Part shown: positions 1 to 32,000 of the stretch, one piece after another | How the letters are laid out: each line of letters begins with the position of its first letter | Numbering within the stretch: position 1 is the first letter of the stretch | Assembly: GCA_051867615.1 (NCBI GenBank) | Contig: JBJDYU010000055.1 | Coordinates: 1-32,000 of the forward strand | Reading direction: 5' to 3' | DNA: 32,000 nucleotides | Origin: Oscillospiraceae bacterium | Lineage (GTDB): Bacteria > Bacillota > Clostridia > Oscillospirales > Oscillospiraceae | Made by a program: the position numbers and the translations under genes | Notes under the pieces: model-generated | Seen by the model: the letters and a program-made list of their open reading frames with translations, nothing else | Databases searched by the model: none | What the model was told of the DNA's origin: nothing

Positions 1-26
1 ATAGGCCCTTATAGGGCCAACTCAAG

Positions 27-45
27 CCACCGGCTTAGCCGGTGG
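27..45 (-). terminator. Candidate stem-loop downstream of the ABC substrate-binding gene (weak terminator)
   Basis: Perfect 8-bp inverted repeat CCACCGGC-TTA-GCCGGTGG lies 38 nt past the stop at 83-85. A second hairpin GGCCCT-N3-AGGGCC is at 4-18. There is no clear U-tract on the minus strand. Confidence 0.3.
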
Positions 46-82
46 TTATGACTCTGTGTGAAAAGGATGCGAAAATGCCAAC

Positions 83-1282
83 TTAGTCCAGGACAGGCGT
101 CCAGGCCAGCTCCATGATCTCGTCAACATCGTCCATGCTGGTGATGAGGCCCAGGCGGACATAGCGGCTGGCAATATCCTTCAGAGCCGCGCCGGTGAAC
201 TCCTGAGAAGTGCCGAACTGCAGGGAGTTGTTGATCATGACGTTCATGTCATAGTCGCCACCATTCCAGCCGCGCTCCAGCAGCAGGGTGGTAGCTTCCT
301 CGGGATTCTCGCGCATCCAGGCGTGAGCCTTCTGGACGGCCTGCACGATCTTCTTGGCGTGAACAGGGTTCTCCTGCACGAAGGTGCGGTTCATGGCGAT
401 GACGCAGCAGTTCTTGTCAGCGAAGTCCTCATCCAGCAGAGAGCGGATGCACTTCAGCTTGCCTTCCTTCATCATGGCATAGGCGAAGGTGTCGCTCAGC
501 AGGGCGGCAGAGATCTCGCCGCGCTCCATGGCCGCCACGCAGGCATCGGAGGAGACCTGGATCAGCTCCAGGTCGGTCTGGGGGTTGATGCCGTCGGCAT
601 CCAGCAGCAGGCAGGTGATGTTGTAGTCAGAAGCACCGATGCCGTTGGGGACGGAGACCTGGGTGCCCTTCAGGTCCTCGGTGGTGTTGTACTCGCTGTC
701 CGCCAAAACATACAGGGACTTGCAGCCGATATGAGCGCCGCCGACGAAGGTCAGGTCAACGCCGTTGGTGATGGGGACCAGCATAGTGGCGATGTGGCCC
801 ACGGCCACGGTAGCCTGCTGGGTACCCAGCGCCTCAGTATAGGACGTGCCCTTGAAGCCCTCGGCGGTCAGGCCGGCCTCGGCATAGAAGCCCTTGTCAT
901 CAGCCACAGTGGGGCCGGAGGTGCAGCCGTCAGACATATAGTACAGAACGGGCTGGCCGTAAGCAGGCTCCGCCTCCATGGCGGCCTTCTCCTCGGCAGT
1001 GGGGGTCAGGTCGAAATTCGCCATGTCGATAGCACGGCCGTCGATCTCAACAGGGGTGAACAGCGCTTCCCAGTTGCCGGAGGCGGAAGCCTCGGCAGCA
1101 TCCATGTGGATGTCGGAGACGTTGACGTCCACATCCACACCGTCCTGGCCCATTTCGATCTGGCCGTCGCCGTTCAGGTCGCCCTCCAGCTCGCTGCTGC
1201 TGCCGCAGGCGGCCAGGGACAGGACCATGACCAGCGTCAGAAGCAGTGCGAGGATCTTCTTCGTGTTGGTTTTCGCGTTCAT
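83..1282 (-). CDS. ABC transporter substrate-binding lipoprotein, NitT/TauT (NMT1/SsuA-like) family
   Basis: ORF 83..1315. Preferred ATG at 1282 gives MNAKTNTKKILALLLTLVMVLSLAACGSSS (signal peptide plus lipobox LAAC), with AAGGAG upstream. It is the last gene after the cognate permease and ATPase. Family assigned from overall sequence character. Confidence 0.85.
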   Translation of the reverse strand: MNAKTNTKKILALLLTLVMVLSLAACGSSSELEGDLNGDGQIEMGQDGVDVDVNVSDIHMDAAEASASGNWEALFTPVEIDGRAIDMANFDLTPTAEEKAAMEAEPAYGQPVLYYMSDGCTSGPTVADDKGFYAEAGLTAEGFKGTSYTEALGTQQATVAVGHIATMLVPITNGVDLTFVGGAHIGCKSLYVLADSEYNTTEDLKGTQVSVPNGIGASDYNITCLLLDADGINPQTDLELIQVSSDACVAAMERGEISAALLSDTFAYAMMKEGKLKCIRSLLDEDFADKNCCVIAMNRTFVQENPVHAKKIVQAVQKAHAWMRENPEEATTLLLERGWNGGDYDMNVMINNSLQFGTSQEFTGAALKDIASRYVRLGLITSMDDVDEIMELAWTPVLD

Positions 1283-1350
1283 TGTGATATTTCTCCTTCT
1301 ACAATTTTTATTCAAATGCAGAAGCCTTTCTGCAAATTGAAACAGTGGGG

Positions 1351-2127
1351 TCAGGCCTTGCTCCTGCCGCCGAAATGGAGCTTATTCAGGATGTCGTTTC
1401 GATAGGCGACAAAGGAGGCGGAGGAACGGTCGCGGGGGAAGGGTTCCTCAATTTTTATGTCGGCGATCACACGGCCGGGATGTGCGTCCATGACCAGGAC
1501 GCGGGTGCCCATGTAGATGGCCTCGTCCACGTCATGGGTGACCATGACGGCCAGCTGCTGCTTTCCCTCCCAGATGCGCAGAATCTCGTCCTGCATATTC
1601 ATGCGGGTAAAGGCGTCCAGCGCGCCCAGGGGCTCGTCCAGCAGCAGGATGTCCGGCTCGTTGATGAGGGAGCGGGCCAGGGCCACACGCTGGGCCATAC
1701 CGCCGGAGAGCTGCGCGGGATAGTCCTCCCGGAAGTCCTGCAGGCCGATGATGTTGATCATCCGCTCCACCTTTTCCTCGTTGCCCTTCAGCTTGCCCTG
1801 CATCTTCAAAGAAAAGGCGACGTTGTCCCAGACCGTCAGCCAGGGAAAGAGCGTGGCCTTCTGGAACATCATGCCCCGGTCGGGAGCGGGGCCCTCGACT
1901 TCTCTGCCGTCCACGGTAACCTTGCCGGTGGTGGGCTTGATCAGTCCGGCCACCAGGCGCAGGATGGTGGACTTGCCGCAGCCGGAGGGGCCCACCAGGC
2001 TGATGAACTCGCCGCTCTCCATGGAGGCGGTCACATTGTCCAGGGCGTGGGTCACCTCGTCGGTCTCGATCTTTGCAAAGCTCTTGGAAACACTCTCCAG
2101 TCTCAGAACGACTTTCTTCTTTTCCAT
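1351..2127 (-). CDS. ABC transporter ATP-binding protein (NitT/TauT family)
   Basis: Walker A GPSGCGKST, signature LSGGMAQRV, Walker B ILLLDEP. The ATG at 2127 overlaps the permease stop (TAATG), indicating translational coupling. Confidence 0.95.
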   Translation of the reverse strand: MEKKKVVLRLESVSKSFAKIETDEVTHALDNVTASMESGEFISLVGPSGCGKSTILRLVAGLIKPTTGKVTVDGREVEGPAPDRGMMFQKATLFPWLTVWDNVAFSLKMQGKLKGNEEKVERMINIIGLQDFREDYPAQLSGGMAQRVALARSLINEPDILLLDEPLGALDAFTRMNMQDEILRIWEGKQQLAVMVTHDVDEAIYMGTRVLVMDAHPGRVIADIKIEEPFPRDRSSASFVAYRNDILNKLHFGGRSKA

Positions 2128-3197
2128 TACTTTTCCGCTCCAATCTGCCAGCGCAGCACGCGGCGCTTCACGGCTTCCAGAGATTTGGTCACCACGGTAA
2201 AGATGAAGCAGATCACGAACAGGGCGGCGAACATCTTGTCATAGCTGGCCCAGGACTTGCTCCAGTTCATATACCAGCCGAGGCCGGACTTCACACCCAG
2301 CATCTCCGCGATCATGATGGCGGTGCAGGAGCTGCTCATGGCCTGGGTACAGCCCTGGAAAATGGAGGGCATGGCGTGGGGGATGGCCACCCGGAACACC
2401 AGCTGGCGGCTGGAAGCGCCCAGAGTCCTGGCGGCCTCAAAGTAATCCTTGTCCACGTTGGCGATACCGGTCATGGAGGCCACGGTCACGGCGAACCAGG
2501 AACCCAGGGCGATGATGAACACGGCGCCGCCGAACAGCGAGGAGGCGATCACCATCATGATGGGGATCCAGGTGGAGGTGGGGATGGGGCCCAGGAACTT
2601 GATGATGGGGTCCACCCAGTAACGGCAGCGCTTGGAGTAGCCGCAGGTGATGCCCGTGATAAGGCCCAGGGAAACACCAATGAAATACCCCAAAAACAGG
2701 AGCCACAGCGTATGTAGGGTGCAGTCCCAGATCATGGCCCGGTCTTTCCATGCCGCGTTGACCACAAAGTTCAGGCAGGGCACAAAGGGCTGGGTCAGGA
2801 TGCCGGTCTTGAGGGTCAGATAGTCATAGACCGCCAGCAGCAGGAACAGCGCCGTGAACAGCGGCGCACGGTAGCGCTGCTTGTCGATCATATCCCGGTT
2901 GCCCTTCAGCATGACCAGGATAGATACCACGCAATACACTGCATAGGCGGCAATCAGGAGCAGCAGAAACACCAGATACACCCAGGGGTTTCTATTGATG
3001 CTGTTGTCCGGGATCTGGGTGTATTCCAGCACCGCGATAACGCCCCCCAGAAAGGGCAGCAGCCAGATGACCAGATCCATCCAGAGCTGAAATTTGGACT
3101 TTTTCACCCGTTCCAGCTCCAGCAGCTGTTTCCTTGTCAGATTCTGAAGCTGTTTGGTCTCCACTTGATTCGCTGCCACTCCGCTCACTCCCGTCAA
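2127..3197 (-). CDS. ABC transporter permease (NitT/TauT family) with extra N-terminal membrane segment
   Basis: EAA-type loop FEAARTLGASSRQLVFRVAIPHAMP and multiple hydrophobic helices. There is a ~100-aa N-terminal extension with additional TM helices. The start is uncertain: TTG at 3197, or GTG at 3179 with GGGAG 8 nt upstream. Confidence 0.85.
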   Translation of the reverse strand: MTGVSGVAANQVETKQLQNLTRKQLLELERVKKSKFQLWMDLVIWLLPFLGGVIAVLEYTQIPDNSINRNPWVYLVFLLLLIAAYAVYCVVSILVMLKGNRDMIDKQRYRAPLFTALFLLLAVYDYLTLKTGILTQPFVPCLNFVVNAAWKDRAMIWDCTLHTLWLLFLGYFIGVSLGLITGITCGYSKRCRYWVDPIIKFLGPIPTSTWIPIMMVIASSLFGGAVFIIALGSWFAVTVASMTGIANVDKDYFEAARTLGASSRQLVFRVAIPHAMPSIFQGCTQAMSSSCTAIMIAEMLGVKSGLGWYMNWSKSWASYDKMFAALFVICFIFTVVTKSLEAVKRRVLRWQIGAEK

Positions 3198-3228
3198 AAT
3201 ACAAATTCTTACAGCTTATAGCTTCGCC

Positions 3229-3258
3229 ATTATACCATAGGAACGGCGGGATAGTTAA
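3229..3258 (-). promoter_or_regulatory. Candidate sigma-70 promoter of the ABC importer operon
   Basis: Read on the minus strand: TTAACT (3258-3253), 18-nt spacer, then extended -10 TGgTATAAT (-10 hexamer at 3234-3229). It sits ~30 nt upstream of the permease start. Confidence 0.5.
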
Positions 3259-3270
3259 ATACCGAAATTG

Positions 3271-3321
3271 GATAAAAGCGTCCAAAAAATTACAAAATCC
3301 GATAAATTGTCCAAAAGATTA
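3271..3321 (+). repeat. Two imperfect direct repeats in the divergent intergenic region
   Basis: GATAAAAGCGTCCAAAAAATTA (3271-3292) and GATAAATTGTCCAAAAGATTA (3301-3321) are spaced 30 bp start to start. The core GTCCAA recurs inverted as TTGGAC at 3383-3388. Confidence 0.3.
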
Positions 3322-3501
3322 TTCTTATAGGCTCAGATTTATTGATGGTCTGATTGGCACACCTAGCTATAGACGTATCCGATTGGACAGGATATTTTTC
3401 CAATGGTATGCTGTCAGCTGAATGGATTGAAGGTTTTCAGTCGTATTATGAACAGAGGGGTCGATCCTGCGCTTCGGACCGGCCCGCAGAAAGGATCGTC
3501 T

Positions 3502-3987
3502 ATGCGCAGCGAACAGGAAGTAAACCGTGCGATGGAGCGGTACGCCGATATGGTCCTGCGGCTGTGTACGGTAAACTTAAAAAACAGCGCAGATGCGGAG
3601 GACATCTTTCAGACGGTATTCCTGAAATATACGCTCAGCAGCCAGATCTTCAAAAGTCCCGAACACGAAAAGGCATGGCTCATCCGGGTCACTCTCAATG
3701 CCTGCCGGGATCTGCTGAAAAGTTTTTCCCGGAAACACACCATTTCCCTGGAGGAGATCAGCAGCTATGCTCCGGAGGTCACCACAGAGCAATACGCCGT
3801 CCTGGAAGCGGTCTGGTCACTGCCGCGGGAATACCGCGACGTGGTGTACCTACACTACTATGAGGGTTACACGGCGCCGGAGATCGCCCGCATCCTACGG
3901 AAAAATCCCAATACCGTCTATACCCATCTGTTCCGCGCGAAGGAGCTGCTGCGGGGGTTGCTAGGAGGTGTGAACGATGAAGGATAG
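3502..3987 (+). CDS. ECF-type RNA polymerase sigma-70 family factor
   Basis: ORF 3403..3987. Preferred ATG at 3502 (AAGGA 6-7 nt upstream) gives a ~161-aa protein. Region 2-like segment ADAEDIFQTVFLKY and region 4 HTH YTAPEIARILRKNPNTVYTHLFRAKELL. The stop overlaps the start of the next gene. Confidence 0.85.
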   Translation: MRSEQEVNRAMERYADMVLRLCTVNLKNSADAEDIFQTVFLKYTLSSQIFKSPEHEKAWLIRVTLNACRDLLKSFSRKHTISLEEISSYAPEVTTEQYAVLEAVWSLPREYRDVVYLHYYEGYTAPEIARILRKNPNTVYTHLFRAKELLRGLLGGVNDEG

Positions 3988-4678
3988 CATAAAGACCGCT
4001 TTCGACTCCATTCAGACGCCGGAGCGCCTGAAGCGGGAGACCCGGGCGTATCTGCGCCGAAAGACCTTTGATTACGGCAAAAACGCCCTGCAGCGCCGCC
4101 GCTTCCGCAGCCGCCTGGCCGGGTGTCTGGCGGCAGTAGTGCTCCTTCTCACCGGCGCGGGGCTCTGGTTTCTGCCGGCAGCCAGCATCGGTCTGGACAT
4201 CAACCCGTCTGTCGAACTGCAGGTCAATGTACTGGACCGGGCCATTGCGCTGAAAGGGCTGAATGCCGACGGCCTGGCCCTGGCAGAGCAGATAAACGTA
4301 ACCGGGATGCCGTACGATGAAGCCATGCAGCGCATCCTGCTCAGCGATGCTCTCGCGCCCTATCTGGACCGCGGCAGCATGATCGCCATCACTGTGGTGG
4401 GCGGCGGCAACGAGGCCCACGCGGAGGAAATGCTGAGCAAGGTTGTCTGCCGGGCCTATGCTCTCGCGGAAGAAGAAAATGTCCTCTATTGTCAGGCAGA
4501 TAAGGACACGGTGAAAGAGGCCCGCGCGGCCGGTCTTTGCATCCCCCGGTACCTGGCGTGGCAGCAGCTGCTGAAAACGGATCCTGACGTCACGGCAGAG
4601 GAAGTGGCGCTGCTGCCCCAGGAAGCGATCCGGGAACTGGCGCATCTGAAAACGCTGGAAGACCCCTGCGGTGAGTAA
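3977..4678 (+). CDS. Putative membrane anti-sigma factor (single TM)
   Basis: Translationally coupled to the sigma gene (ATG at 3977 lies inside its last codons; AGGAGG at 3963-3968). It has a short cytoplasmic N-terminus, one TM (LAGCLAAVVLLLTGAGLWFL) and a ~160-aa extracytoplasmic domain. No ZAS HxxxCxxC motif. Function is inferred from position. Confidence 0.6.
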   Translation: MKDSIKTAFDSIQTPERLKRETRAYLRRKTFDYGKNALQRRRFRSRLAGCLAAVVLLLTGAGLWFLPAASIGLDINPSVELQVNVLDRAIALKGLNADGLALAEQINVTGMPYDEAMQRILLSDALAPYLDRGSMIAITVVGGGNEAHAEEMLSKVVCRAYALAEEENVLYCQADKDTVKEARAAGLCIPRYLAWQQLLKTDPDVTAEEVALLPQEAIRELAHLKTLEDPCGE

Positions 4679-4693
4679 AAAGGAGAAAACGCT

Positions 4694-5899
4694 ATGCTGA
4701 TGTTGATCTGGAAAAATATATCCCGGCGGCGAGCGCAGTCGGTGCTGACGGTGACCATCACCATGCTGACGGTCATGGTGTTCGTCATGGTCCTGGGCGT
4801 ATTTCAGACCGTGAACCAGGGTCTGTCCCTGAGCCGGGAGCGGCTCGGCGCCGACGCCGTTCTCATTCCCCAATACGCATCCGCCGATGGCAGCGACCTG
4901 CTGTTCACTGCGATTCCGGAAAATATCTATATGCCGGTCGAGGTGATAGAGCAGGCAAAACAGCTGGACGGTGTGGCCGCCATGACCCCGCAGTTCTACT
5001 GCCAGACGCTGGCGTTGTCCTGCTGCGAGCCCGGCGAGGAGGCCCGGATCATCGGTTATGATCCCGCCACAGACTTCATCCTCAAGCCCTATCTGGACGA
5101 AGACAGCCAGGACGGCATCACAGAGGACGAGCTGATCGTGGGCCGCAATTTTGAGGATGACGACCTGGTAGGCTATAACTATCTGGTGCTGGGGAAAAAG
5201 TTCAGAGTCGTCAGTATGCTGCAGCCCACCGGCACCGGTATGGACAGCACCATTTTCATGGATGTAAAAACAGCGCAGGATATGTGCCTTGAATCCGAAG
5301 TCCTCAGGCAGGACTGGCAGGACAAGGACCCCCACGACTACATTTCCGTCATTATGATCAAGTTGGCTGACGGCGTGGACCCGGAGGCCTTTGCCAAACA
5401 GGTGGAGGATTCCGGCATGGAAGCCAAGTGCCTGCTCACCGGAGACACCATTTCCTCCCTCCAGAGCCAGCTGGAGGTGACCATGCAGGTGATGTTCGCC
5501 CTCTGGGCGGCCTCCCTGCTGATCGCCGTTCTTTCTCTGGTGGGACGGTTCAACGCTCTGGCCAGGGAGCGCAGGAAGGAGATCGGCCTGCTGCGCGCTA
5601 TCGGTCTGAAGAAGGGGCAGGTTTTCGGCCTGATCATCGGCGAGACCTGCACCATGGCGCTCATGGGCGGACTGCTCGGCAGCGGCATCGCCCTGCTGTG
5701 CATGGACCCTGTGATCGAAATGCTGCAGGAAGCCTTCCGGCTGTCCCCTTCCGTCTGGTCTACTCCTCTGGCGCTGCTTTGCGGCGTCGCAGGCGTGGCG
5801 CTGGCGGGCCTGCTGGGCTTTGCCGCTGCCATCAGCCCCGCATTAAAGAGCGCGTCCATGGACCCCCAGGCCGCCATTACGCAGGGAGAGGTGAACTGA
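4694..5899 (+). CDS. ABC transporter permease, FtsX/MacB-like
   Basis: N-terminal TM (SVLTVTITMLTVMVFVMVLGV), a large extracytoplasmic loop, and a C-terminal 3-TM FtsX-type bundle (RKEIGLLRAIGLKKGQVFGLIIGE...). AGGAG lies at 4681-4685. Confidence 0.85.
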   Translation: MLMLIWKNISRRRAQSVLTVTITMLTVMVFVMVLGVFQTVNQGLSLSRERLGADAVLIPQYASADGSDLLFTAIPENIYMPVEVIEQAKQLDGVAAMTPQFYCQTLALSCCEPGEEARIIGYDPATDFILKPYLDEDSQDGITEDELIVGRNFEDDDLVGYNYLVLGKKFRVVSMLQPTGTGMDSTIFMDVKTAQDMCLESEVLRQDWQDKDPHDYISVIMIKLADGVDPEAFAKQVEDSGMEAKCLLTGDTISSLQSQLEVTMQVMFALWAASLLIAVLSLVGRFNALARERRKEIGLLRAIGLKKGQVFGLIIGETCTMALMGGLLGSGIALLCMDPVIEMLQEAFRLSPSVWSTPLALLCGVAGVALAGLLGFAAAISPALKSASMDPQAAITQGEVN

Positions 5900-5900
5900 T

Positions 5901-6566
5901 ATGGAAATCTGCAGGCTGGAACACATTCGCAAGGACTACCGCATGGGGGAAACCGTCACCCCGCTGAAGGACATTTCCCTTACCGTGGAGCCGGGAGATT
6001 TCATCGCCGTGGAGGGGCCCTCCGGCATCGGCAAGAGCACGCTGCTATATGTAATGGGTACCCTTCTCCAAAGTGATGAAGGTACATACCTCTTTGAAGG
6101 CAGAGACGTATCCCGATGCAGCGATGAGGACAAATCCACCCTCCGGGCAAGGAAGATCGGCTTCATGTTCCAGGACAGCGCCATGATACAGGCGCTGACC
6201 CTCCGTGAAAACCTGATCTTTGCCCAGAGCATCTGCGGCAAAAAAGATCTCAAGCAAGTGGACGAGCTGCTGCGTCTATTCGGTCTGGAAGATCGCGCCG
6301 ACTTCTTCCCTCATCAGCTCTCCGGCGGCCAGCGCCGCCGCGCCATGGCGGCCCGGGCGCTGATCCACGACCCCATGCTGATCCTGGCAGATGAACCCAC
6401 CAACGATCTGGACGAACACTGGTCTGAAGAGATCATGCGGATCCTGAAAGAACAGACCCCGAAGGGTACTGCAGTTGTAATGGTCACCCACAACAGCCGT
6501 TGGGCAGGAATGGCCACCCGGCGCTGCCGGCTGGAGGACGGTGTCCTGATAGAAATCAAGGGATAA
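5901..6566 (+). CDS. ABC transporter ATP-binding protein (MacB/LolD-like)
   Basis: Walker A GPSGIGKST, signature LSGGQRRRA, Walker B LILADEPTNDLD. It starts 1 nt after the permease stop. Confidence 0.95.
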   Translation: MEICRLEHIRKDYRMGETVTPLKDISLTVEPGDFIAVEGPSGIGKSTLLYVMGTLLQSDEGTYLFEGRDVSRCSDEDKSTLRARKIGFMFQDSAMIQALTLRENLIFAQSICGKKDLKQVDELLRLFGLEDRADFFPHQLSGGQRRRAMAARALIHDPMLILADEPTNDLDEHWSEEIMRILKEQTPKGTAVVMVTHNSRWAGMATRRCRLEDGVLIEIKG

Positions 6567-6580
6567 ACGAGGAGGATTCT

Positions 6581-7000
6581 ATGAAAACCAAACTGAGCAA
6601 TATTCTCATCGCGCTGCAGGCGGTCGCTGCCGTCTGCGTACTCGGTGCCGTCAAGCTCTGGGCCCCTGTTTGCGGCAAGCTGCTGGAGCTGGCCAATGGC
6701 AACGAAGTCCCCATGAAGTGCCACTATGCCGGACAGGCAGCCATCGGCGTGGCCGTTATCATACTGGCGGCCGCCGTCACGGCGTTCCTGATAAAGAAGG
6801 GACATAAGGGCCTGATGGTGGTCAACGCCGTTGCCGCCGTCGTCCTGTTCCTGGTGTTCAGCAGCCTCATCGGCGTCTGCGCCGCCGAGGGGATGCGCTG
6901 CCAGGTCACCTCCCTCTGGGGCAAAGGCGCCGCCATCGTGGTCTTTGCCTCGTCTCTGATCGAGCTGCTCCGGGGCAAGGAGGGGCAGGTTCCCGCCTGA
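6581..7000 (+). CDS. Small 4-TM membrane protein, DUF4418-like
   Basis: ORF 6500..7000. Preferred ATG at 6581 follows GGAGG at 6571-6575. MKTKLSNILIALQAVAAVCVLGAVKLWAPVCGKLLELANGNEVPMKCHY matches my recollection of DUF4418 (conserved Cys and MKCH motif). The family name needs an HMM check. Confidence 0.7.
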   Translation: MKTKLSNILIALQAVAAVCVLGAVKLWAPVCGKLLELANGNEVPMKCHYAGQAAIGVAVIILAAAVTAFLIKKGHKGLMVVNAVAAVVLFLVFSSLIGVCAAEGMRCQVTSLWGKGAAIVVFASSLIELLRGKEGQVPA

Positions 7001-7320
7001 CCCCGTGTCACGTGCCATCTCCGCAGCTACATGAGGCCAAACTCTCATTGCAGCACATATGCCCGCGATCCTCTTATGGGAGCTGCGACGGATATTGGTG
7101 TCTCGACAGAATTGGTGTCCGGCTGTTCATTACACGAAGCCAGACAGAGTACATCCGGAGTGCGTGTATATCGGGCAGAGAACTGTCGGCGCACCCCGAA
7201 GAAATATGACAGGATCCCATCATAGTCCTTTTCTCAAGCGGCTTATGCCAACGCCGTCCAGGATTCTGATGGGATTCTGTTTTGCCTTGCTGCCCAGTCC
7301 CTTGCACCTCTTGCCAGTAG

Positions 7321-7572
7321 GGCAGTCCGGACTGGAAGGGCATCAGCGCGGAGGAGATCAGCAGCCGGGCCACCAAGGGCGTGGGGCCGGGCTCCATTGT
7401 CCTGTTCCACAACGCCGGTGAGCACACCCCCGAGGCCCTGCCCACCATTCTGGAATACCTGAAAAACGAGGGCTACACTCTGGCCCCCATCTCCCAGCTC
7501 ATCCTCTCCGGAGCCTACACCATCGACCACACCGGGCGGCAGTTCGCCGCCACGGCTACAGAATCGGAGTAG
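7321..7572 (+). pseudogene. 5'-truncated remnant of a polysaccharide deacetylase (NodB-homology) gene
   Basis: The open frame from 7321 reads GSPDWKGISAEEISSRATKGVGPGSIVLFHNAGEHTPEALPTILEYLKNEGYTLAPISQLI. This is typical of the last ~80 aa of CE4 deacetylases. An in-frame TAG sits at 7318-7320, and upstream sequence in all frames lacks deacetylase character. Confidence 0.7.
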
Positions 7573-7608
7573 CGGAAGTGCGCCGCGCCGCAAACCGGCG
7601 TCTTTGCA

Positions 7609-7650
7609 GAAAAAATACGCCGCTGCGACTTCTTCGCAGCGGCGTATTTA
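7609..7650. terminator. Bidirectional rho-independent terminator
   Basis: 13-bp perfect stem ATACGCCGCTGCG (7615-7627) / CGCAGCGGCGTAT (7635-7647) with a 7-nt loop. An A-run lies on the left and T's on the right, so the minus strand reads stem + TTTTTTCTG directly after the C-S lyase stop at 7670. Confidence 0.85.
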
Positions 7651-7669
7651 TCATGTTTCCTATCGGGTA

Positions 7670-8840
7670 TCAGCCCGCGCCGGTCTGGGCCAGCGCGGCG
7701 AGGATGCGGTCTGCACACTGACTGACGAGCTCCGCTCCGGTTGCCAGATTGATCCGCACACAGGTCCCGCTGTGCCCGCCGAAGGCGCTGCCGTAATTGA
7801 GCGCCAACCCACATTTTTCCTGAAAGAAGGGCTGAATCTCCTCCTCTTTCAGATAGGCCCCAAAGTCTATCCACATGAGATACGTCCCCTCCAGCGCCGG
7901 GATACGCAGCCGGGGATAGGCGGAAAGCAGCTTCTCCCGCAAAAAGGCATAGTTCGCATAAACCTGCCGGCAGACCGTCCGGTTCCACTCCGCGCCGTCC
8001 CGGTAGGCCGCCTCGCCGGCCACATATCCCAACGTGTTTCCAAAGCTCATATGAAGCGGCTGCGTGAACGCGTCCCACCGCTCCCGCAGTGTATGATCCG
8101 GGATGACGGCCAGCGCGTTCTGAAAGCCCGCCAGATTGAAGGTCTTGCTGGGGGAGGTCAGGAGCATGGTGTTCTCCGCCTTTAGTGAGCAGAGGGGAAT
8201 ATGCACCGCCCCCTCGTGGGTGATATCCTGATGGATCTCATCCGACACGACGGTAACACGGTGCTTTTGGCAGATATCCAGCAGCCGCTCCAGCTCCTCC
8301 CGCCGCCAGACCCGCCCCACGGGATTATGGGGGCGAGCAAAACAGCAGCAGCTTTACCCGCTCCTCCCCGATCTTTTTCTCAATGTCTCCGTAATCCATG
8401 CCGTAGCCGTCCCCGCGCCATACCAGCGGGCTTTCCACGAGACGGCGGCTGCTCTGCTGCACCACCTTGAAAAACTGGGGATACACCGGCGAGAGTACCA
8501 GCACGCTCTCCCCCGGCTCCGTCAGCGAGAGGACCGACCAGCTCAAAGCGGCCACCACGCCAGGAGAAAAGCGCAGCCAGTCCTGCTGTACCGAAAACCT
8601 ATGCCTGCCGCGCTCCCAATCGATGAAAGCCCGCAGGAAACCGGCGCCCAGATAGGAATAGCCGTAAACGCCGGTCTCCATGTAGCGCCGCAGCGCCTCC
8701 TGCACGCAGTCGGGAACACGGAAATCCATGTCCGCGATCCACATTCCCAGCAGATCCCTGCTGCCGAAGCTCTGCTCCAGCATATCCCACTTGACACAGC
8801 TTGTGTTGTGGCGGTCAACAAATATCGCCTGTTCGCTCAT
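7670..8840 (-). pseudogene. PatB/MalY-type PLP-dependent C-S lyase (cystathionine beta-lyase-like aminotransferase), interrupted by a 1-nt frameshift
   Basis: ORF 8325..8861 (N-terminal half, ...VKLLLFCSPP*) and ORF 7670..8320 (VGRVWRREELERL...LLTSPSKTFNLAG, carrying the PLP lysine) are two halves of one gene. Removing one G from the G5 run at 8329-8333 restores the canonical CSPHNPVGRVW. The start ATG at 8840 follows AAGGAG. Confidence 0.85.
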
Positions 8841-8857
8841 CCGTACAGTCTCCTTTA

Positions 8858-9832
8858 TCACGCCTGCCCGTCATACAGGTGGCAAGCCGCCGTGTGCCCG
8901 GGCCGGATCTCACGCAGGGCCGGTTCTTCCCTGCGGCACACCTCCGCGGCATGACGGCAGCGTCCGCAGAAACGGCAGCCCGCCGGAGGATCGATGGCGC
9001 TGGGAACATCCCCGCTGAGCAGGACGCGCTCCCTGGCCTCCATCGTCTCGGGGTCCGCCACCGGCAGCGCGGAGAGCAGTGCCTGGGTATACGGATGGGC
9101 GGGATGGGCGTACAGCTCCTCCGAATCCGCCAGCTCCACCAGTTTCCCCAGATACATGACCCCCACATGGTCGGAAATATGCCGGACCACCGCCAGGTCA
9201 TGGGCGATGAACAGCATGGTCAGATTTCGCTGCCGCTGCATCTGCAAAAGCAAATTGACGATCTGCGCCTGCAAAGACACGTCCAGCGCGGACACCGGCT
9301 CGTCGCAAAAGAGGAATTCGGGGTCCACCGCCAGGGCGCGGGCGATGCTGATGCGCTGACGCTGTCCGCCCGAAAACTCGGAGACATTGCAGATAGCCTG
9401 CTCCCGTTTCAGGCCCACCATCTCCAGCAGCTCATAGACCATTTCCCGCTCGGCGTCTTTGTCCGGAGCCAGCCGGTGGGCCCGGATGCCTTCGGCGACG
9501 GCCCGGTACGCGGTATAATGCGGGTCCAGCGCGGCGTAGGGGTTCTGAAAGATCATCTGCACCTTGCGGGTAAACGCCAGACGTTCCGCCCGGTTCATGG
9601 CATGAACGTCCCTGTCCCGGTAAAAGACCTGGCCGCCGGTTTTGGGCAGCATACCGATGCAGGTCTTGCCGCAGGTGGTCTTGCCGCAGCCGGACTCGCC
9701 GACGATGCCAAGCGTCTCGCCCTGCCGGATCTGGAAGGACACGTCGTCCACCGCCTTCAGCACGCGGCCCTGTCCTGCGGGATAATACTTCCTCAGATGC
9801 CGCACATCGAGGATCACTTCTTCCTGCGCCAT
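8858..9832 (-). CDS. Oligopeptide/dipeptide ABC transporter ATP-binding protein (OppF/DppF-like)
   Basis: Walker [10 protein letters not shown], signature [15 protein letters not shown], Walker [13 protein letters not shown]. The Cys-rich Opp-type C-terminal extension is [18 protein letters not shown]. Confidence 0.95.
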
Positions 9833-9836
9833 TTCT

Positions 9837-10829
9837 TTACACCGCCCCTTCCTGCTGCGCCGCCATGCGCCAGCACGCCGCCCGGTGACCGGGGGCGACC
9901 GCTTCCTCCTCAGGCTGCCGGTGGGCGCAGATGTTCATCGCATACGGACAGCGCATCCAGAACGCGCAGCCCTCCGGTGGCTCCGCCATGTCCGGTACGG
10001 CGCCGGCGATGGTGTGCAGCGGCTGCTTGCCCGGCAGATCGGGCCGGGGAATGGAGCGCAGCAGCGCCTGCGTATACGGATGCTGCGGATGATAAAAAAT
10101 GTCCCGGCGGGATCCGCTTTCCACGATCTTTCCCGCGTACATCACCATGATCCTGTCCGCCACGTCCGCGACGACGCCCAGATCGTGGGTGATGAGCAGG
10201 ATGGACATATTGAACTTGCGCTGCAGCTCCTTCATCAGCGCCAGGATCTGCGCCTGGATCGTCACGTCCAGCGAGGTGGTGGGTTCGTCCGCGATCAGCA
10301 GCTTCGGGCCGGCAATCATCGCCATGGCAATGACGGCGCGCTGCCGCTGGCCGCCGGAAAGCTCATGGGGGTATTTTTGAAAGCAGTCCTCCACATCGGC
10401 GATACCGGTCATACGCAGCATCTCCAGCGCTTTGGCGCGGCGCTGAGCCGCGGACATATCGCTTTTGTGGTTCTTCAGCACCTCCATGACCTGCTTGCCG
10501 ATCCGCTGAGTGGGATTGAGGGCCACCAGCGCATCCTGAAACACCAGGGCGCATTCCTTTCCCCGGAAGCCGGCCCAGGCCCCGGCGTCATATTGGGTGA
10601 CGTCCGTTCCCTCGAACAGGATCCTACTCTCCGGCAAAATCTTTCCCGGTGCCTTGACCAGTCCCATGATGCTCTTCGCTGTAACGGATTTGCCGCAGCC
10701 GGACTCGCCCACCAGCGCGACGGTCTCGCCGTGCAGGATGTCGAAGTCTACGCCCCGCACCGCCTGCACGGCCCCGCGGGGGCTGCCGTACGTTACGGCG
10801 AGATTTTCTATATGCAGCAAAGTATCCAT
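9837..10829 (-). CDS. Oligopeptide/dipeptide ABC transporter ATP-binding protein (OppD/DppD-like)
   Basis: Walker [10 protein letters not shown], signature [15 protein letters not shown], Walker [13 protein letters not shown], and Opp-type C-terminal domain [18 protein letters not shown]. Confidence 0.95.
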
Positions 10830-10837
10830 CGCTCACC

Positions 10838-11761
10838 TCACTTGGACGATTTGGCTTCCAGTACGTTGTGCAGCGTCTCGCCCAGCAGGTTGAAGCCCAG
10901 CACCGTGATCAGGATCAGCACACCGGGGAAAACGCTCAGCAGCGGCTGGGAGAGCATCTGCTTCTGCGCTCCCTGCAGCATACTGCCCCACGAGGCGTAG
11001 GGGATGGAGACGCCAAGGCCAAGATAGCTCAGGGCGGACTCCATCAAAATGGCCGTGGCCACGTTCAGGCTGGCGGAGACGATGACGGAGCCGAGGACAT
11101 TGGGCAGAATATGGCTGACGGCAATGCGAAAGCCGGAGACGCCCAGGTTCTGCGCCGCGATCACAAAATCCCGCTCCTTCAGAGACATGGTCTCCGCCCG
11201 GACGATGCGCGCCACGTTGGCCCAGGAAAAGAGGCTCAGCACCAGGATAAGCGTGACGATGCCAGGATGCAGAAACGCGTTGATGATCACGATGAGCAGC
11301 ATACTGGGCAGGGCGAGGAAAATATCCGTCAGGCGCATCACCACCGTGTCCACTTTCTCTCCGATGTAGCCGGAGAACAGGCCGATGGCCGTGCCGACGG
11401 TGACGGAGATCAGCATGGAAAGCACGCCGATAGAGAGCGATACGCGGCCGCCGTAGAGGGCGCGGGTGAAGTAGTCCCGCCCATACTCGTCCGTGCCGAA
11501 CCAGTGGGCGGAGGAGAGGCCGCAGAGCTTTTCAGCGGCGTTGAGTTCGTAAGGATCATAGGGGCTGAGGAACGCAAAGACAGAGGCCAGCGCGATCAGC
11601 AGCAAAAGCGTCAGGCAAAACAGCGTGCCGGGCTTTTTCCGCAGCTCCCGCCAGAAGCGGCGGAGGAAGCCAGGCTCCTCCACCGGCCTTTTTTGCTGCA
11701 ACAGGCATTCCTTATCCAGCGGCGCAAAATCCGCCGGGGCAAACGGTTTAGTGTACGGCAC
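10838..11761 (-). CDS. Oligopeptide ABC transporter permease (OppC/DppC-like)
   Basis: ORF 10838..11860. Preferred GTG at 11761 (GGAGG 6 nt upstream) overlaps the OppB stop by 14 nt. OppC-type N-terminus ...LSPYDPYE, and BPD-transporter core with SWGSMLQGAQ. Confidence 0.85.
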   Translation of the reverse strand: MPYTKPFAPADFAPLDKECLLQQKRPVEEPGFLRRFWRELRKKPGTLFCLTLLLLIALASVFAFLSPYDPYELNAAEKLCGLSSAHWFGTDEYGRDYFTRALYGGRVSLSIGVLSMLISVTVGTAIGLFSGYIGEKVDTVVMRLTDIFLALPSMLLIVIINAFLHPGIVTLILVLSLFSWANVARIVRAETMSLKERDFVIAAQNLGVSGFRIAVSHILPNVLGSVIVSASLNVATAILMESALSYLGLGVSIPYASWGSMLQGAQKQMLSQPLLSVFPGVLILITVLGFNLLGETLHNVLEAKSSK

Positions 11762-12716
11762 GGGAAGCCTCCCCCCTTCTGATCCGCGGATCGACCAGCG
11801 CATAAAGCACATCCGCCAGGAAATTGCCGAGAACAAGGAGCGTACCGGACAGCATGACATAGGCCATGATGATCGGGTAGTCCCGGGAGTTGATGGCCGT
11901 CATGGCCAGCGTTCCCACGCCGGGCCAGCCGAACACGCTCTCCACGATGAACGAGCCGCTGACCAGCGAGGACAGATTCATGCCCAGCAGCGTGATGATG
12001 GGCAGCAGTGTGTTTTTCATCACATGGCGCCGCAGGATGGGACCGCTCCGGGTCCCCTTGGCCTCCGCCGTCAGGACGTACTCCTCCTCCAGCTCGCCGA
12101 TGGTGCTGGAGCGGACATAGCGGATATAGACCGCCACATGGCTGATGCTCAGCGTCAGGCAGGGCATGATCAGGTGCCGGAAGGTATCCAGCGCGGACTT
12201 CGCCCCGGGCGTCTGCATACCGGAGGACGGCAGCAGCCGCAGCGTGGAGGAGAGCAGAATGATCAGCAGCGTGCCGAACCAAAAGGGCGGGATGGACATA
12301 CCGATATGGGAAAAGCCGCTGATCAGGCGATCCGGCCAGCCGTCCTTCCGGTAGCCGGACCACATCCCCAGCGGGATCGCGATCACAATGGACAACAGCA
12401 TGGAGCTGCCCATCAGCAGGATCGTCGCGGGCAGACGGCTGAGCAGCTGCGGCGCGACGGCGGATTTATAGACAAGGGACACGCCGAAATCCCCCTGCAA
12501 AAGCAGGCCCAGCCAGGCGATATACTGCTCCCAGAGGCTTTTGTCCACGCCCAGGGAGGCCTTCAGGCTCTCCATCTGCTCCGCCGTCATTTCCGGGCGC
12601 ATATACATCTGCGAAACGTCGCCGGGCGCGATATAGATGATGGCGAAGGAAAAAAAGGAGATCGCGATCAGGACCAGAACAAACTGTATCGTTTTTTTAC
12701 ATAAGTACTTCCACAT
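11748..12716 (-). CDS. Oligopeptide ABC transporter permease (OppB/DppB-like)
   Basis: ORF 11748..12743. Preferred ATG at 12716 (MWKYLCKKTIQFVLVLIAISF) follows GGAGG. Typical OppB end ...ADVLYALVDPRIR. Confidence 0.9.
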   Translation of the reverse strand: MWKYLCKKTIQFVLVLIAISFFSFAIIYIAPGDVSQMYMRPEMTAEQMESLKASLGVDKSLWEQYIAWLGLLLQGDFGVSLVYKSAVAPQLLSRLPATILLMGSSMLLSIVIAIPLGMWSGYRKDGWPDRLISGFSHIGMSIPPFWFGTLLIILLSSTLRLLPSSGMQTPGAKSALDTFRHLIMPCLTLSISHVAVYIRYVRSSTIGELEEEYVLTAEAKGTRSGPILRRHVMKNTLLPIITLLGMNLSSLVSGSFIVESVFGWPGVGTLAMTAINSRDYPIIMAYVMLSGTLLVLGNFLADVLYALVDPRIRRGEASRAVH

Positions 12717-12773
12717 GGGCGCTCCTCCGATGTCTGCCGCCATCCGCCGGCCTGAGACCGGCGGACAGCAAAG

Positions 12774-12802
12774 AGGTCTGCTCCCGGAGAGGGAGCAGAC
12801 CT
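12774..12802 (-). promoter_or_regulatory. Intercistronic stem-loop between oppA-like and oppB-like genes
   Basis: 12-bp perfect stem AGGTCTGCTCCC / GGGAGCAGACCT with a 5-nt loop. A second 7-bp hairpin CCGCCGG-N7-CCGGCGG is at 12744-12764. The U-tract is poor, so this is more likely an mRNA-stabilising or attenuating element than a full terminator. Confidence 0.55.
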
Positions 12803-12817
12803 TTCTGCGTCAAAAGA

Positions 12818-14389
12818 TCATTTCACCTCAATGGAGAGGTAATCGATAAACTCGGGAATCACGGAAGAACCGTCCAGACCGCTGACATACTTATGGGAGA
12901 CGATGACGTAGTTGGTGTAGGTCAGAGGATACTCGCGGTACTCCTCCAGCGCCAGATCCTGGATCTGCAGCCAGGCGGCCTGCTTCTCCTCCGCGTTGGG
13001 GTTGGCGGTGGCGGCCTTGATCATATCCACCAGCTCCGTGCTGAAGCCGGTATTGACATAGAAGTTGCGGTTGGTCATGAAGTTGAACGCCTTGCCGGGG
13101 TGGGTGCCGCGCTCAGAGTCCCAGCCGTTGGTGGCCAGATCCCAAGAGGAGGCGGTGGCTTCATCGCCGAAGTCATAGAAGCGCATGAAGAAGCTCATGG
13201 AATCCAGACCCTCGATGTTGACGTTCACGCCGATGGCGCCCAGCTGCTGCTGGATAACGGTGGCGATCTCCTCCATGTTGGCACGGTCAGAGTTATAGAT
13301 GTAGGTCAGGGTCTGGCCAGTCAGGCCGGAGGCGTCCGCCAGACGCTGGGCCTCCTCCAGGTCCTGGGTATAGCCGGCGCAGTCGGGGTTATACAGGGAC
13401 TGCTCGGGGGTCAGGAGGCTGTTGGCAGGAACGGCCAGCTGATCGGAGCCGTAGGCGATGTCCACGATCTCGGCGGCGTTCAGCGCCAGGAAGACCGCCT
13501 TGCGGGCGTCGTCGGACAGCGTGGACAGGACGGCGGCCTTGGGGTTGATCTGCAGATAGTTCAGGCGGGCCTCGGGGATGATGAACAGGTTATACTGGTC
13601 GGAGGCGGCCTCATACTTGGCCAGGTCTTCGGCGGTGGTCACGCGCATACAGTCGATCTCGCCGTTTTCAAAGGCCAGCTGCGTGGTGGTGCCGGCGCCG
13701 ATGGTCTTCATAACGACCTGCTGCACCTGAGGCGTGCCGCGGTAATAGTCCTCGCGGGCGGTGAAAACGATGCTGTCGGCATTGATCTCGGAGACAGTGT
13801 AGGCGCCGGAGGTGACCATATCGGGGGAGCTGAAGTAGCCGCTGTTATCCACGGCAGAGGGGTCGTCGTTGAAAGCGTGGGAAGGCATGGGATAGAACAG
13901 GGAGAGAGTCTGGGAATACACGTCATACACCTGAGGCAGCGTGATCTCCAGGGTCTTGTCGTCCACCACGTTGAAGGTCACAGGCTCGTTGTTGACGATG
14001 TTATAAGCGGAGTAGCCGCCGTAGGCCAGGCCCTCATACTCCATGCTGAACAGGATGTCCTGCACCACCACAGGCTCGCCGTCGCTCCAGTTGGCGTTGT
14101 CGTTGATGTGGATGGTGTAGGTCAGGCCGTCCTCGGACAGCTCCACCTTGTCGGCCAGATAGTATTCATAGCCGTCCTTGGTCTCGGCGAACAGCGGCTC
14201 ATAGACGGGGCGGACGACGGAGAGCTTGTCATCGTCCATATTGTTGGGCTGCAGGGAATCCGGAATAGAATTGACCGCGATGTTGAACACGCCCGGATGC
14301 TCGGAGGTGGCAGACTGCCCGCCGCAGCCGGACAAAAGGCCCAGGAGCATCAGAGCTGCGAGGCAGAGGCACAAAACTTTCTTTTTCAT
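12818..14389 (-). CDS. Peptide/nickel ABC transporter substrate-binding lipoprotein (SBP family 5, OppA-like)
   Basis: 523 aa. Signal peptide plus lipobox MKKKVLCLCLAALMLLGLLSGCGG. AAGGAG upstream. It sits directly upstream of the OppBCDF-type genes. Confidence 0.9.
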   Translation of the reverse strand: MKKKVLCLCLAALMLLGLLSGCGGQSATSEHPGVFNIAVNSIPDSLQPNNMDDDKLSVVRPVYEPLFAETKDGYEYYLADKVELSEDGLTYTIHINDNANWSDGEPVVVQDILFSMEYEGLAYGGYSAYNIVNNEPVTFNVVDDKTLEITLPQVYDVYSQTLSLFYPMPSHAFNDDPSAVDNSGYFSSPDMVTSGAYTVSEINADSIVFTAREDYYRGTPQVQQVVMKTIGAGTTTQLAFENGEIDCMRVTTAEDLAKYEAASDQYNLFIIPEARLNYLQINPKAAVLSTLSDDARKAVFLALNAAEIVDIAYGSDQLAVPANSLLTPEQSLYNPDCAGYTQDLEEAQRLADASGLTGQTLTYIYNSDRANMEEIATVIQQQLGAIGVNVNIEGLDSMSFFMRFYDFGDEATASSWDLATNGWDSERGTHPGKAFNFMTNRNFYVNTGFSTELVDMIKAATANPNAEEKQAAWLQIQDLALEEYREYPLTYTNYVIVSHKYVSGLDGSSVIPEFIDYLSIEVK

Positions 14390-14429
14390 TGTTTTCTCCT
14401 TTTGTTTTTGACTGTATAGGGGTTCTATA

Positions 14430-15578
14430 TCACAGCATCTCGATCAGTGCCGTAATACGCGTTTCGATCTGTCCGACGTCCGTGGCGGAATAGTCGGTCT
14501 CGATCTTCTGATAGGGCAGGCCATATTGCTGCTGCACAAAGTCCCGAACCGTCTTGCTCTCCACGGAATAAGGATGGCAGGAGACCAGGATCAGCTCCAC
14601 CACGGCGTCGGGCTTGTACTCCTCGATCAGCCTTCCCAGCAGCTCCAGCCGGTTGGGGTTGGGCGTCATGCAGGCGCAGCCGATGCTCAGATATCGCCGG
14701 GCAAGGGCCATATAGACGTCCGGCTCCTCCTCGTCTACATTCCGGTCGGCGGACTTGGCACCGCCGCAGTTTTCGTAGGCCACCACCACAGCCCCGTGAC
14801 TTTCAATGGCGCGGATCACCTTCATGGCGGCGCCGGAGGAGGGACAGCCGGTGACCAGGACCCGCGGCATCTTTTTTAGATGGTTCCCGGCGGCGTATTC
14901 CGCCTGTATCTTCCCGATCAGCGCCCGGGTATCGGAGGCGAAGTTGTTGTCGAAGCGGTAGCCCGAGCCGTAAAGCACATTGTACAGCTGCTCGCCCCAC
15001 ATGGGCGCGGGGTCCAGCCGCATCAGGCCGTACAGATCCTTCATGACCTGGCGCTCTTCATTGCGCTGGCGGATGGCCTTGCGGATGGCCTCCTCCGTGA
15101 TGGTCACTTCAAAGCGCCGCTCCAGCTCCTCCTTGAAGCGGATAATCTCCTGCCGGTACAGCTGCAGCCCCAGCTCACTCTGGCGGTTGGGCAGCTCCAG
15201 AACATACACGGGCTTGAACTGCCCCAGCAGCTCGTACATCTTCTTTTTTCCGTCGCAGGTGGTCTCGCCCACGATCAGGTCGGAAAAATAAAAGAAGGGA
15301 CACTTGTCCGTTTTGGCGAAGCCGTAGCTTGATTTGATCAGCGGACAGAGGTTGGAGGGAAGATCCACCTCGGCATCCTTGATCGTCTCGTCTGAAGTGG
15401 AGCAAAGGCCCACCACGATCGCGCCCATGGCCACGGCGATCTCCTGCGGAAAAAAGGTGCAGAAGACGCCGATGACGGGCTTCCCGCTGTCCTTGACCGC
15501 TTTGACATGGAGAAAAGCGTTTTTACGCTGTTCGGCAAATTCGTCGAATATAGCGGGAAGATCGTTTTTCAGTTCCAT
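14430..15578 (-). CDS. 2-hydroxyacyl-CoA dehydratase / BcrC-BadD-HgdB family protein, double-cubane-cluster-protein-like
   Basis: ORF 14430..15626. Preferred ATG at 15578 follows AAGGGGG. The N-terminus is family-typical: KDSGKPVIGVFCTFFPQEIAVAMG. Conserved Cys contexts: NLCPLIKSS, ETTCDGKKK, VTGCPSSG, YENCGG, VSCHPY. Confidence 0.8.
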   Translation of the reverse strand: MELKNDLPAIFDEFAEQRKNAFLHVKAVKDSGKPVIGVFCTFFPQEIAVAMGAIVVGLCSTSDETIKDAEVDLPSNLCPLIKSSYGFAKTDKCPFFYFSDLIVGETTCDGKKKMYELLGQFKPVYVLELPNRQSELGLQLYRQEIIRFKEELERRFEVTITEEAIRKAIRQRNEERQVMKDLYGLMRLDPAPMWGEQLYNVLYGSGYRFDNNFASDTRALIGKIQAEYAAGNHLKKMPRVLVTGCPSSGAAMKVIRAIESHGAVVVAYENCGGAKSADRNVDEEEPDVYMALARRYLSIGCACMTPNPNRLELLGRLIEEYKPDAVVELILVSCHPYSVESKTVRDFVQQQYGLPYQKIETDYSATDVGQIETRITALIEML

Positions 15579-15633
15579 CAAATCCGCCCCCTTATGGCAA
15601 AAAATGAAGTTTGTTAAAATTTCCACTCAATAT

Positions 15634-15662
15634 ACTATACCACCCCTTCTCTTTTTTGTAAA
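15634..15662 (-). promoter_or_regulatory. Candidate sigma-70 promoter for the dehydratase-family/opp/C-S-lyase unit
   Basis: Minus strand: TTTACA (15662-15657), 17-nt spacer, extended -10 TGgTATAGT (hexamer 15639-15634). It lies ~55 nt upstream of the ATG at 15578 in an AT-rich gap. Confidence 0.6.
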
Positions 15663-16014
15663 ATTCAATTTACGCGGGCATCGCAGTGCAATCATCGTTT
15701 TTTTCACTGAAACGCGCTTCACCCCCTATATAAAACTCCGCAAAAGCGCGCAGGCCGTTCAGGGCGGCAGCTTCTCGGGCAAGAACGCAAAGCGCCCGGC
15801 CTTGCAGCGCCTCATAGACGATGGCAAAGCCGGGCAGGTTTCAAAAACCTTTATTTCCATCCGAACCGCTTTTCTCGCTCCACCGCGGAGTCCGGTCAGA
15901 TGTGGAATGCGCTGAAAAAAACGGGATAGTGTTTTGTCTGTGGCCGAAACGTACGGCACATTCCCGCTATTGGACGGTCTGTGCCGAATGTCGTCCTGTC
16001 ATTCGCCCCCCTAT

Positions 16015-17780
16015 TTACAGGCGCGCGTCAAACAGGCCGCAGAAGCTGTCGATGGGGTCGATCCCCTGAAACGCCGCCGGGCCTTTCATCAGCTTCTCCA
16101 CCAGCGCGTCCACGGTCGCTTCTCTGGAGTCGTAGGTGTTGATATAGGTGCGGGCCTGCGGAATATCCGCCAGCATGGTGGGCGATCCGCAGCCGATGAC
16201 GATCACCGGCACCTCGAATACGTACCAGGGGATCTCGCCGCCGCCCTTGGAAAGCCCAAAGCAGGGACGGCCCGAGGTGACGTCGCAGACCGTGAGCACC
16301 ACGTCCATCCGCGAAGTAAACTCCCCAATGGCGCTTTTTCCTGCAAAGAACTCATTGAAATCCGGTTTCTGCCCGGCTTCCGCCTGACGCTTCATCTTAT
16401 CCAGAGGATTCTCGTAGACAAAGACCTCGAAGCCCTTGTCCGTCAGCTTTTGCCGCAGCAGCTCCACCGGGCTGCCGCCGCCCATACCCACCGCCTTCAT
16501 CAGGGCGGTCATGCCGCTCTCCGCGCCCTTGACATGGACCAGCATGACGCGCTTATACCGCTGGGGCGTGAGCGGGAGAACGTCCTCGTCCTTGTATTTG
16601 ACCAGCGTGATCCCCTTTTCACTGATGGCTCTTTGCGTCTCGCGGTATTCCGGTTTCCGCAGGGCCGAGACATGGCCTCCTCAGAGGGCACAAGCTGTTC
16701 CGGCTTTTTCCTGTGAAGGCCCATGTGCGCCTTCAGGCCGAGGATGCGCGTCAGCGCCTCCTGCATCCGCTCCTCAGAGATAGTGCCATTGCGGTAAGCG
16801 TCCAGCATGACGGCAAAATCCTCGTCCGGGTCATTGAAGAACAGCAGCATATCGCAGCCCGCGTTGATGGCCGCGGGAAGCATATCGCTGCGCTTCATGC
16901 GGCAGGTCATGCCCACCATATGGGTGGCGTCCGTGATGACCAGTCCGTTGAAGCCCAGCTGCCGGCGCAGCAGGTCGGTGATGATCTCGGAGCTGAGCGT
17001 CGCGGGCATCATGTCCTCGTCTTTCAGTGCGCCGTTGAGGGCTTTTGCCACCTTGGGCAGCATGATATGGCCGGCCATGACCGCTTCCAGTCCGTTTTGG
17101 AACAGGGCCTTGTAGACCCTGCCGTAGGCGGCGTTCCATTCCTGCAGGTCAAAGCCGTTGACGTTGTTGGACAGGTGGGCGTCCCGGAAGTCCAGGCCGT
17201 TGCCGGGAAAATGCTTGGCGGCGCAGACGAAGCCTTCGATGGTGTGCGCCCCCTTCAGGTATTCGCAGCTCATTTCCGCCACCTGCTCCGGGTCGCTGCC
17301 GAAGGCCCGGGAGATCACCTCCGTGTTCTCCCAGTTATAAGATATATCGCAGACCGGCGCGAAGGCCATGTTGCAGCCCACCGCCGCCGCTTCCTCATTG
17401 GCCATTTTCCCCAGGGCGTAAGCGAACTTCTTCTCCCCGGTGGCGCCGATCTTGATGCCGGAGCCGAGGTAAGTCCCGTCGCTGCAGGCGTTGTCTCCGC
17501 CGGACTCCGTGTTGCAGGCGATGAACAGCGGAATACGGGAAAACCGCTGCAATATCTCGTTGTGGTTCCGGATCACCGCGCCGGGCGCGGTATTGTACCG
17601 GCATCCGCCCAGACGGTATTTCGCCGTCAGCTCTTTCAGATATGCTTCGTCATAGGAGGACGATATCCCGAAGAAAAGCTGCCCGATCTTTTCCTCGTCG
17701 CTCATATGGGCGATGGTCTCCCCGACCCAGCGGCAGTCCTCATCCGAGAGGCAGAAAGGCTTCGCTTTCAGGTCGGTCAC
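16015..17780 (-). pseudogene. Glycoside hydrolase family 3 (NagZ / beta-hexosaminidase-like, two-domain), interrupted by a -1 frameshift
   Basis: The GTG at 17780 (AAGGAGG 6 nt upstream) overlaps the upstream stop as GTGA. The N-terminal domain has KHFPGNG and GLVITDA. After ...LVPSEEAMS the frame degenerates, and the true continuation ALRKPEYRETQRAISEKGITLVKYKDEDVLPLTPQRYKRVMLVHVKG... (GH3 C-terminal domain, ORF 16015..16545) is in another frame. Total length is 1766 nt, one short of a multiple of three. Confidence 0.8.
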
Positions 17781-18313
17781 AGCGTTCCCTCCTTCGTAAA
17801 GATGGCGGCCACAATGTCGATGACCGCCTCCACGATCAGGATCACCGCGATAAAGCCCCACAGCACCGCCGTGGTGCTGAAAGGATTGCGCAGGATGACC
17901 CCAGCGCAGACGATGGTCAGGGCCGCGCTGAGCGCCGCCCAGCCCCACTTCAGCTTCAGGCGGATGCGGTCCACCGTCCACTGCACCTTGGCCACGCCCG
18001 TCACCAGCGTCCCGACGCCGTAAAGGATGGTCAGCAGCGGGAACGTGGCGATGAACCAGCCGCTGTTCAGGACGCAGAACAGGCCCGCCAGGATCGCAAG
18101 GCAGCCCCGGGTCAGGCTCTGCCTGAGCGCCGCCACTTCCGCCGGCGTTCTGAAATACTGCACGACGCTGGCAATGCCCAGAATAAGAAGGACGATCCCC
18201 AGGAAGATAATGATGCCGGTGGTGAAGCCCACCGGGTTGACCAGCAGAAGGATGCCGACCACCGCTTCGCACAGAGACAGGATCACGCTGCTTACTTTGG
18301 ATGACGTCTTCAT
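17777..18313 (-). CDS. HdeD/DUF308-family membrane protein
   Basis: ORF 17777..18361. Preferred ATG at 18313 follows GGGAGG. It has six hydrophobic helices with the repeated pattern GILLLVNP / GVILRNPF typical of DUF308. Confidence 0.8.
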   Translation of the reverse strand: MKTSSKVSSVILSLCEAVVGILLLVNPVGFTTGIIIFLGIVLLILGIASVVQYFRTPAEVAALRQSLTRGCLAILAGLFCVLNSGWFIATFPLLTILYGVGTLVTGVAKVQWTVDRIRLKLKWGWAALSAALTIVCAGVILRNPFSTTAVLWGFIAVILIVEAVIDIVAAIFTKEGTL

Positions 18314-18354
18314 GTTTTTCCTCCCATTTCTTTTTCGTACAGGCAGTTTTGTGT

Positions 18355-18383
18355 TTGACAAGCTCTGATGCCCACATTATAAT
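18355..18383 (+). promoter_or_regulatory. Consensus sigma-70 promoter for the TetR gene
   Basis: TTGACA (18355-18360), 17-nt spacer, TATAAT (18378-18383). It lies ~105 nt upstream of the ATG at 18488. Confidence 0.7.
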
Positions 18384-18404
18384 AGACATATGTTGAGTTT
18401 ACAA
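18376..18404 (-). promoter_or_regulatory. Candidate divergent promoter for the hdeD-like/GH3 genes, sharing the -10 palindrome
   Basis: Minus strand: TTGTAA (18404-18399), 17-nt spacer, TATAAT (18381-18376). The palindrome ATTATAAT at 18376-18383 supplies the -10 hexamer on both strands. Confidence 0.5.
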
Positions 18405-18436
18405 CAAACAGATGATTTTGTTTTGACGCGAAACCG

Positions 18437-18455
18437 ACAGACAGCCGCCGTCTGT
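18437..18455 (+). promoter_or_regulatory. Inverted repeat in the TetR leader (possible operator or leader hairpin)
   Basis: ACAGAC-N7-GTCTGT (18437-18442 / 18450-18455), located between the promoter and the TetR start codon. Confidence 0.35.
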
Positions 18456-18487
18456 TGCATTTGCAGGCGGCCACGGAGAAAAAGCCA

Positions 18488-19081
18488 ATGAAAACGAAAG
18501 AAAATCAAAGGATCGCGCTGACAAAGCGTCTGCTGAAAGAAAGTCTGCTCCGGCTCATGCCGGAAAAGAGCATTCAGCGCATCACGGTCAGCGAGCTGTG
18601 CGAGGCGTCGGAGATCAACCGCTCCACTTTTTATAACCACTACGGATGCCCGGCCGACGTGCTGAAAGAGATCGAAACGGACGTGATAGCCGATCTGGAG
18701 CGGATATGGGACACGGAGGGCGCGGAGAAAAACTGGCCGATGAACAGGCGGGTCGAGGCCCTGTGCGCCTATTTGCTGGAGCACCGGCAGGTCGCTATGC
18801 TGCTGCTCCGGGACAGCGACACAAACTCCGAGTTCGCCACCTTACTGTCTCAGGCTGCCCATGTTCGGGCCATTTATGAGCAGCTCCTGTCTCATGTTGA
18901 AAATCCGGACAGCAAGCAGCTGATGACGACTTTTCTGACCACCGGGACCTACCACATGATCCGCCAGTGGCTTCTGGAGGACATTCCCAAAACGCCGAAA
19001 GAGATGGGCGACCTGGTCTATCTGGTGGCAACGCAGGGCTGGGAAAGAAGCGCTGCGCCAAAAGTCCAAAAGCAAAACTGA
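18488..19081 (+). CDS. TetR/AcrR family transcriptional regulator
   Basis: ORF 18455..19081. Preferred ATG at 18488. N-terminal HTH is IQRITVSELCEASEINRSTFYNHY. Confidence 0.9.
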   Translation: MKTKENQRIALTKRLLKESLLRLMPEKSIQRITVSELCEASEINRSTFYNHYGCPADVLKEIETDVIADLERIWDTEGAEKNWPMNRRVEALCAYLLEHRQVAMLLLRDSDTNSEFATLLSQAAHVRAIYEQLLSHVENPDSKQLMTTFLTTGTYHMIRQWLLEDIPKTPKEMGDLVYLVATQGWERSAAPKVQKQN

Positions 19082-19105
19082 ATGCGGAGAAGCAGGCTAT
19101 AACAA

Positions 19106-19149
19106 AAGGCCGCACAGGGCAAGCAGCCCTGTGCGGCCTTTAGGTTTTT
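19106..19149. terminator. Bidirectional rho-independent terminator between convergent genes
   Basis: 14-bp perfect stem AAGGCCGCACAGGG (19106-19119) / CCCTGTGCGGCCTT (19127-19140), followed by TAGGTTTTT. An A-rich stretch on the left serves the minus-strand dehydrogenase gene. Confidence 0.85.
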
Positions 19150-19177
19150 CGCCTGTTTGTTCAGGGCGCGGCGACGC

Positions 19178-20212
19178 TCAGCACATTTTGATCACCACGT
19201 TCCCGGCATGATCCACGTCCGCCGCCGTCCGGATGGCGGCGGCCAGCTCATCCAGCGAAAGCTCATGGGTGATGATGCTCTCCAGGTCCCATCTGCCGCA
19301 GGTCATGATCTTCTGCACGTCCCGCACATCCTCCGGCATATAGCCGCCGGAACCGATGATGCTCTGCTGGGCATAGGTCATGTGCAGCAGATCCAGCTTC
19401 CTCGGCATATTGTTGACCGCCACAGAAACAAACCGGCTCTCAATTTTTCCAAGGCGCAGGAAGTCCTCCAGAATGCTTTCCGCTCCCGCCGCGTCCAGCC
19501 AGCAGTCGATATCGGCGGTCTCTCCGTTTAAGGATGGCGCCGCTCCAAAGAAAGACAGCGCTTTCGCTGAAAAGTCCTCTCTTGCCGGGTTGCAGGTCGC
19601 AAAGCCAAGCCCCTCCGCCAGCTTCAGGCGGTAGTCCGAACGGTCGCAGAGCATCACCCGGTCCATGCCGAAATACTGAAACGCCACGGCGGCGGCCAGG
19701 CCGATGGTTCCGCAGCCGAATACGACAGCAGACTGTCCCGGCACATACCGGCCCGGACCCGCCGGGATCATCCCGCGTCTGGCGGCCCGGCAGCCCACAG
19801 TGAACGGTTCGATCAGACTGGCGAGGCGGTCAGAGATCCTCTCGTCCACCGGGTACAGGGAATGGTTCTTTCGGGCGTTCGGGATCAGGATATACTCCGA
19901 AAAACCGCCGATGGTCCCCGCCCGTCTGGTGTCGTCTTTGGCGTACCGCGGATAGGGATAGACCCGCTCCCCTACGGAGAACTCCGTCACATTCCTGCCG
20001 GTGCGGACGACCCGCGAAACCGTCTCATGGCCGAACTCTCCGCCCACCGTGACCCGGTGGCCGGTATTCGGGCCGCGGGAAAAGACCGCCACATCCGTCC
20101 CGCAGATGCTGGAATACAGGTTCTGCACCAGCACGTCGTTGTCTCCCACATCCGGCAGCTCCAGCTCCCGGATCTCTATTTCTTCTTTTCCTAAATAAAT
20201 TCCCGCTTTCAT
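19178..20212 (-). CDS. Zinc-dependent medium-chain dehydrogenase/reductase (alcohol/polyol dehydrogenase-like)
   Basis: Catalytic Zn ligand contexts SICGTD and EFGHE; Rossmann motif VVFGCGTIGL. The structural-zinc Cys cluster is absent. The start overlaps the TetR stop (ATGA). Confidence 0.9.
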   Translation of the reverse strand: MKAGIYLGKEEIEIRELELPDVGDNDVLVQNLYSSICGTDVAVFSRGPNTGHRVTVGGEFGHETVSRVVRTGRNVTEFSVGERVYPYPRYAKDDTRRAGTIGGFSEYILIPNARKNHSLYPVDERISDRLASLIEPFTVGCRAARRGMIPAGPGRYVPGQSAVVFGCGTIGLAAAVAFQYFGMDRVMLCDRSDYRLKLAEGLGFATCNPAREDFSAKALSFFGAAPSLNGETADIDCWLDAAGAESILEDFLRLGKIESRFVSVAVNNMPRKLDLLHMTYAQQSIIGSGGYMPEDVRDVQKIMTCGRWDLESIITHELSLDELAAAIRTAADVDHAGNVVIKMC

Positions 20213-20811
20213 ACATCCTCCTCAGTTTCCTCATGCTGCATGACGCAGCGCTGCATCACGGAGATCACATGGTCGATGGAGTCCGCGCAGTCCCCTTTTA
20301 GCCACTGTGTGATGACCGCCATCAGCCCATGGACATAAAAGGCCATCATGTACTCCCTGTCCTGCTCCGGCACACGGAAGCGCTCCAGAATGGGCATGAA
20401 AACGTGCCGGAGCATACGGTCATATGTGTCCTCGGCACGAAAAACAGCCGGCTTTCTCACCGCCGCGGAAAAGAGCCGTTTGTGCTCTCTGATATATTCG
20501 AGGTATGGCGTCAGATACTCCGGCGTCACCAGATACAGCTCGCGCAGCGGGCAGTCATGGAGCTTTGCCACAAGCGCGTCTTTGCCCGGCCTCATATGCG
20601 CCAGGAACTGCTCGTTCAGGTATTGGATGCACTCCGTCAGCAGGTCTCCGATGGTCTCATAGTGCAGATAGAAGGTGGAGCGGTTGACGCCGGCTTTCTC
20701 GCAGAGCTCCTTCACTGTGATGTACTCGAAATCCTTCTTCTCCAGCAGGCTCAGAAACGCCTCGTCCATCCGCGCGGCTGTGTTGAAATACTTGCTCTCT
20801 GATTTATTCAT
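20209..20811 (-). CDS. TetR/AcrR family transcriptional regulator
   Basis: ORF 20209..20883. Preferred ATG at 20811 (MNKSESKYFNTAARMDEAF...). HTH is ITVKELCEKAGVNRSTFYLHY. Confidence 0.9.
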   Translation of the reverse strand: MNKSESKYFNTAARMDEAFLSLLEKKDFEYITVKELCEKAGVNRSTFYLHYETIGDLLTECIQYLNEQFLAHMRPGKDALVAKLHDCPLRELYLVTPEYLTPYLEYIREHKRLFSAAVRKPAVFRAEDTYDRMLRHVFMPILERFRVPEQDREYMMAFYVHGLMAVITQWLKGDCADSIDHVISVMQRCVMQHEETEEDV

Positions 20812-20905
20812 TGGTCTGCACCTTCTTTCCTGCTCCGGCGGCGTGCGCCGGCATATATACGGCAATGGCGGTAACGGCTCCACGCACAGAGCCAGCCGTC
20901 ATGGC

Positions 20906-21259
20906 TCAGCTCTCGCTGATCTCCCTTGCAAGCTGTATGATCTCAAACGCATATTTCTGCTTGCCCCTGGCCAGCAGCTTTTTATAAACCGGGTAGTTCA
21001 CGCCCATGCCCACCAGCCCGGCTAGGCCGAGGACAATGCCCAGGACAAACACGGCGGCGGTGCCGCTGCCGATCACCTTCATGGAAAGGCACATACCCAC
21101 GCCCGTGACGAGCGCGGCGATCATGCCGAAGGTGTAGGTGAAAACCGTGGCCGGGAGCTTGGCCCGGGCGTCCAGCTTGCGAAGGGCCACCACTTTGGAG
21201 GCGTCCTTGGGCGCGTATTCGTTGGCGAGCTGCTCCGCATAGAGCTTATCTGTGTTCAT
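20906..21259 (-). CDS. Small membrane protein of unknown function (2 TM)
   Basis: 117 aa. GGAGG precedes the ATG at 21259. It has a soluble N-terminus, then two hydrophobic helices (TVFTYTFGMIAALVTGVGMCLSM, AAVFVLGIVLGLAGLVGMGV). I recognise no motif. Confidence 0.7.
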   Translation of the reverse strand: MNTDKLYAEQLANEYAPKDASKVVALRKLDARAKLPATVFTYTFGMIAALVTGVGMCLSMKVIGSGTAAVFVLGIVLGLAGLVGMGVNYPVYKKLLARGKQKYAFEIIQLAREISES

Positions 21260-21372
21260 GGCTGTTGCCTCCTTCCTTTGATGCTCTCAGCATAGCAGAG
21301 GCGGCCGGGCAGCAGAACAACACAGAGGACGCAATCTGTTGCGTTCAAAAATATCACAGTTTTTTCTTTTTC

Positions 21373-21401
21373 AGTATACCACAAGCCGGGCGTTTTGTCG
21401 G
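21373..21401 (-). promoter_or_regulatory. Candidate promoter for the small-membrane-protein/TetR/dehydrogenase genes
   Basis: Minus strand: CCGACA (21401-21396), 17-nt spacer, extended -10 TGgTATACT (hexamer 21378-21373). Confidence 0.4.
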
Positions 21402-21425
21402 GAAATCCATGACAGAACGCCACAT

Positions 21426-21459
21426 ATAAAAAGAGGGCGGAGCCTTTCGGCGCTGCCCT
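21426..21459 (-). terminator. Candidate rho-independent terminator after the decayed dehydratase-family gene
   Basis: Minus strand reads AGGGCAGCGCC-GAAA-GGCTCCGCCCT (11-bp stem with 2 mismatches) followed by CTTTTTATAT. Confidence 0.45.
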
Positions 21460-21482
21460 GCTTTTGACTTGTTTGCTCGCAC

Positions 21483-21829
21483 ACCGCCCGCCGCTCTGCT
21501 TCACGACCTCCAGCGCCTTCCGGTACACGCCGCTGATGGGGCAGCCCATGATAAGTATCCGCGGCACACGCGCCGACACCGGGCTTCTCCGGGCAAGGAA
21601 ACGCTCCCGCGCAGCCCGGTTTGCTTCCGTCCGCGCCGCCCTGTCGGGGATGGCGCGGTTCTCCTCCAGCACTGCCAGCAGCTCGCCGCCCGGATGATCT
21701 CAGAGGGCGTATACCGGCAGAAAGCGCCGCAGATCTGCTTGCCGCTCTTCTTCAGCTCCTTGACCTTCAAAGCCTCTGACGCCGCGCGTCCGCAAATTCC
21801 TCAAAATGCTCGGGAAGTGGGACGTCCAT
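21483..21829 (-). pseudogene. Decayed paralogue of the 2-hydroxyacyl-CoA dehydratase/double-cubane family gene (frameshift, internal deletion, 3' truncation)
   Basis: The ATG at 21829 follows AAGGAGAGAAGG and gives MDVPLPEHFEEFADARRQRL*. After a frame change comes KVKELKKSGKQICGAFCRYTPSEIIRAA, and after another, GELLAVLEENRAIPDRAARTEANRAARERFLA...VPRILIMGCPISGVYRKALEVVKQSGG. These pieces align to aa ~5-50 and ~235-290 of the intact gene at 14430..15578. Confidence 0.7.
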
Positions 21830-22122
21830 ATCCTTCTCTCCTTTTCTTTCCGCTGCAGGCCAGCCGTATGCCGCAGCGTCTCAGATCCCGGCAAAAACAT
21901 CCTTTCCCCGGAAGGCATATACACCCGTCCCCTGACGAAAAAATCAGCCGTCACAATAATACCGCCACCCCCCAGCAGTATAAATATTTTCCACTTTCAT
22001 TGAATTTGCAATAAAGCCTCCCTGTTTTCCTGCTGAAATCAATGCCGGTCCGCCTCCTGCGGGCCGCCGCATACGATCATGCGCGGTCCCGGCACATGGG
22101 CGCGGGACTTTGGGAAATCCTG

Positions 22123-22151
22123 TTGAAGCGGGCAGAAAAAAGGGTTATAAT
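22123..22151 (+). promoter_or_regulatory. Near-consensus sigma-70 promoter for the 370-aa orphan gene
   Basis: TTGAAG (22123-22128), 17-nt spacer, TATAAT (22146-22151). AAAGGAGGGG (22197-22205) precedes the GTG at 22211. Confidence 0.7.
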
Positions 22152-22210
22152 AGTCAATATTGTAAGCAAAGCACAGGCGGCATTTCACAAAGCAGAAAGG
22201 AGGGGATGCT

Positions 22211-23323
22211 GTGCCGGTTTCATTGACACGCTTATCCGCGGTGGAGTTTGACCACATCCTGTACGGTCATATGACGCCCGCTATGGCTGCGGCCTATCTG
22301 CACGATGAGAAGATCCCGCTGCGCAGCTTTTCCGAGACGCTCCGGGAGATGTATCCCGGCCCCGACCTTCTCTCCCGGCTGACAGACTATTTCCTCCTGA
22401 CCGATTCCGGCGCCAACCCCCAGTCTCTGGGCAAGAAGCTGCGCAACTGGCTGTCCGGACGCAACCAGCCGGCCAGCCGGAGCGATTTCTTCCGCATCGC
22501 CTTCGCCCTGCGGCTGAGCGAGCAGCAGCTGGACTATCTGCTGGGGCTGTTCACGGACTACGGCATCCAGTACCGGAACGGCTGGGAGGTGGTGTTCGCC
22601 TGGTTTCTGCGCAACGGCTACGGCTATCTGGAGGCGCAGGAGTTTTTCGTCTCCCTCCCTTCGGTGCCGGGGACGGAGCGGGCGGAGAAGAACTGGACCT
22701 CCCGCCTGACCCACGAGCTGCAAAACGAATTCCAGACGATCTCCACCCTGCAGGACCTGCGGGCCTGCTATCTGAAAAACCTGGGCTACTTCGGCTCGCT
22801 GCACCTGCGCAGCTATTACTACTTCGAGCAGTACTTAAACCAGCTCATCCACCCCACCCCGGTGTGGGAGGGGGACTCGGGGCCGGACTACTCCATCGAG
22901 GCCATCACGAACACCTATCTGTCCATGCAGATGCCCTCGGAGCGGAAGCGCTCCCACTACAATCTGGTGCAGAAGCTCATCAAGCAGAACTGGCCCAACG
23001 CCACCGCCATCAAGAACATCCGCAACCATGTGGAGGATGTTCCCCGGAAGCTGCTGCTGTTGCTCTATGTGGTAACGGAGAACTGCGGCGGCGCCGACGC
23101 CCCCTACCGGGAGCTGGACGAGAGCTACATCACGCCGGAGGAGCGGGTGGAGGACCACTGGTGGACGCTGAACGCCATGCTGACGGACTGCGGCATGGCC
23201 CTGCTGGATCCCCGCAATCCCTTTGACTGGCTGATCCTGTACGCCATCTCCGCCGACGAAAGCGAATTTATGAGCGACCGCATGGAGCAGGTCATCGAGT
23301 ATGTGTTTTCCGACGTGAAATAA
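22211..23323 (+). CDS. Hypothetical cytoplasmic protein, 370 aa, possible N-terminal HTH-like segment
   Basis: A long ORF in the coding-like frame with its own promoter, RBS and terminator. KKLRNWLSGRNQPASRSDFFRIAFALRLSEQQLDYLL resembles an XRE-type HTH. There are no TM segments and I recognise no catalytic motif. Confidence 0.8.
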   Translation: MPVSLTRLSAVEFDHILYGHMTPAMAAAYLHDEKIPLRSFSETLREMYPGPDLLSRLTDYFLLTDSGANPQSLGKKLRNWLSGRNQPASRSDFFRIAFALRLSEQQLDYLLGLFTDYGIQYRNGWEVVFAWFLRNGYGYLEAQEFFVSLPSVPGTERAEKNWTSRLTHELQNEFQTISTLQDLRACYLKNLGYFGSLHLRSYYYFEQYLNQLIHPTPVWEGDSGPDYSIEAITNTYLSMQMPSERKRSHYNLVQKLIKQNWPNATAIKNIRNHVEDVPRKLLLLLYVVTENCGGADAPYRELDESYITPEERVEDHWWTLNAMLTDCGMALLDPRNPFDWLILYAISADESEFMSDRMEQVIEYVFSDVK

Positions 23324-23326
23324 GCG

Positions 23327-23361
23327 AACCGCCCCGCGCCAATGGCGCGGGGCGGTTTTTT
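23327..23361. terminator. Rho-independent terminator shared by convergent genes
   Basis: 12-bp GC stem CCGCCCCGCGCC (23329-23340) / GGCGCGGGGCGG (23344-23355) with a 3-nt loop, then TTTTTT (23356-23361). The hairpin lies 15 nt from the kinase stop at 23376. The U-tract is present only for the plus strand. Confidence 0.85.
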
Positions 23362-23375
23362 CTGTGTTTGACCGA

Positions 23376-26300
23376 TCAATCATCCACAACCTGGGGCGCG
23401 TTTCCGGTCAGGAACGCCCCGGGGAGGGGAATGACCTCAAAGCCCTCATGGGTGTAGACGGTGCCGTAGTTGTTCAGGATACCGGACACATAGGTGTTGC
23501 GCCAGGAGTGGAAGACGCCGTAGTTGTTCACAACGCCCTGCAAAATGGGGGAATCCTCCGTGTCATCGTGGCCCTGCTCCAGAACACCGTAATTGTTAAA
23601 CGTGCCGGTCAGCCAGATCTCATACCCCGACCAGCCGTCCAGCTGAAAACTGCCGTGGTTTTCCACAGTACTGCCGTCCAGGGACAGGGCCGACATGCGG
23701 GATTCAAAGCTGCCGTTCTCGCCGATCTCAACGGTGCAGTCCAGCAGTTCCAGGTCATCCAGGGAATAGAAGGTCCCCTCCTCAACACGGAGCGCTGCCT
23801 GCTCCATGCTGAGCGGCCCCAAGTTGATGATCCGGCCGCCGCCCTCCAAGGTGACTGCCGCGCCGGGCAGATATTGCGGAGCGGAATGACTTCTGTGCAT
23901 CAACAGGGACGCGCCGGTGCTGACGCTGCCGATTCCGCTGACGGTGACGCTGCCGATGTTGGAGATGCGCCCGCGGTCCAGCACCACCGCGCCGTCCCGG
24001 ACCGCCAGATCGTGGCCGGTCAGGTCCACGGTGCCGTGCAGATACAAAAACGCGTTCTCCTCCTCAAAGGTCAGGTCGCCGCTCGCCATGGTCAGGGACG
24101 CGCCGCTGGTAAGAGCCAGCCCCTTGGTGACGGTCAGGCTGCCGTCCAGTGTGATGTCCATACCGTCGGGTATGATCACCAGGGTGTAAGAATCGTCCGC
24201 CAGGGCGGCTTTCAGTTCGTCCCCGCTGCTCACCCGGACGGTGCGCTCGTCGGCGGAGCTCCAGGAGAAGGGTATCCACCGCAGGCAGGAGCGGTCGACC
24301 GCCCCGGTATAAGAGGGCTCCATTCCGTCATGCGTCATGTCGTCGCCAGAATATGTGACCACGCCGCTGAACTGCAGGATGCTGCCGGGGGCCATGCTGA
24401 GGGAGCTGGTGGGTTCGGCCGTCTCGATCAGGCCCATGCCGTCCAGCATACCGCCGCTCTCCACCTCGATGGAACCCAGGTTGATCAGGCAGCCGTCCAC
24501 CAGAAGTCTGCCGTTGTACTCCACCCGGATGACGCCGCAGTTGGTCATCCAGGTACTGCCGCGCAGGGAGACGGAGGGGTCGTATTGATTGCCGGTCACC
24601 ACCAGTTCGCCGCTGTTGTACAGCCTGTCGCAGGTCAGGTTAAAGTCGCCGCTCTGCTCGTCACCGAAATGGGTCATGACGCCCAGATTAAAGATATGAT
24701 TGCCGGAGGAGGCATTGGAGAAAGCGCTGTTGATCTCGCCGTAATTGATCAGGGTGCCCCGGTCTTCCAGCCACAGCGCCCCCTCAATGGTGCCGTAGTT
24801 GACGACGGTGCAGGGATTGTCCGCGCCGTCGTCGCGCCAATCTCCGGTCTGGAGCGCTCCCAGCAGGGTGCCCCGGTTGATCAGGCAGGTGCCGTTGACG
24901 AGCCAGCTGAATCTTTTCTCTTCCTCATCCGGGTCTTCCGGTGCGGTGACGGTGACGCCCTCGCTGATCAGAACGGGGACGGGGGACGCCCGGTTTTCAT
25001 CGGTGACGGTAAAGTCTCCGTCGATGACGATAGCGGTGGTCCGGCTGCTGCTGATCGCGGCCCGGTATTCCTCGAAGGTGGTCACATGGACGGCGTCGGC
25101 AAACAGCTCCTCCTCACACAGGGTGATGACCCATTCGGAGTCCTTCCTCACTTCATAGGACCCGCCGAAAAGATCCGTGCGTGCGCCGCCGCCCAGCGTC
25201 AGGTCGCTTTCATGCTCCAGCCACAGCTCTGATATGCTCAGTTCGCCGCCGTCCGTCACCGTGACGGTACCGCCGCCCTCGGTGCGGAGCAGGCCTTCCG
25301 TGTAGAGGGCGCCCTCGATCACCAGAGCGCCGCCTGCGCCGACGGTAATGGACTGGCCCGCCGCGTTGATGTCGCAGCCCGCCAGCAGGGTGACGGGCTT
25401 GGTGATCTCCAGCGTGCCGCCGAACATGATGCTCAGCTGCCCGTCGATGATGACCGCGGCCACGCTGTCATTCGCCAGAGCGGCCCGCAGCTCCTCCGGG
25501 GTGGTGACATGGGCCGTCTCCCCGGCGGTCGCATCGGGGTTCTGGGATGGATCGGACGCCGTGCCGCCGCCCCGGGGCAGGATCACCGCCAGCAAAATGA
25601 GCAGCAGCGCCGCCGCTCCGGCGACGGCTCCCCATACGCCTCCCGGCACCTTCCACCGCGCCCGGCAGGGCTGACCGTCCCCGTCTATCTCAGCGGGGGC
25701 GGGTGCTTCTTCCGTCTTCGGCGGCTCCTCCGCCGCGCTCCGGGTCTCCGGAAGCGGCGCGGTTTCCGCCACAGTCTTCGCCTCCGGCTCCGGCGCGGTC
25801 TCCGGCACGGGCACGAAAACCTCCGGCGCGGGGGCGTACAGGTCGGCGCGCAGCTCCTCTACGGTCTGATAGCGCCGGTTGGGACGGATCATCAGGCCCT
25901 TCAGCAGCGCCGCCTCCTGATGGGGCGAAATGTCCACGCCCAGCTTGCTGGGCAGCAGCAGTCCGTCCTCCACGATGCGGTCCAGCGCCTGAGGCGGCGC
26001 TTTCCCGGTCAGGCAGAAATAGATGGTGGCGCAGAGGGAATAAATGTCCGTCCACGGCCCCTGGCCCTTTTGCTGGTACTGCTCCAGTGGAGCGTAGCCG
26101 TGCTTCAGGGCGATGGTCAGGGTCTCCGTGCCCCGGGAGGTCTCCCGGGCGCAGCCGAAATCCAGCAGCCGCACCCTGCCGTTTTCCAGCATCAGGTTGT
26201 CCGGCGAGATGTCCCGGTGGATCAGCCCGGTCTCATGCATGATGGACAGGGCCTGGAACAGGGGCTCCAGCGTCTGAAACAGCTCCTTCGGCGGGATGCG

Positions 26301-26783
26301 CCCACCCTTTTGCTCCACCAGATGGCTGAAGGTGGTCCCCTCGATGTACTCCATGACGATATAGGCGGTGTTGTTGGCCTGGAAAAAGTCCCGGACGCCC
26401 ACGATCACCTGCTGCTTGTCCATCCGGGCCATGGTCCGGGCCTCGTCCAGAAATTTCTGCTTGCCCCGCTCAAAGCTCTGGGCGGACAGGCCCATGAAGC
26501 TGGTCACATCCAGCGTCGCGGCGGCGTTGCGGGTGGAGCGGTCCACCGGATAATACTCCTTGATGGCCACCTTCAGCTCCAGCCGCAGATCGCAGCCGAT
26601 ATAGGTGATGCCGAAGCCGCCCTCGCCCAGCACCCGTCCCACCAGATACCTATCCAGCAGGACGGTCCCCGGCGGCAGGTGGTGGGGCGAAGGCACATAG
26701 CTTCCCGCCGTCAGGCCGCAGACCGGACAGCTTTCGCCCGGGCGCACCCGGGTCATGCAATAGGGGCAATACTGCTTATCCAC
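23376..26783 (-). CDS. Membrane Ser/Thr protein kinase: N-terminal zinc ribbon, Hanks kinase domain, TM, large repetitive beta-helix-like ectodomain
   Basis: ORF 23376..26801. Preferred GTG at 26783 has GAAGGAGG 8 nt upstream. Motifs: CPYC..CPVC, G-loop GEGGFG, VAIKE, HRDISPDN, DFG, YAPLEQ. A Pro/Ala/Glu linker is followed by TM GVWGAVAGAAALLLILLAVIL and ~730 extracytoplasmic aa with repeated NYG-type units. No PASTA repeats. Confidence 0.9.
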   Translation of the reverse strand: MDKQYCPYCMTRVRPGESCPVCGLTAGSYVPSPHHLPPGTVLLDRYLVGRVLGEGGFGITYIGCDLRLELKVAIKEYYPVDRSTRNAAATLDVTSFMGLSAQSFERGKQKFLDEARTMARMDKQQVIVGVRDFFQANNTAYIVMEYIEGTTFSHLVEQKGGRIPPKELFQTLEPLFQALSIMHETGLIHRDISPDNLMLENGRVRLLDFGCARETSRGTETLTIALKHGYAPLEQYQQKGQGPWTDIYSLCATIYFCLTGKAPPQALDRIVEDGLLLPSKLGVDISPHQEAALLKGLMIRPNRRYQTVEELRADLYAPAPEVFVPVPETAPEPEAKTVAETAPLPETRSAAEEPPKTEEAPAPAEIDGDGQPCRARWKVPGGVWGAVAGAAALLLILLAVILPRGGGTASDPSQNPDATAGETAHVTTPEELRAALANDSVAAVIIDGQLSIMFGGTLEITKPVTLLAGCDINAAGQSITVGAGGALVIEGALYTEGLLRTEGGGTVTVTDGGELSISELWLEHESDLTLGGGARTDLFGGSYEVRKDSEWVITLCEEELFADAVHVTTFEEYRAAISSSRTTAIVIDGDFTVTDENRASPVPVLISEGVTVTAPEDPDEEEKRFSWLVNGTCLINRGTLLGALQTGDWRDDGADNPCTVVNYGTIEGALWLEDRGTLINYGEINSAFSNASSGNHIFNLGVMTHFGDEQSGDFNLTCDRLYNSGELVVTGNQYDPSVSLRGSTWMTNCGVIRVEYNGRLLVDGCLINLGSIEVESGGMLDGMGLIETAEPTSSLSMAPGSILQFSGVVTYSGDDMTHDGMEPSYTGAVDRSCLRWIPFSWSSADERTVRVSSGDELKAALADDSYTLVIIPDGMDITLDGSLTVTKGLALTSGASLTMASGDLTFEEENAFLYLHGTVDLTGHDLAVRDGAVVLDRGRISNIGSVTVSGIGSVSTGASLLMHRSHSAPQYLPGAAVTLEGGGRIINLGPLSMEQAALRVEEGTFYSLDDLELLDCTVEIGENGSFESRMSALSLDGSTVENHGSFQLDGWSGYEIWLTGTFNNYGVLEQGHDDTEDSPILQGVVNNYGVFHSWRNTYVSGILNNYGTVYTHEGFEVIPLPGAFLTGNAPQVVDD

Positions 26784-26820
26784 GGACCGCACCTCCTTCA
26801 CCGGGCGAAAAATTGTTTAT

Positions 26821-26849
26821 ACTATACCAAGTTTTTGCTCTTTTCACAA
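26821..26849 (-). promoter_or_regulatory. Candidate internal promoter upstream of the large kinase gene
   Basis: Minus strand: TTGTGA (26849-26844), 17-nt spacer, extended -10 TGgTATAGT (hexamer 26826-26821). It lies in the only AT-rich gap of the operon (26802-26876). Confidence 0.5.
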
Positions 26850-26876
26850 GCGTTCTCCCCTCAGTTTACGACGGAC

Positions 26877-28040
26877 CTACAGCAAAAGCAGGAGCAGGAG
26901 GATGACGATAACGACGCCCGCCAGGCCCAGCAGCAACTTCAGCCCATGCTTACGCAAAAAGTCGGGCAGGCTCTGCCGGGGCGTGGGCGTGACCGCTTCG
27001 GTCGCGGGACTGTCCGTATTCTCCTGCAGCGGCTGGGAGGCGCCGCTCCAGGTGGACTGCACCAGGGTCTTTTCCAGCCGGGAGGCCAGCTCCTCCATGT
27101 TCTGGGGCCGGACCGTGGGCTGGAGGGCCAGGCCCCACAGCAAAAGCTCCTCCTGCTCCCGGCTCAGGGCCGCGCCCAAAGCGCTTGGCGGGAGCAGCGG
27201 GTCGTTCTGGCCGTCAAAGGTGGCGCTCAGCCGCTCCGGGGCGGCGGGAGGCACCTTGCCCGTCAGGCAATAATACAGCGTGGCGCAGAGCGCGTACACG
27301 TCGGTATACGGTCCCTGCCCCCGGGTCTGATACTGCTCGATAGGGGCGAAGCCGGGCTTGAGGACCACCGTCATGGACTTGCCGTCCTCCATGGAGCGGG
27401 CGCAGCCGAAGTCCAGCAGCGTCAGCGTCCCATCCGGCATGAGCATGATGTTGTCCGGCGCGATGTCCCGGTGCAGCACGCCCGCCTCGTGGATGGCCCC
27501 CAGGTCGCGCATCAGGGGCAGGACCTTTTTCAGCAGGAGGTTCGGTTCAAAGCGGCTCTGGCTCTGCAGCAGGTCCCGCAGGGTCGTGCCGTTCAGGTAG
27601 TCCATGACCATATAGGCGGTGCCGTTGGCCTCGAAAAAGTCCAGCACATGGACGATGGAGGGGGTGCCCGCCACCGCCCGCAGCATACTGGCCTCGCTGA
27701 GGAAGCTGTGCATCCCCTGCCGGTAGATCTCCTCCATCTGGGTCGTGGGACATACGGAGTGGTCGGGCCGCCGCTGGGGCTGGCAGCGGGTGGGGAAATA
27801 TTCCTTGATGGCCACCACCTTGCCGGAGGTCAGCTCCTTGGCGATATAGGTCAGGCCGAAGCCGCCGTCCCCCTTCACCTCACCGAACAGGAAGGTGTGT
27901 CCCTTCTGGCTGCGCAGCACCGTGCCGATGGGCAGCTGGTGCGGCGCGGCGCGCTGGTCCACGTCCCGCCCGCACACGGGGCAGAAAGCGTCCTCGCCGG
28001 AAAGTGCCTGCATACAATGGGGACAGAATCTATCCCGCAT
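26877..28040 (-). CDS. Tail-anchored Ser/Thr protein kinase with N-terminal zinc ribbon and no ectodomain
   Basis: Motifs: CPHC..CPVC, G-loop GDGGFG, VAIKE, HRDIAPDN, DFG, FAPIEQ. The last 21 aa, LKLLLGLAGVVIVILLLLLLL, run straight into the stop codon. The ATG at 28040 is 1 nt from the upstream stop. Confidence 0.9.
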   Translation of the reverse strand: MRDRFCPHCMQALSGEDAFCPVCGRDVDQRAAPHQLPIGTVLRSQKGHTFLFGEVKGDGGFGLTYIAKELTSGKVVAIKEYFPTRCQPQRRPDHSVCPTTQMEEIYRQGMHSFLSEASMLRAVAGTPSIVHVLDFFEANGTAYMVMDYLNGTTLRDLLQSQSRFEPNLLLKKVLPLMRDLGAIHEAGVLHRDIAPDNIMLMPDGTLTLLDFGCARSMEDGKSMTVVLKPGFAPIEQYQTRGQGPYTDVYALCATLYYCLTGKVPPAAPERLSATFDGQNDPLLPPSALGAALSREQEELLLWGLALQPTVRPQNMEELASRLEKTLVQSTWSGASQPLQENTDSPATEAVTPTPRQSLPDFLRKHGLKLLLGLAGVVIVILLLLLLL

Positions 28041-28041
28041 C

Positions 28042-29400
28042 TCAGTCCGGCCTCCTCTCCGCGATCACGAAGCTCTGCTCCTGGGAGCCGAGGAAAAACG
28101 CCTCTCCGGGCCGGAGCTGCACGGCCTGCTCCGCCGCCAGCCTGCGTCCCGGCGCCAGGAAGGTGCCGTGGCTGGAGCCGAGGTCCTTGATATACACGCA
28201 GCCATCTTCATACCACACCGCGCAGTGCCGTGCGCTGACGCCCGGGGTATTGGCCGGGAACACCACGCCGCACTGCTGCGGGTCGCGTCCCAGAATGACC
28301 GCATCCCGCCTGCCGATCATAAAGCGCTTGTCCTCCAGCGCGCCGGAAACGCCCTGAATACGGAAGCCGGAATCGCCGGACGCGGGAGCGGAGGCCGATG
28401 CGGGCACAGCCGGGGCCGCTTTCTGTTCCTGCGGGCCCTTTTTCTTTTTCAGCACCACCAGCAGCACCACGGCGATCACCGCCGCGGCAGCCACCGCCAG
28501 AGCGATCCAGAGCCAGGGCGCGGAGGAAGCCTCCTCCGCCATTTCGTAGGGAACGTCGTGGAGCCTGAGCATGGGCAGGACTTCGTCGATGTTCACGGCG
28601 TAATAGATCTTATCCGTGGAGTTGGACACCGTGAAGGTGTTGACGCCCAGCACCGCTCCCGCCTCGTTGACCAGCGGGCCGCCGGAATTGCCCGCCATGA
28701 TGACGGCGTCGGTCTGTATGGCGGAAACGCCGGTGCCGCTGGTGGTCATCAGGCGGCTGACCACGCCCTTGTTCACCGTGGCGTCCGTCTCGCTCCAGGA
28801 GGAGGTGGAGGATATGTACTCATTCTCCGCAAGGCTGGGATAGCCCACCGTGTAGACAGTGCTGCCCACCATTTCCTCCGTGGGGCTCATCAGCTTCAGC
28901 GGCGAGCGCTTGTCCGTGGGAGCGGCCAGACGGAGCAGGGCCACGTCCTTGATGGAATCGGAGTCCACCAGATAGGCCTCCACATAGTCCTCGGGCGCAA
29001 AGTACACCCGGATCATGGCCCGGCCGGAGTAGACGCTGTTCTGCGTCCAGCTGGCCGCCATATCCAGCAGCTGGCTGTAGGTGTAGAACCCGCCGAAGAC
29101 ATCCAGCAGGGTGTCAAAGTCCATCTGGATCAGCTCGCCGGAGCCGCAGGCGATATAGTCGTCGATCACATGGTGATTGGTGATCAGGTACTGGGGCGCT
29201 TCGCCGGAGCTGCCCACAAAAAAGCCGGTGCCCCAGCCGAACTCCAGCCAGGTCCCCTCCAGCTCAAAGCCGATGTCCACAACAGCCACGCTGCCGCGCA
29301 CATCGGACACGGCGGCGGACGTACCGGCGGCACGGGCAAAGCCGGTCAGGCTGCACAGGATGCAAAACGTGGCCACAAAGGCGGTCAGTCTTCGCTTCAT
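28042..29400 (-). CDS. Secreted trypsin-like S1 serine protease fused via one TM helix to a cytoplasmic FHA domain
   Basis: ORF 28042..29511. Preferred ATG at 29400 (GGGAGG upstream) gives signal peptide MKRRLTAFVATFCILCSLTGFARA. Triad contexts: LITNHHVI, KDVALLRL, AGNSGGPLVN. TM WLWIALAVAAAAVIAVVLLVVL is followed by KKKK. The C-terminal FHA reads ILGRD...GVSARHCAVWYEDGCVYIKDLGSSHGTFL. Confidence 0.88.
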   Translation of the reverse strand: MKRRLTAFVATFCILCSLTGFARAAGTSAAVSDVRGSVAVVDIGFELEGTWLEFGWGTGFFVGSSGEAPQYLITNHHVIDDYIACGSGELIQMDFDTLLDVFGGFYTYSQLLDMAASWTQNSVYSGRAMIRVYFAPEDYVEAYLVDSDSIKDVALLRLAAPTDKRSPLKLMSPTEEMVGSTVYTVGYPSLAENEYISSTSSWSETDATVNKGVVSRLMTTSGTGVSAIQTDAVIMAGNSGGPLVNEAGAVLGVNTFTVSNSTDKIYYAVNIDEVLPMLRLHDVPYEMAEEASSAPWLWIALAVAAAAVIAVVLLVVLKKKKGPQEQKAAPAVPASASAPASGDSGFRIQGVSGALEDKRFMIGRRDAVILGRDPQQCGVVFPANTPGVSARHCAVWYEDGCVYIKDLGSSHGTFLAPGRRLAAEQAVQLRPGEAFFLGSQEQSFVIAERRPD

Positions 29401-29420
29401 CTTTCTTTTCCTCCCTTTTC

Positions 29421-30134
29421 TCACGCGGTCACCCAGACCGCAGCGGCGGTATTGTTGTCGTTGTCGGCGGGGATACGGCTGTTCAGCAGCGCCCGCATCC
29501 GGTCCAGCCAATCCTGCGGAGACGCGGCCGCGGCCAGCTCCCGCTCCATTTCGCTTTCATACACATACTCCCAAAAGCCGTCGGAGCAGAGCAAAAACGC
29601 GTGGCTCCCCGGCTCCAGCGCGGTCTCGCCGGCGTCAGCCTCTCCGCCGCCCTGCTGGCCCAGCGCCCGGTAAATGTGGCTGCGGTCCTCATGGAAGCGG
29701 ATCTCCTCCGGCGTGATCTGGCCCAGCAGCACCGCGATCTGCGAGGCGCTGTGGTCCCGGGTCTGCCAGACGAGACGCCCCCCGGCGAAATGGTACAGCC
29801 GGGAGTCCCCGGCATAGGCCCAGTCAAAGCGGCCCTTTTCCAGAGCCAACACCACCACCGTGGTCTTCATCTGGCAGCGCGGCGTCTGCATGGACAGCAC
29901 CTGCTGGTGCGCCTTGCGCACCAGCTCGCAAAGGCTCTGGGGCGTCGCCCCTCCCTGCCAGCCGTCCAGAATGGTCCGGGCGGCGGCGGATGACGCCGCT
30001 TCTCCGCCGCCATGGCCGCCCAGCCCGTCCGCCAGCACCGCGCACAGCCGCTCTCCGTCCAGCTGTCTGACCAGCACCGTGTCCTCGTTGCAGGGACGGC
30101 CTCCCGCGGCGGAATAGCTTGCATATTGCATCAC
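29421..30134 (-). CDS. PP2C-family Ser/Thr phosphatase (soluble)
   Basis: Motifs NEDTVLV, LADGLGGHGGGEAAS, CSDGFWEY, DNNTAAAVWV. AGGAGG lies 10 nt upstream of the GTG at 30134 (ATG at 30131 is an alternative). Confidence 0.9.
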   Translation of the reverse strand: MMQYASYSAAGGRPCNEDTVLVRQLDGERLCAVLADGLGGHGGGEAASSAAARTILDGWQGGATPQSLCELVRKAHQQVLSMQTPRCQMKTTVVVLALEKGRFDWAYAGDSRLYHFAGGRLVWQTRDHSASQIAVLLGQITPEEIRFHEDRSHIYRALGQQGGGEADAGETALEPGSHAFLLCSDGFWEYVYESEMERELAAAASPQDWLDRMRALLNSRIPADNDNNTAAAVWVTA

Positions 30135-30155
30135 AGCGCTACGGCCTCCTATCCG

Positions 30156-31115
30156 TTATTGCAGCTGCCCGGCGCTCCGCGCTCCGTCGGCGGCGCACTC
30201 CAGGATCACGGCAGTGTAGTTGTCCTGATTGCTGTAATTCTTCTCCTGGACCGCCGCCCGGATGGCCTGCGCCGCTTCTTCCGGCCCGGCCTCCAGCGCC
30301 CGGGCCAGCTCCTCGCCGCTCAGCGCGTTATACACGCCGTCGCTCATCAAAATCAGCTTATCGCCGCTCAGCAGGCGGATGGGCGCGGCGGGCAGGTCGA
30401 TACCCGCGAGCTTCCCCATGCCCAAAAAGCTGGTGAGTCCATTCCCCTGGGGATCGGAAAGGGCTTCCTGCACGGACAGCTCTCCGTTGACCGCCCGCAG
30501 GGCCAAGTCGTTTTGATAGGTGTGCTCCCGGTTGAGCTGGGTCAGGACTCCGCCGCGGTAGAGGCAGATGCGGCTGTCGCCGATGCTCAGAAAGGAAAAG
30601 CTCCCCTCCCTGACCAGGCCCATAGCCAGCGTGGAACCGCTCCGGCGGCAGCCCTCCGGCCCCAGCAGCTCGTTGACCGCCTGCGCCGCGCTTTGCGCCA
30701 GAGTCAGCAGCAGCTGCTCCGGCCCCGCCGCGTCCCGGCACAGAATAAATTCGTCCAAAACGGCCTGCACCGCCGCGGCGCTGACCTTGTCGCCGTCGGA
30801 CAGGCCGCCCATGCCGTCCGCCACCACCGCCAAAAGGCCGTGGGTGGACATCAGCGCCTCGTCCGAAACGGCAAAGCAGTCCTGCTGCCCCTCGCGGGCG
30901 CCCTGCTCATGCAGCTTGCCGACGGAGACCCGATCCACCCGGGGAAGCTCCGCCGCGCGCTTTCCGCCACTGTGCAATCTCGCCTTTCTCACGCCCCAGA
31001 CAGCCAGCAGCAACAGCAGCGCAGCCACTGCGAGCAAGGCCGCCGCAGCCGCCCACAGCGGCAGCGTCACGCCTTGCAGCGCTCCGCTCTCACCGTAAAC
31101 CAGCCACTCACGCAT
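30156..31115 (-). CDS. Membrane-anchored PP2C-family Ser/Thr phosphatase (N-terminal TM)
   Basis: ORF 30156..31202. Preferred ATG at 31115 overlaps the upstream stop (ATGCGTGA). TM LPLWAAAAALLAVAALLLLLAVWGV is followed by RKARLH. PP2C motifs: QDCFAV, VADGMGGLSDGD, MSDGVYN, DNYTAVIL. Confidence 0.88.
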   Translation of the reverse strand: MREWLVYGESGALQGVTLPLWAAAAALLAVAALLLLLAVWGVRKARLHSGGKRAAELPRVDRVSVGKLHEQGAREGQQDCFAVSDEALMSTHGLLAVVADGMGGLSDGDKVSAAAVQAVLDEFILCRDAAGPEQLLLTLAQSAAQAVNELLGPEGCRRSGSTLAMGLVREGSFSFLSIGDSRICLYRGGVLTQLNREHTYQNDLALRAVNGELSVQEALSDPQGNGLTSFLGMGKLAGIDLPAAPIRLLSGDKLILMSDGVYNALSGEELARALEAGPEEAAQAIRAAVQEKNYSNQDNYTAVILECAADGARSAGQLQ

Positions 31116-31752
31116 TGCCCCGTTCCTCGCTGTTCCAGCTGAACTGTTCGCCGCAGAGGCTGACGAAGACCAGCTGGGTGGTGCCGATGGTGATGCGGTC
31201 ATAATTGTGCAGCTGCGTGCTTCCGCCGATGACAGGCATATTGTTCACCAGCAGCACGTTTTTGCCCAGCTCATGGGCGATATAGAACTGGCGGGTCTGG
31301 GGGACGTAGGTGACGTTGGCATCCTTCTCCGCAGAAATGGTGCTGTCGCCCCGGATGCAGATATCGCCCGCCTCCCGACCGATGTAGTTGTAGCCGGTGT
31401 GGATGCGGTAATCCGTGCCGCGGCAGGGGCCTTCCACCGCCACCAGCCAGCCTACCACCGGCGCGGGAGCGCCCGCGGGCGTGGAGCTGTCCACGAACTG
31501 GGTCTTGCCCATGCGCTCAGACGCGCCGCTGCCCGGATTGGGGGCGATGGTGGAATTGAAATTGCCATACCCGCCGGGCGCGGCGGCCCCGTCCAGCTCC
31601 GCCGTGGCGCCGCAGGAAGCGGCGCCCCCGGCAAAGGGGTCCACGGTGGGCGAGAAGCTGCCTGAGCCGCAATAGGGACAGCTGGCATAGCGGTTAGCGT
31701 CGTAGTAGTGGCCCTGGGGGCAGCTGATGATCTTCTGACGGATTTCTGCCAT
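31108..31752 (-). CDS. Zinc-ribbon protein with C-terminal FHA-like domain
   Basis: N-terminus MAEIRQKIISCPQGHYYDANRYASCPYCG, then a Gly/Ala/Pro-rich linker. The C-terminal ~100 aa have an FHA-like pattern (GWLVAVEGPCRGTDYRIHTGYNYIGREAGDICIRGDSTIS...LLVNNMPV...ITIGTTQLVF), but the canonical S-R-H is replaced. GAGGAGG precedes the ATG. Confidence 0.75.
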   Translation of the reverse strand: MAEIRQKIISCPQGHYYDANRYASCPYCGSGSFSPTVDPFAGGAASCGATAELDGAAAPGGYGNFNSTIAPNPGSGASERMGKTQFVDSSTPAGAPAPVVGWLVAVEGPCRGTDYRIHTGYNYIGREAGDICIRGDSTISAEKDANVTYVPQTRQFYIAHELGKNVLLVNNMPVIGGSTQLHNYDRITIGTTQLVFVSLCGEQFSWNSEERGNA

Positions 31753-31790
31753 GATGATTTCCTCCTCAATGAATCGTTATGTTTTTTTGT

Positions 31791-32000
31791 TTACGCGCCA
31801 AAAATCTCGATTTGAAACAGGTTATTGGAACTGCCCAGATAGAAGCGGGTACCGGAGACCACCCGCTCGGGATAATTGGGGGGCAGCTGCCGGCCATTGT
31901 CCAGGAATGTGCCGTAGCGGGAGCCCAGATCCACCAGCACCGGAATGTCCCGCTCCCAGCGAAGGCAGCAATGCCGGCTGCTGATCCCCGGCGTCCCATC
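31791..32000 (-). CDS. FHA domain protein, C-terminal 69 codons only (gene continues beyond the window)
   Basis: This frame is not in the supplied ORF track because it has no in-window start. The reverse-strand frame ending at TAA (31793-31791) reads DGTPGISSRHCCLRWERDIPVLVDLGSRYGTFLDNGRQLPPNYPERVVSGTRFYLGSSNNLFQIEIFGA, which carries the canonical FHA core S-R-H ... DLGS-x-x-GT. Confidence 0.8.
   Translation of the reverse strand, partial: DGTPGISSRHCCLRWERDIPVLVDLGSRYGTFLDNGRQLPPNYPERVVSGTRFYLGSSNNLFQIEIFGA

Follow-up and report, generated by a model that had tools for sequence, protein, structure and literature searches.

Gene Layout and Conservation of the Cluster

The window analyzed here is a 32,000-nucleotide stretch of an Oscillospiraceae genome (contig JBJDYU010000055.1, positions 1 to 32,000). 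From 23376 up to the window edge at 32000 it carries seven closely packed minus-strand genes, g1 to g7, encoding a membrane phospho-threonine set of two kinases, two phosphatases and three readers, one of the readers being fused to an outward-facing protease. All of the junctions listed in the original prediction, which was made from the sequence alone, were found (g1 stop 31791/g2 start 31752, 30156/30134, 29421/29400 and 28042/28040), as was the overlap of the g2 stop with the g3 start, which reads ATGCGTGA at 31115-31108. With these tight junctions the operon interior is without a strong internal terminator. Only the 3' part of g1 (31791..32000, minus strand) lies inside the window. Extension past 32000 through a short contig from this organism (L001) reached the operon start and gave the complete gene (185-898 on that contig), and because a terminator hairpin stands ahead of it there, g1 is the first gene of the operon. 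At the other end, a bidirectional intrinsic terminator (23326..23358; stem of 15 pairs, 12 of them G-C) was detected on both strands and is common to g7 and the convergent plus-strand gene g8 (22211..23323), which encodes a soluble all-alpha protein of 370 residues. The seven genes originally predicted are real, but the unit had been drawn too small, leaving out g8 and a cluster-specific promoter element upstream of the first gene.

The order g2 to g7 is the same in 40 other loci (type A) from species-level genomes. These belong to Oscillospiraceae, Lachnospiraceae and other Clostridia, so that synteny of the gene set extends over at least two clostridial families. The genes flanking these loci are unrelated, and recurrence of the gene order with such differing flanks rules out chance adjacency. 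A more distant paralogous cluster (type B) has vWA-FHA and RDD-FHA proteins in place of two of the genes, and one genome bin carries both types (L024 and L043). In some loci, three or four receptor kinases that differ in their ectodomains form an array. Most Clostridia lack the cluster, its contexts vary, and its neighbors are metabolic and transport genes. Profile searches supported the kinase, PP2C, FHA and S1 calls of the original prediction, whereas no named-family or NCBIfam equivalog cut-off was met by any of the cluster proteins. Neither a publication on the cluster nor a characterized system of the same composition was found in the literature, and the cluster, including g8, appears to be unstudied to date.

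FHA Proteins and Phosphatases

Complete g1 encodes 237 residues, with a DUF805 domain of three TM helices (Pfam E 1.6e-26) followed by a C-terminal FHA domain (E 6e-13); the 69 residues inside the window match FHA at E 1e-9. Since 12 of the 40 type A loci lack g1, with the other 28 having it, the gene is not essential to the core. The cytoplasmic 214-residue product of g2 (31108..31752, minus strand) has an N-terminal C-x3-H...C-x2-C zinc ribbon (ligands C11, H15, C25 and C28), then a linker of low complexity in which Thr84 (GKTQFVD) is conserved, and a divergent FHA domain at about residues 98-205. Although the FHA calls for g1 and g5 are directly supported, that for g2 falls below the Pfam threshold in g2 itself (E 0.055), and its support comes through a homologue (L088:5801-6445; 38% identical, E 8e-39) that has a clear Pfam FHA match; an FHA domain is present in the L091 homologue too. 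An alignment of 71 sequences revealed that the zinc ligands, the FHA GR and the FHA Ser are kept in the g2 family, and that 54 of the 71 have a T-x-x-[VILM] motif in the linker, conserving a Thr with a hydrophobic residue at +3. The His of the FHA SxxH motif is Asp in this clade, and with the canonical residue lost the domain may have a changed binding mode or no binding at all. In g1 and g5 the canonical Asn position of the FHA domain is occupied by His, Tyr or Phe, and the best named match of their TM-FHA parts is FhaB/FipA (E about 2e-7).

Both phosphatases match PP2C_2 in Pfam, g3 (30156..31115, minus strand, 319 residues) with E 6e-13 and g4 (29421..30134, minus strand, 237 residues) with E 1e-7. 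The g3 protein has one N-terminal TM helix (residues 12-45) followed by a basic stretch, a cytoplasmic catalytic domain and all of the motifs DGMGG, GDSR, SDG and DNYT; g4 has the metal-binding motifs, and no TM segment was found in it. These matches, together with the TM prediction, bear out the duplication proposed earlier, with one phosphatase membrane-anchored and the other soluble. Against the Stp1/IreP model, with its cut-off of 230 bits, g3 scores 104 and g4 130 bits.

The Protease-FHA Fusion g5

The 452-residue product of g5 (28042..29400, minus strand), identical to the NCBI MAG protein P0001, begins with a signal peptide and an extracytoplasmic S1 protease domain, which a TM helix (about residues 296-318) joins to an FHA domain in the cytoplasm (368-435); its Pfam matches are Trypsin_2 (E 3e-21) and FHA (E 7e-12). 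The catalytic triad is His77, Asp152 and Ser239, and 28 homologues all keep the triad as well as the FHA G/S/H residues without change. A profile search of solved structures gave HtrA/DegP/DegS as nearest relatives of the protease domain, which also matches the MarP family model (E 2e-11). Like DegS/HtrA, g5 is an S1C-type enzyme with a His-Asp-Ser triad, membrane-tethered and outward-facing. Unlike them, it has no PDZ domain, for which there is no room because the TM helix comes within about 20 residues of the protease domain, and it scores far below the DegS/HtrA family cut-offs. Its anchor is C-terminal to the protease and leads to the cytoplasmic FHA domain, which would place the source of any regulatory input inside the cell. 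The FHA fusion is kept in all 120 homologues listed out of 415 matches, and among species-representative genomes at least 441 stretches encode the fusion protein; no full-length fusion was found on plasmids. The gene has a fixed place between the PP2C and kinase genes in the 40 type A loci, and 29 type B loci have it between the two PP2C genes.

The Kinases g6 and g7

The upstream kinase gene, g6 (26877..28040, minus strand, 387 residues), encodes a tail-anchored Hanks kinase (Pkinase E 6e-32, Pfam) with the AIKE, HRD and DFG motifs and a TM helix at residues 364-387. The zinc ribbons assigned to the kinases in the original prediction are seen as CxxC...CxxC motifs (at residue 6 in g6), but Pfam support in g6 is sub-threshold (Zn_Ribbon_1, E 3e-4, 20.9 bits against a cut-off of 25). 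The g7 gene (23376..26783, minus strand; Pkinase E 5e-31) encodes a receptor Hanks kinase composed of a zinc ribbon, the kinase domain, a Pro/Thr-rich linker, a TM helix and an ectodomain of 725 residues (23379-25553) built of parallel beta-helix modules. A beta-helix-like ectodomain had been anticipated, and the AlphaFold2 model (pLDDT 86.5, pTM 0.87) agrees with it, as do the Foldseek matches of that model to antigen 43 (E 2.8e-5) and PL6 lyases. Pfam gives Pectate_lyase_5 (E 2e-9), and an Asn-x-Gly ladder is seen in the homologues. Identity among g7 homologues is 68.8% in the zinc ribbon and kinase part versus 28.7% in the ectodomain, and a precomputed kinase-domain match on 55 of 57 ectodomain homologues indicates that this ectodomain is almost confined to kinases. 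The ligand is not deducible from the beta-helix fold by itself.

The start of g7 had been placed at 26801, which gives 1141 residues. A GAAGGAGG ribosome-binding site at 26800-26793 and an NCBI protein of 1135 residues, the length obtained from 26783, point instead to the GTG at 26783 as the most likely start. The gap between g6 and g7 would therefore be 26784-26876 rather than 26802-26876, and the promoter-like site originally reported in it is present.

Promoter Elements and the Eighth Gene

The internal promoter-like element ahead of g7 (26821..26860, minus strand), detected by a promoter scan, reads GGAGA-N4-TTGTGA-17-(TG)TATAGT, that is, TTGTGA-17-TATAGT with a TG extension inside the g6-g7 gap. 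About 10 of 35 related g6-g7 spacers have in common a GG(A/G)AA-N3-5-TTGTGAAA box. The cluster-specific element upstream of the first gene is GGAAA-N4-TTGGACG, found exactly in 32 of 42 loci and with up to 2 mismatches in 4 more; it is absent from type B clusters. The same scan gave a promoter-like site for g8 (22123..22151, plus strand; TTGAAG-17-TATAAT, 10 of 12 matches), followed by an AGGAGG ribosome-binding site.

The g8 gene was found, with identities of 51-77%, in 27 of the 40 type A loci; its presence can be judged from the contig in 30 of the 40, which makes it 27 of 30. In four type B loci g8 shares its strand with a kinase gene and immediately precedes it. Both cluster types show the linkage of g8 with the large kinase, and searches begun from its homologues return to the cluster. 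The protein has no match in Pfam, NCBIfam, PADLOC or PHROGs, and its AlphaFold2 model (pLDDT 83.4, pTM 0.82) has none in the PDB and BFVD at E ≤ 1e-3. Conserved alongside the other seven genes, g8 counts as an eighth member of the cluster and belongs to an undescribed all-alpha family, which has 1026 clusters at 50% identity. It is absent from phages. The g8 protein is a possible regulator; DNA binding is a putative activity suggested by non-significant fold matches to HTH repressors and by co-occurrence with the promoter motif, which has an exception (L041) and represents essentially one clade.

Comparison with Known Systems

The likeness drawn in the original prediction to the mycobacterial fhaA-fhaB-pstP-rodA-pbpA-pknA-pknB cluster holds for domain order but goes no further, since no equivalog threshold is met. 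Common to both are two FHA genes (one small and TM-anchored), a membrane PP2C and two Hanks kinases ending one operon, and in the mycobacterial cluster kinase phospho-threonines recruit the FHA proteins. The clostridial cluster differs in having no PASTA sensor, RodA or PBP, in its second, soluble PP2C and the S1 protease-TM-FHA fusion in its middle, in the zinc ribbons on both kinases and one FHA protein, and in the extra convergent gene. With PrkC-PrpC, StkP-PhpP and IreK-IreP it shares a one-TM Hanks kinase with an extracellular sensor and a PP2C in the same operon; unlike these Firmicute PASTA pairs it has a beta-helix for PASTA, two kinases with two phosphatases, and FHA proteins in the operon. 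The clostridial kinases score 131-154 bits against the PASTA-kinase model (cut-off 450), and this comparison is uninformative on function. In the T6SS threonine-phosphorylation set PpkA-PppA-Fha1, phosphorylation of an FHA scaffold by a receptor kinase turns an envelope machine on, and a PP2C reverses this; the clostridial cluster, in contrast, has no T6SS genes, belongs to a Gram-positive host and reaches 24 bits with the TagH/Fha model (cut-off 120).

The Esr threat-sensing pathway, reported as confined to Actinomycetes (bioRxiv 2026, PMC13622651), and the vWA-kinase-PP2C-FHA operons (PMC7159879; Deinococcus DRA0331-0334, bioRxiv 10.64898/2026.01.23.701218) also combine a kinase/phosphatase pair, an FHA output protein that frequently has a zinc finger, and a sequence-diverse surface sensor, and the vWA-FHA protein of the type B cluster adds to the likeness. 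Unlike them, the clostridial cluster has no MoxR ATPase, separate beta-propeller sensor or sortase-like linker; its sensor is fused to the kinase, and only it has the protease-FHA fusion and g8.

Proposed Function of the Cluster

Our preferred, if still tentative, reading is that the cluster is a self-contained membrane-associated Ser/Thr phospho-signaling module of gut Clostridia in which a fast-evolving surface sensor would drive FHA docking, including that of the protease. Extracytoplasmic proteolysis, the output suggested in the original prediction, is a possible one. A surface ligand, most likely a polysaccharide or other cell-surface polymer given the fold, would activate the receptor kinase, and phosphorylation by the kinases would fall on threonines of their Pro/Thr-rich juxtamembrane linkers and on the conserved Thr84 in the linker of g2. 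FHA domains would then dock on these phospho-threonines and gather the membrane FHA proteins round the active receptor. The cytoplasmic FHA domain of g5 may take the regulatory place of the DegS PDZ domain, so that intracellular phosphorylation would bring together and activate, or position, the protease outside. The two PP2C phosphatases would reset the system, and an output in the cytoplasm, perhaps transcriptional and acting at the conserved promoter element, might run through g2 and g8.

We think it unlikely that the cluster is instead a regulator of cell-envelope growth or division, a clostridial counterpart of the mycobacterial FhaA-FhaB-PstP-PknA-PknB module whose kinases sense wall material, whose FHA proteins organize division or elongation and whose protease processes a wall hydrolase, as MarP processes RipA. 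The shared domain order, the FhaB/FipA matches of g1 and g5 and the MarP match of the protease domain argue for this, whereas no PASTA domains, rodA or pbpA were found in the cluster, equivalog cut-offs are unmet, and its absence from most Clostridia, its varying contexts and the occurrence of types A and B in one genome bin are not what a core division locus would show. A surface threat-sensing (conflict) pathway analogous to Esr, in which the beta-helix ectodomains detect an antagonist (phage, epibiont or competitor adhesin/toxin) and a kinase-FHA relay triggers a defense that includes the external protease, seems similarly improbable. In its favor, no part evolves faster than the sensor ectodomain, some loci have arrays of receptor kinases whose ectodomains differ, the distribution is patchy with unrelated flanks, the type B vWA-FHA protein recalls vWA-kinase-phosphatase-FHA systems (PMC7159879; PMC13622651), Esr makes prominent use of zinc-finger-FHA output proteins, and the kinases match kinase models of the PD-T4-6 and mad6 defense systems. 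These PADLOC matches, however, are only at the level of generic domains, Esr is reported only in Actinomycetes, no MoxR ATPase was found and type A has no vWA protein; the neighbors are metabolic and transport genes rather than a defense island, and neither plasmids (for the full-length fusion) nor phages (for g8) carry the components. It is very unlikely that g5 serves ordinary HtrA-type extracytoplasmic quality control, with an FHA tail that only localizes it and a kinase adjacency devoid of signaling meaning. Its protease domain is HtrA-like in sequence, but g5 is without the PDZ domain that defines HtrA quality-control proteases, and both the invariance of the FHA fusion among the 120 homologues listed of 415 matches and the position of the gene, fixed in type A loci and between PP2C genes in type B loci, speak against this reading.

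Organization of the gene cluster

Seven open reading frames run head to tail on the minus strand from 23376 to the end of the window, and the gene junctions claimed for this run in the original prediction are all present in the sequence. Numbered along transcription, they comprise g1 (31791-32000, truncated by the window edge), g2 (31108-31752), g3 (30156-31115), g4 (29421-30134), g5 (28042-29400), g6 (26877-28040) and g7 (23376-26801 as an open reading frame). Pfam supports the domains that had been called from motifs in six of these genes, with matches to FHA in g1, PP2C_2 in g3 and g4, Trypsin_2 and FHA in g5, which encodes the S1 protease, and Pkinase in g6 and g7. The start of g7, previously placed at 26801, is most likely the GTG at 26783 instead, given GAAGGAGG at 26800-26793 and the 1135-residue length of the NCBI protein. 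The sole real spacer, between g6 and g7, does carry the promoter-like site reported there. No terminator as strong as the hairpin beyond g7 (23326-23358) was found within the cluster, and no Rfam family matched in 20800-32000.

To recover the missing end of the operon, the contig was extended by an exact-protein look-up, which yielded only short Logan contigs. One of these, L001, derives from the same organism and contains the exact g2 together with a complete g1 of 237 residues, consisting of a DUF805 (E 1.6e-26) and an FHA domain (E 6e-13). The terminator hairpin of the upstream gene precedes g1 on this contig, and the operon therefore begins with g1, so that its start lies ~700 nt past the window edge. 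The extension thus supplied the missing gene and 184 nt upstream of it, and nothing beyond.

The seven-gene cluster is real, but the claimed unit was one gene too small, having left out g8 (22211-23323), a 370-residue open reading frame on the plus strand that is convergent with g7. Both genes use the same bidirectional terminator, a 15-pair hairpin at 23326-23358, and g8 has its own promoter (TTGAAG-17-TATAAT) and ribosome-binding site. We assign g8 to the cluster on four grounds. Its convergent placement recurs in 27 of 40 related loci, or 27 of the 30 in which the contig is long enough to tell; its identity across those loci (51-77%) matches that of the highest operon genes; four loci of a more distant, paralogous cluster (type B, below) have a g8-like gene on the same strand directly upstream of a large kinase; and two look-ups that started from g8 homologues returned large receptor kinases, one of them with the whole cluster.

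Conservation and distribution

A scan of one genome per species gave at least 441 stretches encoding relatives of g5, from which 80 loci were kept, and mapping the eight window proteins onto these revealed two arrangements. Type A (40 loci) has the order g2-g3-g4-g5-g6-g7, complete in all but two truncated contigs, with g1 first in 28 loci and g8 convergent in 27. It is carried by Ruthenibacterium, Allofournierella, Acutalibacter, Pseudoflavonifractor phocaeensis (a cultured strain), Blautia, Acetatifactor and other Lachnospiraceae. The original prediction had called for a check on whether the protease-FHA gene is conserved beside the kinase pair, and this order is kept across the 40 type A loci. 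Type B (29 loci, 30-45% identity) consists of one or more kinases, g2, PP2C, the fusion and a second PP2C, followed by VWA_2-FHA and RDD-FHA genes, and is found in Intestinimonas aquisgranensis and Lachnospiraceae bacterium YSB2008, among others. Both types were seen together in one bin (L024 and L043, from the same MAG, CAZSAJ01), and they are therefore paralogous systems and not mutual replacements.

The genes flanking the cluster are not common to different loci, and in the window it is bordered by commonplace regulators and dehydrogenases together with a GH3 enzyme and a peptide transporter. The cluster is a conserved, self-contained chromosomal module, not a chance adjacency. A mobile-element origin was considered and rejected, with no full-length fusion found on plasmids, no g8 found in phages, and metabolic and transport genes as neighbours.

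An outward-facing protease fused to a cytoplasmic FHA domain

The g5 protein has a Trypsin_2 domain (E 3e-21), and hydropathy and the positive-inside rule predict a signal peptide, the protease outside, one TM helix and the FHA domain inside. Several homologues have a lipobox-like signal peptide. Across a 28-sequence alignment neither the triad His-77, Asp-152 and Ser-239 nor the key FHA residues vary, and both domains are kept in all 120 relatives listed, out of at least 415 fusion relatives at 90% clustering. A profile search against solved structures places HtrA, DegP and DegS nearest to the protease domain, which shares with them the chymotrypsin fold and the His-Asp-Ser triad of the S1C group but not the C-terminal PDZ domain. 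No PDZ match was found with Pfam, and the TM helix begins ~20 residues past the protease domain, leaving no room for one. The degP_htrA_DO model scored 80 bits against a cut-off of 416, and the protease falls far short of every family cut-off that we tried.

DegS, which is tethered to the membrane, is kept inactive by its PDZ domain until it receives a signal; the sole extra domain of g5 is its cytoplasmic FHA domain. In g5 a phospho-threonine reader on one side of the membrane is linked to a protease on the outer side, an architecture suggesting that kinase signalling could act directly on extracellular proteolysis.

Phosphatases and FHA readers

The metal-binding DGxGG, GDSR, SDG and DNxT motifs are retained by both g3 and g4. 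Hydropathy gives g3 one N-terminal TM helix, with its PP2C domain cytoplasmic by the positive-inside rule, and makes g4 soluble, in agreement with the earlier proposal of one membrane-anchored and one soluble phosphatase. The same analysis gives g1 three TM helices in the DUF805 region and a cytoplasmic FHA domain, and g2 is predicted to be soluble.

Three FHA readers had been claimed. The calls for g1 and g5 hold with Pfam, but that for g2 is below threshold (E 0.055) and is upheld by other means: full-length g2 shares 38% identity (E 8e-39) with a protein that is encoded in a related cluster and has a clear FHA match, and in an alignment of 71 homologues the C-x3-H...C-x2-C zinc ribbon is invariant and the Gly-Arg and Ser of the FHA domain are kept. 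The clade of the window has Asp in place of the canonical His in this domain. In the FHA domains of g5 and g1, His, Tyr or Phe replaces the canonical Asn of the Asn-Gly motif (DLGS[ST][HYF]GT), which is a subfamily trait as judged from the g5 homologue alignment and from g1 on L001.

The otherwise variable linker of g2 has a threonine 13-17 residues N-terminal to the FHA domain; its context is GKTQFVD in type A clusters and GKTVGVF in those of type B. FHA domains are selective for the residue at +3, which relative to this threonine is hydrophobic in 54 of the 71 sequences. GarA and OdhI are switched by such a threonine adjoining their own FHA domain. Given this precedent and the conserved +3 hydrophobic residue, Thr-84 of g2 is a good candidate phospho-acceptor.

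The kinases and a variable beta-helix ectodomain

Both kinases retain the AIKE, HRD and DFG motifs and begin with a CxxC...CxxC zinc ribbon. From hydropathy and the positive-inside rule, g6 has its kinase domain inside and a C-terminal TM tail anchor without an ectodomain, and g7 has the zinc ribbon and kinase inside, from which a linker rich in Pro, Glu and Thr leads through one TM helix to an outer part of 725 residues. Homologues of this ectodomain occur almost only on kinases, a precomputed kinase-domain match being present in 55 of 57.

It had been suggested that a beta-helix-like ectodomain takes the place of PASTA in g7, and a confident structural model (pLDDT 86.5, pTM 0.87) with short regular strands, together with fold matches, bears this out. 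The best solved-structure matches are right-handed parallel beta-helices, with antigen 43 at E 2.8e-5 and others including PL6 alginate lyases, serine-rich repeat adhesins, tailspikes and pectate lyases. Pfam places a pectate-lyase-like adhesive domain in g7, and Asn-x-Gly pairs recur every 18-25 residues in the ectodomain alignment. Among 36 homologues the median pairwise identity is 68.8% for the zinc ribbon and kinase but 28.7% for the ectodomain, identifying a fast-evolving putative sensor.

Some loci have three or four g7-type kinases in tandem. In locus L090 three consecutive receptor kinases of ~1100 residues (11171-21119) are convergent to one g8 homologue, and loci L051, L055 and L063 have three or four kinases each. 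In a Blautia sp. locus (L005, GCA_023667395.1) the g8 homologue is followed closely by a gene for 157 aa and one for a reverse transcriptase (RVT_1) of 412 aa (17776-19808); candidate readings are a group II intron or a diversity-generating retroelement, which might act on the variable kinase ectodomain.

The g8 family

The g8 protein could not be assigned to a family, as no match was found in Pfam (using the whole protein, its halves or residues 40-125), NCBIfam, PADLOC or PHROGs, nor in a sequence-profile search of the PDB. The AlphaFold2 model (pLDDT 83.4, pTM 0.82) has 19 helices, and Foldseek searches with it gave nothing in the PDB or BFVD at E ≤ 1e-3. The weak BFVD fold matches are enriched in HTH repressors, and because none is significant we treat the HTH reading as a lead only.

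The family itself is large. At 50% identity it falls into 1026 clusters (E ≤ 1e-3), and almost all of its proteins are stand-alone and 350-450 residues long; ten long or distant members contained no Pfam domain. One 450-aa member (P0304) matches g8 over residues 1-277 and then has a weak partial Pkinase match (E 0.001). Either a g8-kinase fusion or a frameshift in the gene call could explain this member, which is consistent with the same-strand adjacency of the two genes. Upstream of g8, we found no non-coding element conserved beyond close relatives.

A conserved promoter element

Type A clusters carry the element GGAAA-N4-TTGGACG(A) in front of their leading gene (g2 in loci that lack g1, otherwise g1), 72-162 nt ahead of the start codon and followed 19-21 bp downstream by an extended -10 (TGnTAnAAT). 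The exact pattern is present in 32 of 42 loci, with a further 4 having up to two mismatches, and the copy in the organism of the window is at 84-125 of L001. A loose form of the pattern has 79 matches in 2.6 Mb against an estimated ~30 expected by chance, and about half of the 79 sit at the first-gene upstream position. The element is absent from type B clusters. One four-locus clade without it also lacks g8, and one locus has the element with no g8 within range. A related box, GG(A/G)AA-N3-5-TTGTGAAA, precedes g7 in ~10 of 35 loci, the window included.

The 19-21 bp spacing is too long for a standard -35, and on this pattern the element may be a regulator site; we infer that g8 and g2 are the only cluster-encoded candidate readers of it. 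Sigma-factor sites (ECF, sigma-54 and sigma-H) were rejected, since the spacings do not fit their consensus patterns when compared by eye.

Comparison with known systems and a proposed mechanism

Hanks kinase/PP2C/FHA modules are known mainly from Actinobacteria and type VI secretion, and the textbook case in Firmicutes is a single PASTA kinase with one phosphatase. The present cluster is a much richer module than a single PASTA pair and is common in gut Clostridia. It does not match the Stk1/Stp1 (PrkC/PrpC, IreK/IreP) pair, the Stp1/IreP-type PP2C model, with its cut-off at 230 bits, scoring 104 and 130. The VI_FHA model of the T6SS threonine-phosphorylation pathway scored 24 bits against 120, below the TagH/Fha1 equivalog level, and no T6SS genes were found in the window.

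A reasonable mechanism can be proposed in which binding of a ligand to the beta-helix would activate g7, and probably g6 with it. The FHA domains of g1, g2 and g5 would then be recruited by phosphorylated threonines in g2 and in the linkers of the kinases, and through g5 the phosphorylation state of the cytoplasm would be coupled to the position, clustering or activity of the protease outside. The g3 and g4 phosphatases would reset the system, and g2 and/or g8 would carry the cytoplasmic output. The most far-reaching form of this proposal, in which g5 is a transmembrane switch of a new kind, a DegS-like protease outside the cell gated by phospho-Thr signalling inside, g8 is the founding member of a new DNA-binding family that reads the element, and the whole is a widespread surface-sensing pathway of gut Clostridia, possibly immune-like and parallel to Esr, is possible but in our judgement doubtful.

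The cluster might instead be a regulator of division or of the wall like the mycobacterial fhaA-fhaB-pstP-rodA-pbpA-pknA-pknB cluster, to which the original prediction drew a likeness. The likeness stands for the one-strand order of domain types (FHA, FHA, PP2C, ..., kinase, kinase) but fails for the components: rodA and pbpA lie between the phosphatase and the kinases in mycobacteria, where we find a second PP2C and the Trypsin_2-FHA gene, and the terminal PknB carries PASTA in place of a beta-helix. The PknB_PASTA_kin model, for which the cut-off is 450 bits, scored 154 and 131, over the kinase domain only, and the FhaB_Rv0019c model 30.6 bits for g1 and 31 bits for g5 against 125, below the FhaB/FipA equivalog level. 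With no PASTA, RodA or PBP and no equivalog threshold reached, we consider a division or wall role unlikely. A threat sensor like Esr seems about as unlikely. The vWA-kinase-PP2C-FHA operons and the recently described Esr have relay logic and zinc-finger-FHA outputs in common with the cluster, and the kinase, phosphatase and FHA output protein of the Esr and vWA-MoxR systems are also present here; no AAA or vWA match, as expected of a MoxR AAA+ ATPase or a vWA protein, was found among the eight proteins, the only VWA_2-FHA protein being that of the paralogous type B cluster. Membership of a known anti-phage defence system was rejected because the PADLOC-DB 2.0 matches are domain-level only, with no system-specific set: generic kinase (PD-T4-6, mad6), PP2C (PDC-M21C) and protease domains, and none for g1, g2 or g8. 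That g5 is simply a quality-control protease with a localization tag appears very improbable, fitting poorly with the invariant fusion and its fixed gene position.

Full-text searches, with most subscription journals outside their coverage, found no report of the gene set or of a Trypsin-FHA fusion, and we could find no described counterpart of the protease-TM-FHA fusion, the g8 family or the promoter element. The initial observation is confirmed as that of a real, conserved and uncharacterized cluster. It offers experimental handles in the conserved linker threonine, the conserved promoter element and a confidently folded family without known relatives, and P. phocaeensis and I. aquisgranensis are cultured carriers.

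Surroundings of the cluster

The ~900 nt between g8 and the next gene contain no convincing open reading frame (21260-22000). Its minus strand resembles the intact 2-hydroxyacyl-CoA dehydratase gene at 14430-15626 in two short collinear segments (E 1e-5 and 2e-4), and the interval looks like a decayed gene remnant adjoining the cluster. Two TetR-family regulators (18455-19081, plus strand; 20209-20883, minus strand) flank a zinc-type alcohol dehydrogenase (19178-20212, minus strand) and a 117-aa membrane protein, and these neighbours were not found beside the cluster at other loci. A tightly spaced minus-strand run (7670-14389) ends in a family-5 solute-binding protein (12818-14389, Pfam) and includes two putative ABC ATPases (8858-9832 and 9837-10829) with tblastn matches in several loci; it looks like an oligopeptide-type ABC transporter operon, the Pfam scan covering the binding protein only.

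Elsewhere, the type B cluster of L086/L087 has a giant LRR/SLH surface protein on one side and two phage-type integrases with NikA-like and DnaB-like genes on the other (the two flanks being 1-5330 and 13740-16230), which suggests that an integrative element adjoins it. The clusters of L017, L040 and L030 lie in bins labelled Bacteroides, Muribaculum and Atopobiaceae, reflecting either contig mis-binning or transfer outside Clostridia.

What the first reader, a model, noticed from the sequence alone, without database searches (positions are those of the whole stretch)
28042..29400. Extracellular S1 protease hard-wired to a cytoplasmic phosphothreonine reader (FHA) through a single TM helix
Seen in the translation: a signal peptide (MKRRLTAFVATFCILCSLTGFARA) followed by a chymotrypsin-fold domain with His/Asp/Ser contexts LITNHHVI, KDVALLRL and AGNSGGPLVN, and no PDZ domain. 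Next come a TM helix plus KKKK (positive-inside), an Ala/Pro/Ser linker, and a canonical FHA domain (GVSARHCAVWYEDGCVYIKDLGSSHGTFL). The predicted topology puts the protease outside and the FHA inside. Established: FHA domains bind pThr peptides, often on autophosphorylated Hanks kinases. Inference: kinase activity inside the cell could recruit or position a protease on the outside (inside-out coupling), for example next to the adjacent kinase's large ectodomain or a wall or surface substrate. The stop is 1 nt from the next kinase's ATG, which argues for stoichiometric co-expression.
Basis: partly seen in the sequence, partly recalled or inferred. Interest (0 to 1): 0.75.

Follow-up and report, generated by a model that had tools for sequence, protein, structure and literature searches.

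The report
Outside protease wired to phosphothreonine reader
This gene encodes a membrane protein with an HtrA-like serine protease on the outside of the cell and a phosphothreonine-binding FHA domain on the inside; it belongs to a large, unstudied family in gut Clostridia that is almost always encoded beside Ser/Thr kinases and phosphatases, which suggests that kinase signalling and extracellular proteolysis are physically coupled.

Summary
Window 29400→28042 (minus strand) encodes a 452-aa protein. Its parts are an export signal, a PDZ-less HtrA-like S1 protease (Trypsin_2 E 2.7e-21; His77/Asp152/Ser239), one TM helix followed by KKKK, a disordered Pro/Ala/Ser linker, and an FHA domain (E 7e-12). 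AlphaFold gives mean pLDDT 87.6, and the best PDB fold matches are HtrA1/DegS protease domains.

The protein is not a one-off. About 590 clusters at 50% identity match at E ≤ 1e-30. The triad and the phosphate-binding FHA residues are invariant or nearly so in 98 aligned members. The positive-inside pattern holds in 97 of 98.

Of 48 genomic loci with a full-length homologue, 46 carry Hanks kinases, 45 carry PP2C phosphatases and 42 carry a Zn-ribbon FHA-like protein nearby, often translationally coupled.

Sister cassettes carry the same FHA clade behind other modules: vWA or unknown ectodomains, PrsW and DUF805. The FHA tail therefore looks like a docking tag.

Docking on the co-encoded kinases is inferred, not shown. 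The direction of signalling and the protease substrate are unknown. I found no published characterisation. Verdict: a real, widespread, uncharacterised new variant of known parts.

The parts
28042..29400 (-). Whole gene: signal peptide, HtrA-like S1 protease, TM, linker and FHA (452 aa)
   Evidence: It is 100% identical to NCBI MGM9619736.1, 'trypsin-like peptidase domain-containing protein', from an Oscillospiraceae MAG.
29410..29415 (-). Ribosome-binding site GGGAGG, 9 nt upstream of the ATG
29329..29400 (-). Signal peptide, aa 1-24 (MKRR, hydrophobic region, ARA|AG)
   Evidence: All 98 homologues have an N-terminal hydrophobic segment. About 40 of the 98 end it in a lipobox-like (C/L)(T/A/V)GC and the rest in AxA-type sites. 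AlphaFold models a helix at aa 2-20.
28531..29289 (-). HtrA-like chymotrypsin-fold protease domain, aa 38-290 (Pfam Trypsin_2 aa 57-253), without PDZ
29170..29172 (-). Catalytic His77 (TNHHV)
   Evidence: His in 98/98. It aligns to the TNYHV motif of Deg1.
28945..28947 (-). Catalytic Asp152 (KDVALLRL)
   Evidence: Asp in 97/98. It aligns to the kDvAvLRi motif of Deg1.
28684..28686 (-). Catalytic Ser239 (GNSGGP)
   Evidence: Ser in 98/98. It aligns to the GNSGGP motif of Deg1/HtrA2.
28450..28515 (-). Transmembrane helix, aa 296-317
   Evidence: Kyte-Doolittle 3.26. AlphaFold models a helix at aa 295-318.
28375..28449 (-). KKKK stop-transfer and disordered Pro/Ala/Ser linker, aa 318-342
   Evidence: pLDDT is below 50 for aa 319-340. 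Across the family the linker is 12-78 aa, poorly conserved, and lacks Thr in 21 of 98 members.
28057..28374 (-). FHA domain, aa 343-448 (Pfam aa 368-435)
   Evidence: Gly371, Ser389, His392, Gly412 and Thr413 are invariant, and Arg372 is kept in 92 of 98.
26877..28040 (-). Downstream partner: Zn-ribbon, Hanks kinase and a C-terminal tail anchor with no ectodomain (387 aa). It starts 1 nt after the protease stop.
23376..26801 (-). Receptor kinase: Zn-ribbon, Hanks kinase, TM and a fast-evolving ectodomain of about 730 aa (1141 aa in all)
29421..30134 (-). Soluble PP2C phosphatase (237 aa), immediately upstream
30156..31202 (-). Membrane-anchored PP2C phosphatase. The probable start is at 31115, giving 319 aa.
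31108..31752 (-). Zn-ribbon protein with a degenerate FHA-like domain (214 aa)
   Evidence: Sub-threshold FHA (E 0.055) and YscD_cpl (E 0.014). It is syntenic in 42 of 48 loci.
31791..32000 (-). 3' end of another FHA gene, cut by the window edge. Its orthologue in L004 is a DUF805+FHA membrane protein.
22211..23323 (+). Convergent, cassette-linked, highly conserved all-alpha protein of unknown fold (370 aa)
23326..23358 (.). Bidirectional intrinsic terminator that closes the operon

Best explanation
The gene encodes a type I membrane protein. After Sec export and signal-peptide cleavage, a catalytically competent, PDZ-less HtrA-like serine protease sits on the outer face of the cytoplasmic membrane. 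In many homologues the mature N-terminus is probably lipidated instead of simply cleaved. One TM helix and a flexible linker of 12-78 aa connect the protease to a cytoplasmic FHA domain that keeps the phosphate-binding Arg and Ser.

The protein is a core part of a conserved kinase/phosphatase/FHA cassette in gut Clostridia. The most likely mechanism is that the FHA tail docks on phosphothreonine on the co-encoded membrane Hanks kinases once they autophosphorylate. Candidate sites are the conserved pT-x-x-[I/L] motifs in both activation loops. The two PP2C phosphatases would reverse the docking.

Docking would bring the protease into the kinase complex, and could cluster it, since HtrA proteases work as oligomers. 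Cleavage of an extracytoplasmic target would then happen where and when the kinases are active. The best candidate target is the fast-evolving ectodomain of the partner receptor kinase, or something bound to it.

Shown here: the domain anatomy, the conserved catalytic and phosphate-binding residues, sequence and model features consistent with the topology, and the synteny. Inferred: FHA-kinase binding, phosphorylation dependence, and regulation by recruitment or clustering. Speculative: the substrate.
For: The triad and the key FHA residues are invariant or nearly so across 98 family members.

The AlphaFold model has mean pLDDT 87.6, with a protease domain, a TM helix, a disordered linker and a beta-sandwich. 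The best PDB fold matches are HtrA1, DegS and HtrA3 protease domains, at E about 1e-13 and TM-score 0.75-0.81 relative to the target. The His, Asp and Ser motifs align to Deg1/HtrA catalytic motifs.

Topology is supported across the family. The cytoplasmic flank holds more Lys/Arg than the outer flank in 97 of 98 members. All members carry lipobox-like or AxA export signals.

Synteny is strong. Of 48 loci, 46 have a kinase, 45 a PP2C and 42 the Zn-ribbon FHA-like protein within 10 kb, on the same strand. Junctions are often between -4 and +4 nt.

Activation-loop threonines are conserved in pT-x-x-[I/L] contexts in both kinases.

The same FHA clade (38% identity to the target's FHA in the one sister protein compared) sits behind other modules in sister cassettes. 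These are SP-vWA-TM-FHA, SP-unknown-TM-FHA, PrsW-FHA and DUF805-FHA, which fits a shared docking tag.

The receptor-kinase ectodomain is 12-32% identical among orthologues, against 57-82% for its kinase domain.

That FHA domains dock on autophosphorylated Hanks kinases is established knowledge, for example from GarA, FhaA and FipA in mycobacteria.
Against: No binding, activity or localisation data exist. No multimer modelling could be run.

The near-universal Asn of the FHA (S/T)-N-G-T motif is His, Tyr or Phe in this clade. Six of 98 members lack the Arg of the Gly-Arg motif. Some FHA domains, such as those of YscD and EssC, act independently of phosphorylation.

A long disordered linker cannot transmit allostery, so regulation could only work through location or clustering.

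The order of neighbouring genes varies. The downstream gene is a PP2C in 12 of 48 loci, so no single fixed partner is implied.
Confidence: 0.55

Rival explanations
1. Outside-in 'split receptor'. The protease domain acts mainly as an extracytoplasmic sensor or peptide binder, much as DegS senses peptides. Through its FHA tail it nucleates or stimulates the tail-anchored kinase, which has no ectodomain of its own. Information would then flow from outside to the kinase.
For: The 387-aa kinase ends in its TM helix, with no residues outside. It starts 1 nt after the protease stop. It is the immediate downstream neighbour in 18 of 48 loci. FHA proteins encoded in kinase operons can boost kinase phosphorylation, according to the abstract of the D. 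radiodurans DRA0333 preprint (10.64898/2026.01.23.701218).
Against: The catalytic triad is invariant or nearly so (His and Ser 98/98, Asp 97/98), so proteolysis itself is under selection. In more distant loci the neighbouring kinases have their own ectodomains of 400-900 aa, and the adjacent gene is a PP2C. An FHA domain needs a kinase that is already phosphorylated.
Confidence: 0.2
2. General envelope quality control. The protein is simply a membrane-tethered HtrA paralogue that degrades misfolded exported proteins. The FHA domain only places it at sites where Ser/Thr kinases act, such as the septum or secretion zones, with no specific signalling substrate.
For: The closest sequence and fold relatives are HtrA, DegP and DegS quality-control proteases.
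Against: The gene is embedded in a dedicated, horizontally shuffled cassette with two kinases, two PP2Cs and other FHA proteins in 40 of 48 loci. It has lost the PDZ domain. Sister cassettes put non-protease ectodomains (vWA, unknown) on the same FHA tail, which points to a cassette-specific role.
Confidence: 0.1
3. Phosphorylation-independent scaffold. The FHA domain binds partners without phosphothreonine, as the FHA domains of T3SS YscD and T7SS EssC do. The protein would then be a structural subunit of a membrane complex.
For: There is a weak hit to Yop-YscD_cpl (E 1.6e-4, below cutoff). The canonical Asn is replaced by His, Tyr or Phe, and 6 of 98 members lack the Arg.
Against: Arg372 is kept in 92 of 98 members, and Ser389 and His392 in all 98. 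The gene is nearly always linked to active-looking kinases (HRD and DFG intact in the translations) and to PP2C phosphatases.
Confidence: 0.1

Closest known systems
HtrA/DegP/DegS family (MEROPS S1C), especially membrane-anchored DegS
   Same: It shares the chymotrypsin-fold protease domain with the TNxHV, D-[IV]-A-[VL]-L and GNSGGP motifs. The best PDB sequence and fold matches are in this family. It is extracytoplasmic and membrane-tethered, with a peptide-binding regulatory domain C-terminal to the protease.
   Different: It has no PDZ domain. The anchor is a C-terminal TM helix plus an N-terminal signal peptide, not an N-terminal anchor. The C-terminal peptide-binding domain is a cytoplasmic FHA across the membrane, not a periplasmic PDZ. 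NCBIfam scores of 34-80 bits are far below the cutoffs of 408-756. It also has a family-specific insertion after the catalytic His.
Mycobacterial FhaB/FipA (Rv0019c) and FhaA in the fhaA-fhaB-pstP-rodA-pbpA-pknA-pknB cluster
   Same: It has a TM helix, a linker and a cytoplasmic FHA, encoded beside a PP2C and two Hanks kinases. NCBIfam FhaB_Rv0019c matches aa 297-428, which is exactly the TM-linker-FHA part.
   Different: The score is 31 bits against a cutoff of 125. FipA has no extracytoplasmic enzyme domain. The cassette here has no RodA or PBP genes.
MarP (Rv3671c) membrane-tethered S1 protease
   Same: It is a membrane-anchored extracytoplasmic S1 protease without PDZ that acts in envelope signalling (the role of MarP is from my own knowledge).
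   Different: The score is 43 bits against a cutoff of 250. MarP has four N-terminal TM helices and no FHA.
Other FHA-tailed membrane proteins in sister cassettes (PrsW-FHA, SP-vWA-TM-FHA, SP-X-TM-FHA, DUF805-FHA) and VanZ-FHA fusions
   Same: They have the same FHA clade and the same cassette context, and in three cases the same type I layout. VanZ-FHA fusions are noted in PMC12419801.
   Different: The outer or membrane module differs. None of these proteins is characterised either.
FHA-FHA-Trypsin protein of Bacteroides thetaiotaomicron (NP_811686.1), catalogued in a 2008 survey
   Same: It is the only published mention I found of FHA and trypsin-like domains in one bacterial polypeptide (PMC2605481).
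   Different: The order is reversed, with two N-terminal FHA domains. It comes from a different phylum. It was only listed and not analysed, and I did not examine its sequence.
Threonine-phosphorylation pathways with FHA output proteins (T6SS PpkA-PppA-Fha1; actinobacterial Esr pathway)
   Same: A kinase/PP2C pair controls an FHA protein whose other domains set the output. The Esr preprint reports at least 13 domain configurations for its FHA output protein (PMC13622651).
   Different: Those outputs are cytoplasmic. No vWA-MoxR or beta-propeller sensor genes are in this window. Here the output or partner domain lies outside the membrane.

Membership tests
Chymotrypsin-fold S1 serine peptidase (Pfam Trypsin_2 / Trypsin) | Profile score above the curated cutoff | tested here: met
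   Trypsin_2 scores 77.3 bits against 27.6, and Trypsin 52.4 bits against 20.6.
Chymotrypsin-fold S1 serine peptidase (Pfam Trypsin_2 / Trypsin) | His-Asp-Ser triad at the catalytic positions | tested here: met
   His77, Asp152 and Ser239 align to the Deg1/HtrA catalytic motifs. They are conserved in 98/98, 97/98 and 98/98 members. The triad geometry in the model could not be measured because no coordinates were available.
HtrA/DegP/DegS (S1C) | Protease-domain fold closest to HtrA proteases | tested here: met
   The top 50 Foldseek hits are all HtrA1, HtrA3, DegS, DegP, DegQ or Deg1, at E about 1e-13. TM-scores relative to the target are 0.71-0.81 for hits that are isolated protease domains and 0.44-0.59 for hits that also carry PDZ domains.
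HtrA/DegP/DegS (S1C) | At least one C-terminal PDZ domain | tested here: not met
   There is no PDZ hit in Pfam. A TM helix and an FHA domain follow the protease domain.
HtrA/DegP/DegS (S1C) | NCBIfam equivalog or subfamily score above the cutoff | tested here: not met
   The best score is 80.5 bits against 416 (degP_htrA_DO). DegS scores 45.8 against 423.
HtrA/DegP/DegS (S1C) | Trimeric or higher-order assembly | not testable with these tools
   Only single-chain structure prediction was available.
FHA domain (PF00498) | Profile score above the cutoff and a beta-sandwich fold | tested here: met
   The score is 46 bits against 20.7. AlphaFold models ten beta-strands between aa 343 and 448, with block pLDDT of 91-97 for aa 341-440. 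The nearest solved FHA by sequence is ArnA, E 3e-5.
FHA domain (PF00498) | Phosphothreonine-binding residues: Gly-Arg, Ser-x-x-His, (S/T)-Asn-Gly-Thr | tested here: inconclusive
   Gly371-Arg372 (Arg in 92/98), Ser389 and His392 (98/98) and Gly412-Thr413 (98/98) are present. The Asn is replaced by His411 (His 78, Tyr 13, Phe 6, Asn 1). Binding was not tested.
FhaB/FipA (NF049868) | Equivalog score above the cutoff; a small protein with an N-terminal TM and no ectodomain | tested here: not met
   The score is 31 bits against 125. A protease domain of about 270 aa precedes the TM.
MarP family (NF033740) | Equivalog score above the cutoff; four N-terminal TM helices | tested here: not met
   The score is 43.4 bits against 250. 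The only hydrophobic segments are a signal-like one and a single TM.
T3SS YscD / T6SS TagH FHA components | Profile score above the cutoff; secretion-system gene context | tested here: not met
   Yop-YscD_cpl scores 22.3 against 33.2. VI_FHA scores 22.7 against 120. No secretion-system genes were found in the annotated part of the window, 11.7-32 kb.
Known anti-phage defence systems (PADLOC) | A specific system model hit beyond generic domains | tested here: not met
   Only generic trypsin-domain and kinase-domain matches were found (RT-Protease_XI, PD-T4-6, mad6). None matches the system architecture.

The most novel reading that the evidence does not exclude
The cassette is a surface threat- or contact-sensing system. 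Its fast-evolving receptor-kinase ectodomain detects an external cue. Kinase autophosphorylation is read on the inside by a set of FHA-tailed membrane proteins. The FHA-tethered HtrA-like protease then acts on the outside, either shedding the activated receptor's ectodomain or degrading an attached antagonist or surface protein. This would be phosphorylation-gated, inside-out control of extracellular proteolysis in bacteria, reversed by the two PP2Cs. The fold-orphan 370-aa protein would be the cytoplasmic output.
Probability: 0.22. Interest if true: 0.82.

Novelty: new variant of a known kind. Interest (0 to 1): 0.6.

Why it matters
Bacterial Hanks kinases are usually thought to relay outside signals to cytoplasmic substrates. 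Here, about 590 sequence clusters, mostly from gut Clostridia, place a phosphothreonine reader on the cytoplasmic tail of an extracytoplasmic protease. In sister cassettes the same reader sits on vWA, PrsW and unknown modules. This suggests a general way to couple the kinase's phosphorylation state to events outside the membrane: proteolysis, adhesion and surface remodelling.

If that is right, it gives a directly testable bacterial analogue of regulated ectodomain shedding or inside-out signalling. It also assigns a role to a common 'trypsin-like peptidase domain-containing protein' of abundant gut commensals. The same cassette contains a highly conserved protein with no Pfam family and no PDB fold match.

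Tried and rejected
1. Anti-phage defence membership. PADLOC gave only generic trypsin and kinase domain hits, so I rejected it as evidence of membership.

2. Membership of the MarP, DegS, DegP, FipA, TagH and YscD families. All scores are far below the curated cutoffs.

3. Autoinhibition by an intramolecular pThr in the linker. The linker is unconserved, and 21 of 98 members, including this protein, have no Thr there. It is therefore not a general mechanism.

4. The longer ORF starting at TTG 29511. I rejected it. It overlaps the PP2C gene, whereas the ATG at 29400 has a strong ribosome-binding site, matches the MK(K/R)R start of the homologues and matches independent gene calls.

5. Whether the 'unknown-TM-FHA' protein of sister cassettes is a degenerate S1 protease. 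Profile-profile comparison aligned only the FHA domain.

6. Fold assignment for the conserved 370-aa neighbour. There was no PDB match below E 0.5 and no Pfam hit even at E ≤ 1.

7. Literature. Eight full-text searches found no study of a Trypsin-TM-FHA protein. The only relevant item is a 2008 catalogue entry for FHA-FHA-Trypsin in Bacteroides. The Pallen 2002 review of bacterial FHA domains is not held.

8. A cultured host. The named relatives are almost all MAGs.
Full report
**1. The observation**

The gene lies on the minus strand from the ATG at 29400 to the TGA at 28044-28042 and encodes 452 aa. A GGGAGG ribosome-binding site sits 9 nt upstream of the ATG. The preceding PP2C gene stops at 29421. 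The longer TTG-started ORF listed mechanically (29511) overlaps that PP2C gene. It is not used by the homologues or by independent gene calls on three other assemblies. The stop codon is followed by one base and then the ATG of a kinase gene, whose ribosome-binding site lies within the protease gene's last codons.

**2. Domains**

- Pfam finds Trypsin_2 (aa 57-253, E 2.7e-21), Trypsin (E 8e-14) and FHA (aa 368-435, E 7e-12). It finds no PDZ.
- NCBIfam gives only partial, far sub-threshold matches to DegP, DegS, HtrA and MarP.
- NCBIfam also gives a sub-threshold match of the TM-linker-FHA part (aa 297-428) to mycobacterial FhaB/FipA.
- The closest solved relatives by sequence are HtrA-family proteases (Deg1, E 1.8e-13 with the single sequence and 1e-20 with a family profile). 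The three catalytic motifs align: GsGtgFF...YLiTNhHVi to GSGSGFV...HIVTNYHVI, kDlAvLrL to kDvAvLRi, and GNSGGP to GNSGGP.
- An AlphaFold2 model built on 98 homologues has mean pLDDT 87.6. It shows a helix at aa 2-20, a two-barrel protease at aa 38-290, a helix at aa 295-318, a disordered stretch at aa 319-340 and a beta-sandwich at aa 343-448.
- Foldseek against the PDB returns only HtrA1, HtrA3, DegS, DegP, DegQ and Deg1 at the top. E is about 1e-13, and TM-score relative to the target is 0.71-0.81 for isolated protease domains.
- The nearest solved FHA by sequence is Sulfolobus ArnA (E 3e-5).

**3. Topology**

No dedicated predictor was available, so I used hydropathy, charge bias and family-wide patterns.

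- The protein has an N-terminal MKRR, a hydrophobic region and an ARA|AG site.
- It has one strong TM at aa 296-317 (Kyte-Doolittle 3.26). The outer flank has net charge -4 with no Lys/Arg, and the inner flank is KKKK.
- Across 98 homologues, all have both hydrophobic segments. In 97 of 98 the cytoplasmic flank has more Lys/Arg than the outer flank.
- A loose lipobox pattern flags 45 of the 98. About 40 of these end the N-terminal segment in (C/L)(T/A/V)GC, and the rest of the family end in AxA-type sites.

The N-terminus is therefore exported by two different signal types. Only the protease-outside, FHA-inside arrangement fits all of these features.

**4. Family**

- The word-indexed search found 479 clusters at 90% identity. 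The best 120 all carry Trypsin_2 plus FHA and are about 410-505 aa long.
- The exhaustive search of 50%-identity representatives found 590 proteins at E ≤ 1e-30.
- In the 98-sequence alignment His77 and Ser239 are invariant and Asp152 is present in 97 of 98.
- In the FHA domain Gly371, Ser389, His392, Gly412 and Thr413 are invariant, and Arg372 is kept in 92 of 98.
- The usual Asn of the S/T-N-G-T motif is His, Tyr or Phe in this clade. The protease is thus under selection as an enzyme. The FHA keeps its phosphate-binding residues but is not fully canonical.
- The TM-to-FHA linker is 12-78 aa, rich in Pro/Ala/Ser and unconserved. It lacks Thr in 21 of 98 members, including this protein. This argues against a conserved intramolecular pThr switch and against allosteric transmission.
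- Hosts are almost all MAGs of Lachnospiraceae, Oscillospiraceae, Ruminococcus, Blautia, Christensenellales and Monoglobus. One Acidobacteriota MAG carries the same architecture and similar neighbours.

**5. Context**

In the window the gene sits in a same-strand operon closed by a strong bidirectional terminator. In transcription order the operon holds:

- an FHA gene cut by the window edge, whose orthologue elsewhere is DUF805+FHA;
- a Zn-ribbon protein with a degenerate FHA-like domain;
- a TM-anchored PP2C;
- a soluble PP2C;
- the protease-TM-FHA gene;
- a Zn-ribbon Hanks kinase that ends in its TM helix, with no ectodomain;
- a Zn-ribbon Hanks kinase with a TM and an ectodomain of about 730 aa.

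A convergent 370-aa gene follows the terminator.

I searched the window's proteins against ORFs of 80 related loci. Forty-eight loci hold a full-length homologue. Of these, 46 have a kinase, 45 a PP2C, 42 the Zn-ribbon FHA-like protein and 40 all three within 10 kb, on the same strand. The upstream neighbour is a PP2C in 40 of 48. The downstream neighbour is a kinase in 25 and a PP2C in 12. Many junctions lie between -4 and +4 nt. Genes beyond the convergent 370-aa gene are not conserved in other loci, so that gene marks the cassette boundary.

**6. A modular theme**

Sister cassettes in Lachnospiraceae and relatives carry the same FHA clade behind other modules. In the one sister protein I compared, its FHA is 38% identical to the target's FHA and only the FHA domain aligns. 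The other modules are:

- SP-vWA-TM-FHA;
- SP-unknown (about 240 aa)-TM-FHA;
- multi-TM PrsW protease-FHA;
- DUF805-FHA.

One locus (L035) has the S1-FHA and PrsW-FHA genes side by side. Two unrelated protease classes and several ectodomains therefore share one cytoplasmic tag inside kinase/phosphatase cassettes. This is the strongest comparative argument that the FHA tail is a docking device addressing outer modules to the kinase complex.

**7. Candidate docking sites (inference)**

Both kinases look active, with VAIK, HRD and DFG intact in the translations. Orthologues of the tail-anchored kinase conserve Thr224 in SM-T-VVL (Thr in 85%, Ser/Thr in 95%). Orthologues of the receptor kinase conserve Thr227 (100%) and Thr229 (95%) in T-[LM]-T-I-A-L. 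These are pT-x-x-[I/L] contexts of the kind many FHA domains prefer (the preference is from established knowledge). The receptor kinase's kinase domain is 57-82% identical among orthologues, but its ectodomain only 12-32%. The outside of this system evolves fast.

**8. Mechanism**

The best-supported reading (confidence about 0.55) is phosphorylation-dependent, PP2C-reversible docking of the FHA tail on the co-encoded kinases. Docking would recruit and perhaps cluster the HtrA-like protease at the outer face of the kinase complex. The substrate is unknown. The receptor kinase's ectodomain is the most economical candidate, because it is the only large extracytoplasmic part the cassette encodes. 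This is speculation.

The rivals are:

- an outside-in 'split receptor' with the ectodomain-less kinase (0.2);
- a localised quality-control HtrA (0.1);
- a phosphorylation-independent scaffold (0.1).

The invariant triad weighs against a purely sensory or scaffold role. The dedicated cassette weighs against housekeeping.

**9. Comparison with what is known**

The protein works like a DegS-type tethered protease whose C-terminal peptide-binding regulator has moved across the membrane and changed from PDZ to FHA. It also works like a FipA/FhaB-type TM-FHA adaptor that has gained an outer enzyme. It fails the membership tests for HtrA/DegS (no PDZ, sub-threshold scores), FipA, MarP, YscD/TagH and the known defence systems.

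The only published mention I found of FHA plus trypsin in one bacterial protein is a table entry for FHA-FHA-Trypsin in B. thetaiotaomicron (PMC2605481). Conceptually related work includes:

- FHA output proteins with variable domains downstream of kinase/PP2C pairs (PMC13622651);
- VanZ-FHA fusions (PMC12419801);
- an FHA/PP2C/kinase/vWA operon in Deinococcus (10.64898/2026.01.23.701218).

None of these describes this architecture.

**10. Verdict**

This is a real, widespread and uncharacterised protein family, and a new variant built from known parts. The mechanistic idea is reasonable and gains support from synteny and from the modular FHA-tail theme, but it remains untested. Interest: 0.6.

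Noticed in passing
window 22211-23323 (+): This convergent 370-aa gene is part of the conserved cassette and marks its boundary. Genes beyond it are not conserved in other loci. It is more conserved than the protease (55-92% identity over 120 clusters). It has no Pfam family. Its AlphaFold model is confident and all-alpha (pTM 0.80), with no PDB fold match below E 0.5. A sigma-70-like promoter (TTGAAG-17-TATAAT) lies at 22123-22151.
   Followed up: partly
window 31791-32000 (-): This is the 3' end of another FHA-domain gene, cut by the window edge (...GISSRHCCLRW...DLGSRYGTFL...). The gene at the same position in L004 is a DUF805 membrane protein with a C-terminal FHA domain.
   Followed up: partly
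window 26877-28040 (-), 23376-26801 (-), 31108-31752 (-): Both Hanks kinases and the FHA-like 214-aa protein begin with a CxxC...CxxC zinc ribbon. A PrsW-FHA protein in L035 also has one. A shared N-terminal Zn ribbon on the cytoplasmic players of one cassette is unusual and unexplained.
   Followed up: no
window 26877-28040 (-): The 387-aa kinase is tail-anchored. Its only hydrophobic segment forms its last 24 residues, so it has no extracellular part at all. Longer orthologues (650-930 aa) exist in more distant loci.
   Followed up: partly
window 23376-26801 (-): The receptor kinase's ectodomain (about 730 aa, with one weak match to a pectate-lyase-like adhesive repeat) is only 12-32% identical among orthologues whose kinase domains are 57-82% identical. 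The outer sensor is evolving fast.
   Followed up: partly
L056, L057, L058, L063, L064, L069, L070, L013, L035 (sister cassettes): The same FHA clade is fused to PrsW intramembrane proteases, to signal-peptide-vWA-TM proteins and to an unknown ectodomain of about 240 aa. L069 is from a cultured strain, Enterocloster lavalensis KCTC 15153, which could serve for experiments on the PrsW-FHA version.
   Followed up: partly
L055:9812-11176: An Acidobacteriota MAG (Candidatus Marinacidobacterium) encodes the same Trypsin_2-TM-FHA architecture. Kinases, a PP2C and a Zn-ribbon FHA-like protein are nearby. This suggests either horizontal spread or an older origin of the cassette.
   Followed up: no
window 23326-23358: A strong bidirectional intrinsic terminator (15-bp stem with 12 G-C pairs, and T-runs on both strands) lies between the convergent 370-aa gene and the kinase operon.
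   Followed up: yes
window 29040-29130 approx. (aa 91-121 of the protease): An insertion of about 30 aa follows the catalytic His (DFDTLLDVFGGFYTYSQLLDMAASWTQNSV). It is modelled as short helices. It is present in this protein and in a few relatives such as P0016, P0019 and P0022, and absent from most of the family.
   Followed up: no
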